This document shows positions 1 to 64,000 of a DNA stretch of 64,000 nt, piece by piece. The position numbers and the translations under genes are program-made. The stretch is from an uncultured delta proteobacterium (GTDB lineage: Bacteria; Myxococcota; UBA727; VGSZ01): assembly GCA_963775425.1 (NCBI GenBank), contig CAVZJB010000011.1, positions 160,001 to 224,000 on the forward strand. The letters are read 5' to 3'. Each line of letters opens with the position of its first letter. Within the stretch, counting starts at the first letter, position 1. The notes under the pieces were generated by a model that did no database searches, was not told where the DNA came from, and worked only from the letters and a program-made list of their open reading frames with translations.

Positions 1-147
1 GCGCCGCTCGGCGCCGGGACCACCATCGCCGACCTCGCCGCCGACGGATCCACGGCGGTCTTCGTGTCACCGAGCGGCACGCTCACGTCGCCGGCGCTGT
101 CGGACGTGAGCTTCTTCGGCCGCGTCTACTCCGCGCTCTTGCCGTAG
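1..147 (+). CDS. 3' end of a hypothetical protein (partial, enters from window edge)
   Basis: Frame 1 is open from base 1 to TAG at 145-147 with high GC3 (APLGAGTTIADLAADG...YSALLP*). Confidence 0.55.
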   Translation, partial: APLGAGTTIADLAADGSTAVFVSPSGTLTSPALSDVSFFGRVYSALLP

Positions 148-151
148 CTCA

Positions 152-370
152 GCCACCGGCGATTTCCTGCTGTTTCGCTACCCGGGCCTCGGAGGTTCCT
201 ACGAGGCGCCTCTGGCCTCCGATCGCGGTGTCGAGGCGGCGTGGCGGCAATATGAGACGCGCCACCGGAAGCTCGCGACGCCGCGGCAGAAGAGCATGCG
301 CTTCACCGCGTCGCTCCTCGTGCCGCAAACGCGCGCCGGCCTCGCCGTGAGGAACCTCGCGCTCAGGTCC
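152..370 (+). pseudogene. Possible remnant of an FAD-dependent monooxygenase C-terminus
   Basis: Reads ...VEAAWRQYETRHRKLATPRQKSMRFTASLLVPQTRAGLAVRNLALR, resembling from memory the C-terminal helix of FAD monooxygenases. No start codon or FAD motif. Confidence 0.35.
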
Positions 371-511
371 TGCCGCTCGGCGGGTCCGCCCGGAGGCGCC
401 GGTCGGCCTACGCCTGACTCGAGGCACCGCCGTCGCGCGGCTCCCCGGGTGACGCCGCCGGTGCCGCGCACGGGGCGCGGCTCGTTGCCTCGCCGTGGGA
501 CGCTCGCGACG

Positions 512-3500
512 TCACGGGATGTACTCGGCGGGCGCGCGCGGCGTGCCCCCGTTGAAGAACACCGAGCCGTTGGCGCCGACGGCGCCGTCCATCAAGGTGG
601 TGGGCTCGTTGTCGTGCGTGATGCCGGACCACGCGTCGGCCACGGGGTCGTAGCGGCCGCCGACGCCGGGGCTCTGCCACACCACGAAGGTGGTGCCGCT
701 CCACGCGGCGAGCGTGGTGCGCGTGAGCGTGGGTCCGCCGCCGGCGAGCCGGCGCCAGGTGTTCGTCGTCGGATCGTAGGCGCCGCCGTCGACGCCGCCC
801 CACTCGATGAGCTCGTCGCCGCTCCACGCGCACGCGGGGAAGAACGTGGCGCTCGGCGCGTTGGCGGCGCTCATCGGGCTCCACGCGTCGAGCGCGGGGT
901 CGTAGCGCGCGCCGTCGCCGAGCGCGCCGCTCTGGTCGCGGCCGCCCCAGACGAGGACGAGCGCGCCGGTCCATTGCATGCACAGGTCCTCGCGCGGCGC
1001 CGGCGCGTCCGTGGACGGCAGCGCCGTCCACGTGTCGGCGTCGGGGTCGTAGCGGCCGCCGTCGCCGAGGGGGATGAAGTTGAACGTGTTGTCGAAGAAG
1101 CCGCCGCCGAACACGACGAGCTCGCTGTCGGTGAACACCGCGCCGTTGTTGGAGCGGCCGGCAGGCGCGTTGGTGCTGGTGATGGGCGACCACGCGTCGA
1201 GAACGGGGTCGTACGAGAAGCCGGTGGAGAAGCGCGAGGTGCTGTTGCCGCGCCCGCCCCAGACGAGCAGCGCGGCCCCGCTCCACGCGACGGACGGATC
1301 GAGGCGGAACTCGGGCTGCCCGACGTCGCTCATCTGCGAGAACGCGCCGGTGTCGATGTCGTAGCGCGTGCCGGGCCGCTCGTGGAAGCTCAGGATCTCG
1401 ATGCCGGTGAAGGCCGGGCGGTTGCTCGCCATCCCGGGCGCGGTGTCGGTGGCGGTCCACGCGTCGGCGGCGACGTCGTAGCGGCCCCCGTCGCTCTGCT
1501 GTGCGCCGCCCCACACGATCATCTCGTTGCCGGTGAACGCCGCGCCGTGCGAGGTGCGCGCCGGCGGCGCGTTCGTGGCGCTCGTCGGCGTCCAGGCGTC
1601 GGCGACGGGGTCGTACACGCCGCCGTCCCCGACCGGCAGCGTGCTCGAGAACGGCCGCCCGCCCCAGATGATCATGCGCGTCCCCGTCCACACGGCGGTC
1701 TGCTCGACGCGCGCGGAGGGCGCGCTCGTCGTCGTCACCGGCGCCCACGTGTCGGTGCCCGGGTCGTAGCGGCCGCCGGCGACGGCGCTGTTGTGCTCGC
1801 CCCACACGACCATCTGCTCGCCGGTGAACACGGCGGTGCCGGTGAACGGCATCAAGGGCTGCCCGGTGGTGGACATCGCGCTCCACGCGTCGGTCGCCGG
1901 GTCGTAGCGCAGGCCGCCGCCGAAGCCGCTGCCGCCGAACACGAGCATCTCGGTGCCGGTCCACACCGCGGCGTGTCCGCTGCGGCCGGAGGGCGCGTCG
2001 GCGATGGGCGCCCACGTGTCGGTGGCGGGGTCGTAGGAGGCGCCGTCGACGAGCGGGAAGCTGCCCGCGTTGCCGCCCCAGACGATCACGTGGTCGCCCG
2101 TCCACACCGCCGTCTCGCCGCTGCGCGAGCGGGGCGCGCCGACGACGCTGACGGGCTGCCAGCGATCGAGCTCGGGGTCGTAACGGCCGCCGCTGGTGCC
2201 GCCGGTGCCGCCCCAGACGATCATCTCGCGCCCGGTCCACACCGTGTCTTGCTGTGACCGCGCGCTCGGCGCGCCGACGTTGGTGATGTTGTGCCAGCGA
2301 TCGGTGACGGGGTCGTAGCGCCCGCCCGTCGCCGTCTCGTTGCCGAAGCTGTTCTGGTTGGTGCCGCCCCAGACGAGCAGCTCCATGCCGCTCCACACGA
2401 TGGACGCGTGGAAGCGTCCCGCGGGCACGGAGTCCGGGATGACCCACACGTCGCTGCCGCGCACCGTCACGCCGACGTGGTTGCTGTCGATGCCGCCGGC
2501 GGTGGCGACGAAGAGGTCGTCGAGCCCCGCGGGCGTCGACGCGGCCACGTCGAACGACGCGGCGTCGTCGGCCCACCCGGTGACGGTCATCGGCGTCGCG
2601 CCGATGGCACCGGCGCCGCTGGCCGTGCCGAAGGAGCTGCCGCTGATCTGAAGCGACGCGCCCGGCGAAAACGACGACGGGTCGACGTCGCGGATCCACG
2701 GCAGGATGCCGAGCGTGGCCGTGGCGCTTTTCGGGTTGACCGACACGGTGACGTCGCCGGCGTCGAGCGTCGCGGGGATGACGGCGACGATGAGGCTGTC
2801 GGACCACGTCGTCACTTGCGCGGTGACGCCGCCGATGACGACGGTGGAGCCGCCCTGCACGTCACCGAAGCCCGTGCCCTCGATGATCAGCGGGCCACCC
2901 ACGGCGCCGCGCTCCGGCGTGAGCGCCCGGATGAGCGTGGCGCCCACGGTCCACGTCCACAGCGGCGGCACGGCCTCGACGTTGCCGGCGTCGTCGGTGG
3001 CCTCGATCTGCATCACGTGCGCGCCGTCGCCGAGCGCGTCGATGGTGAACGGCGAGGTGCACGGGGCGGCGGCGGCCGCGTCGAGGGCGCACAGGAAGGT
3101 GGCCTGCTCGTTTGCGACGAAGCGGAACGTGGCGGACGTGTCGGCGGAGCTCGGGGGTCCCGCGAGGATGGTGGTCGTCGGCGCGGTGAGGTCGAGGGTC
3201 CAGCCAGCGAAGGCGGCCGCGCCGCGGTTGCCGGCGGCGTCGTCGGCGGTGACGCGGAATTGGTGCGGGCCCTCGGCGAGCGCGGGGGTGTCGACGGGCG
3301 ACACGCAGGCGGCGAAGGCGCCGGCGTCGACGGCGCAGCGGAAGGTGCACGCCCCCTCGCTGCAGTGGAACGCGACGTGGGCGGCGGCGGCGTTCGTGAG
3401 CGCCGGCGGCGCCTCGTCGATGACGACGGTGGGCGCCGCGGTGTCCACGGTCCAGTCGACGGTCCGTGCGTCGGTGCCGCCGGCGCTCGTGGCGGTGACG

Positions 3501-4048
3501 GTGAAGCTGTGGTCGCCGTCGCCGACGGAGATGTTCTGGGGCGAGGTGCAGGGCGCTTCCGTGGCGCCGTCGACGGCGCAGGTGAAGGTGCACGTCTGAT
3601 CGCAGGTGAAGGCGAACGTCGCCGCGCTCTGGTTCGTCAGCGCCGGCGGCGCCGCCGTGACCGTCAGGACCGGCGCGACGTCGCCCTCTCCTTCACCCTC
3701 GCCTTCGCCTTCTCCCTCTCCTTCGCCTTCGCCTTCACCCTCGCCTTCTCCTTCACCCTCGCCTTCTCCTTCACCTTCTCCTTCTCCTTCACCCTCGCCT
3801 TCTCCTTCACCCTCGCCTTCTCCTTCGCCTTCTCCTTCTCCCTCGCCTTCTCCTTCACCCTCGCCTTCGCCTTCGCCTTCGCCCTCGCCCTCGCCTTCTC
3901 CTTCACCCTCGCCTTCGCCCTCGCCTTCCGCGGGCCCTGCGTCGGGCGACGGCGCCGGCGGGGCGGGACAGGCGGTCGCGGCCAAGAGCCAGGCGAGGAC
4001 GGACAGGACCGAAAAGACCTTCAAACGCCTCAATTCCCTGGCGAGCAT
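512..4048 (-). CDS. Large surface lipoprotein: (EG)41 linker, Ig-like repeats, IPT/TIG domains, C-terminal Kelch-type beta-propellers
   Basis: Hydrophobic N-terminus ending LAATAC; EG tract; FTCAVDGA/WTVDTAAP Ig-like repeats; GTGFG IPT motif; many AVWTGxEMIVWGG...GGRYDPxxDxW repeats. Confidence 0.85.
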   Translation of the reverse strand: MLARELRRLKVFSVLSVLAWLLAATACPAPPAPSPDAGPAEGEGEGEGEGEGEGEGEGEGEGEGEGEGEGEGEGEGEGEGEGEGEGEGEGEGEGEGEGEGEGEGEGEGEGEGEGEGEGEGEGDVAPVLTVTAAPPALTNQSAATFAFTCDQTCTFTCAVDGATEAPCTSPQNISVGDGDHSFTVTATSAGGTDARTVDWTVDTAAPTVVIDEAPPALTNAAAAHVAFHCSEGACTFRCAVDAGAFAACVSPVDTPALAEGPHQFRVTADDAAGNRGAAAFAGWTLDLTAPTTTILAGPPSSADTSATFRFVANEQATFLCALDAAAAAPCTSPFTIDALGDGAHVMQIEATDDAGNVEAVPPLWTWTVGATLIRALTPERGAVGGPLIIEGTGFGDVQGGSTVVIGGVTAQVTTWSDSLIVAVIPATLDAGDVTVSVNPKSATATLGILPWIRDVDPSSFSPGASLQISGSSFGTASGAGAIGATPMTVTGWADDAASFDVAASTPAGLDDLFVATAGGIDSNHVGVTVRGSDVWVIPDSVPAGRFHASIVWSGMELLVWGGTNQNSFGNETATGGRYDPVTDRWHNITNVGAPSARSQQDTVWTGREMIVWGGTGGTSGGRYDPELDRWQPVSVVGAPRSRSGETAVWTGDHVIVWGGNAGSFPLVDGASYDPATDTWAPIADAPSGRSGHAAVWTGTEMLVFGGSGFGGGLRYDPATDAWSAMSTTGQPLMPFTGTAVFTGEQMVVWGEHNSAVAGGRYDPGTDTWAPVTTTSAPSARVEQTAVWTGTRMIIWGGRPFSSTLPVGDGGVYDPVADAWTPTSATNAPPARTSHGAAFTGNEMIVWGGAQQSDGGRYDVAADAWTATDTAPGMASNRPAFTGIEILSFHERPGTRYDIDTGAFSQMSDVGQPEFRLDPSVAWSGAALLVWGGRGNSTSRFSTGFSYDPVLDAWSPITSTNAPAGRSNNGAVFTDSELVVFGGGFFDNTFNFIPLGDGGRYDPDADTWTALPSTDAPAPREDLCMQWTGALVLVWGGRDQSGALGDGARYDPALDAWSPMSAANAPSATFFPACAWSGDELIEWGGVDGGAYDPTTNTWRRLAGGGPTLTRTTLAAWSGTTFVVWQSPGVGGRYDPVADAWSGITHDNEPTTLMDGAVGANGSVFFNGGTPRAPAEYIP
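3683..3928 (-). repeat. Coding hexamer repeat, (Glu-Gly)x41
   Basis: 246 nt of GAR-GGN with mixed synonymous codons. Confidence 0.95.
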
Positions 4049-4078
4049 CCCATGCGCTCTCCAGCGGCAGCAAGGTGG

Positions 4079-4645
4079 CTAGCGGCCTCGCCTCTCGAGG
4101 AGCCCTCTTCCCTCGAAGATCGCGGGCATCGCCTTGTCGATCCTCGCGATCCGCGTCGCAGGCTGCTTCGCGCCGGCGAAGTGGAACAGGTAGCCCCTTC
4201 GCCGCCCGGGCGTCAGCGCCTCGAACGCGCGCTTGAACCGCGGGTCCTTGCGAAACTTCTCCTTCAGCTCGTCGGGCACGGGCAGGTCCGGGCGGCTCTT
4301 GTCCACCTTCAACCCGGCCTTCTCGGCCGCCACGGCTTCGCGCACGTAGGCCTTGATGGTCGCGGCCTTCGTCGCGATCTCCTTCGCGCCGGTGAACTTC
4401 ATCACCCGCGCTGCCTGAACCTGCCCGAGCTGCACCAGCAGCTTCTTCGGGTCCTTCAGCAGCGCACCTTGAAAGAAGCCCAACGCGCAATACTCCTTGA
4501 AGCCCTGGATGATGACGACGTTCTTGCCGTCCATCGTGTAGCAGGGCTTCCCCCACTTGCACTCCTCCTTCAAATCGAAGCCGGACAGGAGCCTCTGCAG
4601 CTCGGCAATCTCAGCCCGCCACCGCTGTCGATACGCCATCTCCAT
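4079..4645 (-). CDS. YdeI/OmpD-associated family protein (DUF1801 plus OmdA-like C-terminus)
   Basis: EECKWGKPCY, GFKEYCALGFFQGALLKD, AFEALTPGRRRGY; GAGGAGG RBS upstream of ATG at 4645. Confidence 0.85.
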   Translation of the reverse strand: MEMAYRQRWRAEIAELQRLLSGFDLKEECKWGKPCYTMDGKNVVIIQGFKEYCALGFFQGALLKDPKKLLVQLGQVQAARVMKFTGAKEIATKAATIKAYVREAVAAEKAGLKVDKSRPDLPVPDELKEKFRKDPRFKRAFEALTPGRRRGYLFHFAGAKQPATRIARIDKAMPAIFEGRGLLERRGR

Positions 4646-4870
4646 GCTGCACCTCCTCGTTGCACGTCGCGATGGGGCCGGAAGGGCGACGCCGTCGGAT
4701 CCGATGCTACCGACATGCGTCCCGCCTGAAGAGCCCTCGGCTCGGGCGTTCCGACGCGTCACCGGGGACATGCCGTCGGCGCGGAGGGACCTGCGGGTCA
4801 CCGGTGATGCTCGCCGCCAACGCCACAACGACAGCGAGGACGGGCACAGTGCGTGTATAACAGCCTTCGC

Positions 4871-6202
4871 ATGACGCGCGACGACGAGACCACCATGGGC
4901 CCGAGCCAGGCTCGCGCGCGGCACCCGCCACGCGCGACGCTGCGGGTGGTGTTCTCGGGCGACGCCCCGACCGTCGACGTTCACGCGTTGCGCCAGGGGA
5001 CCACCGCCGTCGGCCGCAGCGTCGACGCCGTGCTCGGCATCCGCCTCGACGACCCGCGGCTGTCGCGCGAGCACGCCGTCGTCGTCGTCGACGGGGGCCG
5101 CGTGCGCGTGGTGAACAAGAGCCAGCACGGCACGTTCCAAAACGGCGTGGCCGTCGAGGACGCCCTGCTCGCCGACGGCGACGTGCTTCAGCTCGGCGAC
5201 ACCTTCGCCGTCTTCCGGCTCGTGCCCGCGGACGTCGTCGACGTGATCAACAACGCCATCATCGGCGTGTCGCCGGCGGCGGCCCAGTTGCGCTCGACGG
5301 TGAAGCTCGTCGGGCCCACCGGCGCCTCCGTGCTGCTGCTCGGGCCCACCGGCGCCGGCAAAGACGTGCTCGCCCGCGCCCTCCACGACGAGAGCGGGCG
5401 CACGGGCGCGTTCATCGCCGTGAACGCCACGGCCATCCCCGAGAGCCTCGCGGAGAGCCAGCTCTTCGGCCACCTCGCCGGATCGTTCACGGGCGCCAAG
5501 GGCGATCATCCGGGGTGGTTCCGGCAGGCCGACGGCGGGACGCTGTTCCTCGACGAGGTCGGCGACATCCCGCTCGCGCTCCAGCCCAAGCTCCTGCGCG
5601 TCCTCGACGAACGGCGCGTCACTCCGGTGGGCGCCGCCCACGCCGTGCCGGTCGACGTCCGCGTGCTCGCCGCCACCAACGCGGACCTCGAGGCCCGCGT
5701 CGCCGACGGCCGCTTCCGCGGTGATCTCTACGCGCGGCTCGCCGAGATCTCGGTGCGGCTGCCGCCGCTGTCGGCGCGCAAGGAAGACGTGATGCCGCTG
5801 TTCGAGCACGCGCTGCCCAAGGGGCACGCTCCCTACGAGCCCGCCCTCGTGCGCGCGCTGCTCGCGTACGCGTGGCCCTACAACGTGCGTGAGGTGATGA
5901 AGGTGGCCACCGAGCTCGCCGTGCGCGGCGAGGGCCGCCCGCTGCTGGCGCTGGACCTCGTGGAGGAGCGGCTGCGCAGCCGCCCCGCGCCCGCCGGGGG
6001 CCCCCCGGCGACGAGCGCGCCCGCGCCCGCCGGCGACCCCGCGCGCGATCCGGTGCCGGACAAGGAGCAGCTTCAAGAGCTGCTCAAGCGCCATCGCGGC
6101 GTCATCGCGGAGATCGCCCGGGCCACCGGCCGCTCGCGCAAGCAGGTCTACCGCTGGCTCGACAAGCACGGCCTGCGCGGCGCCCTCGCCGACGACACCT
6201 GA
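4871..6202 (+). CDS. FHA-domain sigma54-dependent transcriptional activator (bEBP)
   Basis: FHA (VGR...LSREHA...HGTFQNG); Walker A GPTGAGKD; ESQLFGH-GSFTGA; LFLDEVG; FRGDLYARL; WPYNVRE; C-terminal Fis-type HTH. Confidence 0.92.
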   Translation: MTRDDETTMGPSQARARHPPRATLRVVFSGDAPTVDVHALRQGTTAVGRSVDAVLGIRLDDPRLSREHAVVVVDGGRVRVVNKSQHGTFQNGVAVEDALLADGDVLQLGDTFAVFRLVPADVVDVINNAIIGVSPAAAQLRSTVKLVGPTGASVLLLGPTGAGKDVLARALHDESGRTGAFIAVNATAIPESLAESQLFGHLAGSFTGAKGDHPGWFRQADGGTLFLDEVGDIPLALQPKLLRVLDERRVTPVGAAHAVPVDVRVLAATNADLEARVADGRFRGDLYARLAEISVRLPPLSARKEDVMPLFEHALPKGHAPYEPALVRALLAYAWPYNVREVMKVATELAVRGEGRPLLALDLVEERLRSRPAPAGGPPATSAPAPAGDPARDPVPDKEQLQELLKRHRGVIAEIARATGRSRKQVYRWLDKHGLRGALADDT

Positions 6203-6303
6203 AGCGAGAAAAAAAGCTGAGGCACGCACTCTGAAGAGAAGTGCTGCCGACCGGAGGGAGGCGCGCACTCTGACCGAGCGAAGCGAGGGAAGGCGTGCGG
6301 AAC

Positions 6304-6332
6304 AAAAAAAGAAAGGCCCGCTTGCGCGGGCC
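6304..6332 (-). terminator. Rho-independent terminator of the RRM gene
   Basis: Minus strand GGCCCGC-GCAA-GCGGGCC followed by TTTCTTTTTTT. Confidence 0.8.
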
Positions 6333-6364
6333 CTCCTCGTCGTCACGAGAGTGACGACGTCAAC

Positions 6365-6670
6365 TCACCAGCGCTTGCCGCCGCGGCCACCGCCGCCGCC
6401 GCCGCCGCCGAAGCCGCTCTCCTTGGGGCGCGCGACGTTCACCGTGAGCGCGCGGCCTTCGTACATCTGCCCGTCGAGGGCGCTGATGGCGGCCTTGGCC
6501 GCCTGGTCGGTGCCCATCTCGACGAAGCCGAAGCCGCGGGAGCGGCCGGTCTCGCGATCGGTGACGATCGAGGAACGATCGACGCTGCCGTAGCTGGCGA
6601 AGAGCTGCGCGAGCTGCTCCTCAGTGGTGTTGAACGAGAGGTTTCCGACGTAGAGCTTGTTTTCAGCCAT
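6365..6670 (-). CDS. RRM RNA-binding protein with Gly-rich tail
   Basis: RNP2 LYVGNL, RNP1 RGFGFVEM, GGGGRGG tail. Confidence 0.95.
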   Translation of the reverse strand: MAENKLYVGNLSFNTTEEQLAQLFASYGSVDRSSIVTDRETGRSRGFGFVEMGTDQAAKAAISALDGQMYEGRALTVNVARPKESGFGGGGGGGGRGGKRW

Positions 6671-6920
6671 TTGAGAACTTTCCCGGGAACTGCTGCGCCT
6701 TCCCACCGTCACCCATTGACGGCATGGAAGCCCAGCTTCTGGACGCTTGCGAGCGCGCGACGGCTGCTGTTTTGAGGGGCAGTGGGGCGAGCAAACAGGT
6801 CGAACCAGACCTGTGTACAGAGTACGGGCTCGGGCGCACGAAGCAAGATCATTCGACGGGATCGGCTCCGGTGGCGCACGGACGCCGAATTTCCGACCGG
6901 ACGGAGCCGCGGCCGCGCCG

Positions 6921-9596
6921 CTACGGGCTCCGGTGGCATTGCGCGCACTTCTCGGACTTGTGCTCGTAGCCCTGGACGTCCTTGTGGTTCTTGGCCTCGA
7001 TATCGGCGTTGTGCGCGTGGCACTCGGCGCAGCGCACGGGGACCCCGGCGCAGCTCCCTGTGGAGGCCGCGCCGCGCAGGCCGGAGTGGCACTCGTTGCA
7101 GGAGACGGGTGCGTGGACGCCGCGCAGGATCGGGAAGCAGGCCTCGTGCTGCAGGAACGCCGCCGGCGTGAAGGCCACCGGCTGGTGGCAGGTGCGGCAG
7201 TCGGCGGTGAAGGGGGCGCGCGCGTGGTCGACGGTGACGAGCGACGCGCGCGCGGCGTCCTTGGCGTGGCACGCGACGCACGCGAGCGCGGCGCGGCTGA
7301 ATGTGCGCTCGCGCTTCTCGATGTGGCACTCCTCGCAGGGCAGGGCGGCGTGGCGGCCGACCAGCGGGAAGTTCGTGCGCCGGTGCGCGTCGACGGTGAA
7401 GTTGGGCGCGTTGAAGCCGTCCTCGGTGTGGCAGGAGCGGCACATCAAGCCGAACTCCTGCGCGTGCGGATCCTGATGGCAGCCCGCGCAGCTCGTCGGG
7501 ATGGGACGCGACGTATCGCCGCCGTGGCAGTCGACGCAGCCGACGCCGCGGTGCTTGCCGACGAGCGGGAACGGCGTCCTGTCGTGGGCGAAGCGCGCCG
7601 GCGACCACCCCTTGGGCGCGTGGCACGCGTCGCAGCCGACGGCGTTTTTGCCGGTGGCGTCGAGCGCGAGGTGCGCGAGGGCGTCCTCGGGCCCCGCCAC
7701 GGTCGTCGTCGCCGTCTCCGTCGCCGCCGTCGTCGTCGTTGCACCGTGCACGGGGGGCGCCGCCTTCGCGTCCTTCGGCGCGGGCGCCTTCGTCGTCGCC
7801 GCGGCCTCAGCGGGGGCGGGCGCGCGCGACGGGCCGGGGGCCGGCGCGAAGTCGTTGAAGCCGCCCTTGTGCTCGTCCTGGTGACAGCTCGCGCACGCGG
7901 TCGGCAGTGGCTTGTAGCGCGCGGTCTTCAAGGTGCCGGTGTCGATGACCTCGTGGCACGCGGCGCAGCGCGCGGTCTTGTGCTTGCCCTCGAGGGGGAA
8001 CGAGCTTTGTTTGTCGTGATCGAACTTGGCCGGCTTGAAGCCCTTGGTGGAGTGGCACTGCTCGCACGCCGTGACGCCGTCCTTGGCGAGCTGGCCGACG
8101 TGTTGGTCGGCGTGGCACGAGGCGCACGCGGTGTCGACGGGCTTGTACATGACGATGCCCCGCATGTGCCCCTTGGCGTCGGCGGCGGGGTAGTGGCACG
8201 CGCCGCACTCCACGGCCTTGTGCTTGCCCGTGAGCGGGAAGCGGCTGTCGTCGTGGTTGAACACGATCTTGTCGAACGACGACGCCTGGTGGCATTGGTC
8301 GCACGCCTTGCCCTTGTCGCCGCTGAACTGCCCGCCGTGCGGATCGCGGTGGCAGGCCTCGCACTTGCCCGTGGCGTCGGGCAGCGCCAGCTTCACGTCG
8401 CTCACCAGGAGCGGGCGGCCGTGGCGCGACAGCTCGCGCCTCACCGACGACGGCACCTTGCGCAAGAGCCCGCGGTCGCTCTTGTGGCAGAGGTTGCAGG
8501 CGACGGCGCGGTGGGAGCCGGCGAGGGCGAAGCGGGTGTCGTCGTGCATCTTCACGTCGAAGAGCACCGGGGTGAAGCCCGTGACCGAGTGGCACTTCTC
8601 GCAGTCGGCCTTCACTTGCCCTTCGTGTGCGTCGGCGTGGCACGCGCCGCAGGTCTCGTGCTTCAAGCCCTTGAACACCGCGCGCTGTCCGGGGAACGGA
8701 CCGTGGCAGCTCTTGCACGCCACCGACGTGTGCTCGCCGCGCAGCGGGAACTTGGTCTTGTCGTGGAAGCCTGTGTCGTGCGCGGTCTGCTTGATGACCT
8801 TCCAGCCGCTCTCGCTGTGACACTTGACGCAGTTCTTGCCGAACTCGCCGTGGTGCACGTCGTCGTGACACGCGAGGCAACTGTTCTGGCCGATGCCCTT
8901 GAGCTGCATCTGCATGTACGTGCGCGCGCGTGGCTTGGGGAACGCGTCCATGCGCGTGCTCTCGTCGGTGGCGTCCTCGTGGCACTTGGCGCATGCCACG
9001 GAGTTGTGGCGGCCCTTCAAGCGGAAGTCGGCGAGCGGCGGCTTGTGCACGAAGCGCGTAGGCTTCCAGTCGTCGTTGCCGTGACAGCGCGTGCACTCGT
9101 TGCCCTCCTGGCCGCGGTGCTCGTCGAAGTGACACTTGGTGCAGGCCGACGACAGGCCGAGGAACGTGCGTGTCCGCTTCTTTTCCGTGAGGAGCTTCTT
9201 CACTGCGCCGTCGAGGATGCGCCGGGCCTCGTGACAGTCGCGGCAGTCGTTCTTCTGGTGGGCGCCGTGGAGCGGCCAACCCGTGAGCGCGTGGTTGAAG
9301 CTCCGCATGGACCAGTGGATGAGCGAGTCGCCGGTGCCGCCCTTGTGCTCCTTGTGGCACTCGGCGCACAGCTCGTTCTTGTTGCGCGCGTGGTAGCCGA
9401 CGCCCTGGTCGATGCGCGACGCGATCTCCTTGTGGCAGGCGAGGCACTTGGGGTTCGAGTGCTTGCCGCCCTCCTCGTGGCACTTGGTGCACGACGTCAG
9501 GCCGTCGAGCTGCTTGTGCGCGCTCGACAACGGCCCCGGCGAGAACACCTGCGCCGCGATCTGCGCCGAAGACAGGAGGATGACGGCCGCAATCAC
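6921..9596 (-). CDS. Periplasmic multiheme cytochrome c (30 CxxCH)
   Basis: 30 CxxCH counted; repeated FxHxxxxFPLxGxH units; N-terminal signal then FSPGPLSSAH; GTGA overlap with the upstream stop. Confidence 0.92.
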   Translation of the reverse strand: MIAAVILLSSAQIAAQVFSPGPLSSAHKQLDGLTSCTKCHEEGGKHSNPKCLACHKEIASRIDQGVGYHARNKNELCAECHKEHKGGTGDSLIHWSMRSFNHALTGWPLHGAHQKNDCRDCHEARRILDGAVKKLLTEKKRTRTFLGLSSACTKCHFDEHRGQEGNECTRCHGNDDWKPTRFVHKPPLADFRLKGRHNSVACAKCHEDATDESTRMDAFPKPRARTYMQMQLKGIGQNSCLACHDDVHHGEFGKNCVKCHSESGWKVIKQTAHDTGFHDKTKFPLRGEHTSVACKSCHGPFPGQRAVFKGLKHETCGACHADAHEGQVKADCEKCHSVTGFTPVLFDVKMHDDTRFALAGSHRAVACNLCHKSDRGLLRKVPSSVRRELSRHGRPLLVSDVKLALPDATGKCEACHRDPHGGQFSGDKGKACDQCHQASSFDKIVFNHDDSRFPLTGKHKAVECGACHYPAADAKGHMRGIVMYKPVDTACASCHADQHVGQLAKDGVTACEQCHSTKGFKPAKFDHDKQSSFPLEGKHKTARCAACHEVIDTGTLKTARYKPLPTACASCHQDEHKGGFNDFAPAPGPSRAPAPAEAAATTKAPAPKDAKAAPPVHGATTTTAATETATTTVAGPEDALAHLALDATGKNAVGCDACHAPKGWSPARFAHDRTPFPLVGKHRGVGCVDCHGGDTSRPIPTSCAGCHQDPHAQEFGLMCRSCHTEDGFNAPNFTVDAHRRTNFPLVGRHAALPCEECHIEKRERTFSRAALACVACHAKDAARASLVTVDHARAPFTADCRTCHQPVAFTPAAFLQHEACFPILRGVHAPVSCNECHSGLRGAASTGSCAGVPVRCAECHAHNADIEAKNHKDVQGYEHKSEKCAQCHRSP

Positions 9597-11815
9597 GGCA
9601 GGATCCACTTGAAGCCGAGGTACAGGCTCACGCCCACGTGGGCGCCGATGAGGACCACCATGAACAGCGCGAGCACCACGTGGATCACGAGCCAGCCACG
9701 GAAGAGGCGCTTGAGGCCGGCGTAGAACGAGATCTGCAGACGCGAGCGCGCGATGAGCATGAGGCCGCTCTTGAAGGTCTCGAAGGCCTTGGCGTCGACG
9801 AAGTAGGGGCGCGCGCTCTCGATGCTCCTGTGCAGGTGGCGGCGCGCCCGCGGATCTTCGACGACGGCGCGGAAGAACGAGCGCTGCTTGGGCGCGGCGT
9901 CGGCGAGGGCGAAGAGCTGGTGCACCAGCTCGGCGTTGGTGGCGTCCTCGAGGTGGGGCTCCATGCGTTTGCGGATGTCCTGAAGCTGCGTGCGCACCTC
10001 GGAGAGCGCCAACACCTTGCCGGCCTGCGCGGGCACGAACCCGAAGAGGAAGCGGCCGATGACGCCGGTGCCGACCACGATGGACAGGGCGATCCAGGTC
10101 CACACCGCGAGCAGGTTGTTGAGCATGAACGCCGCGTGAAACGCGATCACCAGCGGGCTCATGATGCCGACGAACATGTGGAACGTGAGCCACGTGCGGA
10201 TGGACGCGGTCCCCTTCAACGCCCGCCAGCGCTTCCGCAGCGCGTACAAGAAATTGAAGATCATGAACGTGGTGGCGATGACGCCGACGCCGTGGCCCCA
10301 CAGCCCGGCGGGCTTGAGGAACTCGTCGCCGGGCAGCCCCGCGCGCGCGTCCACCGGGAACGTGTAGTAGTCGCGCCCGACGAAGAAGAGGCCGGTGATG
10401 ATGGCCGAGCCGAGCGCGAACAGGAACAGCGCGAGCCGCCGCCGGGTGCGCGCCTCCACCTCCGCCTTGGTCGGGCCGCGCGCGGGGCCGCCCGCGCCCT
10501 TCTCCTCGCCGAGGTACTTGCGGATGGCGACGCCGACGGACTTCAAGAACGCGGTGGGCACCTCGCCGCCGGCGGAGACGATGACGCGATCGTTCTTGAG
10601 GCGCCCCTCGCCGTCGGCGGTGTCGAGGACGACGGCGCGGTCCTCGATGCTCTTCACCTGGCTGCTGAACAGCGCGCGCACGCGGCCCTCGTCGATGAGC
10701 CGTTGGACGTTGTCGCGGTTGCGGGGCTTGGCGCGCGAGAAGCTCGACTGGCGGTACGAGATGCTGACTTTGGCGGTGCTCTCCTCGGCGAGCTGTACGG
10801 CGGCTTCGACGGCGGAGTCGCCGCCGCCGACGACGAGGACGCGCTGCCCGTGGTACTGCTCTGGATCGACGAGGCGGTACGTGACCTTGTCGAGGTCCTC
10901 GCCGGCCACGCCGAGCTTGCGCGGCGTCCCGCGCAACCCGGTGGCGAGCACCACCGCGCGCGCCTGCACGGCGAGGCCGCGCGACGTGGTGATGGTGAAC
11001 ATGCCCGCCTGTCCCTCGATGCCGACGACCTTGTGGCCCTCGTCGACCTTGATCTCGTTCTTCTGCAGCACCACCTGCAGCTCGGAGAGCAGCTCCTCCT
11101 TGGACAGGAGCGAGCGGCCGAACTTGCCGTAGCCCGGCACCATCACCTGCTCGCTCATCACCACCTTGCCGCGCGGGTAGTGGGCGATGCAGCCGCCGAG
11201 GGTCTCCTGCTCGAACACCCGCGCGACGAGGCCCTGCTCCTTGCAGGACACGGCGCACGCGATGCCGGCGGGGCCGCCGCCGACGACGGCGACGTCGACG
11301 AGGGTGCCTTGCGCCTGCGTGCCCTTCAGCTTGCCTTTCAGCGAGCGCCCGACGTCGATGCCCTGGCGGAGCGCGTTCTTGATGAGGCCCATGCCGCCGA
11401 GCTCGCCGATGACGTAGACGCCCGGCCGGCTCGACTCGAACTTGTCGTCGGTGTCGGGGAGGTCGACGCCCTTTTCGGCCGAGCCGAACACGAGCTTGAT
11501 GGCGCCGACGGGGCACTCCACCGCGCAGCGCGCGTGGCCGATGCAGTGCGCGGCCTCGACGAGGGTGGCGACGCCGCCGACGACGCCGATGATGTCGCCC
11601 TCGGGGCACGCCTTGATGCACGAGAAGCTGCCGATGCACAGCGTGGGGTCGATGACGGGGTGGAGCGACGGCGGCGTGCTCTGTCCCTCGGCGACCGCGA
11701 GCTGCAGCGCGCGCTCGCCCGCCGTGGACATCGCGCGGCGACGGAACAAAAGGATGACGATGGCCGCCAGCAGGACGGCCGCGACGGTGAAGGAGATGAT
11801 CAGCGTGTCACTCAC
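9593..11815 (-). CDS. Membrane oxidoreductase: N-terminal TM, ferredoxin-like domain, TrxB/YpdA-like FAD/NAD(P) domain, His-containing TM (cytochrome b-like) domain
   Basis: CIGSFSCIKACP and CIGHARCAVECP; VGGGPAG; VLATG; VGGGDSAVE; TM His in TFHMF, AFHAA, VIHVV, GAHV. Start uncertain (11812-11839). Confidence 0.85.
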   Translation of the reverse strand: MSDTLIISFTVAAVLLAAIVILLFRRRAMSTAGERALQLAVAEGQSTPPSLHPVIDPTLCIGSFSCIKACPEGDIIGVVGGVATLVEAAHCIGHARCAVECPVGAIKLVFGSAEKGVDLPDTDDKFESSRPGVYVIGELGGMGLIKNALRQGIDVGRSLKGKLKGTQAQGTLVDVAVVGGGPAGIACAVSCKEQGLVARVFEQETLGGCIAHYPRGKVVMSEQVMVPGYGKFGRSLLSKEELLSELQVVLQKNEIKVDEGHKVVGIEGQAGMFTITTSRGLAVQARAVVLATGLRGTPRKLGVAGEDLDKVTYRLVDPEQYHGQRVLVVGGGDSAVEAAVQLAEESTAKVSISYRQSSFSRAKPRNRDNVQRLIDEGRVRALFSSQVKSIEDRAVVLDTADGEGRLKNDRVIVSAGGEVPTAFLKSVGVAIRKYLGEEKGAGGPARGPTKAEVEARTRRRLALFLFALGSAIITGLFFVGRDYYTFPVDARAGLPGDEFLKPAGLWGHGVGVIATTFMIFNFLYALRKRWRALKGTASIRTWLTFHMFVGIMSPLVIAFHAAFMLNNLLAVWTWIALSIVVGTGVIGRFLFGFVPAQAGKVLALSEVRTQLQDIRKRMEPHLEDATNAELVHQLFALADAAPKQRSFFRAVVEDPRARRHLHRSIESARPYFVDAKAFETFKSGLMLIARSRLQISFYAGLKRLFRGWLVIHVVLALFMVVLIGAHVGVSLYLGFKWILP

Positions 11816-11863
11816 GACGCGTCCGCCTCGACGAGGCACGTCCCGCGAGCAACTCGCGTGCCG

Positions 11864-11953
11864 TGATCAGCGACCCGAGGGAGCGGCCGCGCTTGATCAA
11901 GCGACCGGAGGGAGCGGCCGCGCTTGATCAAGCGACCGGAGGAGCGATCGCGC
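11864..11953 (+). repeat. Tandem array (about 3 x 31 bp) of a dispersed REP-like element
   Basis: TGATCA(A)GCGACCGGAGGGAGCGGCCGCGCT repeated; same core recurs at 32515, 55525, 53373 (reverse) and 6248. Confidence 0.8.
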
Positions 11954-11976
11954 GGAGCACCGCCACCGACCATGCC

Positions 11977-12783
11977 TCACATCCCCATATAGAGGAGCAC
12001 GCCGCCGGTGCCCGCGAGGGCGACGCCGACACCGGCGACGAGCAGCATGGCGGTGGCGACGTTGGCGGCGCCTTCCTTGGCGGGGCCGAGGGAGTCGGGG
12101 TCGCGGATGATCCCCACCTGGCTGGCCGCGACAGCGCCGCCGCCGAGGCACAACAGCGCGCCGCCGCCGAGCGCGGCGATGCCGCCGACCGCCATGGGCG
12201 TGAGCGCCACGGGCGGCGGATCCGCCGGCGGCGCCTCGGGCTGAAGCGGCTTCATGCCGGGATCGCCCTTGGCCGTGCCCGTGGTGGGGTGGGGCGGGGC
12301 GGTGGTGCTCGTCGACGTGGAGGTGGCGGCCGTGGGGGGCTTGGCCTTGTCAATCGCGCCCTTGAGCGCCTTGATGACGGCGGCGGGGACCACGGAGCCG
12401 CCGCCGAGGACGTCGTCGGCGCGGGCGGCGCTCTCGTCCTGGGCGATGGAGCGGCCGTCGGTGTTGACGAGGTGGGCCTCGAGCTGCACCTGCCCGCCGG
12501 CGCGCAAGGCCTCGACCCAGACCAGCCACGTGGCGTCGGCGGTGCGGAGCACCTCCTTGGCGCACGCGTGATCCGTGAGGCACTCGGTCTTCACCGACAG
12601 CGCCTTGGACAGCGCCCACAGCTCGGCGCCGGTGCCGTTGATCTCCGCGTCGACCTTGTCCTGCACGTGGCGGGCGTCGTCGTCGGCGAAGCCGGCGGTG
12701 TGCACGACGACGGCGACGCGCGTGCCGCCGGGCGCCGCGGCGAAGCTCAACGCCGCGGCGAGGACTGCTGCGCCGAGGGTCAC
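11977..12783 (-). CDS. Hypothetical exported protein with C-terminal hydrophobic hairpin (kinase-coupled)
   Basis: Signal peptide; C-x5-C motif; Pro/Thr linker; two C-terminal hydrophobic segments; 4-nt overlap with the kinase stop. Confidence 0.7.
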   Translation of the reverse strand: MTLGAAVLAAALSFAAAPGGTRVAVVVHTAGFADDDARHVQDKVDAEINGTGAELWALSKALSVKTECLTDHACAKEVLRTADATWLVWVEALRAGGQVQLEAHLVNTDGRSIAQDESAARADDVLGGGSVVPAAVIKALKGAIDKAKPPTAATSTSTSTTAPPHPTTGTAKGDPGMKPLQPEAPPADPPPVALTPMAVGGIAALGGGALLCLGGGAVAASQVGIIRDPDSLGPAKEGAANVATAMLLVAGVGVALAGTGGVLLYMGM

Positions 12784-14756
12784 GACCGGATCCTCCCGAG
12801 CGCGGCAAAGGCGGCGTTCAGCGTGCGGTTGGCGGCGTCGTACTTTCCGTCTTTCATCTCTCTCAAGACCTCGCCCGCCAGAGCGTCAAGCTGTTTTCGT
12901 GCGGCCGCGTCGGGGGCGGTCGCATCGTAACGCTCGTTGAACCGTAACAGTTTTTTTCGAACGAACCCTTTGTCGATTTCGATGGCGTCGGCGCGCCGTC
13001 GCGCGTCGAGCGCCATGTCGCCGGCCTCGGAGAATCGCCGCGTCCGGGCGGCGTTGAGCACGCGTGCCCGGAGCCTGTCGAGCTCGCCGTCGTCGCCGGA
13101 CTGAAGGCCCTTTTGCGCCAGCAGTCGATCGAGGGCCGCTCGTTGCTCGGCGTAGTGCCGCTGGTCGGTGGCTCGGGTGTCTCCGTGGTGCGCCCGCGGC
13201 CGGGGCGCGTGCGACGGCGGCGCGGCGTGCTCGGCCTCCTCCGCCGTCGCCGGCGGGTCCTCGGCGTCGGGGGCGGGATCCGGGGCGGGATCGGCCGGCG
13301 GATCGGCGGGCGGATCGGCGGGGGGATCGTCGGGCGGATCCGCCGGCGCGGCGTCGGCAGCCGGCGGATCGGCCACCGTCGCGGGCTCGTCACGGGCGTC
13401 GCGCGCGACGACGACGGCGACGGCCACGACGGCGACGGCGGCGGCGACGCCGAGGAGCGGCTTGAGCCTGCTCTTCCCGGGGCCGAGCAGCGCTTTGTCC
13501 TCGTCGCTGACGACGCGCAGCGCCGGCTGGGGCAGGAGCTGGGTGTCCTTGGCGAGGAGCGCGGGCCCCGCGGGCTGGCCGCCGATCACCCACGACGCGG
13601 ACGACCGCGGGTCTTCATCCACGCGGATGGCGCTTTCGAGCCGCGGCGGCGCGCGCGCCGGCTCCTCCGCGGGGTCGGTGGGCGGCAGGCTGACGATGGT
13701 GACGTCGGCGGTGAGCGGCGGCGCGTTTTCATCGGTGCTGTGGGCGGGCTCGTTTTCGTCCGTGGTGCGCACCGGTCCGCGCGTGAGCGTGGGCGCGTCG
13801 GGGCGCACGGGAGGAGGCGGGCGGGTCAGCGGGTCCGGCTCCGACGACGTGTCTCCCAACGAGACCGGCATCGGCGACGGAATCGTCTTCACGTCGTCGT
13901 CGGGGATGCTCTTCTCGATGTCCGCGAGCGCGCGCGCGAGGGCGCGGGCATCGGGGTAGCGCTCGTCCGGGGAGAAGGCGAGGGCGCGCAGCGCGATCGG
14001 GCTCACGGCGGCGGGGAGATCCTTGCGCACCAGGTGCGGAGGCGGCGGGCGCGACTTGGACATCGCCTCGAGGAGCATGACGTCGCTGCTCGCGGAGAAG
14101 GGCATCTTGCCGGTGAGACAGTTGTAGAAGATGACGCCGACGCCAAACTGGTCGGATCGGGGCGTCGCCGGCCTCCCCGCCCAGACCTCCGGCGCGATGT
14201 AGTGGCGCGTGCCGAGGGCCACGCCGGGGAGCGTGAGCGACGAAGCGCCGTCGAGCGCCTTGGCGATGCCGAAGTCGAGCAGCGTGACCTCGTCGTCGTC
14301 GCGCACCATGATGTTGCGCGGCTTGAGGTCCCGGTGGACGACGCCGACGTCGTGGGCGGCGGCGAGGGCGTCGCAGATGTTGCGGCAGATGGCGAGGGTG
14401 CGGCGCACGGGGAGCGGTGGGACGTCGGCGCCGAGGAGATCGCGCAGCGGGATGCCGTCCGCGACCTCCATGGTGATGAAGCGGACGCCCTTGTCCTCGT
14501 GCAAGTCGTGGAGCCGGCAGACGCCTTTGTGCACGATGCGGCGCGCGAGCACGATCTCGCGGTTGAAGCGCTCGACGGCCTCGGGGTGCGCCGCGAGCGC
14601 GGGGTGCAACACCTTCACGCAGAGGCGCTGCTTGAGCAGCGTGTCCTCGGCGAGGAACACCATGCCCATGGCGCCGCGCCCGAGCTCGCGCTCGAGGCGA
14701 TAGCGGCCCAGCCGCTCGCCGGCTCTCAGCTGGTCGGCCTGCATTTCGGAGGTCAC
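12780..14756 (-). CDS. Membrane Ser/Thr protein kinase
   Basis: LGRGAMG, CVK, HRDLKPRN, DFG, YIAPE; TM; DPPA repeats. Start GTG 14756 or ATG 14744. Confidence 0.92.
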   Translation of the reverse strand: MTSEMQADQLRAGERLGRYRLERELGRGAMGMVFLAEDTLLKQRLCVKVLHPALAAHPEAVERFNREIVLARRIVHKGVCRLHDLHEDKGVRFITMEVADGIPLRDLLGADVPPLPVRRTLAICRNICDALAAAHDVGVVHRDLKPRNIMVRDDDEVTLLDFGIAKALDGASSLTLPGVALGTRHYIAPEVWAGRPATPRSDQFGVGVIFYNCLTGKMPFSASSDVMLLEAMSKSRPPPPHLVRKDLPAAVSPIALRALAFSPDERYPDARALARALADIEKSIPDDDVKTIPSPMPVSLGDTSSEPDPLTRPPPPVRPDAPTLTRGPVRTTDENEPAHSTDENAPPLTADVTIVSLPPTDPAEEPARAPPRLESAIRVDEDPRSSASWVIGGQPAGPALLAKDTQLLPQPALRVVSDEDKALLGPGKSRLKPLLGVAAAVAVVAVAVVVARDARDEPATVADPPAADAAPADPPDDPPADPPADPPADPAPDPAPDAEDPPATAEEAEHAAPPSHAPRPRAHHGDTRATDQRHYAEQRAALDRLLAQKGLQSGDDGELDRLRARVLNAARTRRFSEAGDMALDARRRADAIEIDKGFVRKKLLRFNERYDATAPDAAARKQLDALAGEVLREMKDGKYDAANRTLNAAFAALGRIRS

Positions 14757-14905
14757 AGTACACCCACCTGGTCTCTCTACGCCCGCGCACGTCCGACGCG
14801 AGCGCCGCGTGCGCCGCCCGCGTGCGCGCCCGCGTGCGCGCCCGCTTCGCCTCGCATGGAGCCACACGCGGCGGGCGCGCTCCGGTGGCGGCGGGCGCGT
14901 CGATG

Positions 14906-14921
14906 TGGCGCAGGGGTTGCT
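14906..14921 (+). promoter_or_regulatory. Putative sigma54 (-24/-12) promoter
   Basis: TGGCGC-AGGGG-TTGCT with exact GG-N10-GC spacing, 40 nt upstream of ATG 14962. Confidence 0.55.
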
Positions 14922-14961
14922 TCGCGATCGCGGTCCACGTCGGACGACGTAGGATCGCCCC

Positions 14962-15840
14962 ATGAAGACCTTGCCCTCTTTCCTGATTCCCGCCGCCCTC
15001 GCCGCCGTGTTCTTCGGGGTCCTTGGCGCCGGGTGCGCCGCCCTCCTCGCCGACGCCCCTTGCAGCAGCGATCAGAACTGCCCGAGCGGCCAGCTCTGCA
15101 GCGACGGAGTCTGCGCCCCGGCTGACGTCGTCGCCGAGGGCGAGGGCGAAGGAGAAGGAGAGGGCGAAGGAGAAGGCGAGGGCGAAGGCGAGGGCGAAGG
15201 AGAGGGAGAAGGCGAAGGAGAGGGCGAAGGCGAAGGCGAAGGCGAGGGCGAAGGCGAAGGCGAGGGCGAAGGAGAGGGCGAAGGAGAGGGAGAAGGCGAT
15301 CCCTGCAGCCCCGGCGGCACCGTCAACAGCGTCGACCAGTTCTCGGGCTGCACCGCCGTCACCGCGGACATCACCCTCACAGGTGGCTCGCTCACCGGGC
15401 TCTCGGGGGTCGAGACCGTCAACGGCAGCCTCAGCATCAGCAACATCGAGAACAGCCTCAACAACCTGGGTGCGCTCCAGACCGTGTCCGGGGATGTGAC
15501 GTTCAGCGGCGGCGACACCAACAGCGGCGCGGGCAACGCCCTCGGCAACCTCCAGAGCATCGGCGGCGACCTCGTCATCCACAACGGCGGCGTCGATCTG
15601 CACACCATCAACGGCTACGGCCAGCTCCAGACCATCGGCGGCTCGCTCGTCATCCACAACAACTCGGCGCTCACCAGCGTGAGCGCCACCGCGTTCGCGA
15701 GCCTCACGTCGATCGCCGGCTCGCTCGACCTCGACCAGAACCCCGTCCTCGCGTGCACCGGCGGGGTGCCGAGCCTGAAGACCGCGGCGGGCGACCGCGT
15801 CACGCTCGGCACCAACGGAACCGCCGGATGCACGCCCTGA
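14962..15840 (+). CDS. Lipoprotein with Cys-rich module, (EG)27 linker and receptor-L-domain-like beta-solenoid
   Basis: LGAGC lipobox; CSSDQNCPSGQLCSDGVC; LQTIGGSLVIHNN repeats. Confidence 0.85.
   Translation: MKTLPSFLIPAALAAVFFGVLGAGCAALLADAPCSSDQNCPSGQLCSDGVCAPADVVAEGEGEGEGEGEGEGEGEGEGEGEGEGEGEGEGEGEGEGEGEGEGEGEGEGEGEGDPCSPGGTVNSVDQFSGCTAVTADITLTGGSLTGLSGVETVNGSLSISNIENSLNNLGALQTVSGDVTFSGGDTNSGAGNALGNLQSIGGDLVIHNGGVDLHTINGYGQLQTIGGSLVIHNNSALTSVSATAFASLTSIAGSLDLDQNPVLACTGGVPSLKTAAGDRVTLGTNGTAGCTP
15136..15297 (+). repeat. Coding repeat, (Glu-Gly)x27
   Basis: 162 nt of GAR-GGN. Confidence 0.95.
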
Positions 15841-18287
15841 GCGCAGCGCGCTGCTGCGCTGTCCTCGCGGTCATCGCCGCGACCGGCTGCGCGCCGAAAG
15901 CGCCCGCGCTCACCTTCGGCGTCAGCACCGGCGAGCACGACGCCTATTTCCTCATCGGCAGGGGGGAGCACCACGCGCTCGGCAAGCGCGCCGACGACGG
16001 CCCCATCCAGTGCAGCTCGTGCCACGCCGCCGGCAGCGACAGCTTCACCGAGTTCTCGTGCACCGGCTGCCACGAGCATCGCCAGGACGTCACCACCGGC
16101 ATCCACTCCGGCATCGCCGAGTTCCGCTACGACAGCGCGAGCTGCCTGTCCTGTCACCCCGGTGGCAACGCCGACATCGACGGCATCGACGACGCGACGC
16201 ACACGCGCGAGTACTTCCCCATCGACGATCACAGCGCGCACAAGGCGGTGCAGTGCTCCGGTTGCCACACGCACGCCGACGACCGAACCATCGTCACCTG
16301 CACCGGCTGCCACGACCACGCCGCCGACGGGCAGGAGGTGCACGGCTCGGCGGAGCTGCAGGCGGTGCACGGGCAGATGACGGGCTACGCGTGGGACACG
16401 CAGAGCTGCCGCGATTGTCACGCGAAGAGCGAGAACCCGGGCAGCTACGATCACACGGCGTTCCCGACGGCGGCGGGCACGTCGCACGAGGGCATCTCCT
16501 GCGCCGCGTGTCACGCCACGCCGCAGGATCGCTCGCAGCTTTTGTGCGTCACCTGCCACGAGCACAACCAGGTCGAGACCGACGCCGCGCACGCCGACGT
16601 CCCCGACTACCGCTACGACTCCGGCAGCTGCGTCCTCTGCCACGCCCAGTCGCAGGTGCCCGGCGAGATCGATCACTCCACGTTCTTCCCCATCGACACC
16701 GGCGCCACGCACGCGCTCGGCACCGTCGTGGACAACGCCGGCCTCGTCCCCGACGAGACCATCGCCTGCACGTCGTGCCACAAGAACCCCACCGACAACT
16801 CGCAGGCCACGTGCCTCGGCTGCCACGCGCACTTCGAGGACGTGCTGCAGCCCATCCACGACGGCATCGCGGGCTATGCGTGGCAGGACTCGAGCTGTCT
16901 GTTCTGCCATCCGCACGGTGAGCCCGACGGCTACCTCTCCGAGCACCCCGAGTTCCCCATCGCGTCGGGCGACGCCCACCAGGGCATCGCGTGCGCGGAG
17001 TGCCACGCGTCGCAGACGGATCGCTCACAGCTCCTGTGCACGTCGTGTCACGTGCTCACCGACATGGAGCCCGTGCACCGGAGCCTGCCGGGATGGCAGT
17101 TCGACAGCACCGCCTGCTTCACGTGTCACGCGCAGTCGCAGGTGCCGGGGACGTTCGACCATGAGCCCTACTTCCCGCTCGTCGGCACGCAACACGCGCT
17201 CGGCGCCCCGAACAACCTCGTGTGCACCGACTGCCACAGGGACCGCACCAACCGCACGCTGCTCGACTGCACCGGCTGCCACCTCGGCAGCCACGACCAG
17301 GCGCCGATGAACACGGCGCACACCGGCGTCCCGAGCTACTCGTGGACGCCGGCGTCGTGCGTGGGCTGTCACCCGAACGGCACCGCCGCCGGCGCCGTGT
17401 TCTCGCACCCCTACTTCCCCATCACGGCCAACGACACACACGGGCAAAACGGCATCGCCTGCGCCGACTGCCATACGAACCCCGCCGACAACACCGTCGT
17501 CGAGTGCACCGCGTGCCACCTGGGCAGCCATGATCAGACGCCGATGACGCAGCGGCACGCAGACGTCCCCGGCTTTCAGTGGTCGACGTCCCAATGCCTG
17601 TTCTGCCACCCCAACAGCGAGCCCGTCGGCAACATCGATCACGCGCGCTTCTTCCCGATCACGGCGGGGTCCGCGCACGCGGGCATCGCCTGCGCCGACT
17701 GCCACATCGATCCGAACAACCGGCAGACGCTCGGCTGCGCGCAGTGCCACCAAGGCGACACCAACCCGACCATCGCGGCGGTGCACCAGGGCATCCCGGG
17801 CTTCGCGAGCACGTCGACGGCATGCCTGCAGTGCCACCCGCACTCGGAGTCGGTCGGGACGATGGATCACCAGGCCTACTTCCCCATCGGCGCGGGCTCC
17901 CAGCACGCGTCGGCGGCGTACGCGGCCAAGATCGCCTCAGGGCAGAACCAGTGCTCGGCGTGCCACGTCTCGCGCACCGATCGCACGCAGGAGAATTGCG
18001 CGAGCTGCCACGCCGGGGTCTCGCCGACGCCGTCGTCGTCCCACGGCTCCGTCGGCGGCTTCTCCAACAACTCCGTGAATTGCAAACAGTGCCACGGTGA
18101 TGCGCAGGTGGACACGCTTCGGTCGCACACCGTATTCAGCCCTACACACCACCGGGCCAAATGCATCGACTGCCACCGCACCTTCCGCAGCGACAAGCCC
18201 TTCGCCATCAATTTCACGCAAGGCGTGTGCACCAAGTGCCACTCGTCGTCGTGCACGGTGAACAACAGGAACGCATGCGGCGACTGA
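15828..18287 (+). CDS. Multiheme cytochrome c lipoprotein (29 CxxCH, triheme repeats)
   Basis: IAATGC lipobox; 29 CxxCH counted, arranged as nine FPI..H..CxxCH..CxxCH..H..CxxCH units plus two. Confidence 0.92.
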   Translation: MHALSAARCCAVLAVIAATGCAPKAPALTFGVSTGEHDAYFLIGRGEHHALGKRADDGPIQCSSCHAAGSDSFTEFSCTGCHEHRQDVTTGIHSGIAEFRYDSASCLSCHPGGNADIDGIDDATHTREYFPIDDHSAHKAVQCSGCHTHADDRTIVTCTGCHDHAADGQEVHGSAELQAVHGQMTGYAWDTQSCRDCHAKSENPGSYDHTAFPTAAGTSHEGISCAACHATPQDRSQLLCVTCHEHNQVETDAAHADVPDYRYDSGSCVLCHAQSQVPGEIDHSTFFPIDTGATHALGTVVDNAGLVPDETIACTSCHKNPTDNSQATCLGCHAHFEDVLQPIHDGIAGYAWQDSSCLFCHPHGEPDGYLSEHPEFPIASGDAHQGIACAECHASQTDRSQLLCTSCHVLTDMEPVHRSLPGWQFDSTACFTCHAQSQVPGTFDHEPYFPLVGTQHALGAPNNLVCTDCHRDRTNRTLLDCTGCHLGSHDQAPMNTAHTGVPSYSWTPASCVGCHPNGTAAGAVFSHPYFPITANDTHGQNGIACADCHTNPADNTVVECTACHLGSHDQTPMTQRHADVPGFQWSTSQCLFCHPNSEPVGNIDHARFFPITAGSAHAGIACADCHIDPNNRQTLGCAQCHQGDTNPTIAAVHQGIPGFASTSTACLQCHPHSESVGTMDHQAYFPIGAGSQHASAAYAAKIASGQNQCSACHVSRTDRTQENCASCHAGVSPTPSSSHGSVGGFSNNSVNCKQCHGDAQVDTLRSHTVFSPTHHRAKCIDCHRTFRSDKPFAINFTQGVCTKCHSSSCTVNNRNACGD

Positions 18288-19987
18288 AAGCACTCGCGCG
18301 CGCCGCACCGGCGCGTCCCACGACGGCGGCTCAGCGTCACGCGCGCGGCGCGGCGGGGCTGGTGGCGCTCGTGTGCCTCGTGATCCCCGTGGAGGCGCGC
18401 GCGGCGCCTGTGGCGTCGACGCGCGTCACGTTCGCGACGGCGAGCGCCATCTACGTCGACGCCGGCACCGCCGACGGCCTCGCGCAGGGCGCCAAGCTCG
18501 AGGCGCGGCACCGGCGGCGCGGCGCGGCCTCGTGCACCGTCGTCGAGATCGCCGCGCATCACGCGGTGTGCAAGGCCGACGGCAAGCGCGTGCCCGGCGT
18601 GGGCGATCGCCTGCGCTTCCAGCGCGCCGCCGCCGACGCGCCCGCCGCGGTGAAGCCGCGCCCCGACCCGCCCACGCCCGACGCGCTCGCGCCGCTGCGC
18701 AAGAAGGTCGAGGCCGCGCCGTTTCAGAAGGTGGCGTTCAAGAAGGCCCGCCGCGCGGCGCGGCCGGTGTGGACGGCGCGGGGCTCGACGACGCTGCGCC
18801 AACAGGTGTGGGCGACGTCGGGCAAGGACAACGTCTTCGCGCGCCCCTCGCTCGACGCCGGCGCGCGCGCGGGCATCGGCATCTTCCCCGGCCTGTACGC
18901 CGCCGGCGCGCTGCGCGTGCAGGGCGACGTGCTCGCGCCTCCCGAGCAGCGCTTCCGGCCCGGCGAGCTCCAGCTCTACCTGTGGAACGCGTCCGTCGGC
19001 GTCGCCGAGGGCGCCGTCGTCGGCGCCGCCGGCCGCTTCCGCCCCCAGAAGGCGCCCGGCCTCGAGCTCCTCGACGGCGCGCAGGCGGGCTTCCGCGCCT
19101 TCGGCGGCGCGCTCGAGGTGGGCGGCTACGCAGGCGCCATCCCCGACCTCGTCACGCTCGCCCCGTCCATCGACCGGCTCACCGGCGGCGCCTACTTCTC
19201 GCTCGACCTCGCGGCGGCCAAGGACGTCCTCGTCCTGCCGCGCGCGCGCGTCGGCCTCGTGAGCACCCCCGACGGAAAGACCGTGCGCGCGCTCGCGGAG
19301 GCGGAGACGCAGGTGCTCATCGACGGCGTCGTCGCCGCCGGCGGCTCCGCCCGCGTCGGCGCCGGCGGCACCGACGACCCGCTGCCCACCCTCGACGCCG
19401 CGCGCGCCGACCTCGACGTGCACACGGGCCCGCTGCACGTGGACGCCGGCTACCGCTACCTCGCGCCGCTCGCCGTCGACTTCGACGCGGCCTCGGGCGT
19501 CCCCACGGTGGGCGGCGCCCACCACGGCGACCTCGAGGCGCGCTACGCGCTGTCGTCGTGGCTCGTGATCGGCGCGGACAGCGGCGCCGGCTACGACGTC
19601 GCCACGCGCAGCGCCCGCGGCTACGCAGGGCCCATGGTCGAGCTGCCCACCGCGTTCGGCACGCTCGGCGGCCTCGAGCTGGGCTACGCCGAGGAGGCCG
19701 ACGTCGCCAAGATCCGGTGGAGCGGGCGCACGGCGTACCTCGCGGCCACCGTGTCGCCGCTCGACGTCGTTCGCATCGTCACGCGCGCCTCCTACTTCGA
19801 GGACGCCGCCATCAACGACTCGCTGCGCGAGGCCGCGCTGATGACGCTCATCGACGCGCCCGTGCTGCCGTGGCTGTCGGTGCGCGGCCGCGCGCAGGTG
19901 CAGGCGGCGCTGGCGCCTCTCGACGGCAGCACGCGCGCGTCGCCGACGACGCTTGTGGCGGATCTGGGCCTCTCCGGCTCTCTGTGA
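18275..19987 (+). CDS. Probable outer-membrane beta-barrel protein
   Basis: Signal peptide (ARA); small N-terminal domain; alternating hydrophobic strands; ends LVADLGLSGSL; overlaps the cytochrome stop. Confidence 0.6.
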   Translation: MRRLKALARAAPARPTTAAQRHARGAAGLVALVCLVIPVEARAAPVASTRVTFATASAIYVDAGTADGLAQGAKLEARHRRRGAASCTVVEIAAHHAVCKADGKRVPGVGDRLRFQRAAADAPAAVKPRPDPPTPDALAPLRKKVEAAPFQKVAFKKARRAARPVWTARGSTTLRQQVWATSGKDNVFARPSLDAGARAGIGIFPGLYAAGALRVQGDVLAPPEQRFRPGELQLYLWNASVGVAEGAVVGAAGRFRPQKAPGLELLDGAQAGFRAFGGALEVGGYAGAIPDLVTLAPSIDRLTGGAYFSLDLAAAKDVLVLPRARVGLVSTPDGKTVRALAEAETQVLIDGVVAAGGSARVGAGGTDDPLPTLDAARADLDVHTGPLHVDAGYRYLAPLAVDFDAASGVPTVGGAHHGDLEARYALSSWLVIGADSGAGYDVATRSARGYAGPMVELPTAFGTLGGLELGYAEEADVAKIRWSGRTAYLAATVSPLDVVRIVTRASYFEDAAINDSLREAALMTLIDAPVLPWLSVRGRAQVQAALAPLDGSTRASPTTLVADLGLSGSL

Positions 19988-20031
19988 CGAGGCGTCCCAC
20001 CCGCACCGCGGGGGGCGGGTAACATCGGGCC

Positions 20032-21650
<1,619 letters not shown>

Positions 21651-21654
<4 letters not shown>

Positions 21655-22536
21655 TGGCTCTTGTCGCCGCGGCGCCGGCCGCCGCGGAGAAGCTGGCGGT
21701 GGTTCCCTTCGGTGACGCCGCCGGCGAGATCGTCGCCTCGGTCCGCGCGTCGGTGTCCTCCATCGAGGGGAAGCGGGTGATCTCGGCGGCCTCCACACAG
21801 GAGGACGTCCGCGGCGCCGCCGACGCCGGCGTCGCGTGCGGCGCCACCAGCGACGAGTGCCTGGTGAAGCTCGCCCTGTTCGCGCAGGTGGACGGGCTCG
21901 TGTCGGTGAGCGCCGTGCGCACCGCCGCGGGCCTCGACGTCGAATCTCGTGCTCGTGGAGGCGGCGCTCGCGCGACGCACCGGCGCCGTGCACGCCCTGG
22001 TTCCCGAGGGCGAGCACCGCGCGTCGGCCGTCGCCGACGCGGTGGCGGAGCTGCTCACGCCCGACAAGGTGCTCGGCGCCCTCGTCGTCGACAGCGCGCC
22101 GCCCGCCGCCGCTGTGAAGGTCGACGGCAACGCGGCCGGCGCCGCGCCCGCGCGCGTGCGGGTGCGCGCGGGCACCCACGACGTCGCCGTGAGCCTGCCC
22201 GGCTATGTGCCTGCGCGCCGCCGCGTCGACGTGCGCCCGGGCGCGGAGACGCCGCTGCGCCTCGTGCTCAAGCCGCTGTCGACCCCGCCACCGGGATCTG
22301 CGCCGGTGTCGGCCGGGCCGTCCGCCGGCCTGATCGCCGCCATCACCGGCGGCGCCATCGTCGCCGTGGGCGCGGGCACGGCCGTCACGCTCGACGTCAT
22401 CCTCGAGAGCGGCGGCACCGGCGACTTCGCCGCGCGAGACGCCATGCTCAACGTCGAGAAGGTCGCCGCCGTCGCCGCCGTGGCCGGCGGCGTCGTGGTC
22501 GCGGCCGGCGCCGCCATGCTTGTCACGGGCTCGTGA
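21651..22536 (+). pseudogene. PEGA-domain protein with apparent single-base frameshift near 21941
   Basis: N-half (MMALVAAAPAAAEK...AGLDV) continues in another frame as NLVLVE...VDSAPPAAAVKVDG...GTHDVAVSLPGY (PEGA). Confidence 0.7.
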
Positions 22537-22560
22537 GGCTCGGGCTCGTGAGGCTCGGGC

Positions 22561-23880
22561 TCAGGGCGCGCCGGCCTCGTCGGCGCCTGCGTCGGGCGCC
22601 CCGTCGCGGCGCGCGCCGTCGATGTCGAGGAGCTCGCGGGAGGCGGCGGCGACCCCAATCGCGAGCGAGTCGGGCGCGAGGTGGAGCACATCCCGGCCGG
22701 CGACGGGATCGGTCGTGAAGCCCGGGTCGACGTCGACGTTGCCGTCGCCGCTCACGCCCGGGACCACCGAGTCCAAGAAGGCGCACGTCCCCGTGAAGTC
22801 GTTGGCGTTGTTCGCCGTCACGATGGAGCGCTCGACGGTGACGCCCGTGCTGCCGCAGGCAATCCCCGTCTTGTTGCCGGTGACGGTGAGGTGCCGCAGC
22901 GCGTCCTGGCTCGTGGGTGCCAGCGCGAGCGAGAGGCCGATCTCGCTGTCGTAGATCATGGAGCTCACGATCTCGTAGTCGGCGCCGAGGTTGAGGCCCG
23001 CGTGCCCCGGGCCGGTGACGTCGTGGATGCGGCTGCGCAGGACGGTCAGCTTGGCGGCGCTCGCCTCGAGCAGCACGCCGTTGTCGGCGATGGGACCGAC
23101 CTCGCTGTCTTCGAGGACGAGCGCGCTGTCCGCGTCGTGGACGTCGATCGGCTTGCTCCCCGTGACGATGACGTTGATCAGGTGAACGTGCGTCCCCTTG
23201 TGGACGTCTAGCTTGGTCGCGCCGATGTCGATGGTCGCCGGCGCGCCGACGGCCTCGACGATGATGTTCGCCTCGTTGGGGTTGTTGTTGGCGCCGTCGA
23301 AGTTGGGCGCGGCGGCGTAGGTCGCGCCCCCGGTGAGCTCGATGATCACCTCGCCGTCGTCGCCGTCGTGCGCGAGCAGCGTGGGGGCGTCCGGCGCCGC
23401 GACCACGCTCGGGGAGAGCAGGCAGTGGCTCGGCTGGCCCCGGCACTCGTAGTTGCTCTCGACGTGGCACAGGGCGTCGCAGCCGTCGCCCGCCGTCGTC
23501 CCTCCGTCGTCGCAGGTCTCGCCGAGGGCGTCGTCGCGGACGCCGTCGCCGCAGCGCGCCGGCTCTCCCTCTCCTTCGCCCTCTCCTTCGCCCTCGCCCT
23601 CGCCCTCGCCTTCGCCTTCGCCCTCGCCCTCGCCTTCGCCCTCTCCTTCGCCCTCGCCCTCTCCTTCGCCTTCTCCTTCGCCTTCGCCTTCGCCCTCGCC
23701 CTCCTCGCCCGGGGCGACGGCGACGCAGACGCCGGCAGAGCAGGTCTGGCCGGCGGGACAGTCGTCGTTTTCGCCGTCGGCGAAGCACGGGGGCGCGTCA
23801 GCGAAGAGCAGGCAAGCGCCGGCCCCTGCGGGCACCGCGGCGATCAGCAGCACGAGGGGGACGTGGGAGACAACGCGCAC
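22561..23880 (-). CDS. Lipoprotein with (EG)~23 linker, myxobacterial Cys-rich repeat and right-handed beta-helix
   Basis: GAGAC; CGDGVRD..ETCDDG..GDGCDALC; beta-helix-like repeats; DIDGARR..PDAGADE C-terminal motif. Confidence 0.82.
   Translation of the reverse strand: MRVVSHVPLVLLIAAVPAGAGACLLFADAPPCFADGENDDCPAGQTCSAGVCVAVAPGEEGEGEGEGEGEGEGEGEGEGEGEGEGEGEGEGEGEGEGEGEGEGEGEPARCGDGVRDDALGETCDDGGTTAGDGCDALCHVESNYECRGQPSHCLLSPSVVAAPDAPTLLAHDGDDGEVIIELTGGATYAAAPNFDGANNNPNEANIIVEAVGAPATIDIGATKLDVHKGTHVHLINVIVTGSKPIDVHDADSALVLEDSEVGPIADNGVLLEASAAKLTVLRSRIHDVTGPGHAGLNLGADYEIVSSMIYDSEIGLSLALAPTSQDALRHLTVTGNKTGIACGSTGVTVERSIVTANNANDFTGTCAFLDSVVPGVSGDGNVDVDPGFTTDPVAGRDVLHLAPDSLAIGVAAASRELLDIDGARRDGAPDAGADEAGAP
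23563..23703 (-). repeat. Coding repeat, (Glu-Gly)x~23
   Basis: GAR-GGN tract. Confidence 0.95.
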
Positions 23881-23897
23881 GCCCGAAGTGTAGCGCG

Positions 23898-24446
23898 TTA
23901 CTCGGCGGCTTCTTCCTGGGCGCGCTCATCGATGAGCTTGAGCATCTTCTTCTTGATGACGCCCCGCCGCAGCCGCGAGAGGTAGTCGACGAAGAGCTTG
24001 CCATCGAGGTGATCGCACTCGTGCTGCAGCGCCACCGCCTTGAGGCCCTCGGCCTCGATGACGTGCTGCTGCCCCTCGAGATCCGTGTAGGTGAGTGTGC
24101 ACCGCGCGGCGCGCGTCACCATGCCCGTCTCGCCGGGGACCGAGAGGCAGCCTTCCTCCCACTCGAGCTCGCCCTGCTTGTTGGAGATCTCGGGGTTGAT
24201 GAGCACCAACGGGGCCTCCCCCGAGGGGATGTCGGCCTTGTCGCGGTCGTAGCTGCGGATGTCGACGACGACGACGCGCTTGTGGACGCCGATCTGGGGC
24301 GCGGCCAGTCCAACGCCGTCGGCGGTGTACATCGAGTCGAACATGTCCTTGGCCAGCGCCCGGATCCCCTCGTCGATGGCCTCGACTTTCGAGGAGACCT
24401 TGAGCAGCTCCGGGTTGGGCCAGATGAGGATCTCGCGGGCAGCCAT
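23898..24446 (-). CDS. def: Peptide deformylase
   Basis: GVGLAAPQIG, EGCLS, QHECDHLDG. Confidence 0.97.
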   Translation of the reverse strand: MAAREILIWPNPELLKVSSKVEAIDEGIRALAKDMFDSMYTADGVGLAAPQIGVHKRVVVVDIRSYDRDKADIPSGEAPLVLINPEISNKQGELEWEEGCLSVPGETGMVTRAARCTLTYTDLEGQQHVIEAEGLKAVALQHECDHLDGKLFVDYLSRLRRGVIKKKMLKLIDERAQEEAAE

Positions 24447-24492
24447 GTGCATAGTCCTAACGCCTCGCGCCGTTTCCTTCCACTGAGTCCCG

Positions 24493-26607
24493 ATGCAGGC
24501 GATCATCCGGTCGATGGCGGCCCAGTCCCTGCGCACCCGCGCCCTCAGCACCATCCTCGTGGTGTTCGTCGGTCTCACCGTCGCCATTGCGCTCGCCGGC
24601 CTCGCCGTGGTGCGCACCGGCCTCGAGCGGGACCTCGCGGCGCGCGCCAACGTCATCGGGCGCGCGCTCGGGCAGTCCACCGAGCTGTCCATCGGCGTCA
24701 GCCAGAACAACTCCGGGCTGGTCGAGCGCGCGCTGTCCTGGCTCACCACCGTCGGCGAGGACCTGGTGTTCGTCATCGTGCTCACGCCTGACGGAAGGCC
24801 CATCGCCGGCATCAGCAACGACGGCCCCATCCCGGAGGCCGACCTCGCGGCGCTCGCGGCGCGCGCCCCGCGGGCCACCGCGCTCGAGGTGGTCAAGGAC
24901 GTCTCGCTCGCGCCGGCCGCGGAGAAGCAGGCGTCCGGCGACGTGCTCGACCAGATCAACGAGGAAGCGGGCATCGAGCCGGCCGCGCCGGCGCACGTGC
25001 GCATCATGCTCACGGGCCGCGGTCAGGTGCTCCGCCAGACCGCCGCGGTCGTCGTCACGGGCATCGCTTTGTGCCTCATCTCGCTCATCGCCTTGTGGCG
25101 CATCGCGCGCGACGCCTTCCGGCGCATCGAGCCCGCGCTCGAGCACGCCCGTCGGATGGCGCAGGGCGACTTCGTCGACGGCGCGGTGGAGGCGGAGTAC
25201 CGCGAGCTGGCCACGCTGTTTCAGGCGCTCAACGAGATCTCGCAGTCGCTGAGCTTGATGATCGGCGACGTGCGCTCCCTGGGCGACGAGGTGTCGGTCG
25301 CCGTCGAGCGCATCACCGGCGCCGCCGGCAGCCTCCGCTCCGGCGCCGACGACGGCACGCGCGCGGTGGGCATCACGGAGGAGGCGGTGGCCGCCATGCA
25401 GCGCACCGTCGACGAGGCCACGCGCCGCCTCACCGACCTCGCCACCACCGCCGACGTCTCCTCGCGCGACACCGAGACCATCGAGCGCCAGAACGCGGCC
25501 ACCGGCCAGACGGTGCTCACGCTCGCCGGCGAGCTCGAGCGGCACGCCCGCTCGCTCCTCGTCATCGACGACCGCACCAAGGCGCTGTCGCGCGACGCCC
25601 GCGCCGTGGGCGAGGCGTCGGAGGCGGCCCGAGCGGCGGCCAATCGCATGCAGATGACGTCGCAGGTGGGCATGGAGCGCGCCGTGGAGGCCGCCCGTCT
25701 CGCCGAGCACGCGATGCACAGCTCGCAGGCCGGCGGCAAAGCGATCGAGGACGCCATCGCGCGCTTTCAGCAGATCGCCGCCCTCGGCAGCACCATGGAG
25801 GGCAACCTTCGGGCGCTCACGGGGCGCGTCGAGGGCATGCACCCCATGCTCGGCGCCATCGCCGACGTCACCAGCCGCACGAGCCTGCTCGCGCTCAACG
25901 CCGGCATCATCGCCGCGCAGGCGGGGGAGCGTGGCGCCGCCTTCCAGGTCGTCGTCGACGAGCTCAAGAGCCTGGCCGCGCGCACCGCGGAGCTCACCGC
26001 CACCGTGGAGCTGTCGGTGCGCACCATCCTCGAGCAGCGCGGCCGCACCGACGAGGCGGCCGAGGCGCTGCGCGGTGTGGTCGGCGCCTCCATCGAGGAC
26101 GCGCAGCGCGCCGGCGCCGCGCTCGACGCCATCCGCACCTCCACCGCGCAGAGCCAGCAGGTGTCGGCGGGCATCTCCGAGACGCTCACCAGCCAGGAGC
26201 GCGACGTGAAGGAGACGCTCGCGCGCATCGACGTCGTCGACGGCGCCGGCAACTCCGTGGAGGGCACCGCGCGCGCCCTCGCCGACGAGGTGCGCGTCTT
26301 GAAGGAGGTCGCCGAGCGCGTGACCAACGTCGCGGACGACGTCGCCCACATGAGCAAGGACCAGGGCGAGCTGGCGGCGCGCGTCGGCCAGGTGCTCTCG
26401 CTGGTGTCGCGCCAGGTGGGAGAGCTCACCTCGACGCAGGACGAGCAGCGCAGCGACGTGGCGCGCGTCGAGAAGAGCCTGCAGCAGATCCGCCGCTTCA
26501 GCGACGACGCGCGCGGGGGCGCCGCCGCCCTCGACGAGGTCGTCCAGCGCGTGCACGACAAGACCGCCGGCCTCGCCGAAGCCATCCACCGCTTCCGCAC
26601 GCGGTAG
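24493..26607 (+). CDS. Methyl-accepting chemotaxis protein
   Basis: Two TMs, HAMP-like segment, tip TSLLALNAGIIAAQAGERGAAFQVVVDELKSLA. Confidence 0.88.
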   Translation: MQAIIRSMAAQSLRTRALSTILVVFVGLTVAIALAGLAVVRTGLERDLAARANVIGRALGQSTELSIGVSQNNSGLVERALSWLTTVGEDLVFVIVLTPDGRPIAGISNDGPIPEADLAALAARAPRATALEVVKDVSLAPAAEKQASGDVLDQINEEAGIEPAAPAHVRIMLTGRGQVLRQTAAVVVTGIALCLISLIALWRIARDAFRRIEPALEHARRMAQGDFVDGAVEAEYRELATLFQALNEISQSLSLMIGDVRSLGDEVSVAVERITGAAGSLRSGADDGTRAVGITEEAVAAMQRTVDEATRRLTDLATTADVSSRDTETIERQNAATGQTVLTLAGELERHARSLLVIDDRTKALSRDARAVGEASEAARAAANRMQMTSQVGMERAVEAARLAEHAMHSSQAGGKAIEDAIARFQQIAALGSTMEGNLRALTGRVEGMHPMLGAIADVTSRTSLLALNAGIIAAQAGERGAAFQVVVDELKSLAARTAELTATVELSVRTILEQRGRTDEAAEALRGVVGASIEDAQRAGAALDAIRTSTAQSQQVSAGISETLTSQERDVKETLARIDVVDGAGNSVEGTARALADEVRVLKEVAERVTNVADDVAHMSKDQGELAARVGQVLSLVSRQVGELTSTQDEQRSDVARVEKSLQQIRRFSDDARGGAAALDEVVQRVHDKTAGLAEAIHRFRTR

Positions 26608-26717
26608 TGCGCCGACGGTGAGCGCGTGCGGTCGCGCACACTTCGATGTGTGCATAGATCGGCGCCGGGGAATGCACGTTCCCCGCGTGACGTCCAAGCC
26701 GCTAGGATAAGGAGCAC

Positions 26718-27929
26718 GTGGCCAATCCCCTCGCATGGCTCCCCTTCCACGGGGACAAGCGCAGCAGACGCGCCGCGTTGCTCGGCGGCGCACTGACCGC
26801 TTCGCTCTGCATGCACTTCGGCCTGCCGTTCATCCACTGGCAGCGCATCGAGGCCGTCAGCGAGACGCCGGTGCAGGTGACGCTCTTGCCGCCGCCGCCG
26901 GTGCCGGTGCCGGAGGCGGACGAGCCGGTCGAGGCCCCCGACGAGGACGACGTCGACGCGCCCAAGAAGGAAGACGCGCCGGTGCAAAAGCCGCAGAAGG
27001 AGGCGGACAAGGAGACGCCGCCGAAGGTGGAGGAGCCGCCCGCCAAGGTGTCGGTGCCGCCGCCCATCCCCACCGTGGACCGGCAGGCGGCGTGGAAGGC
27101 GCGGCTGGCGGACCTCCAGCGCCGCCGGGCGGAGCGCCTCGCCGAGCGCATGCGCCAGCGCGCGGAGCGGGAGGCGGCGCGGCAGCGCCTGGGATTGGGC
27201 GGCAAGAAGGGCGGCGCCCCCGACACCGGCGCGTGGAAGACGGGCAAGCCCGACTCCACCTACCTGTGCACCGCCAACGACAAGGGCATCGAGCTCCACG
27301 TGATGCGCGCGCGGCCGCTGCGCGAGTGGATCACCATCGTGCCCACGGTGCTCGCCGGGTTCGACACGCGGCCCGGGCTCGGCGGCTACCTCGACCACGT
27401 GCAGCAGATCGTGCAGCGCGACCACACGCACGGCGCGCCGCGCCGGCTCGGCTTCGTGGAGCTCGGTCTGCCCAGCGACGTCCTGCAGTTCCCGCTCGAG
27501 GAGCCGCGCGGCGTGCGCATCGCCGTCGGGCGCCTCGACGCGCATTGCATGGTCGGCTTCAAGTACGCGGCGCGGCTGTTTCCCTTCACCATCCAGCGCG
27601 CGCCGGTGCGCATCATCGACGGCTCCAACCACACGGTGAACGCGCTCGTCGACGTCACGTTCTTCAAGGACGTCTCTCTCGAGATCCACTCGGTGGACGG
27701 CACCGAGCTGCCGTTCACGCGCGGCCGCTTGAAGAACGGCAGCGGCATCCAGCGCAACATCGAGGACCACTACGAGGCCGCGCGCCTGGCCAAGAGCATC
27801 GCCGACCTCTTCGGCATCAAGCTCGTCCCGCACCACAACCGCGCCGCGAGAGCGCCGGCGCGCCACCCGCGGGCCACCAAGACCAAGAACCTCGCCGAGG
27901 GTCGGCCGGCCAAGCGCGCCCAGGACTGA
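26718..27929 (+). CDS. Hypothetical membrane-anchored protein with TonB/TolA-like Pro/charged linker
   Basis: N-terminal TM with SxxxH (ASLCMH); Pro/Glu/Lys linker; helical R/E segment; AAGGAG RBS. Confidence 0.7.
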   Translation: MANPLAWLPFHGDKRSRRAALLGGALTASLCMHFGLPFIHWQRIEAVSETPVQVTLLPPPPVPVPEADEPVEAPDEDDVDAPKKEDAPVQKPQKEADKETPPKVEEPPAKVSVPPPIPTVDRQAAWKARLADLQRRRAERLAERMRQRAEREAARQRLGLGGKKGGAPDTGAWKTGKPDSTYLCTANDKGIELHVMRARPLREWITIVPTVLAGFDTRPGLGGYLDHVQQIVQRDHTHGAPRRLGFVELGLPSDVLQFPLEEPRGVRIAVGRLDAHCMVGFKYAARLFPFTIQRAPVRIIDGSNHTVNALVDVTFFKDVSLEIHSVDGTELPFTRGRLKNGSGIQRNIEDHYEAARLAKSIADLFGIKLVPHHNRAARAPARHPRATKTKNLAEGRPAKRAQD

Positions 27930-27996
27930 CCTCGGCGCCATCGCCGCCCGCCGACGCGCAGCGCGCGTCAGGGACGCCGGCGGACATGCCGCCTGC

Positions 27997-29994
27997 CTAC
28001 TCGAACGTCACGGCGATGCGGGCGGTGGCGCCGCCTTTGACGTCGACCTTCTTGGTGATCTCTTTGTCGCCGTGCTTGAGGTGCACCACGTAGCTGCCCG
28101 CGACGACGTCGATGGGCGCGAGCGGCGTGTTGCCGAAGTCGCGGGTGCCGATGATGACGTCGGCGAACGGCAGCGCGCGCACGTCGAGCTTTCCGTGCGG
28201 CAGCGCGCCGTAGTCGATGTGCGACGACACCTCGACGACGGTGCGGCCGCCATGCCGCTTGTCGTAGGCGATGAGGCGCCGCGTGGACGCCGGCACCTGC
28301 AGCCGGGTGGTGGCGAAGCCGAGGATCTTGCCGCGGTCGGTCAGCCACTGCACCGAGGGGGGAGCGACGACCGCGACCTCGCGCACCGACGGCCGGCGGC
28401 GCGTGTCCCGGTGCGCGTCCTTGGCGTCCTTGGCGTCGTCCTTGGCGTCGTCCTTGGCGTCGTCCTTGTGCGCCGGCAAGGCGGCCGGGTCGTCCCCTGC
28501 GGGGCCCGGCGTGGGGCTCGGCGTGTCGCCGGGGCCCGTGTCGCCGGGGCCCGGCGTGGGGCTCGGCGTGTCGCCGGGGCCCGTGTCGCCGGGGCCCGTG
28601 TCGCCGGGGCCCGTGTCGCCGGGGCCCGTGTCGCCCGGGGGCGCGTCGCCGGGGGCCGTGTCGCCGGGGGGCGTGTCGCCGGATGGGGCGTCGCCGGGGG
28701 CTGTGGCCGTCGCCCCGGCGGGCGCCGGCGGATGCCCCAGGGAGTCCTGGGCGGAGCGCACCACCGCCCAGCCGCCGATGCCGAGGACGGCGACGGCGGC
28801 GGCGGCGGCGAACAGCGGGGCCCGGCTCGGCTTGAAGGTGGCCGCGAGCTCGTCGTCGCCGCCCGCGAGGCCCACCGAGGTAGGCGCCGTCGCGTCGCTC
28901 ACCGAGATGTGCGGCACCTCGAGCGTGTCACCCGCGCCGGTCCTCGACACCCAACCGGACTTCAGGAGCTCGGTCTCGGGCGCCGACGCCGGGAACGTCA
29001 GGATGGGGCCCGTCTCCTCGACCTCGACCTCGTCGGCGTGGTCGAGGACGTCGCGCACGAAGGGCGCGACCACCGAGCGGCGCATCGAGAGCACGTCCGC
29101 GAGCCGGTCGGCGATGTCGTGCCCCGTGGCGGGCCGCAGGTCGCGATCCTTCTCGATGAGGCGCAGGACGAGGTTTTCCAGGCGCCTCGGCACCAGCGGG
29201 TTGAGCTCAGTTGGCGGCCGCGGCTTCTCCGACAGGATCGCGTTCATCAGCGCGAGGTCCGTCGGCGCCGAGAACGGCCGCTTGCCCGTGAGCAGCCAGT
29301 AGGCGGTGACGCCGAGGGCGTACAGATCGGCGCGCCCGTCGACGGGATCGCCCCGCACCTGCTCCGGCGACAGGAACGGGATCTTCCCCTTGAGCTCGCC
29401 GGTCTTGGTGCGCTCCGCGGTGGCCACCTTGGCGACGCCGAAGTCGAGGATCTTGGTGACGCCCTCACGGTTCATCATCAGGTTGTCGGGGCTGATGTCC
29501 CTGTGGATGATGTCGAGGGGCTTGCCGTCCGCGTCGCACTTTTCGTGGGCGGCGGCGAGCCCGAGGGCCGCGTCGGACAGAGCGCTGCAGACGAGCTCCA
29601 GCGGCAGCGGCTTCTTCAACCGCCAGGCGGCGCGCGCGAGGCGGTTGAGTGCCAGCCCCTCGACGTACTCCATGGCGATGAAGTAGGCGCCGTGGTCTTC
29701 GCCGAGCTCGTAGATGTGCACGATGTTCGTGTGCTGCAACATCGCCGCGACACGCGCCTCGCGCTGGAACATGTCGACGAAGCGCTTCTCCACGGCGAGG
29801 TGCGGCAGGATGCGTTTGACGACGCACGCCTTCTGGAAGCCCGCAGGTCCGTCTTGCTGCGCGAGGAAGACCTCGGCCATCCCGCCCACGCCGAGCCGTT
29901 TGGTCAGCAGGTACCGGCCGAGCCGCGCCGGCAGCGTGTAGACGGGCTGCGGCTCCTCCCGCTCGACGCCGTCGGTCTTGAGATCACCGGTCAC
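27997..29994 (-). CDS. Membrane Ser/Thr protein kinase with C-terminal PEGA-like domain
   Basis: LGVGGMAEVF, HRDISPDN, DFG, LSPE; TM; PGDTG repeats; FGNTPL...GSYVVHL. Confidence 0.93.
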   Translation of the reverse strand: MTGDLKTDGVEREEPQPVYTLPARLGRYLLTKRLGVGGMAEVFLAQQDGPAGFQKACVVKRILPHLAVEKRFVDMFQREARVAAMLQHTNIVHIYELGEDHGAYFIAMEYVEGLALNRLARAAWRLKKPLPLELVCSALSDAALGLAAAHEKCDADGKPLDIIHRDISPDNLMMNREGVTKILDFGVAKVATAERTKTGELKGKIPFLSPEQVRGDPVDGRADLYALGVTAYWLLTGKRPFSAPTDLALMNAILSEKPRPPTELNPLVPRRLENLVLRLIEKDRDLRPATGHDIADRLADVLSMRRSVVAPFVRDVLDHADEVEVEETGPILTFPASAPETELLKSGWVSRTGAGDTLEVPHISVSDATAPTSVGLAGGDDELAATFKPSRAPLFAAAAAVAVLGIGGWAVVRSAQDSLGHPPAPAGATATAPGDAPSGDTPPGDTAPGDAPPGDTGPGDTGPGDTGPGDTGPGDTPSPTPGPGDTGPGDTPSPTPGPAGDDPAALPAHKDDAKDDAKDDAKDAKDAHRDTRRRPSVREVAVVAPPSVQWLTDRGKILGFATTRLQVPASTRRLIAYDKRHGGRTVVEVSSHIDYGALPHGKLDVRALPFADVIIGTRDFGNTPLAPIDVVAGSYVVHLKHGDKEITKKVDVKGGATARIAVTFE
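28500..28700 (-). repeat. Coding 15-bp tandem repeat (PGDTG)n
   Basis: gggcccgtgtcgccg repeated, with a duplicated PSPTPG insert. Confidence 0.85.
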
Positions 29995-30067
29995 GCAGGA
30001 ATCCTATGCCCAACGGGGCCCTCCGCGCCCGCACGGACAGCCTGTGTGCCATGCGCCGATGTCGGTC

Positions 30068-30541
30068 CTACTCGGCCGCCTGGCTCGTGGCCCGCTTCTG
30101 GAGGGCGTCGGCGTAGCGACGGGCGTGGCGCGCCTCCACCTTGGCGAGGCCGCGGAAGCGCTTCTCGGCCTTTTGGAGGGCACCCTTGAACAGCACGGCG
30201 TGGTCCTTGGACTCGCGGGCCTGCTCGTCGAACACCTCGACGGCGGCGTGCTCCTGCTCCGCCCGCGCCACGTCCGCGAACGCCGGGTACATCTGGCTCG
30301 TCTCGTACAGCTCGCCCTCCATGGCGGCGCGCAGCAGGTCGGTGACCTCGAGCTGCTCCGCCGGGAAGAGCTGCGACAGGTGCGCGAAGGCGTGGGCGGT
30401 CTCTTCGTCCGCCGTGGCCTCGAACAGGCGGGCGACCTCCTCGTCGCCCTTCAGGCGCGCGAGGCGGGCAAAGTACAAGTACTTCCGGTTGGCCATCGCC
30501 TCTCCGGCGAACGCGGCTTCGAGGTTCTCACGGGTCTTCAT
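30068..30541 (-). CDS. rbr: Rubrerythrin-family (erythrin-like) diiron protein
   Basis: NLEAAFAGEAMANRKY, EETAH, EGELYE..MYP, ESKDH; no C-terminal CxxC rubredoxin domain; AAGGAG RBS. Confidence 0.88.
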   Translation of the reverse strand: MKTRENLEAAFAGEAMANRKYLYFARLARLKGDEEVARLFEATADEETAHAFAHLSQLFPAEQLEVTDLLRAAMEGELYETSQMYPAFADVARAEQEHAAVEVFDEQARESKDHAVLFKGALQKAEKRFRGLAKVEARHARRYADALQKRATSQAAE

Positions 30542-30560
30542 GGCTGGTCTCCTTCCAGGT

Positions 30561-30575
30561 TTAGACACTGTCTAA
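30561..30575. promoter_or_regulatory. 7-1-7 palindrome, putative PerR/Fur-type operator
   Basis: TTAGACA-C-TGTCTAA, about 20 nt upstream of the rbr start. Confidence 0.7.
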
Positions 30576-30670
30576 CTTCCACCCGGGTGAGATGCACGGA
30601 TCCCGGAGGCGTTGCCGGCAGGCGTTGCGTCGGCGTCCGCGGCGCGCGCGCCGCGCGGTATGCTCGCGGC

Positions 30671-32068
<1,398 letters not shown>

Positions 32069-32069
32069 G

Positions 32070-32471
32070 TCAGCGCCGCTTGCGCCGGGCCTTGCCGTGC
32101 ATCACCACCTGGTACTCGCGAACGTCGAGCCCCTCGAGGGACTCGACGTTCTTCACCTTGAGCGCCTCCCACGGGACGTCGCGGATGGCGCCGGTGTCGT
32201 CGTCGATGAAGTGGTGGTGGGGCGTGGTCTTCGGGTCGAAGACCACGCGGCCCTCGGCGAGCACCAGTTGGCGGAGCAGCCCCTTGTCCACGAAGAGGTT
32301 GAGCGTGTTGTAGACGGTGGCGCGCGAGAGCACGGGCAGGTCGTGCTTCACGCGGGCGAACACCTGGTCCGCCGACGGGTGCTCGTCGGTGACGAGGACA
32401 TAGCGGGCCACCGCCACGCGTTGGGCGGACGGCTGGATGCCGTGCTCCTCGAGGGTCCGAATCGCGTCCAT
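32070..32471 (-). CDS. Fur-family regulator (PerR/Irr-like)
   Basis: SAQR, HPSADQV, SRATVYNTL, PHHHF; no CxxC. Confidence 0.9.
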   Translation of the reverse strand: MDAIRTLEEHGIQPSAQRVAVARYVLVTDEHPSADQVFARVKHDLPVLSRATVYNTLNLFVDKGLLRQLVLAEGRVVFDPKTTPHHHFIDDDTGAIRDVPWEALKVKNVESLEGLDVREYQVVMHGKARRKRR

Positions 32472-32475
32472 GAAT

Positions 32476-32490
32476 TTAGACTAAGTCTAG
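32476..32490. promoter_or_regulatory. Palindromic operator overlapping the -10 of the Fur-family gene
   Basis: TTAGACT-A-AGTCTAG; minus strand reads TAGTCT-N6-ATG. Confidence 0.7.
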
Positions 32491-32516
32491 ACCACGCGTC
32501 CGACAACTGCGCCGGA

Positions 32517-32900
32517 TCAGCGACCGGAGGGAGCGGCCGCGTCGCGCTCGCGGGCGAGGGCCGCCTCGAGGTCGGCGGCGGCGACGAACTTGAGCGACAG
32601 CCCGGAGGCCACCGCGATCGCCGAGCCCATCATGCGCACCAGGCTCGAGGGCGCAACGGCCAGGAGGCGCCTGACCTCGCGCTCCTTCATCGAGCGCAGC
32701 CACGGGACGGCCGGCTCGCGCACCGCGGGGTCGAAGCCGGTGACGGCGGAGGTGTCGATGTAGACGGCGAGCGGCACCCGCGCGTCCATGAGCGCGTCGG
32801 TGAGTCGTCGCAGCTCGGTGACGTCGGCGGCGGTGACGTGACCCTTGAAGATCCCGGCGATGACGTCGTCGTCGTGCCAGCGGGCGCTCACCTGCCCCAT
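32517..32900 (-). CDS. Small hypothetical protein, STAS/SEC14-like
   Basis: [16 protein letters not shown]...[11 protein letters not shown] pattern; follows the acyl-CoA dehydrogenase by 1 nt. Confidence 0.6.
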
Positions 32901-32901
32901 G

Positions 32902-34710
32902 TCAGCCGAGCACCGGGTAGCCCCCGGCTTCGAGCACCGCGGCCGCGATGTGCTCGAGCGCCCGGAACTGGTTGGTGGGCCGCACGACGTGAAGCCGCTC
33001 GATGTTTCCGAAGATGACCTGCAGCTCGTCCTCCTCGGCGATGCTCGCCGCGAGGCGCCCCGCGTTCTGCACGACGCGATCGTAGGCGTCGGCGACGAGC
33101 AGCGTGGTCATCTCGCGCTGGATGGCGGTCTTGTCGCGGCCGAAGCTCGGGATGTTCTGCGCGGTGCGCGAGACGACGGCGTCCATGAGGTAGACGTCGA
33201 TCATCATGTCGGCGAGCGAGCCGAGGATGTCCTGGCGCTCTTCGAGCTCGGCCATGTGCTTCTGGATGGCGACGTTGGCCACGTACGTCACGATGCGCTT
33301 GCTCAGCTCCACCGAGCGCTTCTCGCGTCCCATGAGCGAGCCGTCGACGGAGAGCGGGATGAGGTCGGGGTTGCTGAGCTCCGCCTGAACCTGCGTGACG
33401 AAGTCGAGGAGCTTCACGCGGCCCATGACCGCGCGCTTCAACAGCGTGCCCGGGATGAGCAGGCGGTTCACCTCGTTTGTGCCCTCGAAGATGCGGTTGA
33501 TGCGCGCGTCGCGCGCGAGCCGCTCGATGGGGAAGTGCTCCGTGTAGCCGTAGCCGCCGAAGATCTGCAGTGCCTCGTCGATGGTGTAGGCGAGCTGCTC
33601 GGTGCCGTAGACCTTCAGGATGGCGCACTCGATGGCGTACTCCTCGAGCGCCTGCTGCACGCGCGACGCGTGGTCGTGGCCGACGGCCGTCGCGCGGCCG
33701 CCGTGGGCGATGAAGGCGTCGATGACGCCGGTGGTGCGGTAGCCCATGCTCTCGGTGGCGTAGATGCCGCACGCGATGCGCGCGAGCTTGTGGCGGATGA
33801 GGCCGAACTCGCTGATGGACTTGCCGAACTGTTTGCGCTCCTTGGCGTAGTCGACGGCGAGCTCGAGCGCGTACTTGGAGCCGCCGACGGCGCCGACACC
33901 GAGCTTCAGGCGCCCGATGTTCAAGATGCCGAACGCGATCTTGTGGCCCTTGCCGATGCGGCCGAGCAGCCGGTCCTTCGGGATGCGCACGTTGTCGAGG
34001 ATGACCTCGCACGTGGAGCTGCCGCGGATGCCCATCTTGTGCTCTTCGGGCCCGATGCTCACGCCCGCGTCGCCGCGCTCGACGATGAACCCCGTGAACT
34101 TCTCGCCGTTCACCTTGGCGAAGACGGTGAAGACGTCGGCGAAGCCGGCGTTGGTGATCCACTGCTTCACGCCGTTGAGCACCCAGTGCTCGCCGTCCTC
34201 GACCGCCGTGGTCTTTGCCGCCAGCGCGTCGGAGCCGCTGCCCGCCTCGGTGAGGGCGTACGCCGCGATGAGCTCGCCCGTCGCCAGCTTGGGAAGGTAC
34301 CGGCGCTTCTGCTCGTCGGTGCCGAAGAACACGATGGGCAACGAGCCGATGCCGACGTGCGCACCCATCGTCACCGCCCACGACGGCACGCACACCATCT
34401 GCTCCGTCACGAGCATCGACGTGGTCTTGTCCGTGCCGAGGCCGCCGTAGGCCTCGGGCACGTCGAGCATCAGCAGGCCGAGCTCCCCCGCGGCGCTCAA
34501 CAGCTCGCGCAGCACCCCCGGCTTCTTGGACTCGATCTCGCCGACGCGCGGGAGCACCTTGCCCATGGCGAAGTCCGACGCGGTCTTCGCGAACGCGATT
34601 TGCTCTTCGGTGAATTGCTCGGGCGTGAAGATCGACTGCTTGGCAATGGACTCGATGAGCCAGACGCCGCCGGGGTTCTCGACGTCGGAAGAGGTGGTGT
34701 CGTCAGCCAT
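32902..34710 (-). CDS. Acyl-CoA dehydrogenase (long, FadE-like)
   Basis: [55 protein letters not shown]. Confidence 0.96.
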
Positions 34711-34776
34711 ACGCCAAACCTAGCGCGATTCGTCACCGGGCCGCCCCCACGGCCGTCGACCGGCCGTCACGGGACG

Positions 34777-36741
34777 TCAGCAGCCGTTCGTGACGACCCA
34801 GCCGGGCGGGATGCAGGAGTCCTGGAACACCACGCACTGGCCGCTCACCGGATCCATGGCGGCCGTCACCACGTCGGCGCACTGGGCGGCGCACCAGCCG
34901 GAGCACACGGCGAGGTCGCTGTTGGGATCGTCGAGGCAGACGTCGGGGTCGAAGCGGCAGCTCCCGCGGGCGACCGTGCCGTCGGCGGAGGCGCACGCAG
35001 AGTCGTCCAGGCAGAAGGTGCCCGAGGCGCCGGTGTCGTCGACGCAGACGGGGCCGTCGAGCTCCACGGCGCAGCGCTGTCCGGCGGGGCAGTCGCCGTC
35101 GGCCTGGCACGTGGCGGGCGGCGCGAGCGGCGCGCACAGGCCGGGGCACTGCGCGACGAGGGCGCCGGGGCCGCAGGCGAGCAGGCTGAAGTCGCAGAAT
35201 TCGTCCGGGCTGCAGTCGGCGTCGGCGAAGCAGGTGGGCTCGACCTGCACGCAGACGTTGTCGGGGCGGCAATCGGGATCGCACGGGGGCGGCGCGACGC
35301 CGCTGCCGTCGCCGCCGGGGGCGGGGGGCTCGGCGCAGGTGCCGCACACGCTGACGGCGACGCAGGCGCCGCCGGGGCCACAGTCGGCGTCGCTGTTGCA
35401 CTCGGCCGGCGGCGGCGCGCCGTCGACGCAGGTGCCCTCGACGAAGCAAGGCGCGGCGCAGTTGAGGTCGTTGCCCGAGGGGTCGCACGCGGGGCAGGAC
35501 TCGACGAGCTCGCAGTGCTGGCCGTCGAGGCAGTCGGCGTCGGCGGTGCAGGAGGGGCTGGCGGGCACGCACACCGGCTGCGGCGCGGGCTGCGCGCAGT
35601 CGCACCCGTTGGGCGTGCTCGGGTCGCAGCCGCAGGGCGTCGAGCTGGTGCCGCCGTCGACGAGGGTGCAGCGGGGATCGGCGCTGCACTGATCGGGCGT
35701 GAGCGCGCCGCAGCTCTGATCGCTCGGGCCGCACACGCCGCTCTCGGTCCAACACTGATCGAAGCAGGTCTGGCTGCCGTCGGCGTTCACCTCGCAGCCG
35801 CTGCCGCACACGGTGGTGAGCGAGCAGACCTCGCCGGCGAAGCAGTCGGCGTCGCTGAAGCAGTCGCCGCCGTCCGAGGAGCGGGGCACGCAGACGAGGT
35901 CCGGCGGCGGCGGCGGCGCCGGGTCGGTGCCGGTGCAATTCGGGTCGGCGGCGTCGCACGGGGCGGGGGCGCCGTCGCTCCCGCCGCCGCTGGCGCCGGC
36001 GTTGGTGCCGTCGACGGACTTGAGGATGCAGTTGGGGTTCGACTCGCACGAGTCGGGCCCGAGGACGGAGCAGTCGTCGACGGCGCCGCACAGCGTGTTG
36101 CCCGCGGGGTCGTCGATGAGCTGGCAGCCCGGGCTGAGCTGGCACTGGTCGGGGGCGAGGCCGCGGCAGCCGTCGACGGGGACGCAGCCCAGCGCGCACG
36201 GATCGCCCGAGGGCGCGAGGCCGACCTCGGTGCCGGGCGGGCACTCGGGCAGGGCGACGCCGGCGCCGGCGCAGTTGGCGTCGACGCAGACGCCGGCGGG
36301 GGCGGGGAGCTGCGGGGCGGCGTCGCCGTTTTGGTCGGGCGGGGGCGCGGGGCGCTGGTTGGCGTCGCCGCCGTTGTCGATGAGCGCGCAGGCCTGGCCG
36401 GCGGCGCAGTCGGCGTCGGAGGTGCACGAGGCCGGAGCGTCGACGCAGCGGCCGTAGCAGGCGTCGGGGCAGGGGCCGTCCCCTTCGCAGTTGGGCGCGG
36501 GCTCGCAGAAGTCCACGCTGTCGCAGCGCTGGCCCGCCCCGCACTCGCTGCTGTCCCAGCACACGGTGACCTCGGGCGTGGTGCACTCGCAGATGGAGCA
36601 GCCGTCGCGGTCCTGCTTGTAGTCGTCGCACTGCAGGTCCGGGCAGACGTCGTCGAGGCTCGGGCACTGCGCCGCATCCACGAAGATGTTGCACCCGGGG
36701 AGGGCGGCGAGGGCGGCGACGAGGAGGAGGGCGCTGCGCAT
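34777..36741 (-). CDS. Cysteine-rich lipoprotein with CxxDxDC repeats and an antistasin-like N-terminal motif
   Basis: [17 protein letters not shown]; [21 protein letters not shown]; many C-x2-DADC-x5-C. Confidence 0.8.
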
Positions 36742-37002
36742 GGGACTCCCGCGAGCAGCCATCATGCCACGAAAAAACGAGCTAAGTCCCCGATGTTTCG
36801 GGCTGTCTCCGCGGTTTTGACCCCGCACCTGCGATCTCGAGATCGCAGCCGAGCGCCTCGGTGGGCGTCGCGGCTCGTCCGCCGCCCCTGCGCGTCCGGG
36901 ATCCGCGCGCGCAAATTCGCGCCGCCTCGGACGGAGGTTCTTGAAGGGAGGCCCCCTTGTGGCCTCGGTTCCTTTGATCGATGGGCACGGCGAGGTGAAG
37001 AC

Positions 37003-37467
37003 ATGGCGAGCGGTGTGAACAAGGTGATCCTGGTGGGAAATCTCGGGCGCGATCCCGAGGTGCGCTACGTGCAGTCCGGCAACGCCGTGTGCACCCTGCG
37101 CCTCGCGGTCACCGAGCGGAGGAAGGACGGCGAAAACGGCTGGAAGGACCACACCGAGTGGATGGACGTCGTCACCTTCGGAAAGACCGCTGAAAACGCC
37201 GGCCAGTACCTGCAGAAGGGCCGCCAGGTCTACGTCGAGGGCCGCCTGCAGACGCGCCAGTACAAGGACAAGGAAGGCCAGGACCGCTGGCGCACCGAGG
37301 TCGTCGCCAACCAGGTGCTCTTCCTCGGCGGCGGCGGCGACCGCGCCGGCGGGCCACGCCCCTCGAGCGGCCGGCCCGCGTCGGCCCCCGCGGACCAGGG
37401 CGGCGGCGGCGGCGACGAGCCCCCGCCCCCGGACCAGGGCTTCATCGACGACGACCTGCCGTTCTGA
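37003..37467 (+). CDS. ssb: Single-stranded DNA-binding protein
   Basis: [29 protein letters not shown]-terminal DDDLPF; GAGGTG RBS. Confidence 0.98.
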
Positions 37468-37470
37468 CGC

Positions 37471-37825
37471 GTGGCGCTCCGGGGCCTGCGCACGGTGCCG
37501 ATCCTGCGCTCGTTCGACGAGTCGCCGTGGTGCTCGGAGACGTGAAGCACGATGCCGGCCCGGCTCACCAGCGGCAGGTCGGGCTCGAAGCGGTGCTCCC
37601 AGTCGACCTGGAAGCCGAGGAAGCCCTCGTAGAGCGCCCGGCGTCCACATCCGCGTCGACGTCGAGGACGTCGCCGCGCTGCACACCGAGCTCACGGCGC
37701 GCAGGTACAAGAACATGCGGCCGGGCCTGGAGCGCCCGCCCTGGGGCGGCACCGAGCTCACGGTGATCGACCCGGCCGGCAACCACATCACGTTCGCCGA
37801 GCCGGATCCACCGGCCGGCGCGTGA
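37471..37825 (+). pseudogene. VOC/glyoxalase-superfamily gene disrupted by an internal inversion (~37518-37634)
   Basis: + strand TVPILRSFDE; - strand LYEGFLGFQVDWEHRFEPDLPLVSRAGIVLHVSEHHGDS; + strand PGVHIRVDVEDV...PWGGTELTVIDPAGNHITF*. Confidence 0.85.
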
Positions 37826-37850
37826 CGACGTCGCTCGTCGACGCCGGCGG

Positions 37851-39362
37851 CTACTTGTTGTCGGCGAGCTGCACGTAGTTGTCGTAGCGCGTCTGGATCT
37901 CGGAGACGTACTTCACGGGCTCGTCGCCGCGCGCGAAGCCGTGCTTCACCTGCGAGTAGTACTTGGGCTTGGACAACAAGAGCATCGCCTTCTCGACGTT
38001 GCCGAACCACCGGTTCCGGTTGAGACCTTGCTTCTCCGCGAGCTCGCGCGCGTCGTCGAGGTGCGCGGGGCCGACGTTGTAGGCGGCGAGCGAGAAGCGC
38101 ACGCGGTCCTTGAGCGCGAGGTCGGGATAGCGCTTCATCAGCTTGCCGAGGAAGCGCGAGGCGGCGTCGATGGCGCAAGGCGGCCGTTCGGGGTGATCGC
38201 AGCCGAGCTCCTTCGACGTCGACGGCAACAACTGCATGACGCCCACGGCGCCGAACGGCGAGCGCGCCTGCGGGTCGAAGCGGCTCTCCTGGTAGGCCTG
38301 CGCGGCGAGCAGGCGCCAGTCGACGTCCGCCTTCTCCCCGGCCTTGCGGAACAGCGGGTCCCACGGCGACAGGCGCCCCTCGCGGTCGGCGCGCAGGGTG
38401 TCGTCGCGCACGGCGGCCGTGCGCTTGAACGAGGAGTGGTACTTCGCGTAGGTCACGTTCCAGTCCGTGTCCTTGCGGTGGCGCGCGATGAAGTCGTCGA
38501 GGAGCGCCCAGAGCTTCACGTCCTCGCGGCGCACCGCCGGCGCCTCGCGGTCGGGGCCGCCCGGCAGCGTGAACGCGATCTTGAGGTCGTCGCGGTGCAG
38601 CAGCTCGACCTTGGCGATGCGCTCCTCGACGACGCACGCGGGGACCTCGCCGTCGGCGACGGCGTCGAGCAGGTCTTCGCTCTCGAGGCCCTCCACCGCG
38701 GCCTTGACGTCGACGCCGCCGACCGCGCGCAGGCGATGCAGGGCGCCCGAGGAATAGCGCACGAGGACCTCGAGGCCGTGGAGGTCGTCGACGCTCTCGA
38801 TCTTCGGGCCCTTCTTCTTCCGGGTGACGACCACCCACGGCGTCTCGAGGTAGGGGCGCGTGAGGTGGACGCGGTCGACGCGCGCGCTCTCCTCGGAGAA
38901 GCCCGCGAGGATCATGTCGGCTTTGCCCTCGAGGAGAAACGGCACGAGGTCGCGGCGCGTCGGCGACACGACCATCTCGAGGCGCACGCCGATCTCCTTG
39001 GCGATCCAGCGCGCGATCTCGTAGTCGAAGCCGGCCTCCACGCCCTTGTAGAGGAAGTAGCTCGTGGAGTTGTTGCGCGTGAGCACGCGGATGACGTGGC
39101 GGCGCTTGATGTCGTCGAGATCACCCGTGTACACGACGCGCCGGTGGCCGGTCATCGCGAGGGCGAAGCGGGCCTGGGCGTCGTTGGGGTCGTCGGGATC
39201 GGGGCCGTCCTCGACGGGGGGCAGGTCGGCGGCCTCCACCGTGCGCGGGTCCCGCGGCGGCGGGGGCGGCGCCGGCGGCGGCGGCGGCGGCGGGTGACCA
39301 ATGACGACGAACGCGCACGCGGCGGCGGCGGCGAAGAGCAGCGGGAGGACGACGCGCCCCAT
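37851..39362 (-). CDS. mltF: MltF-like lytic transglycosylase (substrate-binding domain plus SLT)
   Basis: TGDLDDIK..IRVL, GFDYE, AQAYQESRFDP, GAVGVMQL, LAAYNVG, GDEPVKYV. Confidence 0.85.
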   Translation of the reverse strand: MGRVVLPLLFAAAAACAFVVIGHPPPPPPPAPPPPPRDPRTVEAADLPPVEDGPDPDDPNDAQARFALAMTGHRRVVYTGDLDDIKRRHVIRVLTRNNSTSYFLYKGVEAGFDYEIARWIAKEIGVRLEMVVSPTRRDLVPFLLEGKADMILAGFSEESARVDRVHLTRPYLETPWVVVTRKKKGPKIESVDDLHGLEVLVRYSSGALHRLRAVGGVDVKAAVEGLESEDLLDAVADGEVPACVVEERIAKVELLHRDDLKIAFTLPGGPDREAPAVRREDVKLWALLDDFIARHRKDTDWNVTYAKYHSSFKRTAAVRDDTLRADREGRLSPWDPLFRKAGEKADVDWRLLAAQAYQESRFDPQARSPFGAVGVMQLLPSTSKELGCDHPERPPCAIDAASRFLGKLMKRYPDLALKDRVRFSLAAYNVGPAHLDDARELAEKQGLNRNRWFGNVEKAMLLLSKPKYYSQVKHGFARGDEPVKYVSEIQTRYDNYVQLADNK

Positions 39363-39389
39363 GGGGGCCCGAGCATACAGGACTCCCGG

Positions 39390-40415
39390 CCGCGTCGACG
39401 GCGCGCCGCAGCGTTTCGTGCCCCGCGTCGACGCTCCGTCGTGGGGCGCGGGCTCGTCCCGCGCATCGGATGTGCGGCGGCCGCGTCGACGCTCCGTCGT
39501 GGGCGCGGGCTTGTCCCGCGTCGACGCTGGCGCGGGCTCGTCCCGCGCATCGGATGCGCGGCGGCCGCGTCGACGCTCCGTCGTGGGCGCAGGCTTGTCC
39601 CGCGCATCGGATGCGCGGCCGCGTCGACGCTCCATCGTGGGGCGCGGGCTTGTCCCGCGTCGACGCTGGCGCGGGCTCGTCCCGCGCATCGGATGCGCGG
39701 CGGCCGCGTCGACGCTCCGTCGTGGGGCGCGGGCTTGTCCCGCGTCGACGCTCCGTCGTGGGGCGCGGGCTTGTCCCGCGTCGACGCTGGCGCGGGCTCG
39801 TCCCGCGCACCGGATGTGCGGCGGCCGCGTCGACGCTCCGTCGTCGGGCGCGGGCTTGTCCCGCGTCGACGCTCCATCGTGGGGCGCGGGCTCGTCCCGC
39901 GCATCGGATGCGCGGCGGCCGCGTCGACGCTCCGTCGTGGGCGCGGGCTTGTCCCGCGTCGACGCTCCATCATGGGGCGCGGGCTTGTCCCGCGCATCGG
40001 ATGCGCGGCCGCGTCGACGCTCCGTCGTGGGCGCGGGCATGTCCCGCGTCGACGCTCCATCGTCGGGCGCGGGCTTGTCCCGCGTCGACGCTGGCGCGGG
40101 CTCGTCCCGCGCACCGGATGTGCGGCGGCCGCGTCGACGCTCCGTGGGGCGCGGGCTCGTCCCGCGCATCGGATGGCGGCGGCCGCGTCGACGCTCCGTC
40201 GTGGGGCGCGGGCTTGTCCCGCGTCGACGCTGGCGCGGGCTCGTCCCGCGCACCGGATGTGCGGCGGCCGCGTCGACGCTCCGTCGTGGGGCGCGGGCTC
40301 GTCCCGCGCATCGGATGGCGGCGGCCGCGTCGACGCCCGTGCCCCGCGTGCCGGCCGCGTCGACGGTGCGCGTCATCGCGCGCGGCCTTGGCTGCGCCCC
40401 ACGCGTCGACGCCCG
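39390..40415. repeat. Intergenic mosaic repeat array of palindromic modules
   Basis: About 24 GCGTCGACG cores, interleaved with GGCGCGGGCTYGTCCC and CGCGCAYCGGATGYGCG modules in varying order. Confidence 0.9.
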
Positions 40416-40504
40416 CACGCTCTGCCGAACGGATCCGGAGATCTTCCGGGCGCGTGCTCCGTTTCCAGAGGAACCCCGCGCGCCGTCGCGCGGTCGAGGT
40501 GTCC

Positions 40505-40924
40505 ATGGCCCCCGCTCAGAGCCCCGCCGCCGCCCGCGCCTTACCCCTCGTCGCCTACGGCCTGCTCGGCCTCGCCGCCGCTGCCGCGCTCTTCGTCGCG
40601 CGCCCGGTCGCGCCGGGCGCGGAGGTGGGCGTACAGGTGAGCGAACAGACGCGCATCGAGACCCACATCGTCTCCGCCGTCCGCACCCTCGACGCCACGC
40701 GGCTCGCGGGTGTCTACCGCGCCGGCGACGCGCGCCTGATCCTCGCCGTCGACGGCACCTGGGCGGCCTTCGGCGCGGCCGTCGGCGGCGCGACCTCCGG
40801 CCGGTGGAGCGTCGCCGGCCCGATGCTCACCCTCGGCGTCGTCACCATCGCCCCCGACAGCGACGACGTCCTGCGCCTGCACGGCACCACCTGGGTCGCC
40901 GTCGCCGACGGAGGCTCGCGATGA
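40505..40924 (+). CDS. Hypothetical membrane-anchored small beta-rich protein
   Basis: N-terminal TM; LAGVY...DGTW...SGRWSV; ATGA overlap with the next gene. Confidence 0.6.
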   Translation: MAPAQSPAAARALPLVAYGLLGLAAAAALFVARPVAPGAEVGVQVSEQTRIETHIVSAVRTLDATRLAGVYRAGDARLILAVDGTWAAFGAAVGGATSGRWSVAGPMLTLGVVTIAPDSDDVLRLHGTTWVAVADGGSR

Positions 40925-41841
40925 AGCGCCGCTCGTTCCTCGGGCTCGCGGCGTCGTCCGCGCTGTGGCCCGCCTTCGTGCAGCGCGCCTTCGCCGCCGA
41001 GGGCCCCGGCATCGGCGTCGAGCACGGCGTCGACGACGTCGGGGCCGCCTTCCGCCGCGCCGCGCGCCGGGGCAAGCCGCTCCTTATCCTCGTCATCCCC
41101 GCCGACGACAGCGAGAAGTACACGCGCGGCGAGGTGTGGGGCGAGGTCCTCAACCACGGCAGCGACGACGCGCTCGCCGCCTTCGCCCTCGCCGAGGTCG
41201 TCTGCGCGACCACCGCGGCGATGAAGCGGGTGGTGCCCGCCGCGCCCGCCGGCGAGCCGCTGTTCGTCCTCGTCGAGACCGCGCGCATCCCGGCGCCCGC
41301 CGCGGGGTTCACCGCCGACCTGCCCGCGTACGACCAGATCCGCCGCTACGACAGCTCCGTGCCGTGGGAGGAGCGCCTTCGCCGCGAAAAGGAGACGAGC
41401 CTCGCCCGCATCCGGGCGCTCGGCGCCCTCGTCGGGGCCGCCGTCTTCGGCAGCGTCGGAGAGCGCCTCGCGGGCCGCGTCGCCCAGGCCGAGGCCGCGC
41501 TCTCCGCCGAGGACAAGCGCGCGCTCGCCGCCATCCTCGAGCGGGTGTCGCCGTCGCCGCCGCCCGCCGCTGCGCCCGCGCCCGAGGACCTCGCGCTCGT
41601 CGACCGCGCCGCCGCGCTCGTCGCCGCCGCCGGCCCCGACGGCGTCGCCCTCGCCGCCCGCGCCGCCCGCGCGCGCATCGTGGACAAGCCGCCGCGGGGC
41701 GCGAAGTGGGCGCACGGCGGCGGCTGCGGCGTGCGCGTCGAGGGCGACGACGACAACGTCGGCATCGCCTGCGGCATGGGCCACACCCCCGAGCTCGCGC
41801 AGCGCTTCCTCTACTTCTTCACCAAGGGCCCCTACGAGTGA
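40921..41841 (+). CDS. Tat-signal hypothetical protein with C-terminal Cys motif
   Basis: MKRRSFLGLAA...AFA; C-terminal GGCG...IACGMGHTPELAQRFLYFF. Confidence 0.8.
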   Translation: MKRRSFLGLAASSALWPAFVQRAFAAEGPGIGVEHGVDDVGAAFRRAARRGKPLLILVIPADDSEKYTRGEVWGEVLNHGSDDALAAFALAEVVCATTAAMKRVVPAAPAGEPLFVLVETARIPAPAAGFTADLPAYDQIRRYDSSVPWEERLRREKETSLARIRALGALVGAAVFGSVGERLAGRVAQAEAALSAEDKRALAAILERVSPSPPPAAAPAPEDLALVDRAAALVAAAGPDGVALAARAARARIVDKPPRGAKWAHGGGCGVRVEGDDDNVGIACGMGHTPELAQRFLYFFTKGPYE

Positions 41842-41893
41842 CCCGTCGTCGCCGCCACCGGGGCGCCGCGCGCCCGTCGTCGGGGCGCGGGAG

Positions 41894-43129
41894 ATGAGCG
41901 GCGTCGGCGTCGGCTTCACGCTCCAGCCCGACGAGGAATTCCTCGCGCTGTGCGCGGCGCTCCTCGAGCACGCCGACTACGCCGAGCTCGCGCCGGAGAC
42001 CCTGTGGCGCCGCCGCGACGACGGCGCCTTCGTCGAAAACGGCTTCCACGTCGAGGTGGGCCGCATCGTCGACCGGGCCGGCGTCGCCGTGGTCTCCCAC
42101 GGCGTCGGCCTCTCCCTCGGCACCCTCGACGACGCCGACGAGCCGCGGCTGTCGGCGTGGCTCGCGCGCCTGGCGAAGGACGCCGCGCGCTTTCGCTTTC
42201 GCTGGGCCAGCGATCACCTCGGCGCCACCCACATCGGCGGCCTGCACCTGCAGCTCCCCGTGCCGGTGCCGATGACCGCCGCGCACGCCGCGGCCACCCG
42301 GCGCAGGCTCGCGCGCCTCGCCGCCGCCGTCGGCGCGCCCGCCGCCGTCGAGACCACCGCCAACCACTTCGTCCTCGGCGATCCCCTCGACGAGCCCGCG
42401 TTCGTCGCCGCGTGCACCGAGGGCGCCGGCGTCGTGCTCGACCTGCACAACGTCTGGACCATGGCGCAGAACCTCGGCTTCGACGTCGACGCGTACCTGT
42501 CGCGGCTGCCCCTCGATCGCGTCGTCGAGATCCACGTCTCGGGCGGCTCCGAGAGCGATCCGCGCTGGCTCCCGAGCGGGCGCAGCGTGCGCCTCGACAG
42601 CCACGACGGCGCCGTCCCCGAGGCGGTCTGGTCGCTCCTCGCCGCCTGGGCGCCGCGCTGCCCGCGCCTGCAGGGCGTCACGCTCGAGCGCATGGAGGGC
42701 ACCGTCGACGACGACACCGTCCCCTTGCTGCGCGAAGAGCTCGCCCGCGTCCGCAAGCTCGTCGACACGCTGGCGGCGGCCGCGCTCCCACCCGTCGCCG
42801 ACAACCGGCCGGCTGCCGCGAGCGTGCAGGTGGCTCGCCCGCGCTCGCTCGACGAGAGGGCGTACGCCGAGGCGCTGTGCGCGAGCGACCCCGCGGCCGC
42901 GCTCACGGCGCTCGGCGCCGTCGTCGACGAAGACGGCGCGCGCGTCACCGGTCTGCTCGTCGCCAAGCTGCGCTTCGAGCGCGTCATCCAGGGCTCGCGC
43001 GCCGCCGCGGCGCGCTTCCACGAAGATCCCGCCGGCTTCGCCGCCGCCTTCCGCCGCTACCACGCCGCCGTCGCGCCCACCGCGCTCACGCCCGCCGAAG
43101 AAGCCGCCGCGTTCCTCGGGTTCGCGTGA
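41894..43129 (+). CDS. DUF692-family multinuclear non-heme iron enzyme (MNIO) with fused C-terminal helical domain
   Basis: SHGVGLSLG, SDHL, VET, LDLHNV, EIHVSG, LDSHD, TLER; about 110-aa C-terminal extension. Confidence 0.88.
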   Translation: MSGVGVGFTLQPDEEFLALCAALLEHADYAELAPETLWRRRDDGAFVENGFHVEVGRIVDRAGVAVVSHGVGLSLGTLDDADEPRLSAWLARLAKDAARFRFRWASDHLGATHIGGLHLQLPVPVPMTAAHAAATRRRLARLAAAVGAPAAVETTANHFVLGDPLDEPAFVAACTEGAGVVLDLHNVWTMAQNLGFDVDAYLSRLPLDRVVEIHVSGGSESDPRWLPSGRSVRLDSHDGAVPEAVWSLLAAWAPRCPRLQGVTLERMEGTVDDDTVPLLREELARVRKLVDTLAAAALPPVADNRPAAASVQVARPRSLDERAYAEALCASDPAAALTALGAVVDEDGARVTGLLVAKLRFERVIQGSRAAAARFHEDPAGFAAAFRRYHAAVAPTALTPAEEAAAFLGFA

Positions 43130-43171
43130 GCGGCGCGAAAGACACCCCGGGCGGGCGTTGCGGGTTCGCGC

Positions 43172-44566
43172 TTGGCGGGCGAGAACGTCTCCGTGCGCAA
43201 CGACGGCGACGTCCACATCCGCTGCCCGATCCACGGGACGCTCCTGGTGAGCACCCGCGAGATCAAGCTCATCGATCACCCCTACTTCCAGAGGCTGCGG
43301 AACATCAAGCAGCTCGGCTTCGCCGACCTCGCCTTCCCCGGCGCCACGCACACACGCTACAGCCACTCGCTCGGCGCGATGCACGTCGCCACGCGGCTGT
43401 TCGATCGCCTCTTTCCACCGCGCGCCCTGGGGCACGAGGGCCCCGGCGCCGATCTGCCGGAGCGGGTGCGTGCGCGGTTCCGGCAGGCGGCGCGCCTGGC
43501 CATGCTCTTTCACGACCTCGGGCACGCGCCGCTGTCGCACACCACCGAGATGCTCATGCCGTCGGTGGGCGAGCTCGGCCTCGGCACCTTCGCCGGCGTC
43601 GACGTCACCCGCGCCGCCACCCACGAGGACTACACGCTCAAGATCGTCCTCGACAGCTCGCTCGGCGAGCTCATCCGCGAGCTGTTCGACGACGACGGCA
43701 TCATGCCGCAGGACGTCGCCGAGCTCATCGCGGGCGCCACGTGGCAGGGACAGAGCGCCCGGTATCGCCACGGCGGCGTCGACTACTCCCCGGTGCTCCG
43801 CCAGATCGTCTCGTCGGAGTGCGACGCCGATCGCATGGACTACCTCCAGAGGGACTCCTTCTACTCGGGCGTCAACTACGGGCGCTTCGACGCCGACTGG
43901 CTCATCGACAACGTCACCACAGTCGAGAAGCAGGGCGCCGTCTATCTCGGCATCAAGTCACGCGCGATCTTCTCGTTCGAGGACTTCCTGCTGTCGCGCT
44001 ACCACATGTTCGCGACGGTCTACCTGCACTACACGCCGGTGATCTTCGAGAAGATGCTCGCGCGCTACTTCGAGCAGGCGCGCGGCGAGTTCGATCTCCC
44101 CGCGGACATCGATCGCTACTGCGCCATCGACGACGTCGACCTCTGGGCCGCGCTACGCAAGTCCAAGAACCCGTGGGCGCGCCGCGTGGTGGAGCGCAAG
44201 CCGTTCGTCCTGCTCGACGAGAAGAACGAGGGCCACCAACAGGTCGGCAGCGGCGTCTCCCACGACGAGCTCGCGGAGCGCCTCGGCGCAAAGAGCATCG
44301 AGTACATCCACACCCGCTCGCGCAGCGTGCTCTCCAAGTACTTCCACACCGCCAACAAGAGCCCCATCTTCGTCACCAGCTCGTCGGGGACGCCGGTGTC
44401 GCTCGAGGAGTACACGCCGCTGTACGCGCGCTACGCCAACCCCGCGCTCCTCGAGCGCGTGTTCGTCGATCCGGCGCAGCGGGTCGAGGCGCGGCAGGTG
44501 TTCGCCGAGCTCGTCGAGCAGCGGGAAAAGCGCGAGCTCCCCACCGCGCCGGGCGCGGACGCTTGA
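43172..44566 (+). CDS. HD-superfamily phosphohydrolase (SAMHD1-like dNTPase family)
   Basis: PIHG, FQRLRNIKQLG, ATHTRYSHSLG, HDLGHAPLSH, HE, DADRMDYLQRD. Confidence 0.92.
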   Translation: MAGENVSVRNDGDVHIRCPIHGTLLVSTREIKLIDHPYFQRLRNIKQLGFADLAFPGATHTRYSHSLGAMHVATRLFDRLFPPRALGHEGPGADLPERVRARFRQAARLAMLFHDLGHAPLSHTTEMLMPSVGELGLGTFAGVDVTRAATHEDYTLKIVLDSSLGELIRELFDDDGIMPQDVAELIAGATWQGQSARYRHGGVDYSPVLRQIVSSECDADRMDYLQRDSFYSGVNYGRFDADWLIDNVTTVEKQGAVYLGIKSRAIFSFEDFLLSRYHMFATVYLHYTPVIFEKMLARYFEQARGEFDLPADIDRYCAIDDVDLWAALRKSKNPWARRVVERKPFVLLDEKNEGHQQVGSGVSHDELAERLGAKSIEYIHTRSRSVLSKYFHTANKSPIFVTSSSGTPVSLEEYTPLYARYANPALLERVFVDPAQRVEARQVFAELVEQREKRELPTAPGADA

Positions 44567-44615
44567 TGGTGCGCGGCCGCCGTCGCCGGTTGGCGAGCGC
44601 GCCCGGGGCCGGGCG

Positions 44616-46937
44616 GTGATCGCCGGCGAGACGTTCGCCGGCAAGTACGTCCTCGAGCGCCCGCTCGGCAGCGGCGGCATGGGCACGGTGTGGATCGCTG
44701 AGCAACGCCCGCTGTCGCGCAAGGTGGCGCTGAAGGTGCTCAAGCAGGTGCGGGCCGGCGCGGAGGCGCGCTTCCTGCGCGAGATGCAGGCGCTCGGCCG
44801 CATCTCCAATCCGCACGTCGTCACCGTCTACGACTCCGGCAGCGCCGACGACGGCACGCTCTACATCGCCATGGAGCTCGTCGACGGGCCCACGCTGCGC
44901 GAAGAGCTCCACGCGCGCGGGCGGATGACGCCGGCGCAGTCACTCGACGTCGTCCGCGAGATCGCCGCCGGGCTCGCGGCGGCGCACGCGCAAAACGTCG
45001 CACACTTCGATCTCAAGCCCGAAAACGTCGTCCTGCAGCGCACGTCGCGGGGGCGTACCTGCAAGATCCTCGACTTCGGCGTCGCCCGCATGCTCGACCC
45101 GGGCCCCGACGTGCTCGCCGGCGAGCCGGGCGCCGCCACCGCGGAGCAGACCGTCACCGAGGAGGGGACGGCGGTCGGCACCGTCGGCTACATGAGCCCG
45201 GAGCAGCTCCGCGGCGTGCGTGACGATCCGCGCAGCGACCTCTACGCGCTCGGCGTCATCTGGTTCGAGCTGCTCACCGGTCGCGGGCCCTTCGGGGGCA
45301 AGACCGGCGCCGAGCTCGCCATGGAGCACATGGTGAAGCCGCCGCCGCGCGCGAGCGAGCTCGCGCCCTCGGCGGTGCCCGCCGAGATCGAGGCCATCCT
45401 CGCTCGGCTCCTCGCCAAGGACCCGGCCAATCGCCCAGAGACCGCCGCCGCCCTCGTCGACGCCCTTGCCTCGCTCTCCGTGTCGTCGTCGGCGGCCACG
45501 GCCACCTCCACCGTCGCCGCGCCGCTCGTGTCGTCGACGGCGCCCACCGCGCCCACCGTGACCGCCGCGCGCGTGGCGCCGGTGCCGGCGCGGTCGTCGC
45601 GGCCGAGGGTGGCGGCGCTGCTCGCGATCGTCGTGGGTGTCGTCGTCGCGCTCGTCGCCGGCGTCGTCATCACGCGGGGGGGCGGCGGGAGCGGGAGCGC
45701 CGCCAGCGCGCCGCCGACGCCGGCGGGCGACGGCCGCAAGCGGATCGCCGTGCTCTCGCTCGTCGACACGGCGCAAGATCCTCAGCTCGGCGCCATCGCC
45801 GCCGACGCGCTCGCGAGCTCCCTCGCGGGGCTCGACGGCGCGCGCATCGTGTCGCCGCTGCGGGTGGCGCGCGCAGAGCGAGACGCCAAGGGCGACCCGC
45901 TCGAGGCGGTGGGCCGGCTCGGCGTCGACATCGCCGTCACGGGGCAGGTCAACCACCCCGGCGACGGGGTGAGCGTGGTGGTGAGCCTGAACGACATGGC
46001 GACGGGCGACCTCGTCGAGGGTGGCCGCTCGCCGAGCGCCGCGGACGTCGGCGCGGCGGTGCGGAAGGTCCTCCCGGCGGTGCGCGCGTCGCTCACGCGC
46101 TTGCTGCCGGCGCAGGAGAAGCGCGGCGTGTCGGAGGAGATGCGAAAGACCGCGCGCGCCGACGGCCCCACGGTCGCGGAATCGACGCCGGGCCTCACGG
46201 ACCCGATCGCACAAAGCGGTCCGCTGGCCGCGGTCGAGGTGGCCCACAAGACGCCTGAGCAAGCCAACGGAGCGAAGAACGAAGCGGTGAGCCGACTGCA
46301 GAAGCACCGGGCGCCTCCACCGGGGAGCCCCGGGAAGGTGGGCGATCCCCTCCCGCCGTCGAGCACCTTCGTGCCCACCGTGCCGGAGGCCTACCGCCAC
46401 TACATGAACGCGTTCGAGCTCCTCGAAAGCGACCTCGCGGGCACGCAGCGGGAGCTCGAGCTCGCGACGCAGCTCGACCCCGCGTGCAGCACGCTGTGGG
46501 TGCACCTCGCGCTCATCCGCGCCGGCCGCCAAGGCGTCGACGACCCCGGCGTCAAGGAGGCGCTCGCCCACGTCAGCGGCGCGCTCTCCTTGCGCGAGCG
46601 GAACGTCTACGACGTGCTCACCGCCCTCGTCGCCCACCAGGCCGCGCTCGCCGTCGCGCGCGCCGCCCGCTTCACCGAGACCTCTCCCGACGAGCCCATG
46701 GCCTTCGTCCTGCTCGCCAGCGCGCGCGCCGCGGACCACGACGTCGCCGGCGCCGTCGACGCGGTGAAGATCGCGCGCAGCCTCGACCCCGATATGTCGT
46801 TTTCGGCGGGCATGCTGATGGACCTCTACGCGTCCACGGGCAAGGTCGACGACGCCCGCCGCGTGGCGCGCGACTTCTTGAAGCGGCACCCCGCCAACGC
46901 CGACGTCGCCCGGCACATGTCCACGCTCGCGCCCTGA
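44616..46937 (+). CDS. Membrane Ser/Thr kinase (non-RD) with TolB-N-like and TPR-like C-terminal domains
   Basis: LGSGGMG, VALK, HFDLKPEN, DFG, YMSPE; TM; RIAVL; VPEAYRHY helical repeats. Confidence 0.9.
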   Translation: MIAGETFAGKYVLERPLGSGGMGTVWIAEQRPLSRKVALKVLKQVRAGAEARFLREMQALGRISNPHVVTVYDSGSADDGTLYIAMELVDGPTLREELHARGRMTPAQSLDVVREIAAGLAAAHAQNVAHFDLKPENVVLQRTSRGRTCKILDFGVARMLDPGPDVLAGEPGAATAEQTVTEEGTAVGTVGYMSPEQLRGVRDDPRSDLYALGVIWFELLTGRGPFGGKTGAELAMEHMVKPPPRASELAPSAVPAEIEAILARLLAKDPANRPETAAALVDALASLSVSSSAATATSTVAAPLVSSTAPTAPTVTAARVAPVPARSSRPRVAALLAIVVGVVVALVAGVVITRGGGGSGSAASAPPTPAGDGRKRIAVLSLVDTAQDPQLGAIAADALASSLAGLDGARIVSPLRVARAERDAKGDPLEAVGRLGVDIAVTGQVNHPGDGVSVVVSLNDMATGDLVEGGRSPSAADVGAAVRKVLPAVRASLTRLLPAQEKRGVSEEMRKTARADGPTVAESTPGLTDPIAQSGPLAAVEVAHKTPEQANGAKNEAVSRLQKHRAPPPGSPGKVGDPLPPSSTFVPTVPEAYRHYMNAFELLESDLAGTQRELELATQLDPACSTLWVHLALIRAGRQGVDDPGVKEALAHVSGALSLRERNVYDVLTALVAHQAALAVARAARFTETSPDEPMAFVLLASARAADHDVAGAVDAVKIARSLDPDMSFSAGMLMDLYASTGKVDDARRVARDFLKRHPANADVARHMSTLAP

Positions 46938-46947
46938 CCGGCTCCGC

Positions 46948-48033
46948 TCACCAGCGCAGGTGGCGCGTCAGCGCGGCGGCCACCGTGTCCGCGAGCCGCT
47001 GCTGCATGCGCGGGCCGGGGTGCCAGACGCAGCCGAGGCCGAGCGCGTCGTCGCGCGCGGGCAGCTTCGCCCACGCGAGCCTGCCGTCGCCGCGCTTGTG
47101 CACCACCGCGTTCATCCAGGTGGGCGCCACGGTGGCGACGGGATCCTTCGGGCTCTTGCTCAAAGGCATCGGCGACAGCAGCAGGATGAAGGCGCGCGGC
47201 GAGCGCCGGCGGATCTCGTCGAGGAGCGCGTGCATGGCGGCCATGAAGCGGCCGCGGTCGGGGACGCCCTCGAGGAAGTCGTTGTTGCCGAGCTCCACGA
47301 CCACCACGTCGTCGACGTTCGCCCGCGACGACAGCGGCGGGGTCTTTGCGTACAGCGCGGGCACGCTCTCGACGTCGGTCCTGCCGTCGAAGTCGCGGTA
47401 GACGCCGCGCCCCGACCACGCGACCACGGCGAGGTCGGCGCGAAAGCGCCGGGCGACGAGCGCGGGGAAGGCGCGGGTGGCGTCCTCGGTGTCGGCCGAG
47501 AACGGGCAGTCCGGGCCCTTGCCGAGCACGCCGAAGCCGGCGGCGAGCGAGTCCCCGATGACCTCCACCCGCCTCCTCTTCGGCCCGAGCGGACCGGGGG
47601 CCACCAGCGCCGCGCCGTCGTCGAGGACGAGGGCCTTCACGACGGTGGTGCCCACGAGCGGCTCGGTGCGCTTGACGAGCGAGAGCGTGTGGACCCCGGG
47701 CTTCAAGCCGCGCGCGACGACGACGGCGCCGGCGCCGCGCGGCATCGACAGCTCGCTGCGCGCGCCGTCGACGAACGCGGCGAAGCAATCCGTCCCCGCC
47801 TGCGCCCGCTCCCCCGGTCTCGGGTGCTCGATGGGCTCGGGCGGCGCCGGGCGCTCCTCCACCTCGAGCGAGAGCGAGGTGCCGGTGAAGCGCGCGCGCA
47901 GCGCGCCGGCGGACCAGGAGAGCACGACGGCGTCGCCGGCCGTTTCGCGGCGCCCGACGACGACGACGTGCGCGTCGGTGGCGGGGACGCGCACGCTCGC
48001 GGCGACAGCAAAGAGCAACAGCACGGGCGTCAC
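46948..48033 (-). CDS. Secreted SGNH/GDSL esterase (CE2-like)
   Basis: IGDSLAAGFG, AWSGRG, LGNNDF, GCVWHP; HTLSLVKRTE N-terminal domain. Confidence 0.88.
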   Translation of the reverse strand: MTPVLLLFAVAASVRVPATDAHVVVVGRRETAGDAVVLSWSAGALRARFTGTSLSLEVEERPAPPEPIEHPRPGERAQAGTDCFAAFVDGARSELSMPRGAGAVVVARGLKPGVHTLSLVKRTEPLVGTTVVKALVLDDGAALVAPGPLGPKRRRVEVIGDSLAAGFGVLGKGPDCPFSADTEDATRAFPALVARRFRADLAVVAWSGRGVYRDFDGRTDVESVPALYAKTPPLSSRANVDDVVVVELGNNDFLEGVPDRGRFMAAMHALLDEIRRRSPRAFILLLSPMPLSKSPKDPVATVAPTWMNAVVHKRGDGRLAWAKLPARDDALGLGCVWHPGPRMQQRLADTVAAALTRHLRW

Positions 48034-48144
48034 GCGCGCACAGTAGCGCGAGCCGTCGGCCCGGGAGCGCGAGGACGCTCGTCAGGGTGGCGTCGCCGGC
48101 ACGCGCGGTCGTCCCCGGCGCCGGCGGTGCGAGGCGGGCCGGCG

Positions 48145-49539
48145 TCACTGCGGCGCCAGCACCAGATCAAACGAGCAGCCGACGACGACGTCGTCGTCGG
48201 CGACCGGAACGCCGCCGTGAAAGCGCGGGCCGTGCAGCCAGCGCGCGTAGACGGACAACGGCGGCGCCACCTGCCACGCCGCGTCGGCGACGACCAGGGT
48301 GCGATCGCCGAAGGCGAGCAGATCGACGGGCCGCGCGACGGCCCGCTGCAGCGCGCGCACGTCGACGCGCACGCTGCCCGCGTCCACCTCGAGGAACCCC
48401 TCCACGCGCGTGGCCTCGGGCACGGCGTCCACGTGCGCCCGCGCGCCGGCGCGCACGACCCGCATGACCACGAGCTCCGCCTCGACCGCGCCGCCCGCGC
48501 CGCCGGGGGCCGCGAGGTCCGCGACGCCGCTGTCGGAGAAGCCGCCGGCGGCGAGGGCGTAGCGGCGGCGGTCGACGTCGTAGAGCGTGTCGAAGATCCC
48601 GGTTCGATGGCCGGGGCCGTCGAAGAAGCCGCGCACGCCCGCGCGGGCGGCGGCGAACGCGACGTCGAGGGAGACGTCGAGGCCCGCCTGCGCGCCGGCG
48701 CCGAGCGCGGCGCCGCCGAGGCCCGTGGTCGACGAGGCGGAGGCGAACGGCGTCACCTGCAGGGCGCCGTCGTCGAGGAGCGCCCAGGTGGCGTCCACCG
48801 CGGCGCCGCCCACGGGGCGGGACTTGGAGCCGGGCACGACGTCGCCGGCGGCGCCGGTGGCGCCGGGGCCGGTGGGGGCGACGGCGTCGCCGGCGACCTC
48901 GAAGCCGAGGCGCAGCCGGCCGAGGAGGCGATCGAAGACGTCGCCGTCGTCGCGCGCGCCGGCGGCGGGCCGGTGAAACAGCGGCGACGTCGAGACGCGC
49001 GCGCCGAACACCCGCTGCGGCGCGAGGAAGTCGCCCGCCAACGCCTGGATCTCGGTGGCGCCCCAGGGGAGGTCGCCTTGCAGGTACAGGCCCGAGCGGC
49101 GGTGATCCCAGTCGGAGGCGTTCGTGTATTCGTCGACGAGGGCGCCGTGGCCGAGGGTGGCGAACAGGCCGCCGGCCTTCAGGTGGAACGCGTCGCCGGG
49201 GTGAAAGAGCCGCACCTCCTCGACAATCTTGCCGAGCGCGTCCGCCGACGGCGCCCCCGCCTCCAGCCACTCCTCGCAGCGCACCAGCTTGCAGGCGGCG
49301 GGGCCCGCGGGATCCACGGGCGGGGCGAGGTCGATGAGCCGCAGCGTGAGCGGCAGCGAGAGGTGCGCGGCGAACGGCTCGGTCTCGACGCCGACGCCGA
49401 CGCCGACGCCCGCGACGACGTCGCCGCCGACGGCGCCGGCGTCCACGGACGCGTGCAGCCACACGCCCTCGGGCGGCGCCTCGGCCACCGCGTAGCCGGC
49501 GCCGGCGACGAAGGAGACCAGGGCGAGCGCCGCGCTCAT
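48145..49539 (-). CDS. Hypothetical exported protein, probable beta-barrel
   Basis: Signal peptide; TLGHGALVDEY; amphipathic strands. Confidence 0.6.
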   Translation of the reverse strand: MSAALALVSFVAGAGYAVAEAPPEGVWLHASVDAGAVGGDVVAGVGVGVGVETEPFAAHLSLPLTLRLIDLAPPVDPAGPAACKLVRCEEWLEAGAPSADALGKIVEEVRLFHPGDAFHLKAGGLFATLGHGALVDEYTNASDWDHRRSGLYLQGDLPWGATEIQALAGDFLAPQRVFGARVSTSPLFHRPAAGARDDGDVFDRLLGRLRLGFEVAGDAVAPTGPGATGAAGDVVPGSKSRPVGGAAVDATWALLDDGALQVTPFASASSTTGLGGAALGAGAQAGLDVSLDVAFAAARAGVRGFFDGPGHRTGIFDTLYDVDRRRYALAAGGFSDSGVADLAAPGGAGGAVEAELVVMRVVRAGARAHVDAVPEATRVEGFLEVDAGSVRVDVRALQRAVARPVDLLAFGDRTLVVADAAWQVAPPLSVYARWLHGPRFHGGVPVADDDVVVGCSFDLVLAPQ

Positions 49540-49612
49540 GCGAGCGATCTTCTCGTCCCGGATCGCGCGGGTCGAGTTTCCGTCCGTCCTGCGCGCCCGT
49601 CCGGGCGACGGC

Positions 49613-50512
49613 TCAGGTCGAGCTGGTGTGCAGGGCGGCGAAGGAAGCGGCGCCGTTTCGCTCGAGCTCCAGCGCGGCCACGTGCGCCGGCTTCTGCGAC
49701 GAGCCGACGTTCACCTTCACGAGCCTGGGGTTGTCGAGGAGCGAGAGCTCCTCGCCGAGCTGCTCGAGCCGCTGCAGCGACACCGACGTCAGGGCGGCGT
49801 TGTCGTGCACGTGGAGGTAGAGGCCGCCCTTCTCGAACGCGGGCAGGTTGATCTCGGTGAGGCGGGGGTTGCCCTCGATGATCAGGGCGGCGTCGAGCTG
49901 TTTGAGCCTCGGCAGCGACAGGCGCGTGAGCGTGGTGTTGAAGCCGATGTAGATGCCCTTGGCGCGCTCGAGGCTGTCGAGCCCGTCGAGCACCGAGACC
50001 GCGGCGTTCCCCTCGATGACGAGCCGGCCGCCGAGCTCGACCAGCGACTTGAGCGCCAGGAAGTCCATGCTCCTGGCGGCGCTCTCCTGGACCACGAGGT
50101 CGCCGGTGATGCGCGCGACGCCGTCGAGCTTGTGCAGCCCCCCGGCGCTCTCGACCGTGACGTTGCCGTCGATGATCCGCCCGAGAGGCGTGTCCTTGAC
50201 GCGCACGCCGTCCTTGGGCGCAGCCTTGATGAGGCCTTCGGTCCCCTTGACCCCGAGCGCGGCCAGGCGCGCCTTGATGCCGGCGCCGCGGACGACCTCG
50301 ACGTGCTGATCCGGCAGGTCGTCCTTGCCAATCGTGGGGGCGCCCGGGTCGAAGACGCCGCCCTTGCCCTCGTCGAGCTCGGACCTGACTTCGCTGATTT
50401 CCCGTTTGTTCTCGGCAGGATCCGCCGTTTTTGTGCCACGGAAAGGGAGGATCCGGCCGCCCTTTTGCAGCTTGCCGGGATCGTTGCCCTTGGGTCCGCC
50501 CACGTTGGCCAT
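49613..50512 (-). CDS. Receptor-L-domain/LRR-like repeat protein without signal peptide
   Basis: LxxLGGxLxIxGNxxL repeats. Confidence 0.75.
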   Translation of the reverse strand: MANVGGPKGNDPGKLQKGGRILPFRGTKTADPAENKREISEVRSELDEGKGGVFDPGAPTIGKDDLPDQHVEVVRGAGIKARLAALGVKGTEGLIKAAPKDGVRVKDTPLGRIIDGNVTVESAGGLHKLDGVARITGDLVVQESAARSMDFLALKSLVELGGRLVIEGNAAVSVLDGLDSLERAKGIYIGFNTTLTRLSLPRLKQLDAALIIEGNPRLTEINLPAFEKGGLYLHVHDNAALTSVSLQRLEQLGEELSLLDNPRLVKVNVGSSQKPAHVAALELERNGAASFAALHTSST

Positions 50513-50592
50513 CTGGACATTCTAGCCGTCGACGGCGGTTTTTGGCGCCGTGTGGCGTAGACGCCGACCCGGCCTCTGGTAGCGTCCCCGCC

Positions 50593-51003
50593 ATGAAGCG
50601 CGCCCTCGTGCTCCTCTCCGTCGCCGCCGCCCTCGCGGTCGTCGCGGGCTGCTCCCCCACCGGGGCGTTCTGCCAGGCGCAGAGCGACTGCGACGCCTTC
50701 GCGGCGCAGTTCCCCCTCGGCCTCGATCAGGTCGGTGAGAGCGACGACTCGGTCGGCGTCTGCATCGCCGACAACGACGGCTTCCTGCGCGAGCTGCGGG
50801 CCAACGAGGAGTCGCAGTGCCAGGACTGGGCGGACGCGTGGGAGGCCTACATGGCCTGCGTCGCCCAGGAGTACGGCGGCGATCCCGACAAGGCCTGCGA
50901 TCCGCTGCTGCGCGGCAGCGACAACCCGTGCCACAGCGAGCTGCGCGACGTCGACAACGCCATCCAGGACGCCGGTAACCGCTGCAGCCCGGACGAGACC
51001 TGA
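50593..51003 (+). CDS. Small Cys-rich acidic lipoprotein
   Basis: MKRALVLL...VAGC; C-x5-C...LRANEESQCQ. Confidence 0.8.
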   Translation: MKRALVLLSVAAALAVVAGCSPTGAFCQAQSDCDAFAAQFPLGLDQVGESDDSVGVCIADNDGFLRELRANEESQCQDWADAWEAYMACVAQEYGGDPDKACDPLLRGSDNPCHSELRDVDNAIQDAGNRCSPDET

Positions 51004-51014
51004 GAGGTGCACGC

Positions 51015-51383
51015 ATGAGCATCACGAGAGCCCTCGCTCCCCTCGCGCTCGCCGCCCTCCTCACGGGGGTGATCGGCTGCACCGCCCAGGCCATCTGCGC
51101 CAAGGAGCAGGAGTGCAACGACAAGCGCCAGGACGACGACCCCGCCGTCTGCGCCGAGGCCTTCAACCGCACCATCGACACCCTCCGCGCCAACAAGGAG
51201 GAGGAGTGTCAGACGCTCGCGGACGCCACGCTCGCCCTCGCGGCGTGCAAGGCCTCGCTCGACTGCGACGACTTCGAGGAGGCCGACCTCGGCCAGAAGT
51301 GCGACCAGGAGCAGAAGGACTTCCAGCACGCGGAGGAGGACGCCGTCAGCGGCGGCCAATTCCAGTGCGGCAGCGAAGACTAA
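51015..51383 (+). CDS. Small Cys-rich acidic lipoprotein, paralog of the upstream gene
   Basis: VIGC lipobox; C-x5-C...LRANKEEECQ. Confidence 0.8.
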   Translation: MSITRALAPLALAALLTGVIGCTAQAICAKEQECNDKRQDDDPAVCAEAFNRTIDTLRANKEEECQTLADATLALAACKASLDCDDFEEADLGQKCDQEQKDFQHAEEDAVSGGQFQCGSED

Positions 51384-51399
51384 TCGTTAAGGGACGCGG

Positions 51400-52008
51400 A
51401 TGAGCTACAGCCCCATCGTCATCGAACAGACCGCGCGCGGCGAGCGCGAGTACGACATCTGGTCGCGGCTCCTCAAGGACCGCATCGTCTTCCTCGGGCG
51501 CGCCATCGACGACAACCTGGCGAACCTCATCGTCGCGCAGCTCCTCTACCTCGAGGCCGAGGACGCGGAGAAGGACGTCATCCTCTACATGAACTCGCCG
51601 GGCGGCTCGGTGACGGCGGGCTTGGCCATCTACGACGCCATGCAATACATCCGCTGCCCGGTGCAGACCGTGTGCGTGGGCCAGTGCGCGTCCATGGCGG
51701 CGGTGCTGCTCGCCGCGGGCACCAAGGGCAAGCGCCACATCCTCCCGCACAGCCGCGTGATGATCCACCAGCCCCACGGCGGCGCCGGCGGCACGTCGGC
51801 GGACATCGAGATCCAGGCCAAGGAGATCATGAAGCTCAAGCGGCGGCTCAACGAGCTGCTCGCCAAGCACACGGGCAAACCGCTCGAGGTGGTCGAGAAG
51901 GACACGGACCGCGACTACTTCATGAGCGCCGAAGAGGCCATCGCCTACGGCCTCGTCGACAAGTCGGTGTCGCGCAACCAGGCGACGGCCAAGGTGAGCG
52001 AAACATGA
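51400..52008 (+). CDS. clpP: Clp protease proteolytic subunit (copy 1)
   Basis: [31 protein letters not shown]. Confidence 0.97.
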
Positions 52009-52589
52009 CCATCGTCATCGAGCAGACCGCGCGCGGCGAGCGCGCGTACGACATCTGGTCGCGCCTGTTGAAGGACCGCATCGTCTTTCTGGGGACGCCC
52101 ATCAACGACGACGTCGCCAACCTCATCGTCGCTCAGCTCCTCTACCTCGAGGCCGAGGACGCCGAAAAAGACGTCATCATGTACCTGAACTCGCCCGGCG
52201 GCGTGGTGACGGCGGGCTTGGCGATCTACGACGCCATGCAATACATCCGCTGCGACGTGCAGACCGTGTGCGTCGGCCAGTGCGCCTCCATGGGCGCGGT
52301 GCTGCTCACGGCGGGCACCAAGGGCAAGCGGCAGATCCTCCCCAACAGCCGCGTGATGATCCACCAGCCGCACGGCGGCGCCGGCGGCACCTCCGCGGAC
52401 ATCGAGATCCAGGCGCGCGAGATCATGAAGCTGCGCGGCCAGCTCAACGAGATCATCGCCACGTCGACGGGCAAGCCCCTCACCCAGGTGGAGAAGGACA
52501 CGGACCGCGACCTCTACATGAGCGCGGAGGAGGCCATCGCCTACGGCCTCGTCGACCGCATCGTCGAGCGCAACGTCGAACGAAAGTAG
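52005..52589 (+). CDS. clpP: Clp protease proteolytic subunit (copy 2)
   Basis: Same motifs with catalytic S/H/D intact; ATGA overlap with copy 1. Confidence 0.96.
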
Positions 52590-52659
52590 CGTCGTCGTTC
52601 CGTTTCACGTGTGGCGTGCGCGGGCTCCCAGGGGCGCGCGGCCTACTTCGTCCGACGGA

Positions 52660-53004
52660 TGTGAGCGGTGGTTCGACGCGGCCAAAGACTTCGGCGTCGT
52701 CACGGGGTACCGCGGGGGCACCGAGGTGCGCGCGGAGCACAAGACCAACCGCGACACGGTGGCCCTGGTGCTCGCGCGCATCTACGACCTGCCGGCGAGC
52801 AACGTCGACGCCTTCAGCGACGACGACGGCACCAGCATGGAGCCCTGGCACGACAAGGTCGCGGCGGCGGGGCTGTTCACGGGCTACGACGACGGCCACG
52901 GCTGCCGCGAGTTCCGCGGCAGCCACGACGCCACCCGCGACCTGATCGCCATCATGGCCAGGCGCGCCGCCGATCGCGGCCTCACCCCGAAGTGGGCGCA
53001 GTAG
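52660..53004 (+). pseudogene. S-layer-homology (SLH)-like fragment lacking a clear start
   Basis: GVVTGY...TNRDTVALVLAR; FSDDDG...AAAGLFTGYDDG...ATRDLIAIM. Confidence 0.55.
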
Positions 53005-53063
53005 CCGATCACGCGCGGGCCTCTTCTCCGTAAGAGAACGTGGGGGGAAGGAGAGCCCGCGAC

Positions 53064-53375
53064 ATGTCGGAGACTATGGGACCTGTGCCGTTCGCCGAGA
53101 TCTACGTCGACGGACAGCGGTCGAGCGCCCAGATCGGCGACCGGTTCATCTATGACCAGAAGAGCGGGACGCTGCTCATCCACAGGGACAGCGCGGACAT
53201 CCACTTCGTCAGCGGCGGCAAGCTCTCCGCGCGTTGCTTCGTCGGCCGCGACTGGTCGAGGAACCTCACGCAGGCGTCGGCGGAGCTGTACGCGCGCCTC
53301 GGCGGACACAAGGGCAAGGTCGCCTACATCGAGGGCTCGTTCCCGACGCTGATGACGTTCGAGGTCACCGGCTGA
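53064..53375 (+). CDS. Hypothetical protein
   Basis: AAGGAG RBS before ATG; high GC3. Confidence 0.55.
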   Translation: MSETMGPVPFAEIYVDGQRSSAQIGDRFIYDQKSGTLLIHRDSADIHFVSGGKLSARCFVGRDWSRNLTQASAELYARLGGHKGKVAYIEGSFPTLMTFEVTG

Positions 53376-53495
53376 TCGGCGCGCTCCCTCCGCGCTGAAG
53401 AGCCGGCAGAAAATCTGAGCCTGACGACCGCGCCCGCGAACCGATTGCCGGCGACCGATCGCCGATGAGCTGCACCCCTTGAGTCAGCGCCGAGC

Positions 53496-55478
53496 TCAAC
53501 GGCAGATGGGGAACGTCAGCGCGGGGTCGGGGCCGAACGCGAAGTCCTGACACGTCTTGGGCGCGGTGCAGTCGTCGTCGGTGGCGCACAGGGCCGCGCA
53601 GGTGCCGGTGCCGGTGCCGTCGGGGTCGTCGCAGACGCCGCTCTTGCAGCCGGCGAAGGCGCCGTCGACGAGTCCACAGGGGGCGCCCTCGTCGCCGAAG
53701 GTGTCGTCGCTCGGCAGCGCGCACACCCCCGTGGCGGTGCCGTCGACGAGCGCGGTCACCGGGCGGCACACCTCGCCGGCGGTGGCGCAGTCGGCGTCGC
53801 GCGCGCACTCCGTGCGCGTCCCCGGGCGGTGCTCGCAGATGCCGGCGAACGCGAACGTGTCGTCGCTCGGGTCGTCCGGCGTGCCGTTGTCGTCGGTGGA
53901 CAGCGCGAAGCTGCCGCAGACGTCGTCGGCGCCGCAGTCGCCGTCGCCGGTGCAGGCCGCGGCGCAGCGGCCGTCGGCGGTGCACACGGCGCTGCGGCAC
54001 ACCGCCGCCGCGGGCGGGCGGCACGTGTGCGCGCCGACGTCGCAGGTGGCGCCGGCGAGGAGCGCGGTGCAGTCCGTGTCGTCGATGCAGGACGCGGGCG
54101 CGCCGGCGTCGTCGAGGAGCGGCAGCGCTACGAAGGGATCGCAGGCCTCGCCCTCGGCGAGCCCGCCGTCGGAGTCGACGCAGCGCGAGGTGACGGCGTG
54201 GTCGGCGTCGGCGAAGCGCGTGCATGTCTGCTCGCCGTCGGCGCCGGTGCCGTCGGGGCAGTCGGCCTCCGCCGCGCAGTGGGTCCCCTGAAAGCAGATG
54301 CCGAGCGTGTTGTCGTCGAGGGAGAGCCGGATGCACACGCCTCCCGTGCCGGCGCCGTTCGCGCAGTCGTCGTCGCTGGCGCACAGCGCCGAGCACGTGC
54401 CCTCGATGCACAGGTCGCTCTCGCACACCGCCGTGGGCTCGACCACGTCGTGGGTGGACGGCACGTCGCCGCAGGCGTCGAACAGCGCGCCGGCGCCGTC
54501 GTCGGGCGCGCGGCAGAAGCCGCCGAGGTTGGCGCCGGCGTCGTCGTGAAGCGCGCAGCGCTCCGTCGCGGCGCAGTCATTGTCGATGGCGCAGGAGTCG
54601 CCGGAGCCCGTGAAGGGTCGGCACAGACGAAGCACCGCGGGCACGTCGTCGGCGGGGTCGGCGTTGTTGTGGTCGGCGACGATGTCGATGCCCTCGCAGC
54701 GCATGCCGTCGGGGCAGTCCACGTCGTCGCCGCACGGGCTCGCGCACACGTCCTGATCCCAGCACACGAACGCGCCGCAGACGTCGCTGGCGGGCGGGGT
54801 GCAGACGCTGCCCGGGGTCTGCGGGTCGCCGTCGGCGTCGGCGCAGGCGTAGCCGGCGGGGCAATCGGTGTCCGCGCGGCACGGATCGCCGCGGTGCTTG
54901 AGCGCGGTGGCGTCGCAGGTGTCGCCGGCTCCGAGGGCGGCCACCGTCTTCGGGAAGCAGAAGCTCTCGAAGCCTCGGCCCGTGCCGACGATGGAGCAGG
55001 TCTGGTCTGCGCCGCAGTCGCCGTCGTTGTTGCATGCGCCGCCGGTGAGGCTCAGGCAGCCGTTGAACTGTTGGCCGAGGTTGTCGAAGCAGACGCCGCC
55101 GGCGTCGTCGGGCAGGGTGCAATCGGCGCTCGTGCTGCACGTCGGGAAGCACTGGCCGCCCTGGGCGGACAGGAGCAGGCAGCGCGAGGGGACGCCCAGC
55201 CCGTCGCAGTCGGCGTCGAGGCGGCAGTTCTTCGTGCAGATGTCGTTGAGGGTCGGGTTGCCGGCGAACAGATTGGTGCAGGTGCCGGTGGCGCAGTCGG
55301 CGCTCTGCGTACAGGCCGCGTAGGCCGCGAGGCCGTCGCCCTCGCCCTCTCCTTCCCCCTCGCCCTCGCCTTCGCCTTCGCCTTCCCCCTCGCCCGTGTT
55401 GTCACGGCCGGGGCAGCCCGCGAGCACCGCGATCAGGGTTGCGAGGAGGGGGACGGCGAAGGGATGGAGGGCGCGCAT
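53496..55478 (-). CDS. Cys-rich lipoprotein with short (EG)9 linker and CxxDxDC repeats
   Basis: VLAGC lipobox; GEGEG tract at 55338-55394; repeated C-x2-DxDC. Confidence 0.83.
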   Translation of the reverse strand: MRALHPFAVPLLATLIAVLAGCPGRDNTGEGEGEGEGEGEGEGEGEGDGLAAYAACTQSADCATGTCTNLFAGNPTLNDICTKNCRLDADCDGLGVPSRCLLLSAQGGQCFPTCSTSADCTLPDDAGGVCFDNLGQQFNGCLSLTGGACNNDGDCGADQTCSIVGTGRGFESFCFPKTVAALGAGDTCDATALKHRGDPCRADTDCPAGYACADADGDPQTPGSVCTPPASDVCGAFVCWDQDVCASPCGDDVDCPDGMRCEGIDIVADHNNADPADDVPAVLRLCRPFTGSGDSCAIDNDCAATERCALHDDAGANLGGFCRAPDDGAGALFDACGDVPSTHDVVEPTAVCESDLCIEGTCSALCASDDDCANGAGTGGVCIRLSLDDNTLGICFQGTHCAAEADCPDGTGADGEQTCTRFADADHAVTSRCVDSDGGLAEGEACDPFVALPLLDDAGAPASCIDDTDCTALLAGATCDVGAHTCRPPAAAVCRSAVCTADGRCAAACTGDGDCGADDVCGSFALSTDDNGTPDDPSDDTFAFAGICEHRPGTRTECARDADCATAGEVCRPVTALVDGTATGVCALPSDDTFGDEGAPCGLVDGAFAGCKSGVCDDPDGTGTGTCAALCATDDDCTAPKTCQDFAFGPDPALTFPICR

Positions 55479-55556
55479 TGGCGCATTGGACACCACACGG
55501 GCCCCGGACGGAAACCCCGGGCCCTGATCAGCGACCGGAGGGAGCGCCCGCGCGGA

Positions 55557-58031
55557 TCAAGCGCGGCCGGCGGGCGGGCGGGCGGGCAACGCCGCGACGA
55601 CGGCGTAGGCGACGGCACCGAGCAGCAACAGGCTGCGAAAGCCGAGCGCATAGCTCAGCGGCGACGACATCGCGGTGGCGACGGTGCCGGCGGCGGCGTT
55701 CACGCCGAGCGCCCACGGAATGAGGTGCGCGTGCTCCGGCGGAATGGCCGCGACGCCGCGCGGCAGGAGGTGGCCGAGGACGAGCGCGAGCGGCGCCGGC
55801 AGCGCGAAGGCGAGCGCGAAGCCGACGGCGCGCGGCGCGGCCATCGCGTGCGGGACGAGCGCGTCGAGGCCGGCGGCGTAGGCGAGGGCCAGCAGCGCGG
55901 CGAAGAGCGCGACGCCGCGCGCACCGACGCGGCCGGAGGCGAACGTGCGCTCGGACAGCAGACTGCCGAGCCCGGTGAACAACATGATCGACGACAGCAC
56001 GATGCCGAGCGCGTAGCCGGGGTGGCCGACGATCATGCGCAGCTTCTGGATGAGCCCCACCTCCAGCCACATGAAGCCCGCGCCGATCCCGGCGAAGTAG
56101 GCGAGGTGCACCCACGCCGCGCGCGGCAGGAACACGCCGGCGCGGCCCCTCCCGAGCGCGACGGGGGCGAGCACCACGGCGGCGGCCACGAGGAGCAGGA
56201 CCAGGGGAAACACCGCGCGCCGTCGCCACTGATCGAGCTGGTTGACGACGTGGCGGTTGAGCCCCGCCGGGCGATGAGACGACCAGAACCAGGAGTGCAG
56301 GAACGCGTCGCGCGGGACCACCGAGCGGAAATACGGCCAATCGTCGTTGGTGGGCTCGAGCGAGACGGCGCGCGGCAACAGGGCCGCCACCGCGGCGCCG
56401 GGCTCGGCGGCCGTGGCGGCGACGACGAACGGCTTGTTGGCTGCGGTGGGTGCGATGCCCGGCGCGTAGAACACCTTGTAGGGACCGCTCAACAGCGACG
56501 AGATGTGCTCGACGTCGGCGGCGGACACGCCGGCCGGCTTCACCATCAACACGCTGTGGTTCTCAGGGTCGTCCCACGTCCTCACGTCGCCGTCGCGGGC
56601 CACCACCGCGAAGCGCGCCGCCGGCGTGCTGTCGCCCCGCTCCGCAAACAGCTCGCGCAGCGTCAGCATCGCGCGCACCTTGTTGCCGTTCAGGATGGTG
56701 AGCTGTCCGCCGGGCGTGAGGTGGTCGAGGATGGAGGCGAACGCCTCCTTCGAATAGACGTGCTCGAACGACGCTGCGGCCGCGCCGGTGTAATAGGAAA
56801 TCGTGTGGCCCCACCACGAAATCAGCACACAATCGTATTTGCTGCGGTCGCGCGCGAGGAACGTGCGCGCCTCCGCGGCGACGAGCTTGCGGCCGGGCCG
56901 GGCGAGGTAGCGCGCGAGCTCCGAGCCGGGCTGGGACGTCGGCCAGCCGAACACCTGAGGCACGAGCTCGACGCCGACGATCTCGGACGGCCGACCGCCG
57001 AGGTCCGTGTCGATGTTGACCATGTCGAAGCCGGCGCCGGCGAGCAGGACGAGCACGCGCCCCGGCGCGCACGCTGCCGTGGCCAGCCGAGAGGCGATCT
57101 CCATCGGCTGCTCCGGCGGAAACACGGGGACGCGCGCGTGTCCCTCGCCGCGCCCGTGGACCATGATCGTGCGCGGGTGGGGATCGTCCGCCGTGTCGCG
57201 CAGCTCCATGGCGCCGATGCGCCCGTACGAGGTCCACGTGTGCCAGATCTCTCTCGCGTGCTGCCGCGCGTATTGGCCGCCGGGCAACGTGCGCGCCGCC
57301 GACGCGGGGTGGGGCGGCGGGTCGAACCAGTCGTGGAGCGGGCTCAGCGCCACGACCAGCGCGACCGCCCCGAGCGCCGCCGCGCCCGCCGCCGCCCGCG
57401 GCCTCCGCGCGGCCATGAGGAGGCACGCGGCCGACGCGAGGGGCGCCGCCACGGCCGCGCCGAACGGCGGAGCGAACCCGCCTGTCTCGAGGAGCGCGAT
57501 CGCGCCGAGCGCGCCGAGGCTGCCCCCGCCCAGGTCGGCCGCGTACAGGCGGTTGACGCGCCCCTCGCCGCAGTCGCGGAAGAGCACGGCGATGGCCCCG
57601 CCGTACAAGCCGTAGCTGAACGCCATGGCCGCCCCGAGGACATAGAGCGCGTGCGCCTGCTGGCGGACCGTGATCTCGATGAACGCGTCGAGGGTGGAGT
57701 CGCCGAGCACCTTGCTGACGAGCTCGTTTTCTCCGGCCTTGAGCACGCGCGCGAGCGCGAAGAGCCCGAGGGTGGTCACCGCGGCGCAGCCCGTGAAGAG
57801 CGCCGCCAGGCTGCACGCGCGGGAGGCCGTGGCGCCCCGACTCGACCGGGGCCGGCTCAAGAGGGATCCCGCGGCGCCGACGCCGAGGACGGCCAGCGCG
57901 ATGGTGATGGCGACGTCGCCGTTGCCCACGGCGTAGCCGATGACGCGCGTGGCCGTGACCTCGAGCAGCACCAGGCCGAAGGCGGCGAGGAACATGCCCG
58001 TCGAGATCCAACCGCGCGACGCCTGCTCCAC
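55557..58031 (-). CDS. Membrane protein fused to a spermidine-synthase-like SAM-binding domain
   Basis: Many TMs; RLYAADLGG; [11 protein letters not shown]; GVELVP; EARTFL..KYD; YSKEAF...HLTPGG; [14 protein letters not shown]; WALGVN. Confidence 0.82.
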
Positions 58032-58128
58032 GGGCGGTCCTTTGCATGACCCGGCGGGAAGCTCAACGACGCCGCCCGCGGGCGGACACGAGGTGGCGCC
58101 GGGCGCGGCGGCCGGCTATAGCCACGGG

Positions 58129-59448
<1,320 letters not shown>

Positions 59449-59490
59449 GCGCTCGCGCGCGGGTGCGCGGTGCCCTGAGCGTTCCGTGCT

Positions 59491-60477
59491 CTATGGCTTC
59501 GGGGCGGGGGCCGCCTCGGCCTCGGCGCTCCCGCTGACCAGGCGCTCCGAGAGGGTCCACACCTGCTCGGCGAGCGCCTCGTCGCCGGCGTCGGCGCTGG
59601 TCCCGCTCTGGTTGCAGTTGGCGAGGTAGATGCCCCGGTGCTCTTCGAGCCCGGGCGCGACGGCGGCGAGCACGGAGGTGGCCGCGCCCTGCGCCTCGCT
59701 CTTGAGCAACGGCCGCGCCGCCCGCCACAGGACCCCGAGGACGCCGAGGTGGCGCACGAGGTTGGTGGCGATGACACCGGGGTGCAGCGCGAACGCCGAC
59801 TGCCCGGCGGGCATGCGCTTCGCGAGCGCGCGAGCGAACAGGATGTTGGCGAGCTTGCTGTCGCCGTACGCGGTGAACGGGGCGTACTTGCGCTTGTCGT
59901 AGCGCTTGTCGTCGCCCAGCGTGGCGAGCACGCCGGCGCCGCTGCCGCGCGTGTGCGCGGAGCTGGCGACGACGACGACGCGCGCGCTGCTCGCGAGTGA
60001 CGGCCGCAACAGGGACGCGAGCAGGAAGTGCCCGAGGTGGTTGGTGCCCATCTGCAGCTCGAAGCCCTGCTTGGTGAACGACAGCGGGCTCGCCATCACG
60101 CCCGCGTTGCACAGGAGCACGTCGATCCCGGCCGCGTCGCCGGCGCCGAGCGCGCCGGCGCACGCACGCACGGATGCGAAGTCGGCGAGGTCGAGCGCCG
60201 TGACGTCGAGCGCGCCGCCCGCGCCGCCGAGGCCGGCGCGGATCGCACCGGCGGCGCGCTCGCCCGCCGCGACGTCGCGAACCGCGAGGACGACGTCGGC
60301 GCCGGCGCCGGCGAGGGCGCGGACGGTCTCCACGCCGATCCCCGACGAGGCCCCGGTGACGACGATGCGCTTGCCGGCGAGGAGCGCGCGGGGGTCGACG
60401 CCGGCGGCGCGCGCGACGCCGTCGACGACGTCCTGGGCGGTGCTGCGCTTGCCGAAGCCCGTGGGTGCGAGGGTCAT
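59491..60477 (-). CDS. Short-chain dehydrogenase (retinol-DH/WWOX-like)
   Basis: [26 protein letters not shown]. Confidence 0.93.
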
Positions 60478-60532
60478 GCGCCCGCTTAACACCGCGCGCG
60501 CCTGGGCGCGCGGGGTCCGCGAAGGGAGCGGA

Positions 60533-61306
60533 TCACTCGACCTCGAAGCTCTCGAGCGTCACGAGCAGCGGGTAGCCGCGGCCGCGCATCTCGTCGAGCA
60601 CGCGGTTCGCCGAGGCCAACGCCTCCGCGCGCGGCAGGCTCGCGACGATCGAGGCGCCGACGGTGTGCACCTCGAGCATGCGCGCGACGGCCTCGTCGCG
60701 GTGCAGGCCGAACGCCTCCTCGAGGAGCTCCACGACCACCTCCTGCGGGGTGAAGTCGTCGTTGTGCAAGACGAGCTCGAGGACATCCCCGCGCGGGCCG
60801 CCCGTGATCCGGGGGTGCGCGAGCACGCCGTGAGACAGGAACGTGGCGAGCCGCCCGCGCGTCAGCCCGGCGCCGGCGAGCAACCCCTCGACGCGTTGAT
60901 CGAGGCGCAGCAACGCGTACAGGACGTCGCCGGAGCGCACCTCGGAGCGCCCGGCGCCGAGGGCCGAGAGCTTGGCGACGCGCACGGCCCGCCCCGCCTG
61001 GGGAGAGCCCCCGCGCATGACGTCGCGCACCGGCCCGCGGTTCGCGGCGCCGTCGTTCGCGGCCTCGACGGCGTCGAAGAACGAGGCGAGCTCCGTGGCT
61101 TCGGCGAGGGCGTCGAGGACGCCGCCGCCGCGGTCGACGTGCCGGACGACGTCCTGGGCGTCGTCGGACCAGGCGGCGCCGCGCAGTTGCTCTTCCAGGG
61201 TCTCCGGGCCGCGCGCGAGCCCGAGGACGCCGAGGGCGCGCCGCCACCAAGGGAGCTTGGCGGGGCGCGCGAGCGGCGCGGCGGGAGAGGCGGGCTGCTC
61301 GGCCAT
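60533..61306 (-). CDS. clpS: ClpS adaptor domain fused to a Clp N-domain-like region
   Basis: LVLHNDDFTPQEVVV...MLEVHTVG...GYPL; upstream GRSEVRSGDVLYALL...LLAGAGLTR. Confidence 0.8.
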   Translation of the reverse strand: MAEQPASPAAPLARPAKLPWWRRALGVLGLARGPETLEEQLRGAAWSDDAQDVVRHVDRGGGVLDALAEATELASFFDAVEAANDGAANRGPVRDVMRGGSPQAGRAVRVAKLSALGAGRSEVRSGDVLYALLRLDQRVEGLLAGAGLTRGRLATFLSHGVLAHPRITGGPRGDVLELVLHNDDFTPQEVVVELLEEAFGLHRDEAVARMLEVHTVGASIVASLPRAEALASANRVLDEMRGRGYPLLVTLESFEVE

Positions 61307-61348
61307 CTCGAAGGACAGCTTACCGAGCGCGGCGCCGACCTGCCGACG

Positions 61349-61666
61349 TCAGCGGCGGTGTTTCCAGGCGCCGTAGCCGTGCCCGCGCGGGGTGTGGCAG
61401 TGCTTCTTCTTGCCGTGCTCGACGTACACGACGCGGTCCCGCGGCCGGGGCGCTTCCTCGACGACCACGACCTGGCGCGGGGCCCGGCGCTCCACCACCA
61501 CCGGTGGCGGGGTACGTCCGAGCGTCACCACCACGCCGCCCACCTCCACCGTGAGCGGCGGGATGCCGACGGTGGCGGTGACGACGGGCTCATGGGCCTG
61601 TGACGGGGCGGCGGCGAGTCCGGCGACGACGAGCACCGCCGGAGCGAGCAGGATCGCGTTGTTCAT
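61349..61666 (-). CDS. Small secreted hypothetical protein
   Basis: Signal peptide (SQA); PPPVVVE repeats; His/Lys-rich tail. Confidence 0.65.
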   Translation of the reverse strand: MNNAILLAPAVLVVAGLAAAPSQAHEPVVTATVGIPPLTVEVGGVVVTLGRTPPPVVVERRAPRQVVVVEEAPRPRDRVVYVEHGKKKHCHTPRGHGYGAWKHRR

Positions 61667-61845
61667 GGCCGACAGACGGAGGCCGGATCCGGGCTATTCA
61701 CGCGCATGTACGACAGTGCGCCATCCGACAGCGTGCGCGCCGGGAACGGGTGATCCGTCCGTCACGCTTGCGCGGACGGGGACACGTGGCGATCATGCTC
61801 GCCAGGATCCGACCTCCGCGGTACGTCCTCGGGGGCAGGAGAAGC

Positions 61846-64000
<2,155 letters not shown>

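What the first reader, a model, noticed from the sequence alone, without database searches (positions are those of the whole stretch)
6921..19987. Divergent locus resembling a complete cytoplasm-to-surface electron conduit (59 heme motifs)
Seen: the left arm encodes an FeS/FAD/NAD(P) membrane oxidoreductase translationally coupled to a 30-CxxCH exported cytochrome. The right arm encodes an EG-stalk lipoprotein, a 29-CxxCH lipoprotein cytochrome and a probable beta-barrel, all overlapping. Known: porin-cytochrome conduits (MtrCAB, Geobacter Pcc) combine a periplasmic multiheme, a barrel and a surface multiheme lipoprotein, and are normally fed by quinol oxidases. Inference: this one could link directly to NAD(P)(H), bypassing quinones. 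The direction of electron flow is unknown.
Basis: partly seen in the sequence, partly recalled or inferred. Interest (0 to 1): 0.8.

Follow-up and report, generated by a model that had tools for sequence, protein, structure and literature searches.

The report
NAD(P)H-linked porin-cytochrome electron conduit
This locus encodes what looks like a complete electrical wire from cytoplasmic NAD(P)H through both membranes to the cell surface, a fused variant of a gene-cluster type ("PCC3") that is known only from sequence and has never been tested.

Summary
On the minus strand, a 748-aa membrane protein overlaps by 4 nt (GTGA) the start of an exported 30-CxxCH cytochrome. It has an N-terminal anchor, two Fe-S motifs, an FAD/NAD(P)H flavoprotein and a C-terminal five-helix domain. 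On the plus strand, an EG-repeat lipoprotein, a 29-CxxCH lipoprotein cytochrome and a 570-aa protein overlap by 13 nt each. The 570-aa protein folds as a 22-strand outer-membrane barrel.

New here:
- The C-terminal domain carries two invariant WxxxHx13H helices and a (S/T)GxxG helix. This is the published signature of the ~300-aa inner-membrane protein of "PCC3" clusters.
- The two arms belong together. A paralogous locus in the same genome has cytochrome, barrel, oxidoreductase and 30-heme cytochrome on one strand. In 401 genomes of the phylum, 110 have both proteins and 269 have neither. Of 117 barrel matches, 90 lie within 10 kb of the oxidoreductase.
- Ignavibacteria carry the same parts as separate genes.
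- A complex prediction puts the cytochrome's last 10-heme module inside the barrel (score 0.78, best control 0.00).

Best reading: a quinone-independent, outward NAD(P)H-to-surface conduit. Nothing has been tested experimentally.

The parts
9593..11839 (-). Fused inner-membrane oxidoreductase (748 aa): N-terminal anchor helix, two Fe-S motifs, FAD/NAD(P)H flavoprotein, and a C-terminal five-helix putative di-heme-b domain
   Evidence: Third-position GC is 0.96. Pfam matches are Fer4_10 and Pyr_redox_3. NCBIfam YpdA scores 164 bits, below its 339.9 cut-off. Start candidates are GTG 11839 and GTG 11815.
11492..11662 (-). Fe-S domain (aa 60-116): motifs CxxSxxCxxxCP and CxxHxxCxxxCP
   Evidence: Pfam Fer4_10 matches at E 2.9e-7. 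C68, S71, C74, C78, C99, H102, C105 and C109 are invariant in 11 of 11 fused and split homologues.
10517..11296 (-). Two-Rossmann flavoprotein (aa 182-441) with FAD and NAD(P)H glycine motifs
   Evidence: Pyr_redox_3 matches at E 6.3e-44. G187, G189, P190, A191, G192 and G338-D341, A343, E345, S361, Y362, R363 are invariant.
9596..10477 (-). C-terminal membrane domain (aa 455-748): WxxxHx13H on helices 3 and 5, (S/T)GxxG on helix 4, and a cytoplasmic helical insert
   Evidence: H62, H100, H114, H266, H280, W96, W262, T137, G138 and G141 are invariant in 19 of 19 sequences. Pfam Ferric_reduct matches at E 3e-4, 21.3 bits, below its 28-bit cut-off. The AlphaFold2 model has pLDDT 85.1 and is all-helical.
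6921..9596 (-). Exported 30-heme cytochrome c, a fusion of a 20-heme module (aa 1-585; 7842-9596) and a 10-heme module (aa ~650-891; 6924-7649)
   Evidence: It has 30 CxxCH motifs. Pfam matches include Cytochrome_C7 and Cytochrom_c3_2. It is 40-45% identical to separate 20-heme proteins and 41-48% identical to separate 10-heme proteins of relatives. Its start overlaps the upstream stop as GTGA.
15828..18287 (+). 29-heme lipoprotein cytochrome c, the presumed outer or surface partner
   Evidence: It has 29 CxxCH motifs. It has a lipobox-like IAATGC. It is a repeat-expanded relative of the 8-14-heme lipoprotein cytochromes found upstream of the barrel in relatives (30-40% identity in several registers).
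18275..19987 (+). Outer-membrane 22-strand beta-barrel with a small N-terminal beta domain (invariant C87, C99)
   Evidence: It has no Pfam or NCBIfam match. AlphaFold2 gives pLDDT 83.4. Foldseek's top hits are all outer-membrane barrels. VIA-align gives Occ porins Z 17.5, FyuA Z 17.2 over 360 aa, and MtrB Z 12.9.
14962..15840 (+). EG-repeat stalk lipoprotein with a Receptor-L-like domain; membership in the conduit is uncertain
   Evidence: The translation is. Pfam Recep_L_domain matches at E 8e-7. A homologue sits at the same place in the nearest relative, L048. The EG stalk is generic, with 218 such ORFs in the genome.
12780..14744 (-). Ser/Thr protein kinase with a C-terminal membrane segment, upstream of and co-directional with the left arm; a possible regulator
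   Evidence: Pfam Pkinase matches at E 9e-41. It is conserved at the same position in L048 (46% identity).
11977..12783 (-). 268-aa membrane protein of unknown function between the kinase and the oxidoreductase
   Evidence: It has no family match. It is conserved in L048 (42% identity).
20032..21654 (+). Second Ser/Thr kinase, 45 nt downstream of the barrel gene
   Evidence: Pfam Pkinase matches at E 1.6e-38. It is absent at this position in L048.

Best explanation
The locus encodes an envelope-spanning electron conduit of the PCC3 type. Its inner-membrane entry protein is fused to an NAD(P)H-oxidising iron-sulfur flavoprotein.

Proposed path:
1. Cytoplasmic NAD(P)H reduces FAD.
2. Electrons pass through two Fe-S clusters. 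Each has three Cys ligands plus Ser or His.
3. They cross the inner membrane on two b hemes held by the Hx13H pairs of helices 3 and 5.
4. They enter the 30-heme periplasmic cytochrome.
5. The last 10-heme module of that cytochrome sits inside the 22-strand outer-membrane barrel.
6. Electrons reach the 29-heme lipoprotein cytochrome at the outer face.

No quinone step is needed. Flow is outward, because NAD(P)H (about -320 mV) is a stronger reductant than multiheme cytochromes, and the membrane potential also favours exporting electrons. Such a path pumps no protons. It would therefore serve to dump or deliver electrons (redox balancing, or reduction of extracellular Fe(III), Mn(IV), humics or O2) rather than to conserve energy.

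Shown here: gene content, motifs, predicted folds, conserved linkage, and the fused and split forms.

Inferred: cofactor binding, NAD(P)H use, topology, surface exposure, direction of flow and physiological role.
For: 1. Domain content. Pfam finds Fer4_10 and Pyr_redox_3.
- Six Fe-S cysteines, both glycine motifs and an SYR motif are invariant in 11 of 11 fused and split homologues.
- The C-terminal domain has five invariant His, including two i/i+14 pairs each preceded by WxxxH, and T/SGxxG, in 19 of 19 sequences.
- It has a sub-threshold Pfam Ferric_reduct match (E 3e-4).
- He et al. 2017 give exactly these features for the PCC3/PCC4 inner-membrane protein: five helices, SGxxG on helix 4, and two Wx3Hx13H on helices 3 and 5, likened to the NOX/FRE haem-b domain (passages read).

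2. Topology.
- Positively charged loops lie after the N-terminal helix, before helix 1, between helices 2 and 3, and after helix 4.
- This places the flavoprotein in the cytoplasm and the C-terminus in the periplasm (sequence; inference from the positive-inside rule).

3. Translational coupling to the 30-heme cytochrome (GTGA).

4. The barrel.

5. Linkage.
- The same genome holds a paralogous one-strand cluster on contig C4: 8-heme lipoprotein cytochrome, barrel, 962-aa oxidoreductase, 30-heme cytochrome.
- Of 401 genomes of the phylum, 110 have both barrel and membrane domain, 5 have the barrel only, 17 have the membrane domain only (weak hits), and 269 have neither.
- Of 117 listed barrel matches, 90 have the membrane domain on the same contig within 10 kb. 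86 are on the same strand, and in 83 the oxidoreductase is upstream.
- In 20 fetched loci, the full oxidoreductase was present in 17.

6. Independent split form.
- In 47 Ignavibacteria loci of at least 20 kb, 44 have the ~290-aa membrane protein.
- 42 have a separate ~445-aa Fe-S flavoprotein (E 1e-100 to 1e-116 to the window's N-terminal half).
- 41 have a 20-heme cytochrome, and 42 have a further 9-83-heme cytochrome.
- 36 have all four.

7. Complex model of the barrel with the 10-heme module.
- The ipSAE score is 0.78 (runs 0.47, 0.78, 0.80), and the best of 3 controls is 0.00.
- That mark was reached by 58 of 80 solved complexes and by 2 of 110 mismatched pairs.
- The runs share at least 63% of contacts, and the partner's pLDDT is at least 73.
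- The contacts fall on alternate residues of nearly every strand, that is, on the lumen face.

8. A cytochrome c maturation gene is present in the genome.
Against: - There is no experiment and no expression data.
- Fold searches with the C-terminal domain were inconclusive. Foldseek gave nothing at E <= 1e-3; SpNOX 8qq7 ranked 45th and NOX2 ranked 32nd. VIA-align's top Z was 9.4, and the di-heme CybB 5oc0 scored Z 7.8, tied with many unrelated helical proteins.
- The Pfam Ferric_reduct score is below the curated cut-off.
- He et al. proposed a quinone-active role for the free-standing membrane protein, and a quinone site cannot be excluded.
- The complex model could pass by likeness to the solved MtrAB complex.
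- The cytochrome's signal peptide in this window has no basic N-region.
- In the nearest relative with the same divergent layout (L048), no cytochrome gene precedes the barrel. The 29-heme protein is therefore not a constant part.
- Two of the 20 loci (L042, L050) have a barrel and cytochromes without the oxidoreductase.
- Both Fe-S motifs lack a cysteine, so the cluster type is unknown.
- Many carriers belong to families with 9-11 Mb genomes, for which metal respiration is not established. The acceptor is unknown.
Confidence: 0.55

Rival explanations
1. The hardware is the same, but the five-helix domain exchanges electrons with the quinone pool, as proposed for the free-standing PCC3 membrane protein. 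The fused flavoprotein would then be a side entry or a regulatory or repair module rather than the main donor.
For: He et al. 2017 model the membrane protein as a quinone-active cytochrome b (passages). In the profile search, many of the best 150 matches are ~285-310-aa free-standing forms. Locus L046 has a membrane-domain homologue for which no flavoprotein part was detected.
Against: The flavoprotein is fused in Myxococcota and encoded next door in 42 of 47 Ignavibacteria loci. Linkage this tight in two phyla fits an obligate partner. No quinone-binding motif was identified, and none was searched for.
Confidence: 0.15
2. The chain ends at the outer membrane or in the periplasm rather than outside the cell. 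It would supply NAD(P)H-derived electrons to a periplasmic or outer-membrane reaction (for example detoxifying oxidants or reducing a soluble compound). The barrel would act as an anchor or substrate channel, and the large cytochromes would act as electron stores.
For: Surface exposure of the lipoprotein cytochrome is untested. The nearest relative (L048) lacks it.
Against: The complex model places a heme module through the barrel lumen. Lipoprotein cytochromes of 8-51 hemes directly precede the barrel in most loci, as in known porin-cytochrome systems.
Confidence: 0.15
3. Electrons flow inward. The conduit would take electrons from extracellular Fe(II), minerals or a partner cell and use them to reduce NAD(P)+.
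For: In the literature, PCC3 clusters were found in, and discussed for, iron-oxidising bacteria (passages).
Against: This follows from established bioenergetics, not from a tool. Fe(II) and mineral couples are far more positive than NAD(P)+/NAD(P)H. Moving electrons into a negative-inside cell also works against the membrane potential. No energy-coupling subunit is encoded in the cluster.
Confidence: 0.07
4. The two arms of this window are functionally independent neighbours.
For: They are on opposite strands and are separated by two unrelated genes.
Against: See the paralogous one-strand cluster on C4, the 90 of 117 linked pairs, and the cross-arm complex model.
Confidence: 0.05

Closest known systems
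PCC3 (and PCC4) putative porin-cytochrome c gene clusters of neutrophilic Fe(II) oxidisers (He et al. 2017, PMC5566968; Gallionellaceae survey, PMC9900912; Sideroxydans sp. CL21 preprint 10.1101/2025.02.27.639646)
   Same: - The parts list matches: outer-membrane barrel, extracellular multiheme cytochrome with many hemes, periplasmic cytochrome of about 21 hemes, and a five-helix membrane protein with SGxxG and two Wx3Hx13H motifs.
- Like PCC3, it is known only from sequence. The preprint says its function has not been tested (passages).
   Different: - Here the membrane protein is the C-terminal domain of a 748-aa protein that also carries Fe-S and FAD/NAD(P)H domains.
- The periplasmic cytochrome is a 20+10-heme fusion.
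- The host is a Myxococcota heterotroph lineage, not a proteobacterial iron oxidiser.
- The main texts of He 2017 and PMC9900912 contain no mention of FAD, flavoprotein or pyridine nucleotide in this context, nor of Myxococcota or Ignavibacteria.
- PCC4 subgroup II has a separate Fe-S gene (pfam13247) upstream of the membrane protein.
MtrCAB / MtoAB / PioAB porin-cytochrome complexes (solved: 6R2Q)
   Same: The logic is the same: a periplasmic decaheme-type module inside a barrel and a lipoprotein cytochrome outside. The complex model gives the same inserted arrangement.
   Different: - The barrel has no match to any Pfam or NCBIfam family.
- MtrB is only rank 43 by structure (Z 12.9).
- The barrel has 22 predicted strands, against the 26 recalled for MtrB.
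- The DmsE/MtrA model TIGR03508 scores 47 bits against a cut-off of 192.
- Mtr is fed by quinol dehydrogenases (recalled), not by a flavoprotein.
Geobacter Pcc (OmaB-OmbB-OmcB) and the two-gene Pcc cluster reported for Anaeromyxobacter (Shi et al. 2014, PMC4245776)
   Same: It has a porin, a periplasmic cytochrome and a lipoprotein cytochrome, and it occurs in Myxococcota.
   Different: Shi et al. describe for Anaeromyxobacter only a two-gene cluster, a porin plus a 12-heme cytochrome of 338-344 aa (passages). They describe no inner-membrane or flavoprotein component.
NADPH oxidases / ferric reductases (NOX, FRE, bacterial SpNOX)
   Same: The principle is the same: cytoplasmic NAD(P)H, then flavin, then two stacked b hemes held by paired His on two helices, to an acceptor on the other side of the membrane.
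   Different: - The domain order is reversed.
- The flavoprotein is of the two-Rossmann Pyr_redox_3 type, not the FNR type.
- An Fe-S relay is inserted.
- There are five helices, not six.
- The Pfam score is below threshold, and no significant fold match was found.
- The acceptor is a multiheme cytochrome.

Membership tests
PCC3-type porin-cytochrome cluster (He et al. 2017) | Outer-membrane beta-barrel gene in the cluster | tested here: met
   AlphaFold2 predicts 22 strands. The top matches in Foldseek and VIA-align are all outer-membrane barrels.
PCC3-type porin-cytochrome cluster (He et al. 2017) | Periplasmic multiheme cytochrome with about 21 (21-27) hemes | tested here: met
   A 20-heme module with a signal peptide is present. 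Here it is fused to a 10-heme module.
PCC3-type porin-cytochrome cluster (He et al. 2017) | Extracellular multiheme cytochrome with many hemes (10-35 or more) | tested here: inconclusive
   A 29-heme protein with a lipobox-like motif is present. Its location outside the cell cannot be tested with these tools, and it is absent from the nearest relative, L048.
PCC3-type porin-cytochrome cluster (He et al. 2017) | Conserved ~300-aa inner-membrane protein: five helices, SGxxG on helix 4, Wx3Hx13H on helices 3 and 5 | tested here: met
   All motifs are invariant in 19 of 19 sequences, with T in place of S in some. The model is helical. Here it is present as a fused domain, and free-standing in Ignavibacteria.
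PCC3-type porin-cytochrome cluster (He et al. 2017) | Sequence homology to the founding PCC3 proteins of Sideroxydans lithotrophicus ES-1 or Leptothrix | not tested
   No tool gave me those sequences.
MtrB/PioB porin family and MtrA/DmsE decaheme family | Match to the curated sequence models | tested here: not met
   The barrel matches no Pfam or NCBIfam family, even at E <= 10. TIGR03508 scores 47.1 and 40.2 bits against a cut-off of 192.2.
MtrB/PioB porin family and MtrA/DmsE decaheme family | Specific structural likeness to MtrB | tested here: inconclusive
   6r2q_B scores Z 12.9 at rank 43, below generic porins and TonB-dependent receptors.
Ferric reductase transmembrane domain (PF01794; NOX/FRE/MsrQ) | Two His pairs spaced by 13 residues on two helices | tested here: met
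   H100/H114 and H266/H280 are invariant.
Ferric reductase transmembrane domain (PF01794; NOX/FRE/MsrQ) | Score above Pfam's gathering threshold | tested here: not met
   The score is 21.3 bits (E 3e-4) against a cut-off of 28.
Ferric reductase transmembrane domain (PF01794; NOX/FRE/MsrQ) | Fold match to solved NOX/FRD domains | tested here: inconclusive
   SpNOX 8qq7 has probability 0.44 and E 3.6, and NOX2 7u8g has E 3.1. Neither is among the top 50 of VIA-align.
Pyridine nucleotide-disulphide oxidoreductase class (Pyr_redox_3; YpdA/TrxR-like) | Pfam domain above threshold with FAD and NAD(P)H glycine motifs | tested here: met
   The score is 150.9 bits against a cut-off of 30. The motifs are invariant.
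Pyridine nucleotide-disulphide oxidoreductase class (Pyr_redox_3; YpdA/TrxR-like) | Equivalog of YpdA or thioredoxin reductase | tested here: not met
   TIGR04018 scores 164.1 bits against 339.9. TIGR01292 scores 69.7 bits against 343.45.

The most novel reading that the evidence does not exclude
Many Myxococcota, Ignavibacteria and (per unchecked earlier notes of this scan) other phyla may own a quinone-independent, two-membrane-spanning NAD(P)H:extracellular-acceptor oxidoreductase, in effect a bacterial NOX-like enzyme extended by tens of c hemes to the cell surface. If so, the 'PCC3' clusters now read as iron-oxidation machinery would in these lineages be electron-export devices. They could serve redox balancing, extracellular Fe(III), Mn(IV) or humic reduction, or deliberate production of extracellular reduced oxygen species by predatory soil bacteria.
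Probability: 0.4. Interest if true: 0.8.

Novelty: new variant of a known kind. Interest (0 to 1): 0.7.

Why it matters
Known routes for extracellular electron transfer in Gram-negative bacteria start from the quinone pool. How PCC3-type clusters connect to metabolism is an open point: the literature assumes a quinone-active membrane protein and has no experiment.

The fusion seen here and the conserved split form in a second phylum name a concrete cytoplasmic partner. They make the question testable with one protein: does it carry FAD, Fe-S and two b hemes, and does it move electrons from NAD(P)H across a membrane?

If it does, three things change:
- the reading of PCC3 genes used as iron-oxidation markers in metagenomes;
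- the assumption that electron export always requires quinones;
- the options for bioelectrochemical engineering, since this would be a compact, genetically linked NAD(P)H-to-electrode module.

Tried and rejected
- **Long ORF 6921-11639.** I rejected it as a 1572-aa protein. Third-position GC by frame shows two genes.
- **Promoter and terminator scan of 6500-20500.** It found 0 promoter-like sites and 4 terminator-like sites, against 5.5 expected. This is uninformative.
- **Sequencing runs.** None was listed for 9000-18999, and no RNA holder was listed. Co-expression is therefore untested.
- **Fold searches with the C-terminal domain.** They gave no clear match. NOX and CybB appear only among weak, tied rows.
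- **ESM Atlas.** The nearest clusters are unnamed hypothetical proteins of 312-345 aa from Acidobacteriota, Gemmatimonadota and Myxococcota (scores 0.89-0.91). This is a lead only.
- **Word-based search for short homologues.** It returned mostly fragments of fused proteins on short contigs.
- **Cluster look-up of 10 free-standing membrane proteins.** It named only one, from a Polyangiales MAG.
- **The search for related loci with broad alignments A4 and A5.** The narrower A6 worked, but it reached Ignavibacteria, not the proteobacterial PCC3 founders.
- **Shi et al. 2014 Pcc cluster of Anaeromyxobacter.** I considered it as the same system and rejected that on its description: two genes and a 12-heme cytochrome.
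- **PMC10553843.** I read passages for Myxococcus and NADH, and they were irrelevant.
- **Literature searches for the flavoprotein partner or fusion.** I saw listings only, apart from the papers named above, and found no description of it.
- **Supplements.** They are closed. He et al.'s Supplementary Tables 3-5 and Figure 4 list the bacteria carrying PCC3/PCC4 and the domain architectures of neighbouring redox genes. They could already contain such neighbours.

Full report
**1. What is in the sequence**

The window is about 72% GC, so plain ORF lists are full of spurious frames. Third-position GC by frame and start-codon inspection give the following map.

Minus strand:
- Ser/Thr kinase, 12780-14744.
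- 268-aa membrane protein, 11977-12783.
- 748-aa oxidoreductase, 9593-11839.
- 891-aa cytochrome, 6921-9596. Its GTG start overlaps the oxidoreductase's TGA stop (GTGA).

Plus strand:
- EG-repeat lipoprotein, 14962-15840.
- 819-aa cytochrome, 15828-18287.
- 570-aa protein, 18275-19987.
- A second kinase, 20032-21654.
- The first three plus-strand genes overlap by 13 nt each.

The cytochromes carry 30 and 29 CxxCH motifs. Residue shuffles give means of 0.33 and 0.42 and never more than 4. Only 18 open frames in the 8.26-Mb genome have four or more such motifs. A cytochrome c maturation gene is present. One correction applies: two unrelated genes lie between the arms.

**2. The oxidoreductase**

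Pfam finds a dicluster ferredoxin domain (aa 60-110) and a two-Rossmann Pyr_redox_3 flavoprotein (aa 185-439, E 6e-44). NCBIfam's closest models (YpdA, thioredoxin reductase) score far below their cut-offs, so it is not one of those enzymes.

I aligned five Myxococcota N-terminal halves with six separately encoded Ignavibacteria homologues. The following are invariant:
- six cysteines;
- both glycine motifs;
- an SYR motif after the NAD(P)H-domain strand.

Each CxxCxxCxxxCP motif has Ser (S71) or His (H102) in place of the second cysteine. The clusters are therefore either 3Fe-4S or mixed-ligand 4Fe-4S. This is my inference.

The last 294 residues have no Pfam match above threshold. They score 21.3 bits (E 3e-4) on the ferric-reductase transmembrane model. 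In 19 sequences, H62, H100, H114, H266, H280, W96, W262, T137, G138 and G141 are invariant. This gives two WxxxHx13H helices and a (S/T)GxxG helix.

AlphaFold2 gives a confident all-helical model (pLDDT 85.1, pTM 0.73). Fold searches found nothing decisive.

Charged loops place the flavoprotein in the cytoplasm and the C-terminus in the periplasm. This is an inference from the positive-inside rule.

**3. The barrel**

The 570-aa protein had only 31 word-search homologues, all unnamed, and no family match even at E 10. With 26 aligned homologues, AlphaFold2 predicts a signal helix, a small beta domain with two invariant cysteines, and 22 strands (pLDDT 83.4).

- Foldseek's best hits are all outer-membrane barrels (MOMP at E 6e-9, ushers, Occ porins, AlgE).
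- VIA-align gives Occ porins Z 17.5 and the 22-strand receptor FyuA Z 17.2 over 360 residues.
- MtrB scores only Z 12.9, at rank 43.

It is a barrel, but it is not a recognisable MtrB relative.

**4. The arms belong together**

The same genome has a second copy on contig C4 in which all parts lie on one strand:
- an 8-heme lipoprotein cytochrome;
- a barrel paralogue;
- a 962-aa oxidoreductase paralogue with a charged insertion;
- a 30-heme cytochrome.

Across 401 genomes of the phylum:
- The barrel profile matched 115 genomes.
- The membrane-domain profile matched 127 at E <= 1e-10.
- 110 genomes have both, 5 have the barrel only, 17 have the membrane domain only (all weak hits), and 269 have neither.
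- Kin are not independent, so this is a description, not a test.

Of the 117 barrel matches listed:
- 90 have a membrane-domain match on the same contig within 10 kb (median gap 2.8 kb).
- 86 are on the same strand, and in 83 the oxidoreductase is upstream.
- Most of the 27 unlinked ones sit on short contigs.

These counts include one genome flagged unpublished (G195). No claim depends on it.

I chose 20 loci for long contigs and family spread:
- 17 hold the full oxidoreductase.
- L046 holds only a membrane-domain homologue.
- L042 and L050 hold none.

The usual order is oxidoreductase, 20-heme cytochrome, 10-heme cytochrome, often an 8-14-heme cytochrome, then the barrel.

The window's 30-heme protein is a fusion of the 20-heme protein (40-45% identity over aa 1-585) and the 10-heme protein (41-48% over aa ~650-889). 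The 20/30-heme and 10-heme proteins have signal peptides. A lipobox-like motif was found in 10 of 12 small cytochromes next to barrels. The window's 29-heme protein is a repeat-expanded relative of these.

The closest relative with the same divergent layout (L048) keeps the kinase, the 268-aa protein and the EG lipoprotein. It has no cytochrome before the barrel.

**5. A split form in another phylum**

A profile of the membrane domain found 3871 cluster representatives at E <= 1e-3, and 412 at E <= 1e-30. Among the best 150 are both ~740-770-aa fused forms and ~285-310-aa free-standing forms. The free-standing forms share every motif.

Four of them led to 554 confirmed places in species genomes. 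The best 80 are all in Ignavibacteria or 'Bacteroidetes' MAGs. In the 47 loci of at least 20 kb:

| Feature | Loci with it (of 47) |
|---|---|
| Membrane protein | 44 |
| Separate ~445-aa anchored Fe-S flavoprotein | 42 |
| 20-heme cytochrome | 41 |
| Further 9-83-heme cytochrome | 42 |
| All four of the above | 36 |
| Weak barrel-profile hit | 18 |

The separate flavoprotein is 40-43% identical to the window's N-terminal half. A fusion in one phylum and adjacent genes in another is classic evidence for a functional partnership.

**6. Complex model**

I co-folded the barrel (aa 40-570, 26-row alignment) with the 10-heme module (16-row alignment).
- The score was 0.78 (runs 0.47, 0.78, 0.80), and the best of three controls was 0.00.
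- That mark was reached by 58 of 80 solved complexes and by 2 of 110 mismatched pairs.
- The runs share at least 63% of contacts, and the partner's pLDDT is at least 73.
- Contacts fall on every second residue of almost all strands, so the module is placed in the lumen.

The model supports binding but does not show it. The solved MtrAB complex could be the source of the likeness. The folds were made without hemes.

**7. Comparison with what is known**

He et al. 2017 (PMC5566968; passages and section 16 read) defined PCC3 as four parts:
- a porin;
- an extracellular cytochrome (median 34 hemes);
- a periplasmic cytochrome (median 21 hemes);
- a ~300-aa five-helix membrane protein with SGxxG and two Wx3Hx13H motifs, likened to the NOX/FRE heme-b domain and proposed to be quinone-active.

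They reported it in Alpha-, Beta- and Gammaproteobacteria. Later work treats PCC3 as a possible iron oxidase and says its function is untested (PMC9900912 and preprint 10.1101/2025.02.27.639646; passages).

Neither He 2017 nor PMC9900912 mentions FAD, a flavoprotein or pyridine nucleotides in this context. Seven literature searches gave no paper describing the partner (listings only).

Shi et al. 2014 (PMC4245776; passages) report a different, two-gene Pcc cluster in Anaeromyxobacter.

The window's locus meets four of the five PCC3 features I could list. Direct homology to the founding proteins was not tested.

Earlier AI notes of this scan describe the same flavoprotein-membrane-protein pairing beside giant cytochromes in Planctomycetota, Bacteroidota, Zixibacteria and others. 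I read them after reaching my own reading. They agree with it but are not independent evidence.

**8. Verdict**

It is best filed as a new variant of the PCC3 kind: fused in Myxococcota and split in Ignavibacteria. The variant points to NAD(P)H rather than quinol as the cytoplasmic partner and, on thermodynamic grounds, to outward electron flow without energy conservation. The acceptor and the physiological role are unknown. The EG lipoprotein, the kinases and the 268-aa protein are neighbours of uncertain relevance.

Noticed in passing
window 3928, 15136, 23703, 30848, 55391 (repeat positions) and genome-wide: Runs of eight or more EG dipeptides occur in 218 open frames of the genome. 190 of them have a lipobox-like motif upstream, and five lie in this window. 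This organism seems to use an (EG)n stalk as a standard linker for lipoproteins.
   Followed up: partly
G000:C4:372511-380371 (outside the window): A paralogous one-strand cluster. Its oxidoreductase (962 aa) carries a highly charged, low-complexity insertion of about 210 aa between the flavoprotein and the membrane domain. Forms of 899-991 aa are also common among homologues.
   Followed up: partly
window 11492-11662 (-): Both ferredoxin-type motifs lack their second cysteine: CxxSxxCxxxCP and CxxHxxCxxxCP. Ser and His are invariant in both the fused and the split homologues. The clusters may be 3Fe-4S or His/Ser-ligated.
   Followed up: partly
G000:C11:445630-452295, C11:612649-623208, C5:518955-538910 (outside the window): Further multiheme loci lie in the same genome. 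They include a single open frame with 53 CxxCH motifs and two clusters of 4-16-heme proteins.
   Followed up: no
L037 (G130:C1) 14256-14858: One homologue's membrane domain is only 201 aa. It lacks the cytoplasmic helical insert of about 100 aa between helices 4 and 5 but keeps all the histidines.
   Followed up: no
L101 10842-11489 and equivalent places in other Ignavibacteria loci: A membrane-anchored TPR protein of about 215 aa lies between the membrane-protein gene and the flavoprotein gene. The neighbouring cytochromes reach 83 CxxCH motifs (L106).
   Followed up: no
window 512-4048 (-): A 1178-aa lipoprotein has a 41-unit EG stalk, three repeated cysteine-containing domains and a long Kelch-like repeat region.
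   Followed up: no
L043, L044, L054, L056: Lipoprotein-type cytochromes of 27-29 hemes lie beside the canonical cluster in several large-genome Myxococcota. They did not match the window's 29-heme protein at 60 bits or more, so they appear to be a different family.
   Followed up: partly

What the first reader, a model, noticed from the sequence alone, without database searches (positions are those of the whole stretch)
40505..43129. DUF692/MNIO enzyme paired with a full-size Tat protein instead of a precursor peptide
Seen: a three-gene co-oriented unit. It has a small membrane protein, an ATGA-coupled 306-aa protein with a twin-arginine signal (KRRSFL) and only three Cys (two in a Gly-rich C-terminal motif, KWAHGGGCG-x12-CGMGH), and a DUF692 enzyme with the expected metal-ligand motifs plus an extra ~110-aa helical C-terminus. 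I found no short precursor ORF or separate partner gene. Known: DUF692 enzymes (MbnB, TglH, ChrH, bufferin enzymes) mostly modify Cys in ribosomal peptides using a partner protein, and several products bind copper. Inference: the substrate here may be a folded protein modified in the cytoplasm and then Tat-exported, with the fused tail serving as a built-in recognition domain. That would be a protein post-translational modification or metal-site-building system.
Basis: partly seen in the sequence, partly recalled or inferred. Interest (0 to 1): 0.85.

Follow-up and report, generated by a model that had tools for sequence, protein, structure and literature searches.

The report
Tat-exported protein modified by iron enzyme
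A conserved myxobacterial gene set pairs a cysteine-modifying iron enzyme with a full-size, export-tagged protein that is most likely its substrate, extending a recently described kind of protein modification to a new protein family.

Summary
At 40505-43129 (+) lie a 139-aa anchored protein, an ATGA-coupled 306-aa protein with a KRRSFL signal, and a 411-aa MNIO/DUF692 enzyme with a C-terminal helical domain.

The 306-aa protein belongs to a small unannotated family. In 48 of 52 loci from other genomes an MNIO of this subfamily lies directly downstream. Two Cys and the string C-G-M-G are invariant in 52 sequences. Ten of 52 loci carry 2-4 tandem copies before one enzyme. No short-peptide relatives were found.

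The enzyme's "tail" is a separable partner. It is fused in 11 and a separate small gene in 33 of 44 loci.

A 2026 PNAS paper (PMC13056109) shows that ChrH/DybH-type MNIOs have a fused or split C-terminal helical bundle, act on CPACGMG, and modify a 34-kDa secreted protein.

This system is a distinct variant:
- another MNIO subfamily (ChrH model 108.9 bits against a cut-off of 600);
- an unrelated helper domain;
- an embedded GCG-x13-ACGMGH core in a thioredoxin-like protein;
- a Tat-type signal;
- a conserved upstream lipoprotein.

The chemistry, the export route and the function are all inferred.

The parts
40505..40924 (+). Gene A: 139-aa protein with one N-terminal hydrophobic anchor. Probably a short form of the ~300-aa lipoprotein found just upstream of B in other genomes.
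   Evidence: ORF and ATGA overlap with B. No Pfam or NCBIfam hit. hhalign to the C-terminal part of the upstream-lipoprotein family A5: probability 39.5%, E 3e-4, 52 columns. hmmsearch with the C-domain profile: E 7.6e-4 among 4066 ORFs. The homology is weak. The position is equivalent.
40921..41841 (+). Gene B: 306-aa exported protein, the proposed substrate.
   Evidence: 21 protein clusters in 5.8 billion sequences and 52 loci in species genomes. No Pfam or NCBIfam family. AlphaFold2 pLDDT 87.9, pTM 0.86.
40921..40995 (+). Twin-arginine-type signal peptide (residues 1-25, KRRSFL...RAFA, predicted cut after A25).
   Evidence: An RR.[FLV..] motif is present in 51 of 52 family members; the one without it is N-terminally cut. 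PF10518 TAT_signal hits 16 of 52 and TIGR01409 hits 9 of 52 members, but not the window's own protein. TatC is present in the genome. The cleavage site is inferred from the conserved AFA.
41023..41475 (+). Thioredoxin-like domain of B (about residues 35-185) without a CxxC motif. It holds the near-invariant C95.
   Evidence: VIA-align against 48,161 PDB chains. All 50 rows shown are thioredoxin-fold proteins or thioredoxin-like domains. The best is 3fk8_A: Z 7.2, rmsd 3.2, 111 aligned. Foldseek gave nothing at E below 1. No thioredoxin Pfam hit in any of 52 members.
41698..41817 (+). Conserved C-terminal core of B (residues 260-299): G-x2-W-A-x3-G-C269-G-x3-E-...-A-C284-G-M-G-H-x-P-x5-R-F-L. 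This is the proposed modification site.
   Evidence: Invariant in 52 sequences: G260, W263, G268, C269, E274, C284, G285, M286, G287, R295, L297. H288 is at 90% or more. Cys-Cys spacing is 15 in 38 of 52, range 14-31. The loop 281-290 has pLDDT 69 between confident strands.
41894..42778 (+). MNIO (DUF692) catalytic TIM-barrel, residues 1-295 of gene C. No signal peptide.
   Evidence: PF05114 E 4.3e-36. Foldseek best matches are TglH 8hi7_B (E 3.9e-14) and MbnB 7fc0_B. Ligand residues are invariant in 35 members. NCBIfam scores: ChrH 108.9, BufB 102.9, HvfB 81.7 bits, all below their cut-offs.
42779..43129 (+). Linker (residues 296-320) and helical helper domain (321-411) fused to the MNIO, with the stop codon.
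   Evidence: Six helices between residues 321 and 410; pLDDT 87-98 per block of ten residues over 321-411, against 61-63 for the linker blocks. The same domain is a separate gene in 33 of 44 loci and fused in 11. In 27 of the 33 its start overlaps the MNIO stop. 330 representative clusters exist in 1.84 billion proteins. Most are stand-alone at about 110-200 aa; 19 of the best 150 are 400 aa or more.

Best explanation
Gene B encodes a folded periplasmic protein of about 30 kDa that is itself the substrate of the neighbouring MNIO. Its parts are a Tat-type signal, a thioredoxin-like domain, a helical region and a C-terminal Cys loop.

Proposed sequence of events:
1. In the cytoplasm, the iron enzyme recognises B, helped by its fused helical domain. 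That domain is a separate small protein in most relatives.
2. The enzyme oxidises the invariant Cys284 of the A-C-G-M-G-H loop.
3. By analogy with ChrH/DybH, which act on CPA-CGMG, the thiol becomes a thioaldehyde. The Gly-Met backbone then closes into a hydantoin-type heterocycle.
4. The second invariant thiol, Cys269 of G-C-G, 15 residues upstream, may capture the intermediate. That would give an intramolecular cross-link.
5. The folded, modified protein is exported by Tat. It acts in the periplasm, possibly together with the membrane-anchored or lipoprotein product of gene A.

Shown: the gene family, its linkage, the invariant residues, the fused or split helper, the folds and the Tat-like motif.

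Inferred: that B is modified at all, the chemistry, Tat export, and the function (metal binding or a protein-derived cofactor).
For: 1. Linkage. An MNIO of this subfamily lies directly downstream of B, on the same strand, in 48 of 52 loci.
- One of the four exceptions ends at the contig end.
- For all four exceptions the subfamily MNIO was found elsewhere in the genome.
- In one of those genomes it sits beside a second B copy (L069).

2. Substrate-like behaviour.
- Ten of 52 loci have 2-4 tandem B paralogs before one MNIO.
- Only the two C-terminal Cys are invariant, while total Cys varies from 2 to 8.

3. The invariant C-G-M-G matches the essential half of the validated ChrA/DybA/MelA1 core CPACGMG.
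- There the second Cys is indispensable and the Gly and Met amides form the hydantoin (PMC13733907 section 2; PMC13056109 passages).
- The first Cys acts last, and its loss still allows oxidation.

4. Nearest sampled relatives.
- ChrH-like enzymes of Myxococcota are 35-42% identical, against 29-31% for seven of the eight other sampled MNIOs. The eighth, L067, is a partial 170-residue piece at 35%.
- In a quick ML tree a branch with 97% SH-aLRT groups the two clades apart from six other MNIOs.

5. Compartment logic. The enzyme has no signal peptide and B has one, so they can meet only before export.

6. Precedent. A 34-kDa secreted protein is modified by MelH plus a split helical domain (PMC13056109).

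7. No short relatives of B were found, and no conserved small ORF.

8. All three iron-site motifs, including the third-iron D-x-H, are invariant.
Against: - No experiment and no expression data exist for any member.
- The CP-x-C half of the ChrH-type motif is absent, and the core is never C-terminal: 14-39 residues follow it.
- The enzyme scores almost as well against the bufferin and HvfB models (102.9 and 81.7 bits) as against ChrH (108.9). All are far below their cut-offs. The hydantoin chemistry is therefore only one option. Thiooxazole or oxazolone-thioamide formation at one or both small-C-G sites is comparably plausible.
- The helper domain shows no detectable homology to the ChrH-like tail (hhalign probability 0.6%) or to DUF2063 (1.85%).
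- In the model the core sits among confident beta-strands of a folded protein. Access to a TIM-barrel active site is not obvious.
- In two genomes (G008, G301) B and the MNIO are unlinked.
- The window's own signal peptide did not reach the TAT HMMs.
- RR is common in Arg-rich high-G+C proteomes.
Confidence: 0.62

Rival explanations
1. B is the substrate, but the chemistry is bufferin-, oxazolin- or methanobactin-like. One or both small-Cys-Gly sites (G-C269-G and A-C284-G) would be converted to thiooxazole or oxazolone/thioamide. Together with His288 and Glu274 they would form a copper (or other metal) site in a periplasmic protein.
For: - NCBIfam BufB (102.9 bits) and HvfB (81.7 bits) score close to ChrH (108.9).
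- All 35 subfamily members match all three models.
- Both invariant Cys are followed by Gly, as in the EGKCG sites cited in PMC13056109.
- Invariant E274 and near-invariant H288 lie beside the Cys.
- Most characterised Cys-modifying MNIO products bind copper (PMC12452194 abstract).
Against: - There is no DUF2063 partner.
- No copper-related neighbour is conserved.
- The nearest sampled enzymes are ChrH-like.
- Invariant Met286 and Gly287 after the Cys fit the hydantoin-forming C-G-M-G better.
Confidence: 0.2
2. B is not a substrate. It is an ordinary Tat-exported metalloprotein or thioredoxin-like periplasmic factor whose Cys/His/Glu motif binds a metal. The MNIO acts on something else that was not found here, and is only co-regulated with B.
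For: - B is a confidently folded 30-kDa protein.
- C95, C269, C284 and H288 could form a Cys3-His site.
- B and the MNIO are unlinked in two genomes.
- Assigning precursor status to unknown ORFs is called hazardous in PMC12452194 (section 17).
Against: - Adjacency holds in 48 of 52 loci.
- Tandem B amplification before a single enzyme occurs in 10 loci.
- No conserved alternative ORF exists.
- C95 is missing in some members (the L023 protein has only two Cys) and H288 is Y or F in some.
- The core resembles a validated MNIO core.
Confidence: 0.1
3. Hitch-hiker export. The signal-less MNIO binds folded B and is carried across the membrane by Tat. It then works in the periplasm, for example on the gene A lipoprotein.
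For: - Tat is known to export pre-assembled complexes on one partner's signal. This is established knowledge, and the abstract listed for 10.1101/2023.11.02.564894 says so.
- A conserved periplasmic lipoprotein gene precedes B in 32 of 52 loci.
Against: - No MNIO is known to act outside the cytoplasm.
- Gene A has no conserved Cys besides the lipobox Cys.
- B's own invariant Cys loop would be left unexplained.
Confidence: 0.04

Closest known systems
ChrH/DybH/MelH subfamily of MNIOs with ChrA/DybA/MelA1 substrates (PMC10214503; PMC13056109; PMC13733907)
   Same: - An MNIO core plus a C-terminal helical domain that is fused in some lineages and a separate small protein in others.
- No DUF2063 partner.
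- The substrate carries an export signal.
- The substrate can be a full-size secreted protein (MelA1, 34 kDa).
- The invariant C-G-M-G equals the second half of CPACGMG, whose Cys is the essential one.
- ChrH-like enzymes are the nearest MNIOs sampled here.
   Different: - The ChrH model scores 108.9 bits against a cut-off of 600.
- The helper domain is about 90-115 aa rather than about 70, and has no detectable sequence relation (hhalign probability 0.6%).
- There is no Cys at -3. Instead an invariant Cys lies 14-31 residues upstream.
- The core is embedded 14-39 residues from the end, in a loop among predicted strands of a thioredoxin-like protein, not on a free C-terminus.
- The signal is of the Tat type, not Sec or lipoprotein.
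- An upstream lipoprotein gene and tandem substrate paralogs are present.
Bufferins and oxazolins (BufABC, HvfABC; PMC11626156, PMC11252979, PMC12452194)
   Same: - Cys-modifying MNIOs whose substrates carry signal peptides and act in the periplasm.
- Some substrates are long proteins.
- HMM similarity is about as high as to ChrH.
   Different: - No DUF2063-RRE partner.
- The substrate has only two conserved Cys and is unrelated to the DUF2282, BUF_6/12Cys or EGKCG families.
- The BufB and HvfB cut-offs are not reached.
PME-type 2 partners, the short DUF2063-like helical proteins of MNIO clusters (PMC12452194, section 18)
   Same: - A small all-helical protein of about 115 aa encoded right after the MNIO.
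- No Pfam signature.
- Atlas leads point to SCO6045_C and MbnC-like clusters (scores 0.77-0.82).
   Different: - No relation could be shown here: hhalign to DUF2063 gave probability 1.85%, and the PDB profile search found no TglI, MbnC or NGO1945.
- The paper's own lists are in supplements that I could not open.

Membership tests
MNIO / DUF692 superfamily (PF05114) | Match to PF05114 above the gathering score | tested here: met
   124.9 bits against a cut-off of 25, E 4.3e-36, residues 4-288.
MNIO / DUF692 superfamily (PF05114) | TIM-barrel fold like the solved MNIOs | tested here: met
   Foldseek: TglH 8hi7_B E 3.9e-14 (TMt 0.73), MbnB 7fc0_B E 7.9e-13, HS_1138 3bww. Model pLDDT 93.3.
MNIO / DUF692 superfamily (PF05114) | Conserved His/Asp/Glu ligands of the two- or three-iron site | tested here: met
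   H69, H108, E153, D183, N186, H214, D235, H237 and E268 are invariant in 35 members. The same motifs are visible in the ChrH-like sequences. Assigning them to Fe1-3 follows the DybH numbering in PMC13733907 and is inferred.
ChrH/DybH subfamily | NCBIfam NF050165 (MNIO_ChrH) at or above its cut-off | tested here: not met
   108.9 bits against 600. Only profile positions 59-285 of 363 aligned. Genuine ChrH-like enzymes of Myxococcota score 228-243 bits.
ChrH/DybH subfamily | C-terminal helical bundle, fused or split | tested here: inconclusive
   The architecture is present and is fused or split. hhalign against four ChrH-like tails gave probability 0.6%. No solved ChrH structure was available to compare folds.
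ChrH/DybH subfamily | Substrate with a CPxCGxG motif, usually C-terminal | tested here: not met
   Only C-G-M-G is present. Position -3 is never Cys. The second Cys lies 14-31 residues upstream, and 14-39 residues follow the motif.
ChrH/DybH subfamily | -4 Da hydantoin/macrocycle product | not testable with these tools
   Needs co-expression and mass spectrometry.
Bufferin system (BufB/BufC) | NF050167 at or above its cut-off, and a DUF2063-RRE partner gene | tested here: not met
   102.9 bits against 310. No PF09836 hit in gene C or in 18 tail proteins. hhalign tail against DUF2063: probability 1.85%.
Tat substrates | Twin-arginine consensus (S/T-R-R-x-F-L-K; consensus recalled) in the n-region of a signal peptide | tested here: met
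   K-R-R-S-F-L-G at residues 2-8. RR is present in 51 of 52 members. R3 and R4 are at 90% or more.
Tat substrates | Match to TAT signal HMMs (PF10518, TIGR01409) | tested here: inconclusive
   16 of 52 and 9 of 52 members match (best E 5.8e-4 and 8.2e-4). The window's own protein does not match at E up to 10.
Tat substrates | Tat-dependent export | not testable with these tools
   TatC is present in the genome (229.6 bits). Export itself was not tested.
Thioredoxin fold | Thioredoxin-like beta-alpha fold | tested here: inconclusive
   All 50 VIA-align rows are thioredoxin-fold proteins or thioredoxin-like domains. The best is Z 7.2, rmsd 3.2, 111 aligned, but the tool warns that Z under 8 is middling. 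Foldseek E is above 1. Atlas gives thioredoxin clusters at 0.80.
Thioredoxin fold | CxxC active site | tested here: not met
   The stretch after the first strand reads P-A-D-D-S-E-K-Y-T-R-G, with no Cys.

The most novel reading that the evidence does not exclude
The MNIO builds a covalent, Cys-derived cofactor or cross-link inside a folded thioredoxin-like protein. This could be a hydantoin/thioaminal bridge between Cys269 and Cys284, or a pair of thio-heterocycles flanked by His288 and Glu274.

Because the product is a folded, cross-linked protein, the cell must export it through Tat.

That would be a protein-derived-cofactor maturation pathway using RiPP enzymology. It would yield a new periplasmic redox or metal-handling protein that works with the gene A lipoprotein.
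Probability: 0.3. Interest if true: 0.8.

Novelty: new variant of a known kind. Interest (0 to 1): 0.56.

Why it matters
MNIOs are an active source of new peptide chemistry. How far they act on real proteins is an open question that both the 2025 landscape paper and the 2026 ChrH/DybH paper raise.

This family offers a clean, two-component test case from culturable Sorangium, Minicystis and Chondromyces strains. It would test three things:
- whether an MNIO can modify a loop of a folded domain;
- whether a distant second Cys can replace the CP-x-C thiol;
- whether cytoplasmic modification is coupled to Tat export.

In the searchable library no paper joins MNIO with twin-arginine or Tat. It would also give the helper domain a function. 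That domain has 330 representative clusters and no Pfam name.

Tried and rejected
- Complex prediction of the MNIO (411 aa) with mature B (residues 30-306) and three Fe: no verdict. ipSAE was 0.00, 0.58 and 0.00, and controls were not run. This counts neither for nor against binding.
- Tail against Pfam: 0 of 18 members matched a relevant family.
- Tail against PDB sequences by profile: three chance rows at E 0.24 or higher.
- Tail against ChrH-like tails: hhalign probability 0.6%.
- Tail against DUF2063: hhalign probability 1.85%. The short aligned stretch (F..a.r.Y...P......F..fL) looks alike by eye but is not significant.
- Foldseek of B against the PDB: nothing at E below 1.
- Pfam and NCBIfam on B, gene A and the upstream-lipoprotein family: nothing relevant.
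- Short relatives of B. With the motif region among proteins of 30-167 aa, one candidate shared short words with the query and none scored. With the family profile among proteins of 30-127 aa, none of 8000 scored. Both searches depend on shared 5-residue words.
- Sequencing runs: none was listed, and no RNA holder was listed.
- Promoter scan: 0 sites. The three terminator-like sites are all on the minus strand. This is not informative.
- Earlier scan notes: none for this place or sequence.
- Gene D (HD domain, 43172-44566) and the kinase were considered as parts of the system and rejected. They have no tblastn match beside B in the 52 loci, apart from unrelated kinase hits.
- One 1-kb gap between B and the MNIO in L005 was left unexplained.
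Full report
**1. What is in the window**

The region has about 77% G+C. Three co-oriented genes lie on the + strand at 40505-43129.

Gene A (40505-40924, 139 aa) has one N-terminal hydrophobic segment. It has no Pfam or NCBIfam match.

Gene B (40921-41841, 306 aa):
- It starts at an ATG that overlaps A's stop as ATGA.
- It begins MKRRSFLG...RAFA/AE.
- It has three Cys: C95, C269 and C284.
- It has no family match.

Gene C (41894-43129, 411 aa):
- It matches PF05114 (MbnB_TglH_ChrH) at E 4.3e-36 over residues 4-288.
- It stays far below the curated cut-offs of every named MNIO model. ChrH scores 108.9 against 600, BufB 102.9 against 310, HvfB 81.7 against 360, ApyH 52.8 against 400 and MbnB 23.4 against 325.
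- Its AlphaFold2 model (pLDDT 93.3, pTM 0.92) is a TIM barrel (1-295), a low-confidence linker (296-320) and a helical bundle (321-411).
- Foldseek's best matches are TglH and MbnB.

The only slip is x13 rather than x12 between GCG and CGMGH.

**2. Gene B belongs to a small, uniform, unannotated family tied to this MNIO**

Family size:
- A search of 5.8 billion proteins gave 21 clusters, none with an informative name.
- A motif-seeded scan of one genome per species gave 52 loci. Most are Myxococcota: Sorangium, Minicystis, Chondromyces, Sandaracinaceae, Nannocystaceae and Bradymonadia. A few MAGs are labelled Planctomycetota or Acidobacteriota, and two carry labels that are probably binning errors.
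- Among 41 genomes around the window's own, only 2 hold B.

Linkage:
- In 48 of the 52 loci tblastn finds an MNIO of this subfamily directly downstream on the same strand, at 43-60% identity.
- Of the four exceptions, one ends at the contig end.
- In all four cases the subfamily MNIO was found elsewhere in the same genome. In G302 it sits beside a second B copy.
- In G008 and G301 the two genes are truly unlinked.

Conservation in a 52-sequence alignment:
- The invariant residues are G260, W263, G268, C269, E274, C284, G285, M286, G287, R295 and L297.
- R3, R4, C95 and H288 are at 90% or more.
- Total Cys ranges from 2 to 8, so only the two C-terminal Cys are constant.
- The Cys-Cys spacing is 15 in 38 of 52 (range 14-31).
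- Between 14 and 39 residues follow the motif.

**3. B behaves like a substrate gene**

- Ten of the 52 loci carry 2-4 tandem B paralogs, each with its own RR signal and Cys loop, in front of a single MNIO. L030 has four; L031 and L033 have three.
- Some extra copies have degenerate loops. One in L018 has no Cys, L052 has CGMAR and L026 has MCGLGY.
- An all-against-all comparison of every ORF of 35 aa or more in the 52 loci and the window found no conserved small ORF.
- Two searches for short relatives of B found none. Both have limited sensitivity.
- The enzyme has no signal peptide, so enzyme and B can only meet in the cytoplasm.

**4. The enzyme's tail is a separable helper**

- Of 44 loci with a complete enzyme end, the tail is in the MNIO reading frame in 11 and is a separate gene of 109-184 aa in 33.
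- In 27 of those 33 its start codon overlaps the MNIO stop.
- Fused and split forms are interleaved in the enzyme tree, so fusion or fission happened more than once.
- A profile of the tail finds 330 representative clusters in 1.84 billion proteins. Of the best 150, 19 are 400 aa or more. Both of those tested carry PF05114. Most others are stand-alone proteins of about 110-200 aa.

I could not relate the tail to any named family:
- Pfam gave nothing relevant for 18 members.
- A profile search of PDB sequences gave nothing.
- hhalign gave probability 0.6% against the tails of four ChrH-like enzymes.
- hhalign gave probability 1.85% against 22 DUF2063 domains.
- The language-model atlas points weakly to SCO6045_C and MbnC-like clusters, with scores 0.77-0.82. 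These are leads only.

**5. The fold of B**

- AlphaFold2 gives a confident single model (pLDDT 87.9, pTM 0.86).
- Residues of about 35-185 align to thioredoxin-fold proteins in all 50 rows of a search that does not depend on Foldseek. The best is 3fk8_A with Z 7.2, rmsd 3.2 and 111 aligned. Foldseek itself found nothing below E 1.
- There is no CxxC motif.
- A helical region follows. The C-terminal core then forms four short strands.
- G-C269-G sits between two strands.
- C284-G-M-G-H sits in the least confident loop (pLDDT 69), between strands 279-281 and 295-298.
- I had no access to coordinates, so the distance between the Cys residues is unknown.

**6. The export signal**

- The n-region K-R-R-S-F-L fits the twin-arginine consensus.
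- RR is present in 51 of 52 members. The exception is N-terminally cut.
- The Pfam TAT_signal model matches 16 of 52 members and TIGR01409 matches 9 of 52. These were the most frequent matches in their libraries, but neither reaches the window's own protein.
- TatC is present in the genome.
- Tat export is therefore a reasonable inference, not a result.

**7. A third conserved gene**

- In 32 of 52 loci a lipoprotein with a lipobox Cys lies directly upstream of B, or in L042 between B and the MNIO. It is about 300 aa in most of these loci and shorter in some.
- The window's gene A occupies the same position.
- Gene A matches the C-terminal part of that family only weakly. hhalign gives probability 39.5% and E 3e-4. 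hmmsearch gives E 7.6e-4.
- The relative G008 has a similar short form.

**8. Comparison with what is known**

PMC13056109 (PNAS 2026; I read passages found by term search) reports the following:
- ChrH-family enzymes carry a C-terminal helical bundle of about 7.8 kDa. Other characterised MNIOs lack it.
- In cyanobacterial-type clusters the bundle is a separate protein (MelHc), which is required for activity.
- The substrates carry CPxCGxG, most often CPACGMG.
- Some myxobacterial precursors have an embedded CPACGMMM.
- The 34-kDa secreted protein MelA1 is modified (-4 Da).

PMC13733907 (abstract and first part of the text) shows:
- The second Cys of CPACGMG is essential.
- The Gly and Met amides form the hydantoin.
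- The first Cys only closes the macrocycle at the end. Without it, glutathione adds instead.

I recovered such ChrH-like systems in Myxococcota. The enzymes score 228-243 bits on the ChrH model. Two of the four loci have precursors with PCPACGMMM or FCPACGRMQ.

The window's enzyme is 35-42% identical to them. It is 29-31% identical to seven of the eight other sampled MNIOs. The eighth, L067, is a partial 170-residue piece at 35%. In a quick ML tree a 97% SH-aLRT branch groups the B-linked clade (35 rows, 87%) with the ChrH-like clade, apart from six other MNIOs. That tree has no bootstrap, a midpoint root, no reference MbnB, TglH or ApyH, and one very long branch.

The system therefore works like the ChrH/DybH/MelH group in its logic but fails that group's membership tests. 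The model cut-off, the CPxC half of the motif and tail homology are all unmet.

The landscape paper PMC12452194 (abstract, sections 17 and 18, term search) notes that MNIOs may modify proteins. It describes short DUF2063-like 'PME-type 2' partners. Its text contains neither 'Tat' nor 'Myxococc'.

No paper in the searchable library holds both MNIO and twin-arginine in this sense, or MNIOs and Tat. None holds CGMGH in this sense.

Earlier notes of this scan report Tat-like signals on bufferin-2-type precursors in other genomes. I did not check them. They suggest that Tat routing of MNIO substrates is wider than this family.

**9. Verdict**

This is a real, conserved, uncharacterised system. It comprises a Tat-signal thioredoxin-like protein with an embedded GCG...ACGMGH loop, a dedicated MNIO, a fused or split helical helper, and often a lipoprotein.

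- I put about 0.8 on B being the substrate: 0.62 on the ChrH-like route and 0.2 on the bufferin-like chemistry.
- It is a new variant of a known kind, not a new category.
- The complex prediction gave no verdict, and no sequencing run was listed.

Noticed in passing
window 39444-40308: An 865-bp array of imperfect tandem repeats lies between the minus-strand MltF-like gene and gene A. Its period is about 85 nt, with about 9.9 copies, 77% matches and sub-periods of 27, 36 and 55 nt. It keeps several reading frames open, which inflates the ORFs listed there.
   Followed up: partly
L059:2527-2727 (-) and L057:2527-2811 (-): ChrH-like MNIO clusters of Myxococcota have small precursors carrying PCPACGMMM or FCPACGRMQ embedded before a C-terminal extension. 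These match the myxobacterial type described in PMC13056109.
   Followed up: partly
L073 (G302) and L074 (G304): Two genomes that hold the B system also hold a further MNIO that groups with the ChrH-like clade in the quick tree. Its substrates were not looked for.
   Followed up: no
G000:C16:4075-5159 (L076) and G000:C11:576899-577600 (L078): The window's genome has two more MNIO genes. The one on C16 scores 303.8 bits on PF05114 and has a DUF2063 match right beside it, the arrangement of a bufferin-type cluster. The other scores 87.9 bits and sits on a very long branch in the tree.
   Followed up: no
L018:1680-2250, L052:6345-6929, L026:7026-7979: Some extra tandem copies of B have a degenerate Cys loop: no Cys in L018, CGMAR in L052 and HCG...MCGLGY in L026. 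They could be decaying copies or natural variants useful for defining what the enzyme needs.
   Followed up: no
window about 34777-36760 (-) and L004:3585-4715 (+): Large Cys-rich secreted lipoprotein-like genes with many C-x-C and D-x-D-C repeats lie near the B gene, both in the window and in the related genome G008. Whether this is more than lineage-specific synteny is unknown.
   Followed up: no
window 43172-44566 (+): An HD-domain protein (PF01966 plus HD_assoc_2) follows the MNIO after 42 nt. It has no counterpart beside B in the 52 related loci, so it is not part of the system.
   Followed up: partly
L043 and L046: Two MAG records labelled Enterobacterales and Actinomycetes carry the module with typical myxobacterial-like sequence. 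The labels are probably binning or naming errors. L046 also looks frameshifted.
   Followed up: no
L005:6969-8035: A gap of about 1 kb between B and the MNIO holds no B paralog, no gene A relative and no convincing plus-strand ORF.
   Followed up: no
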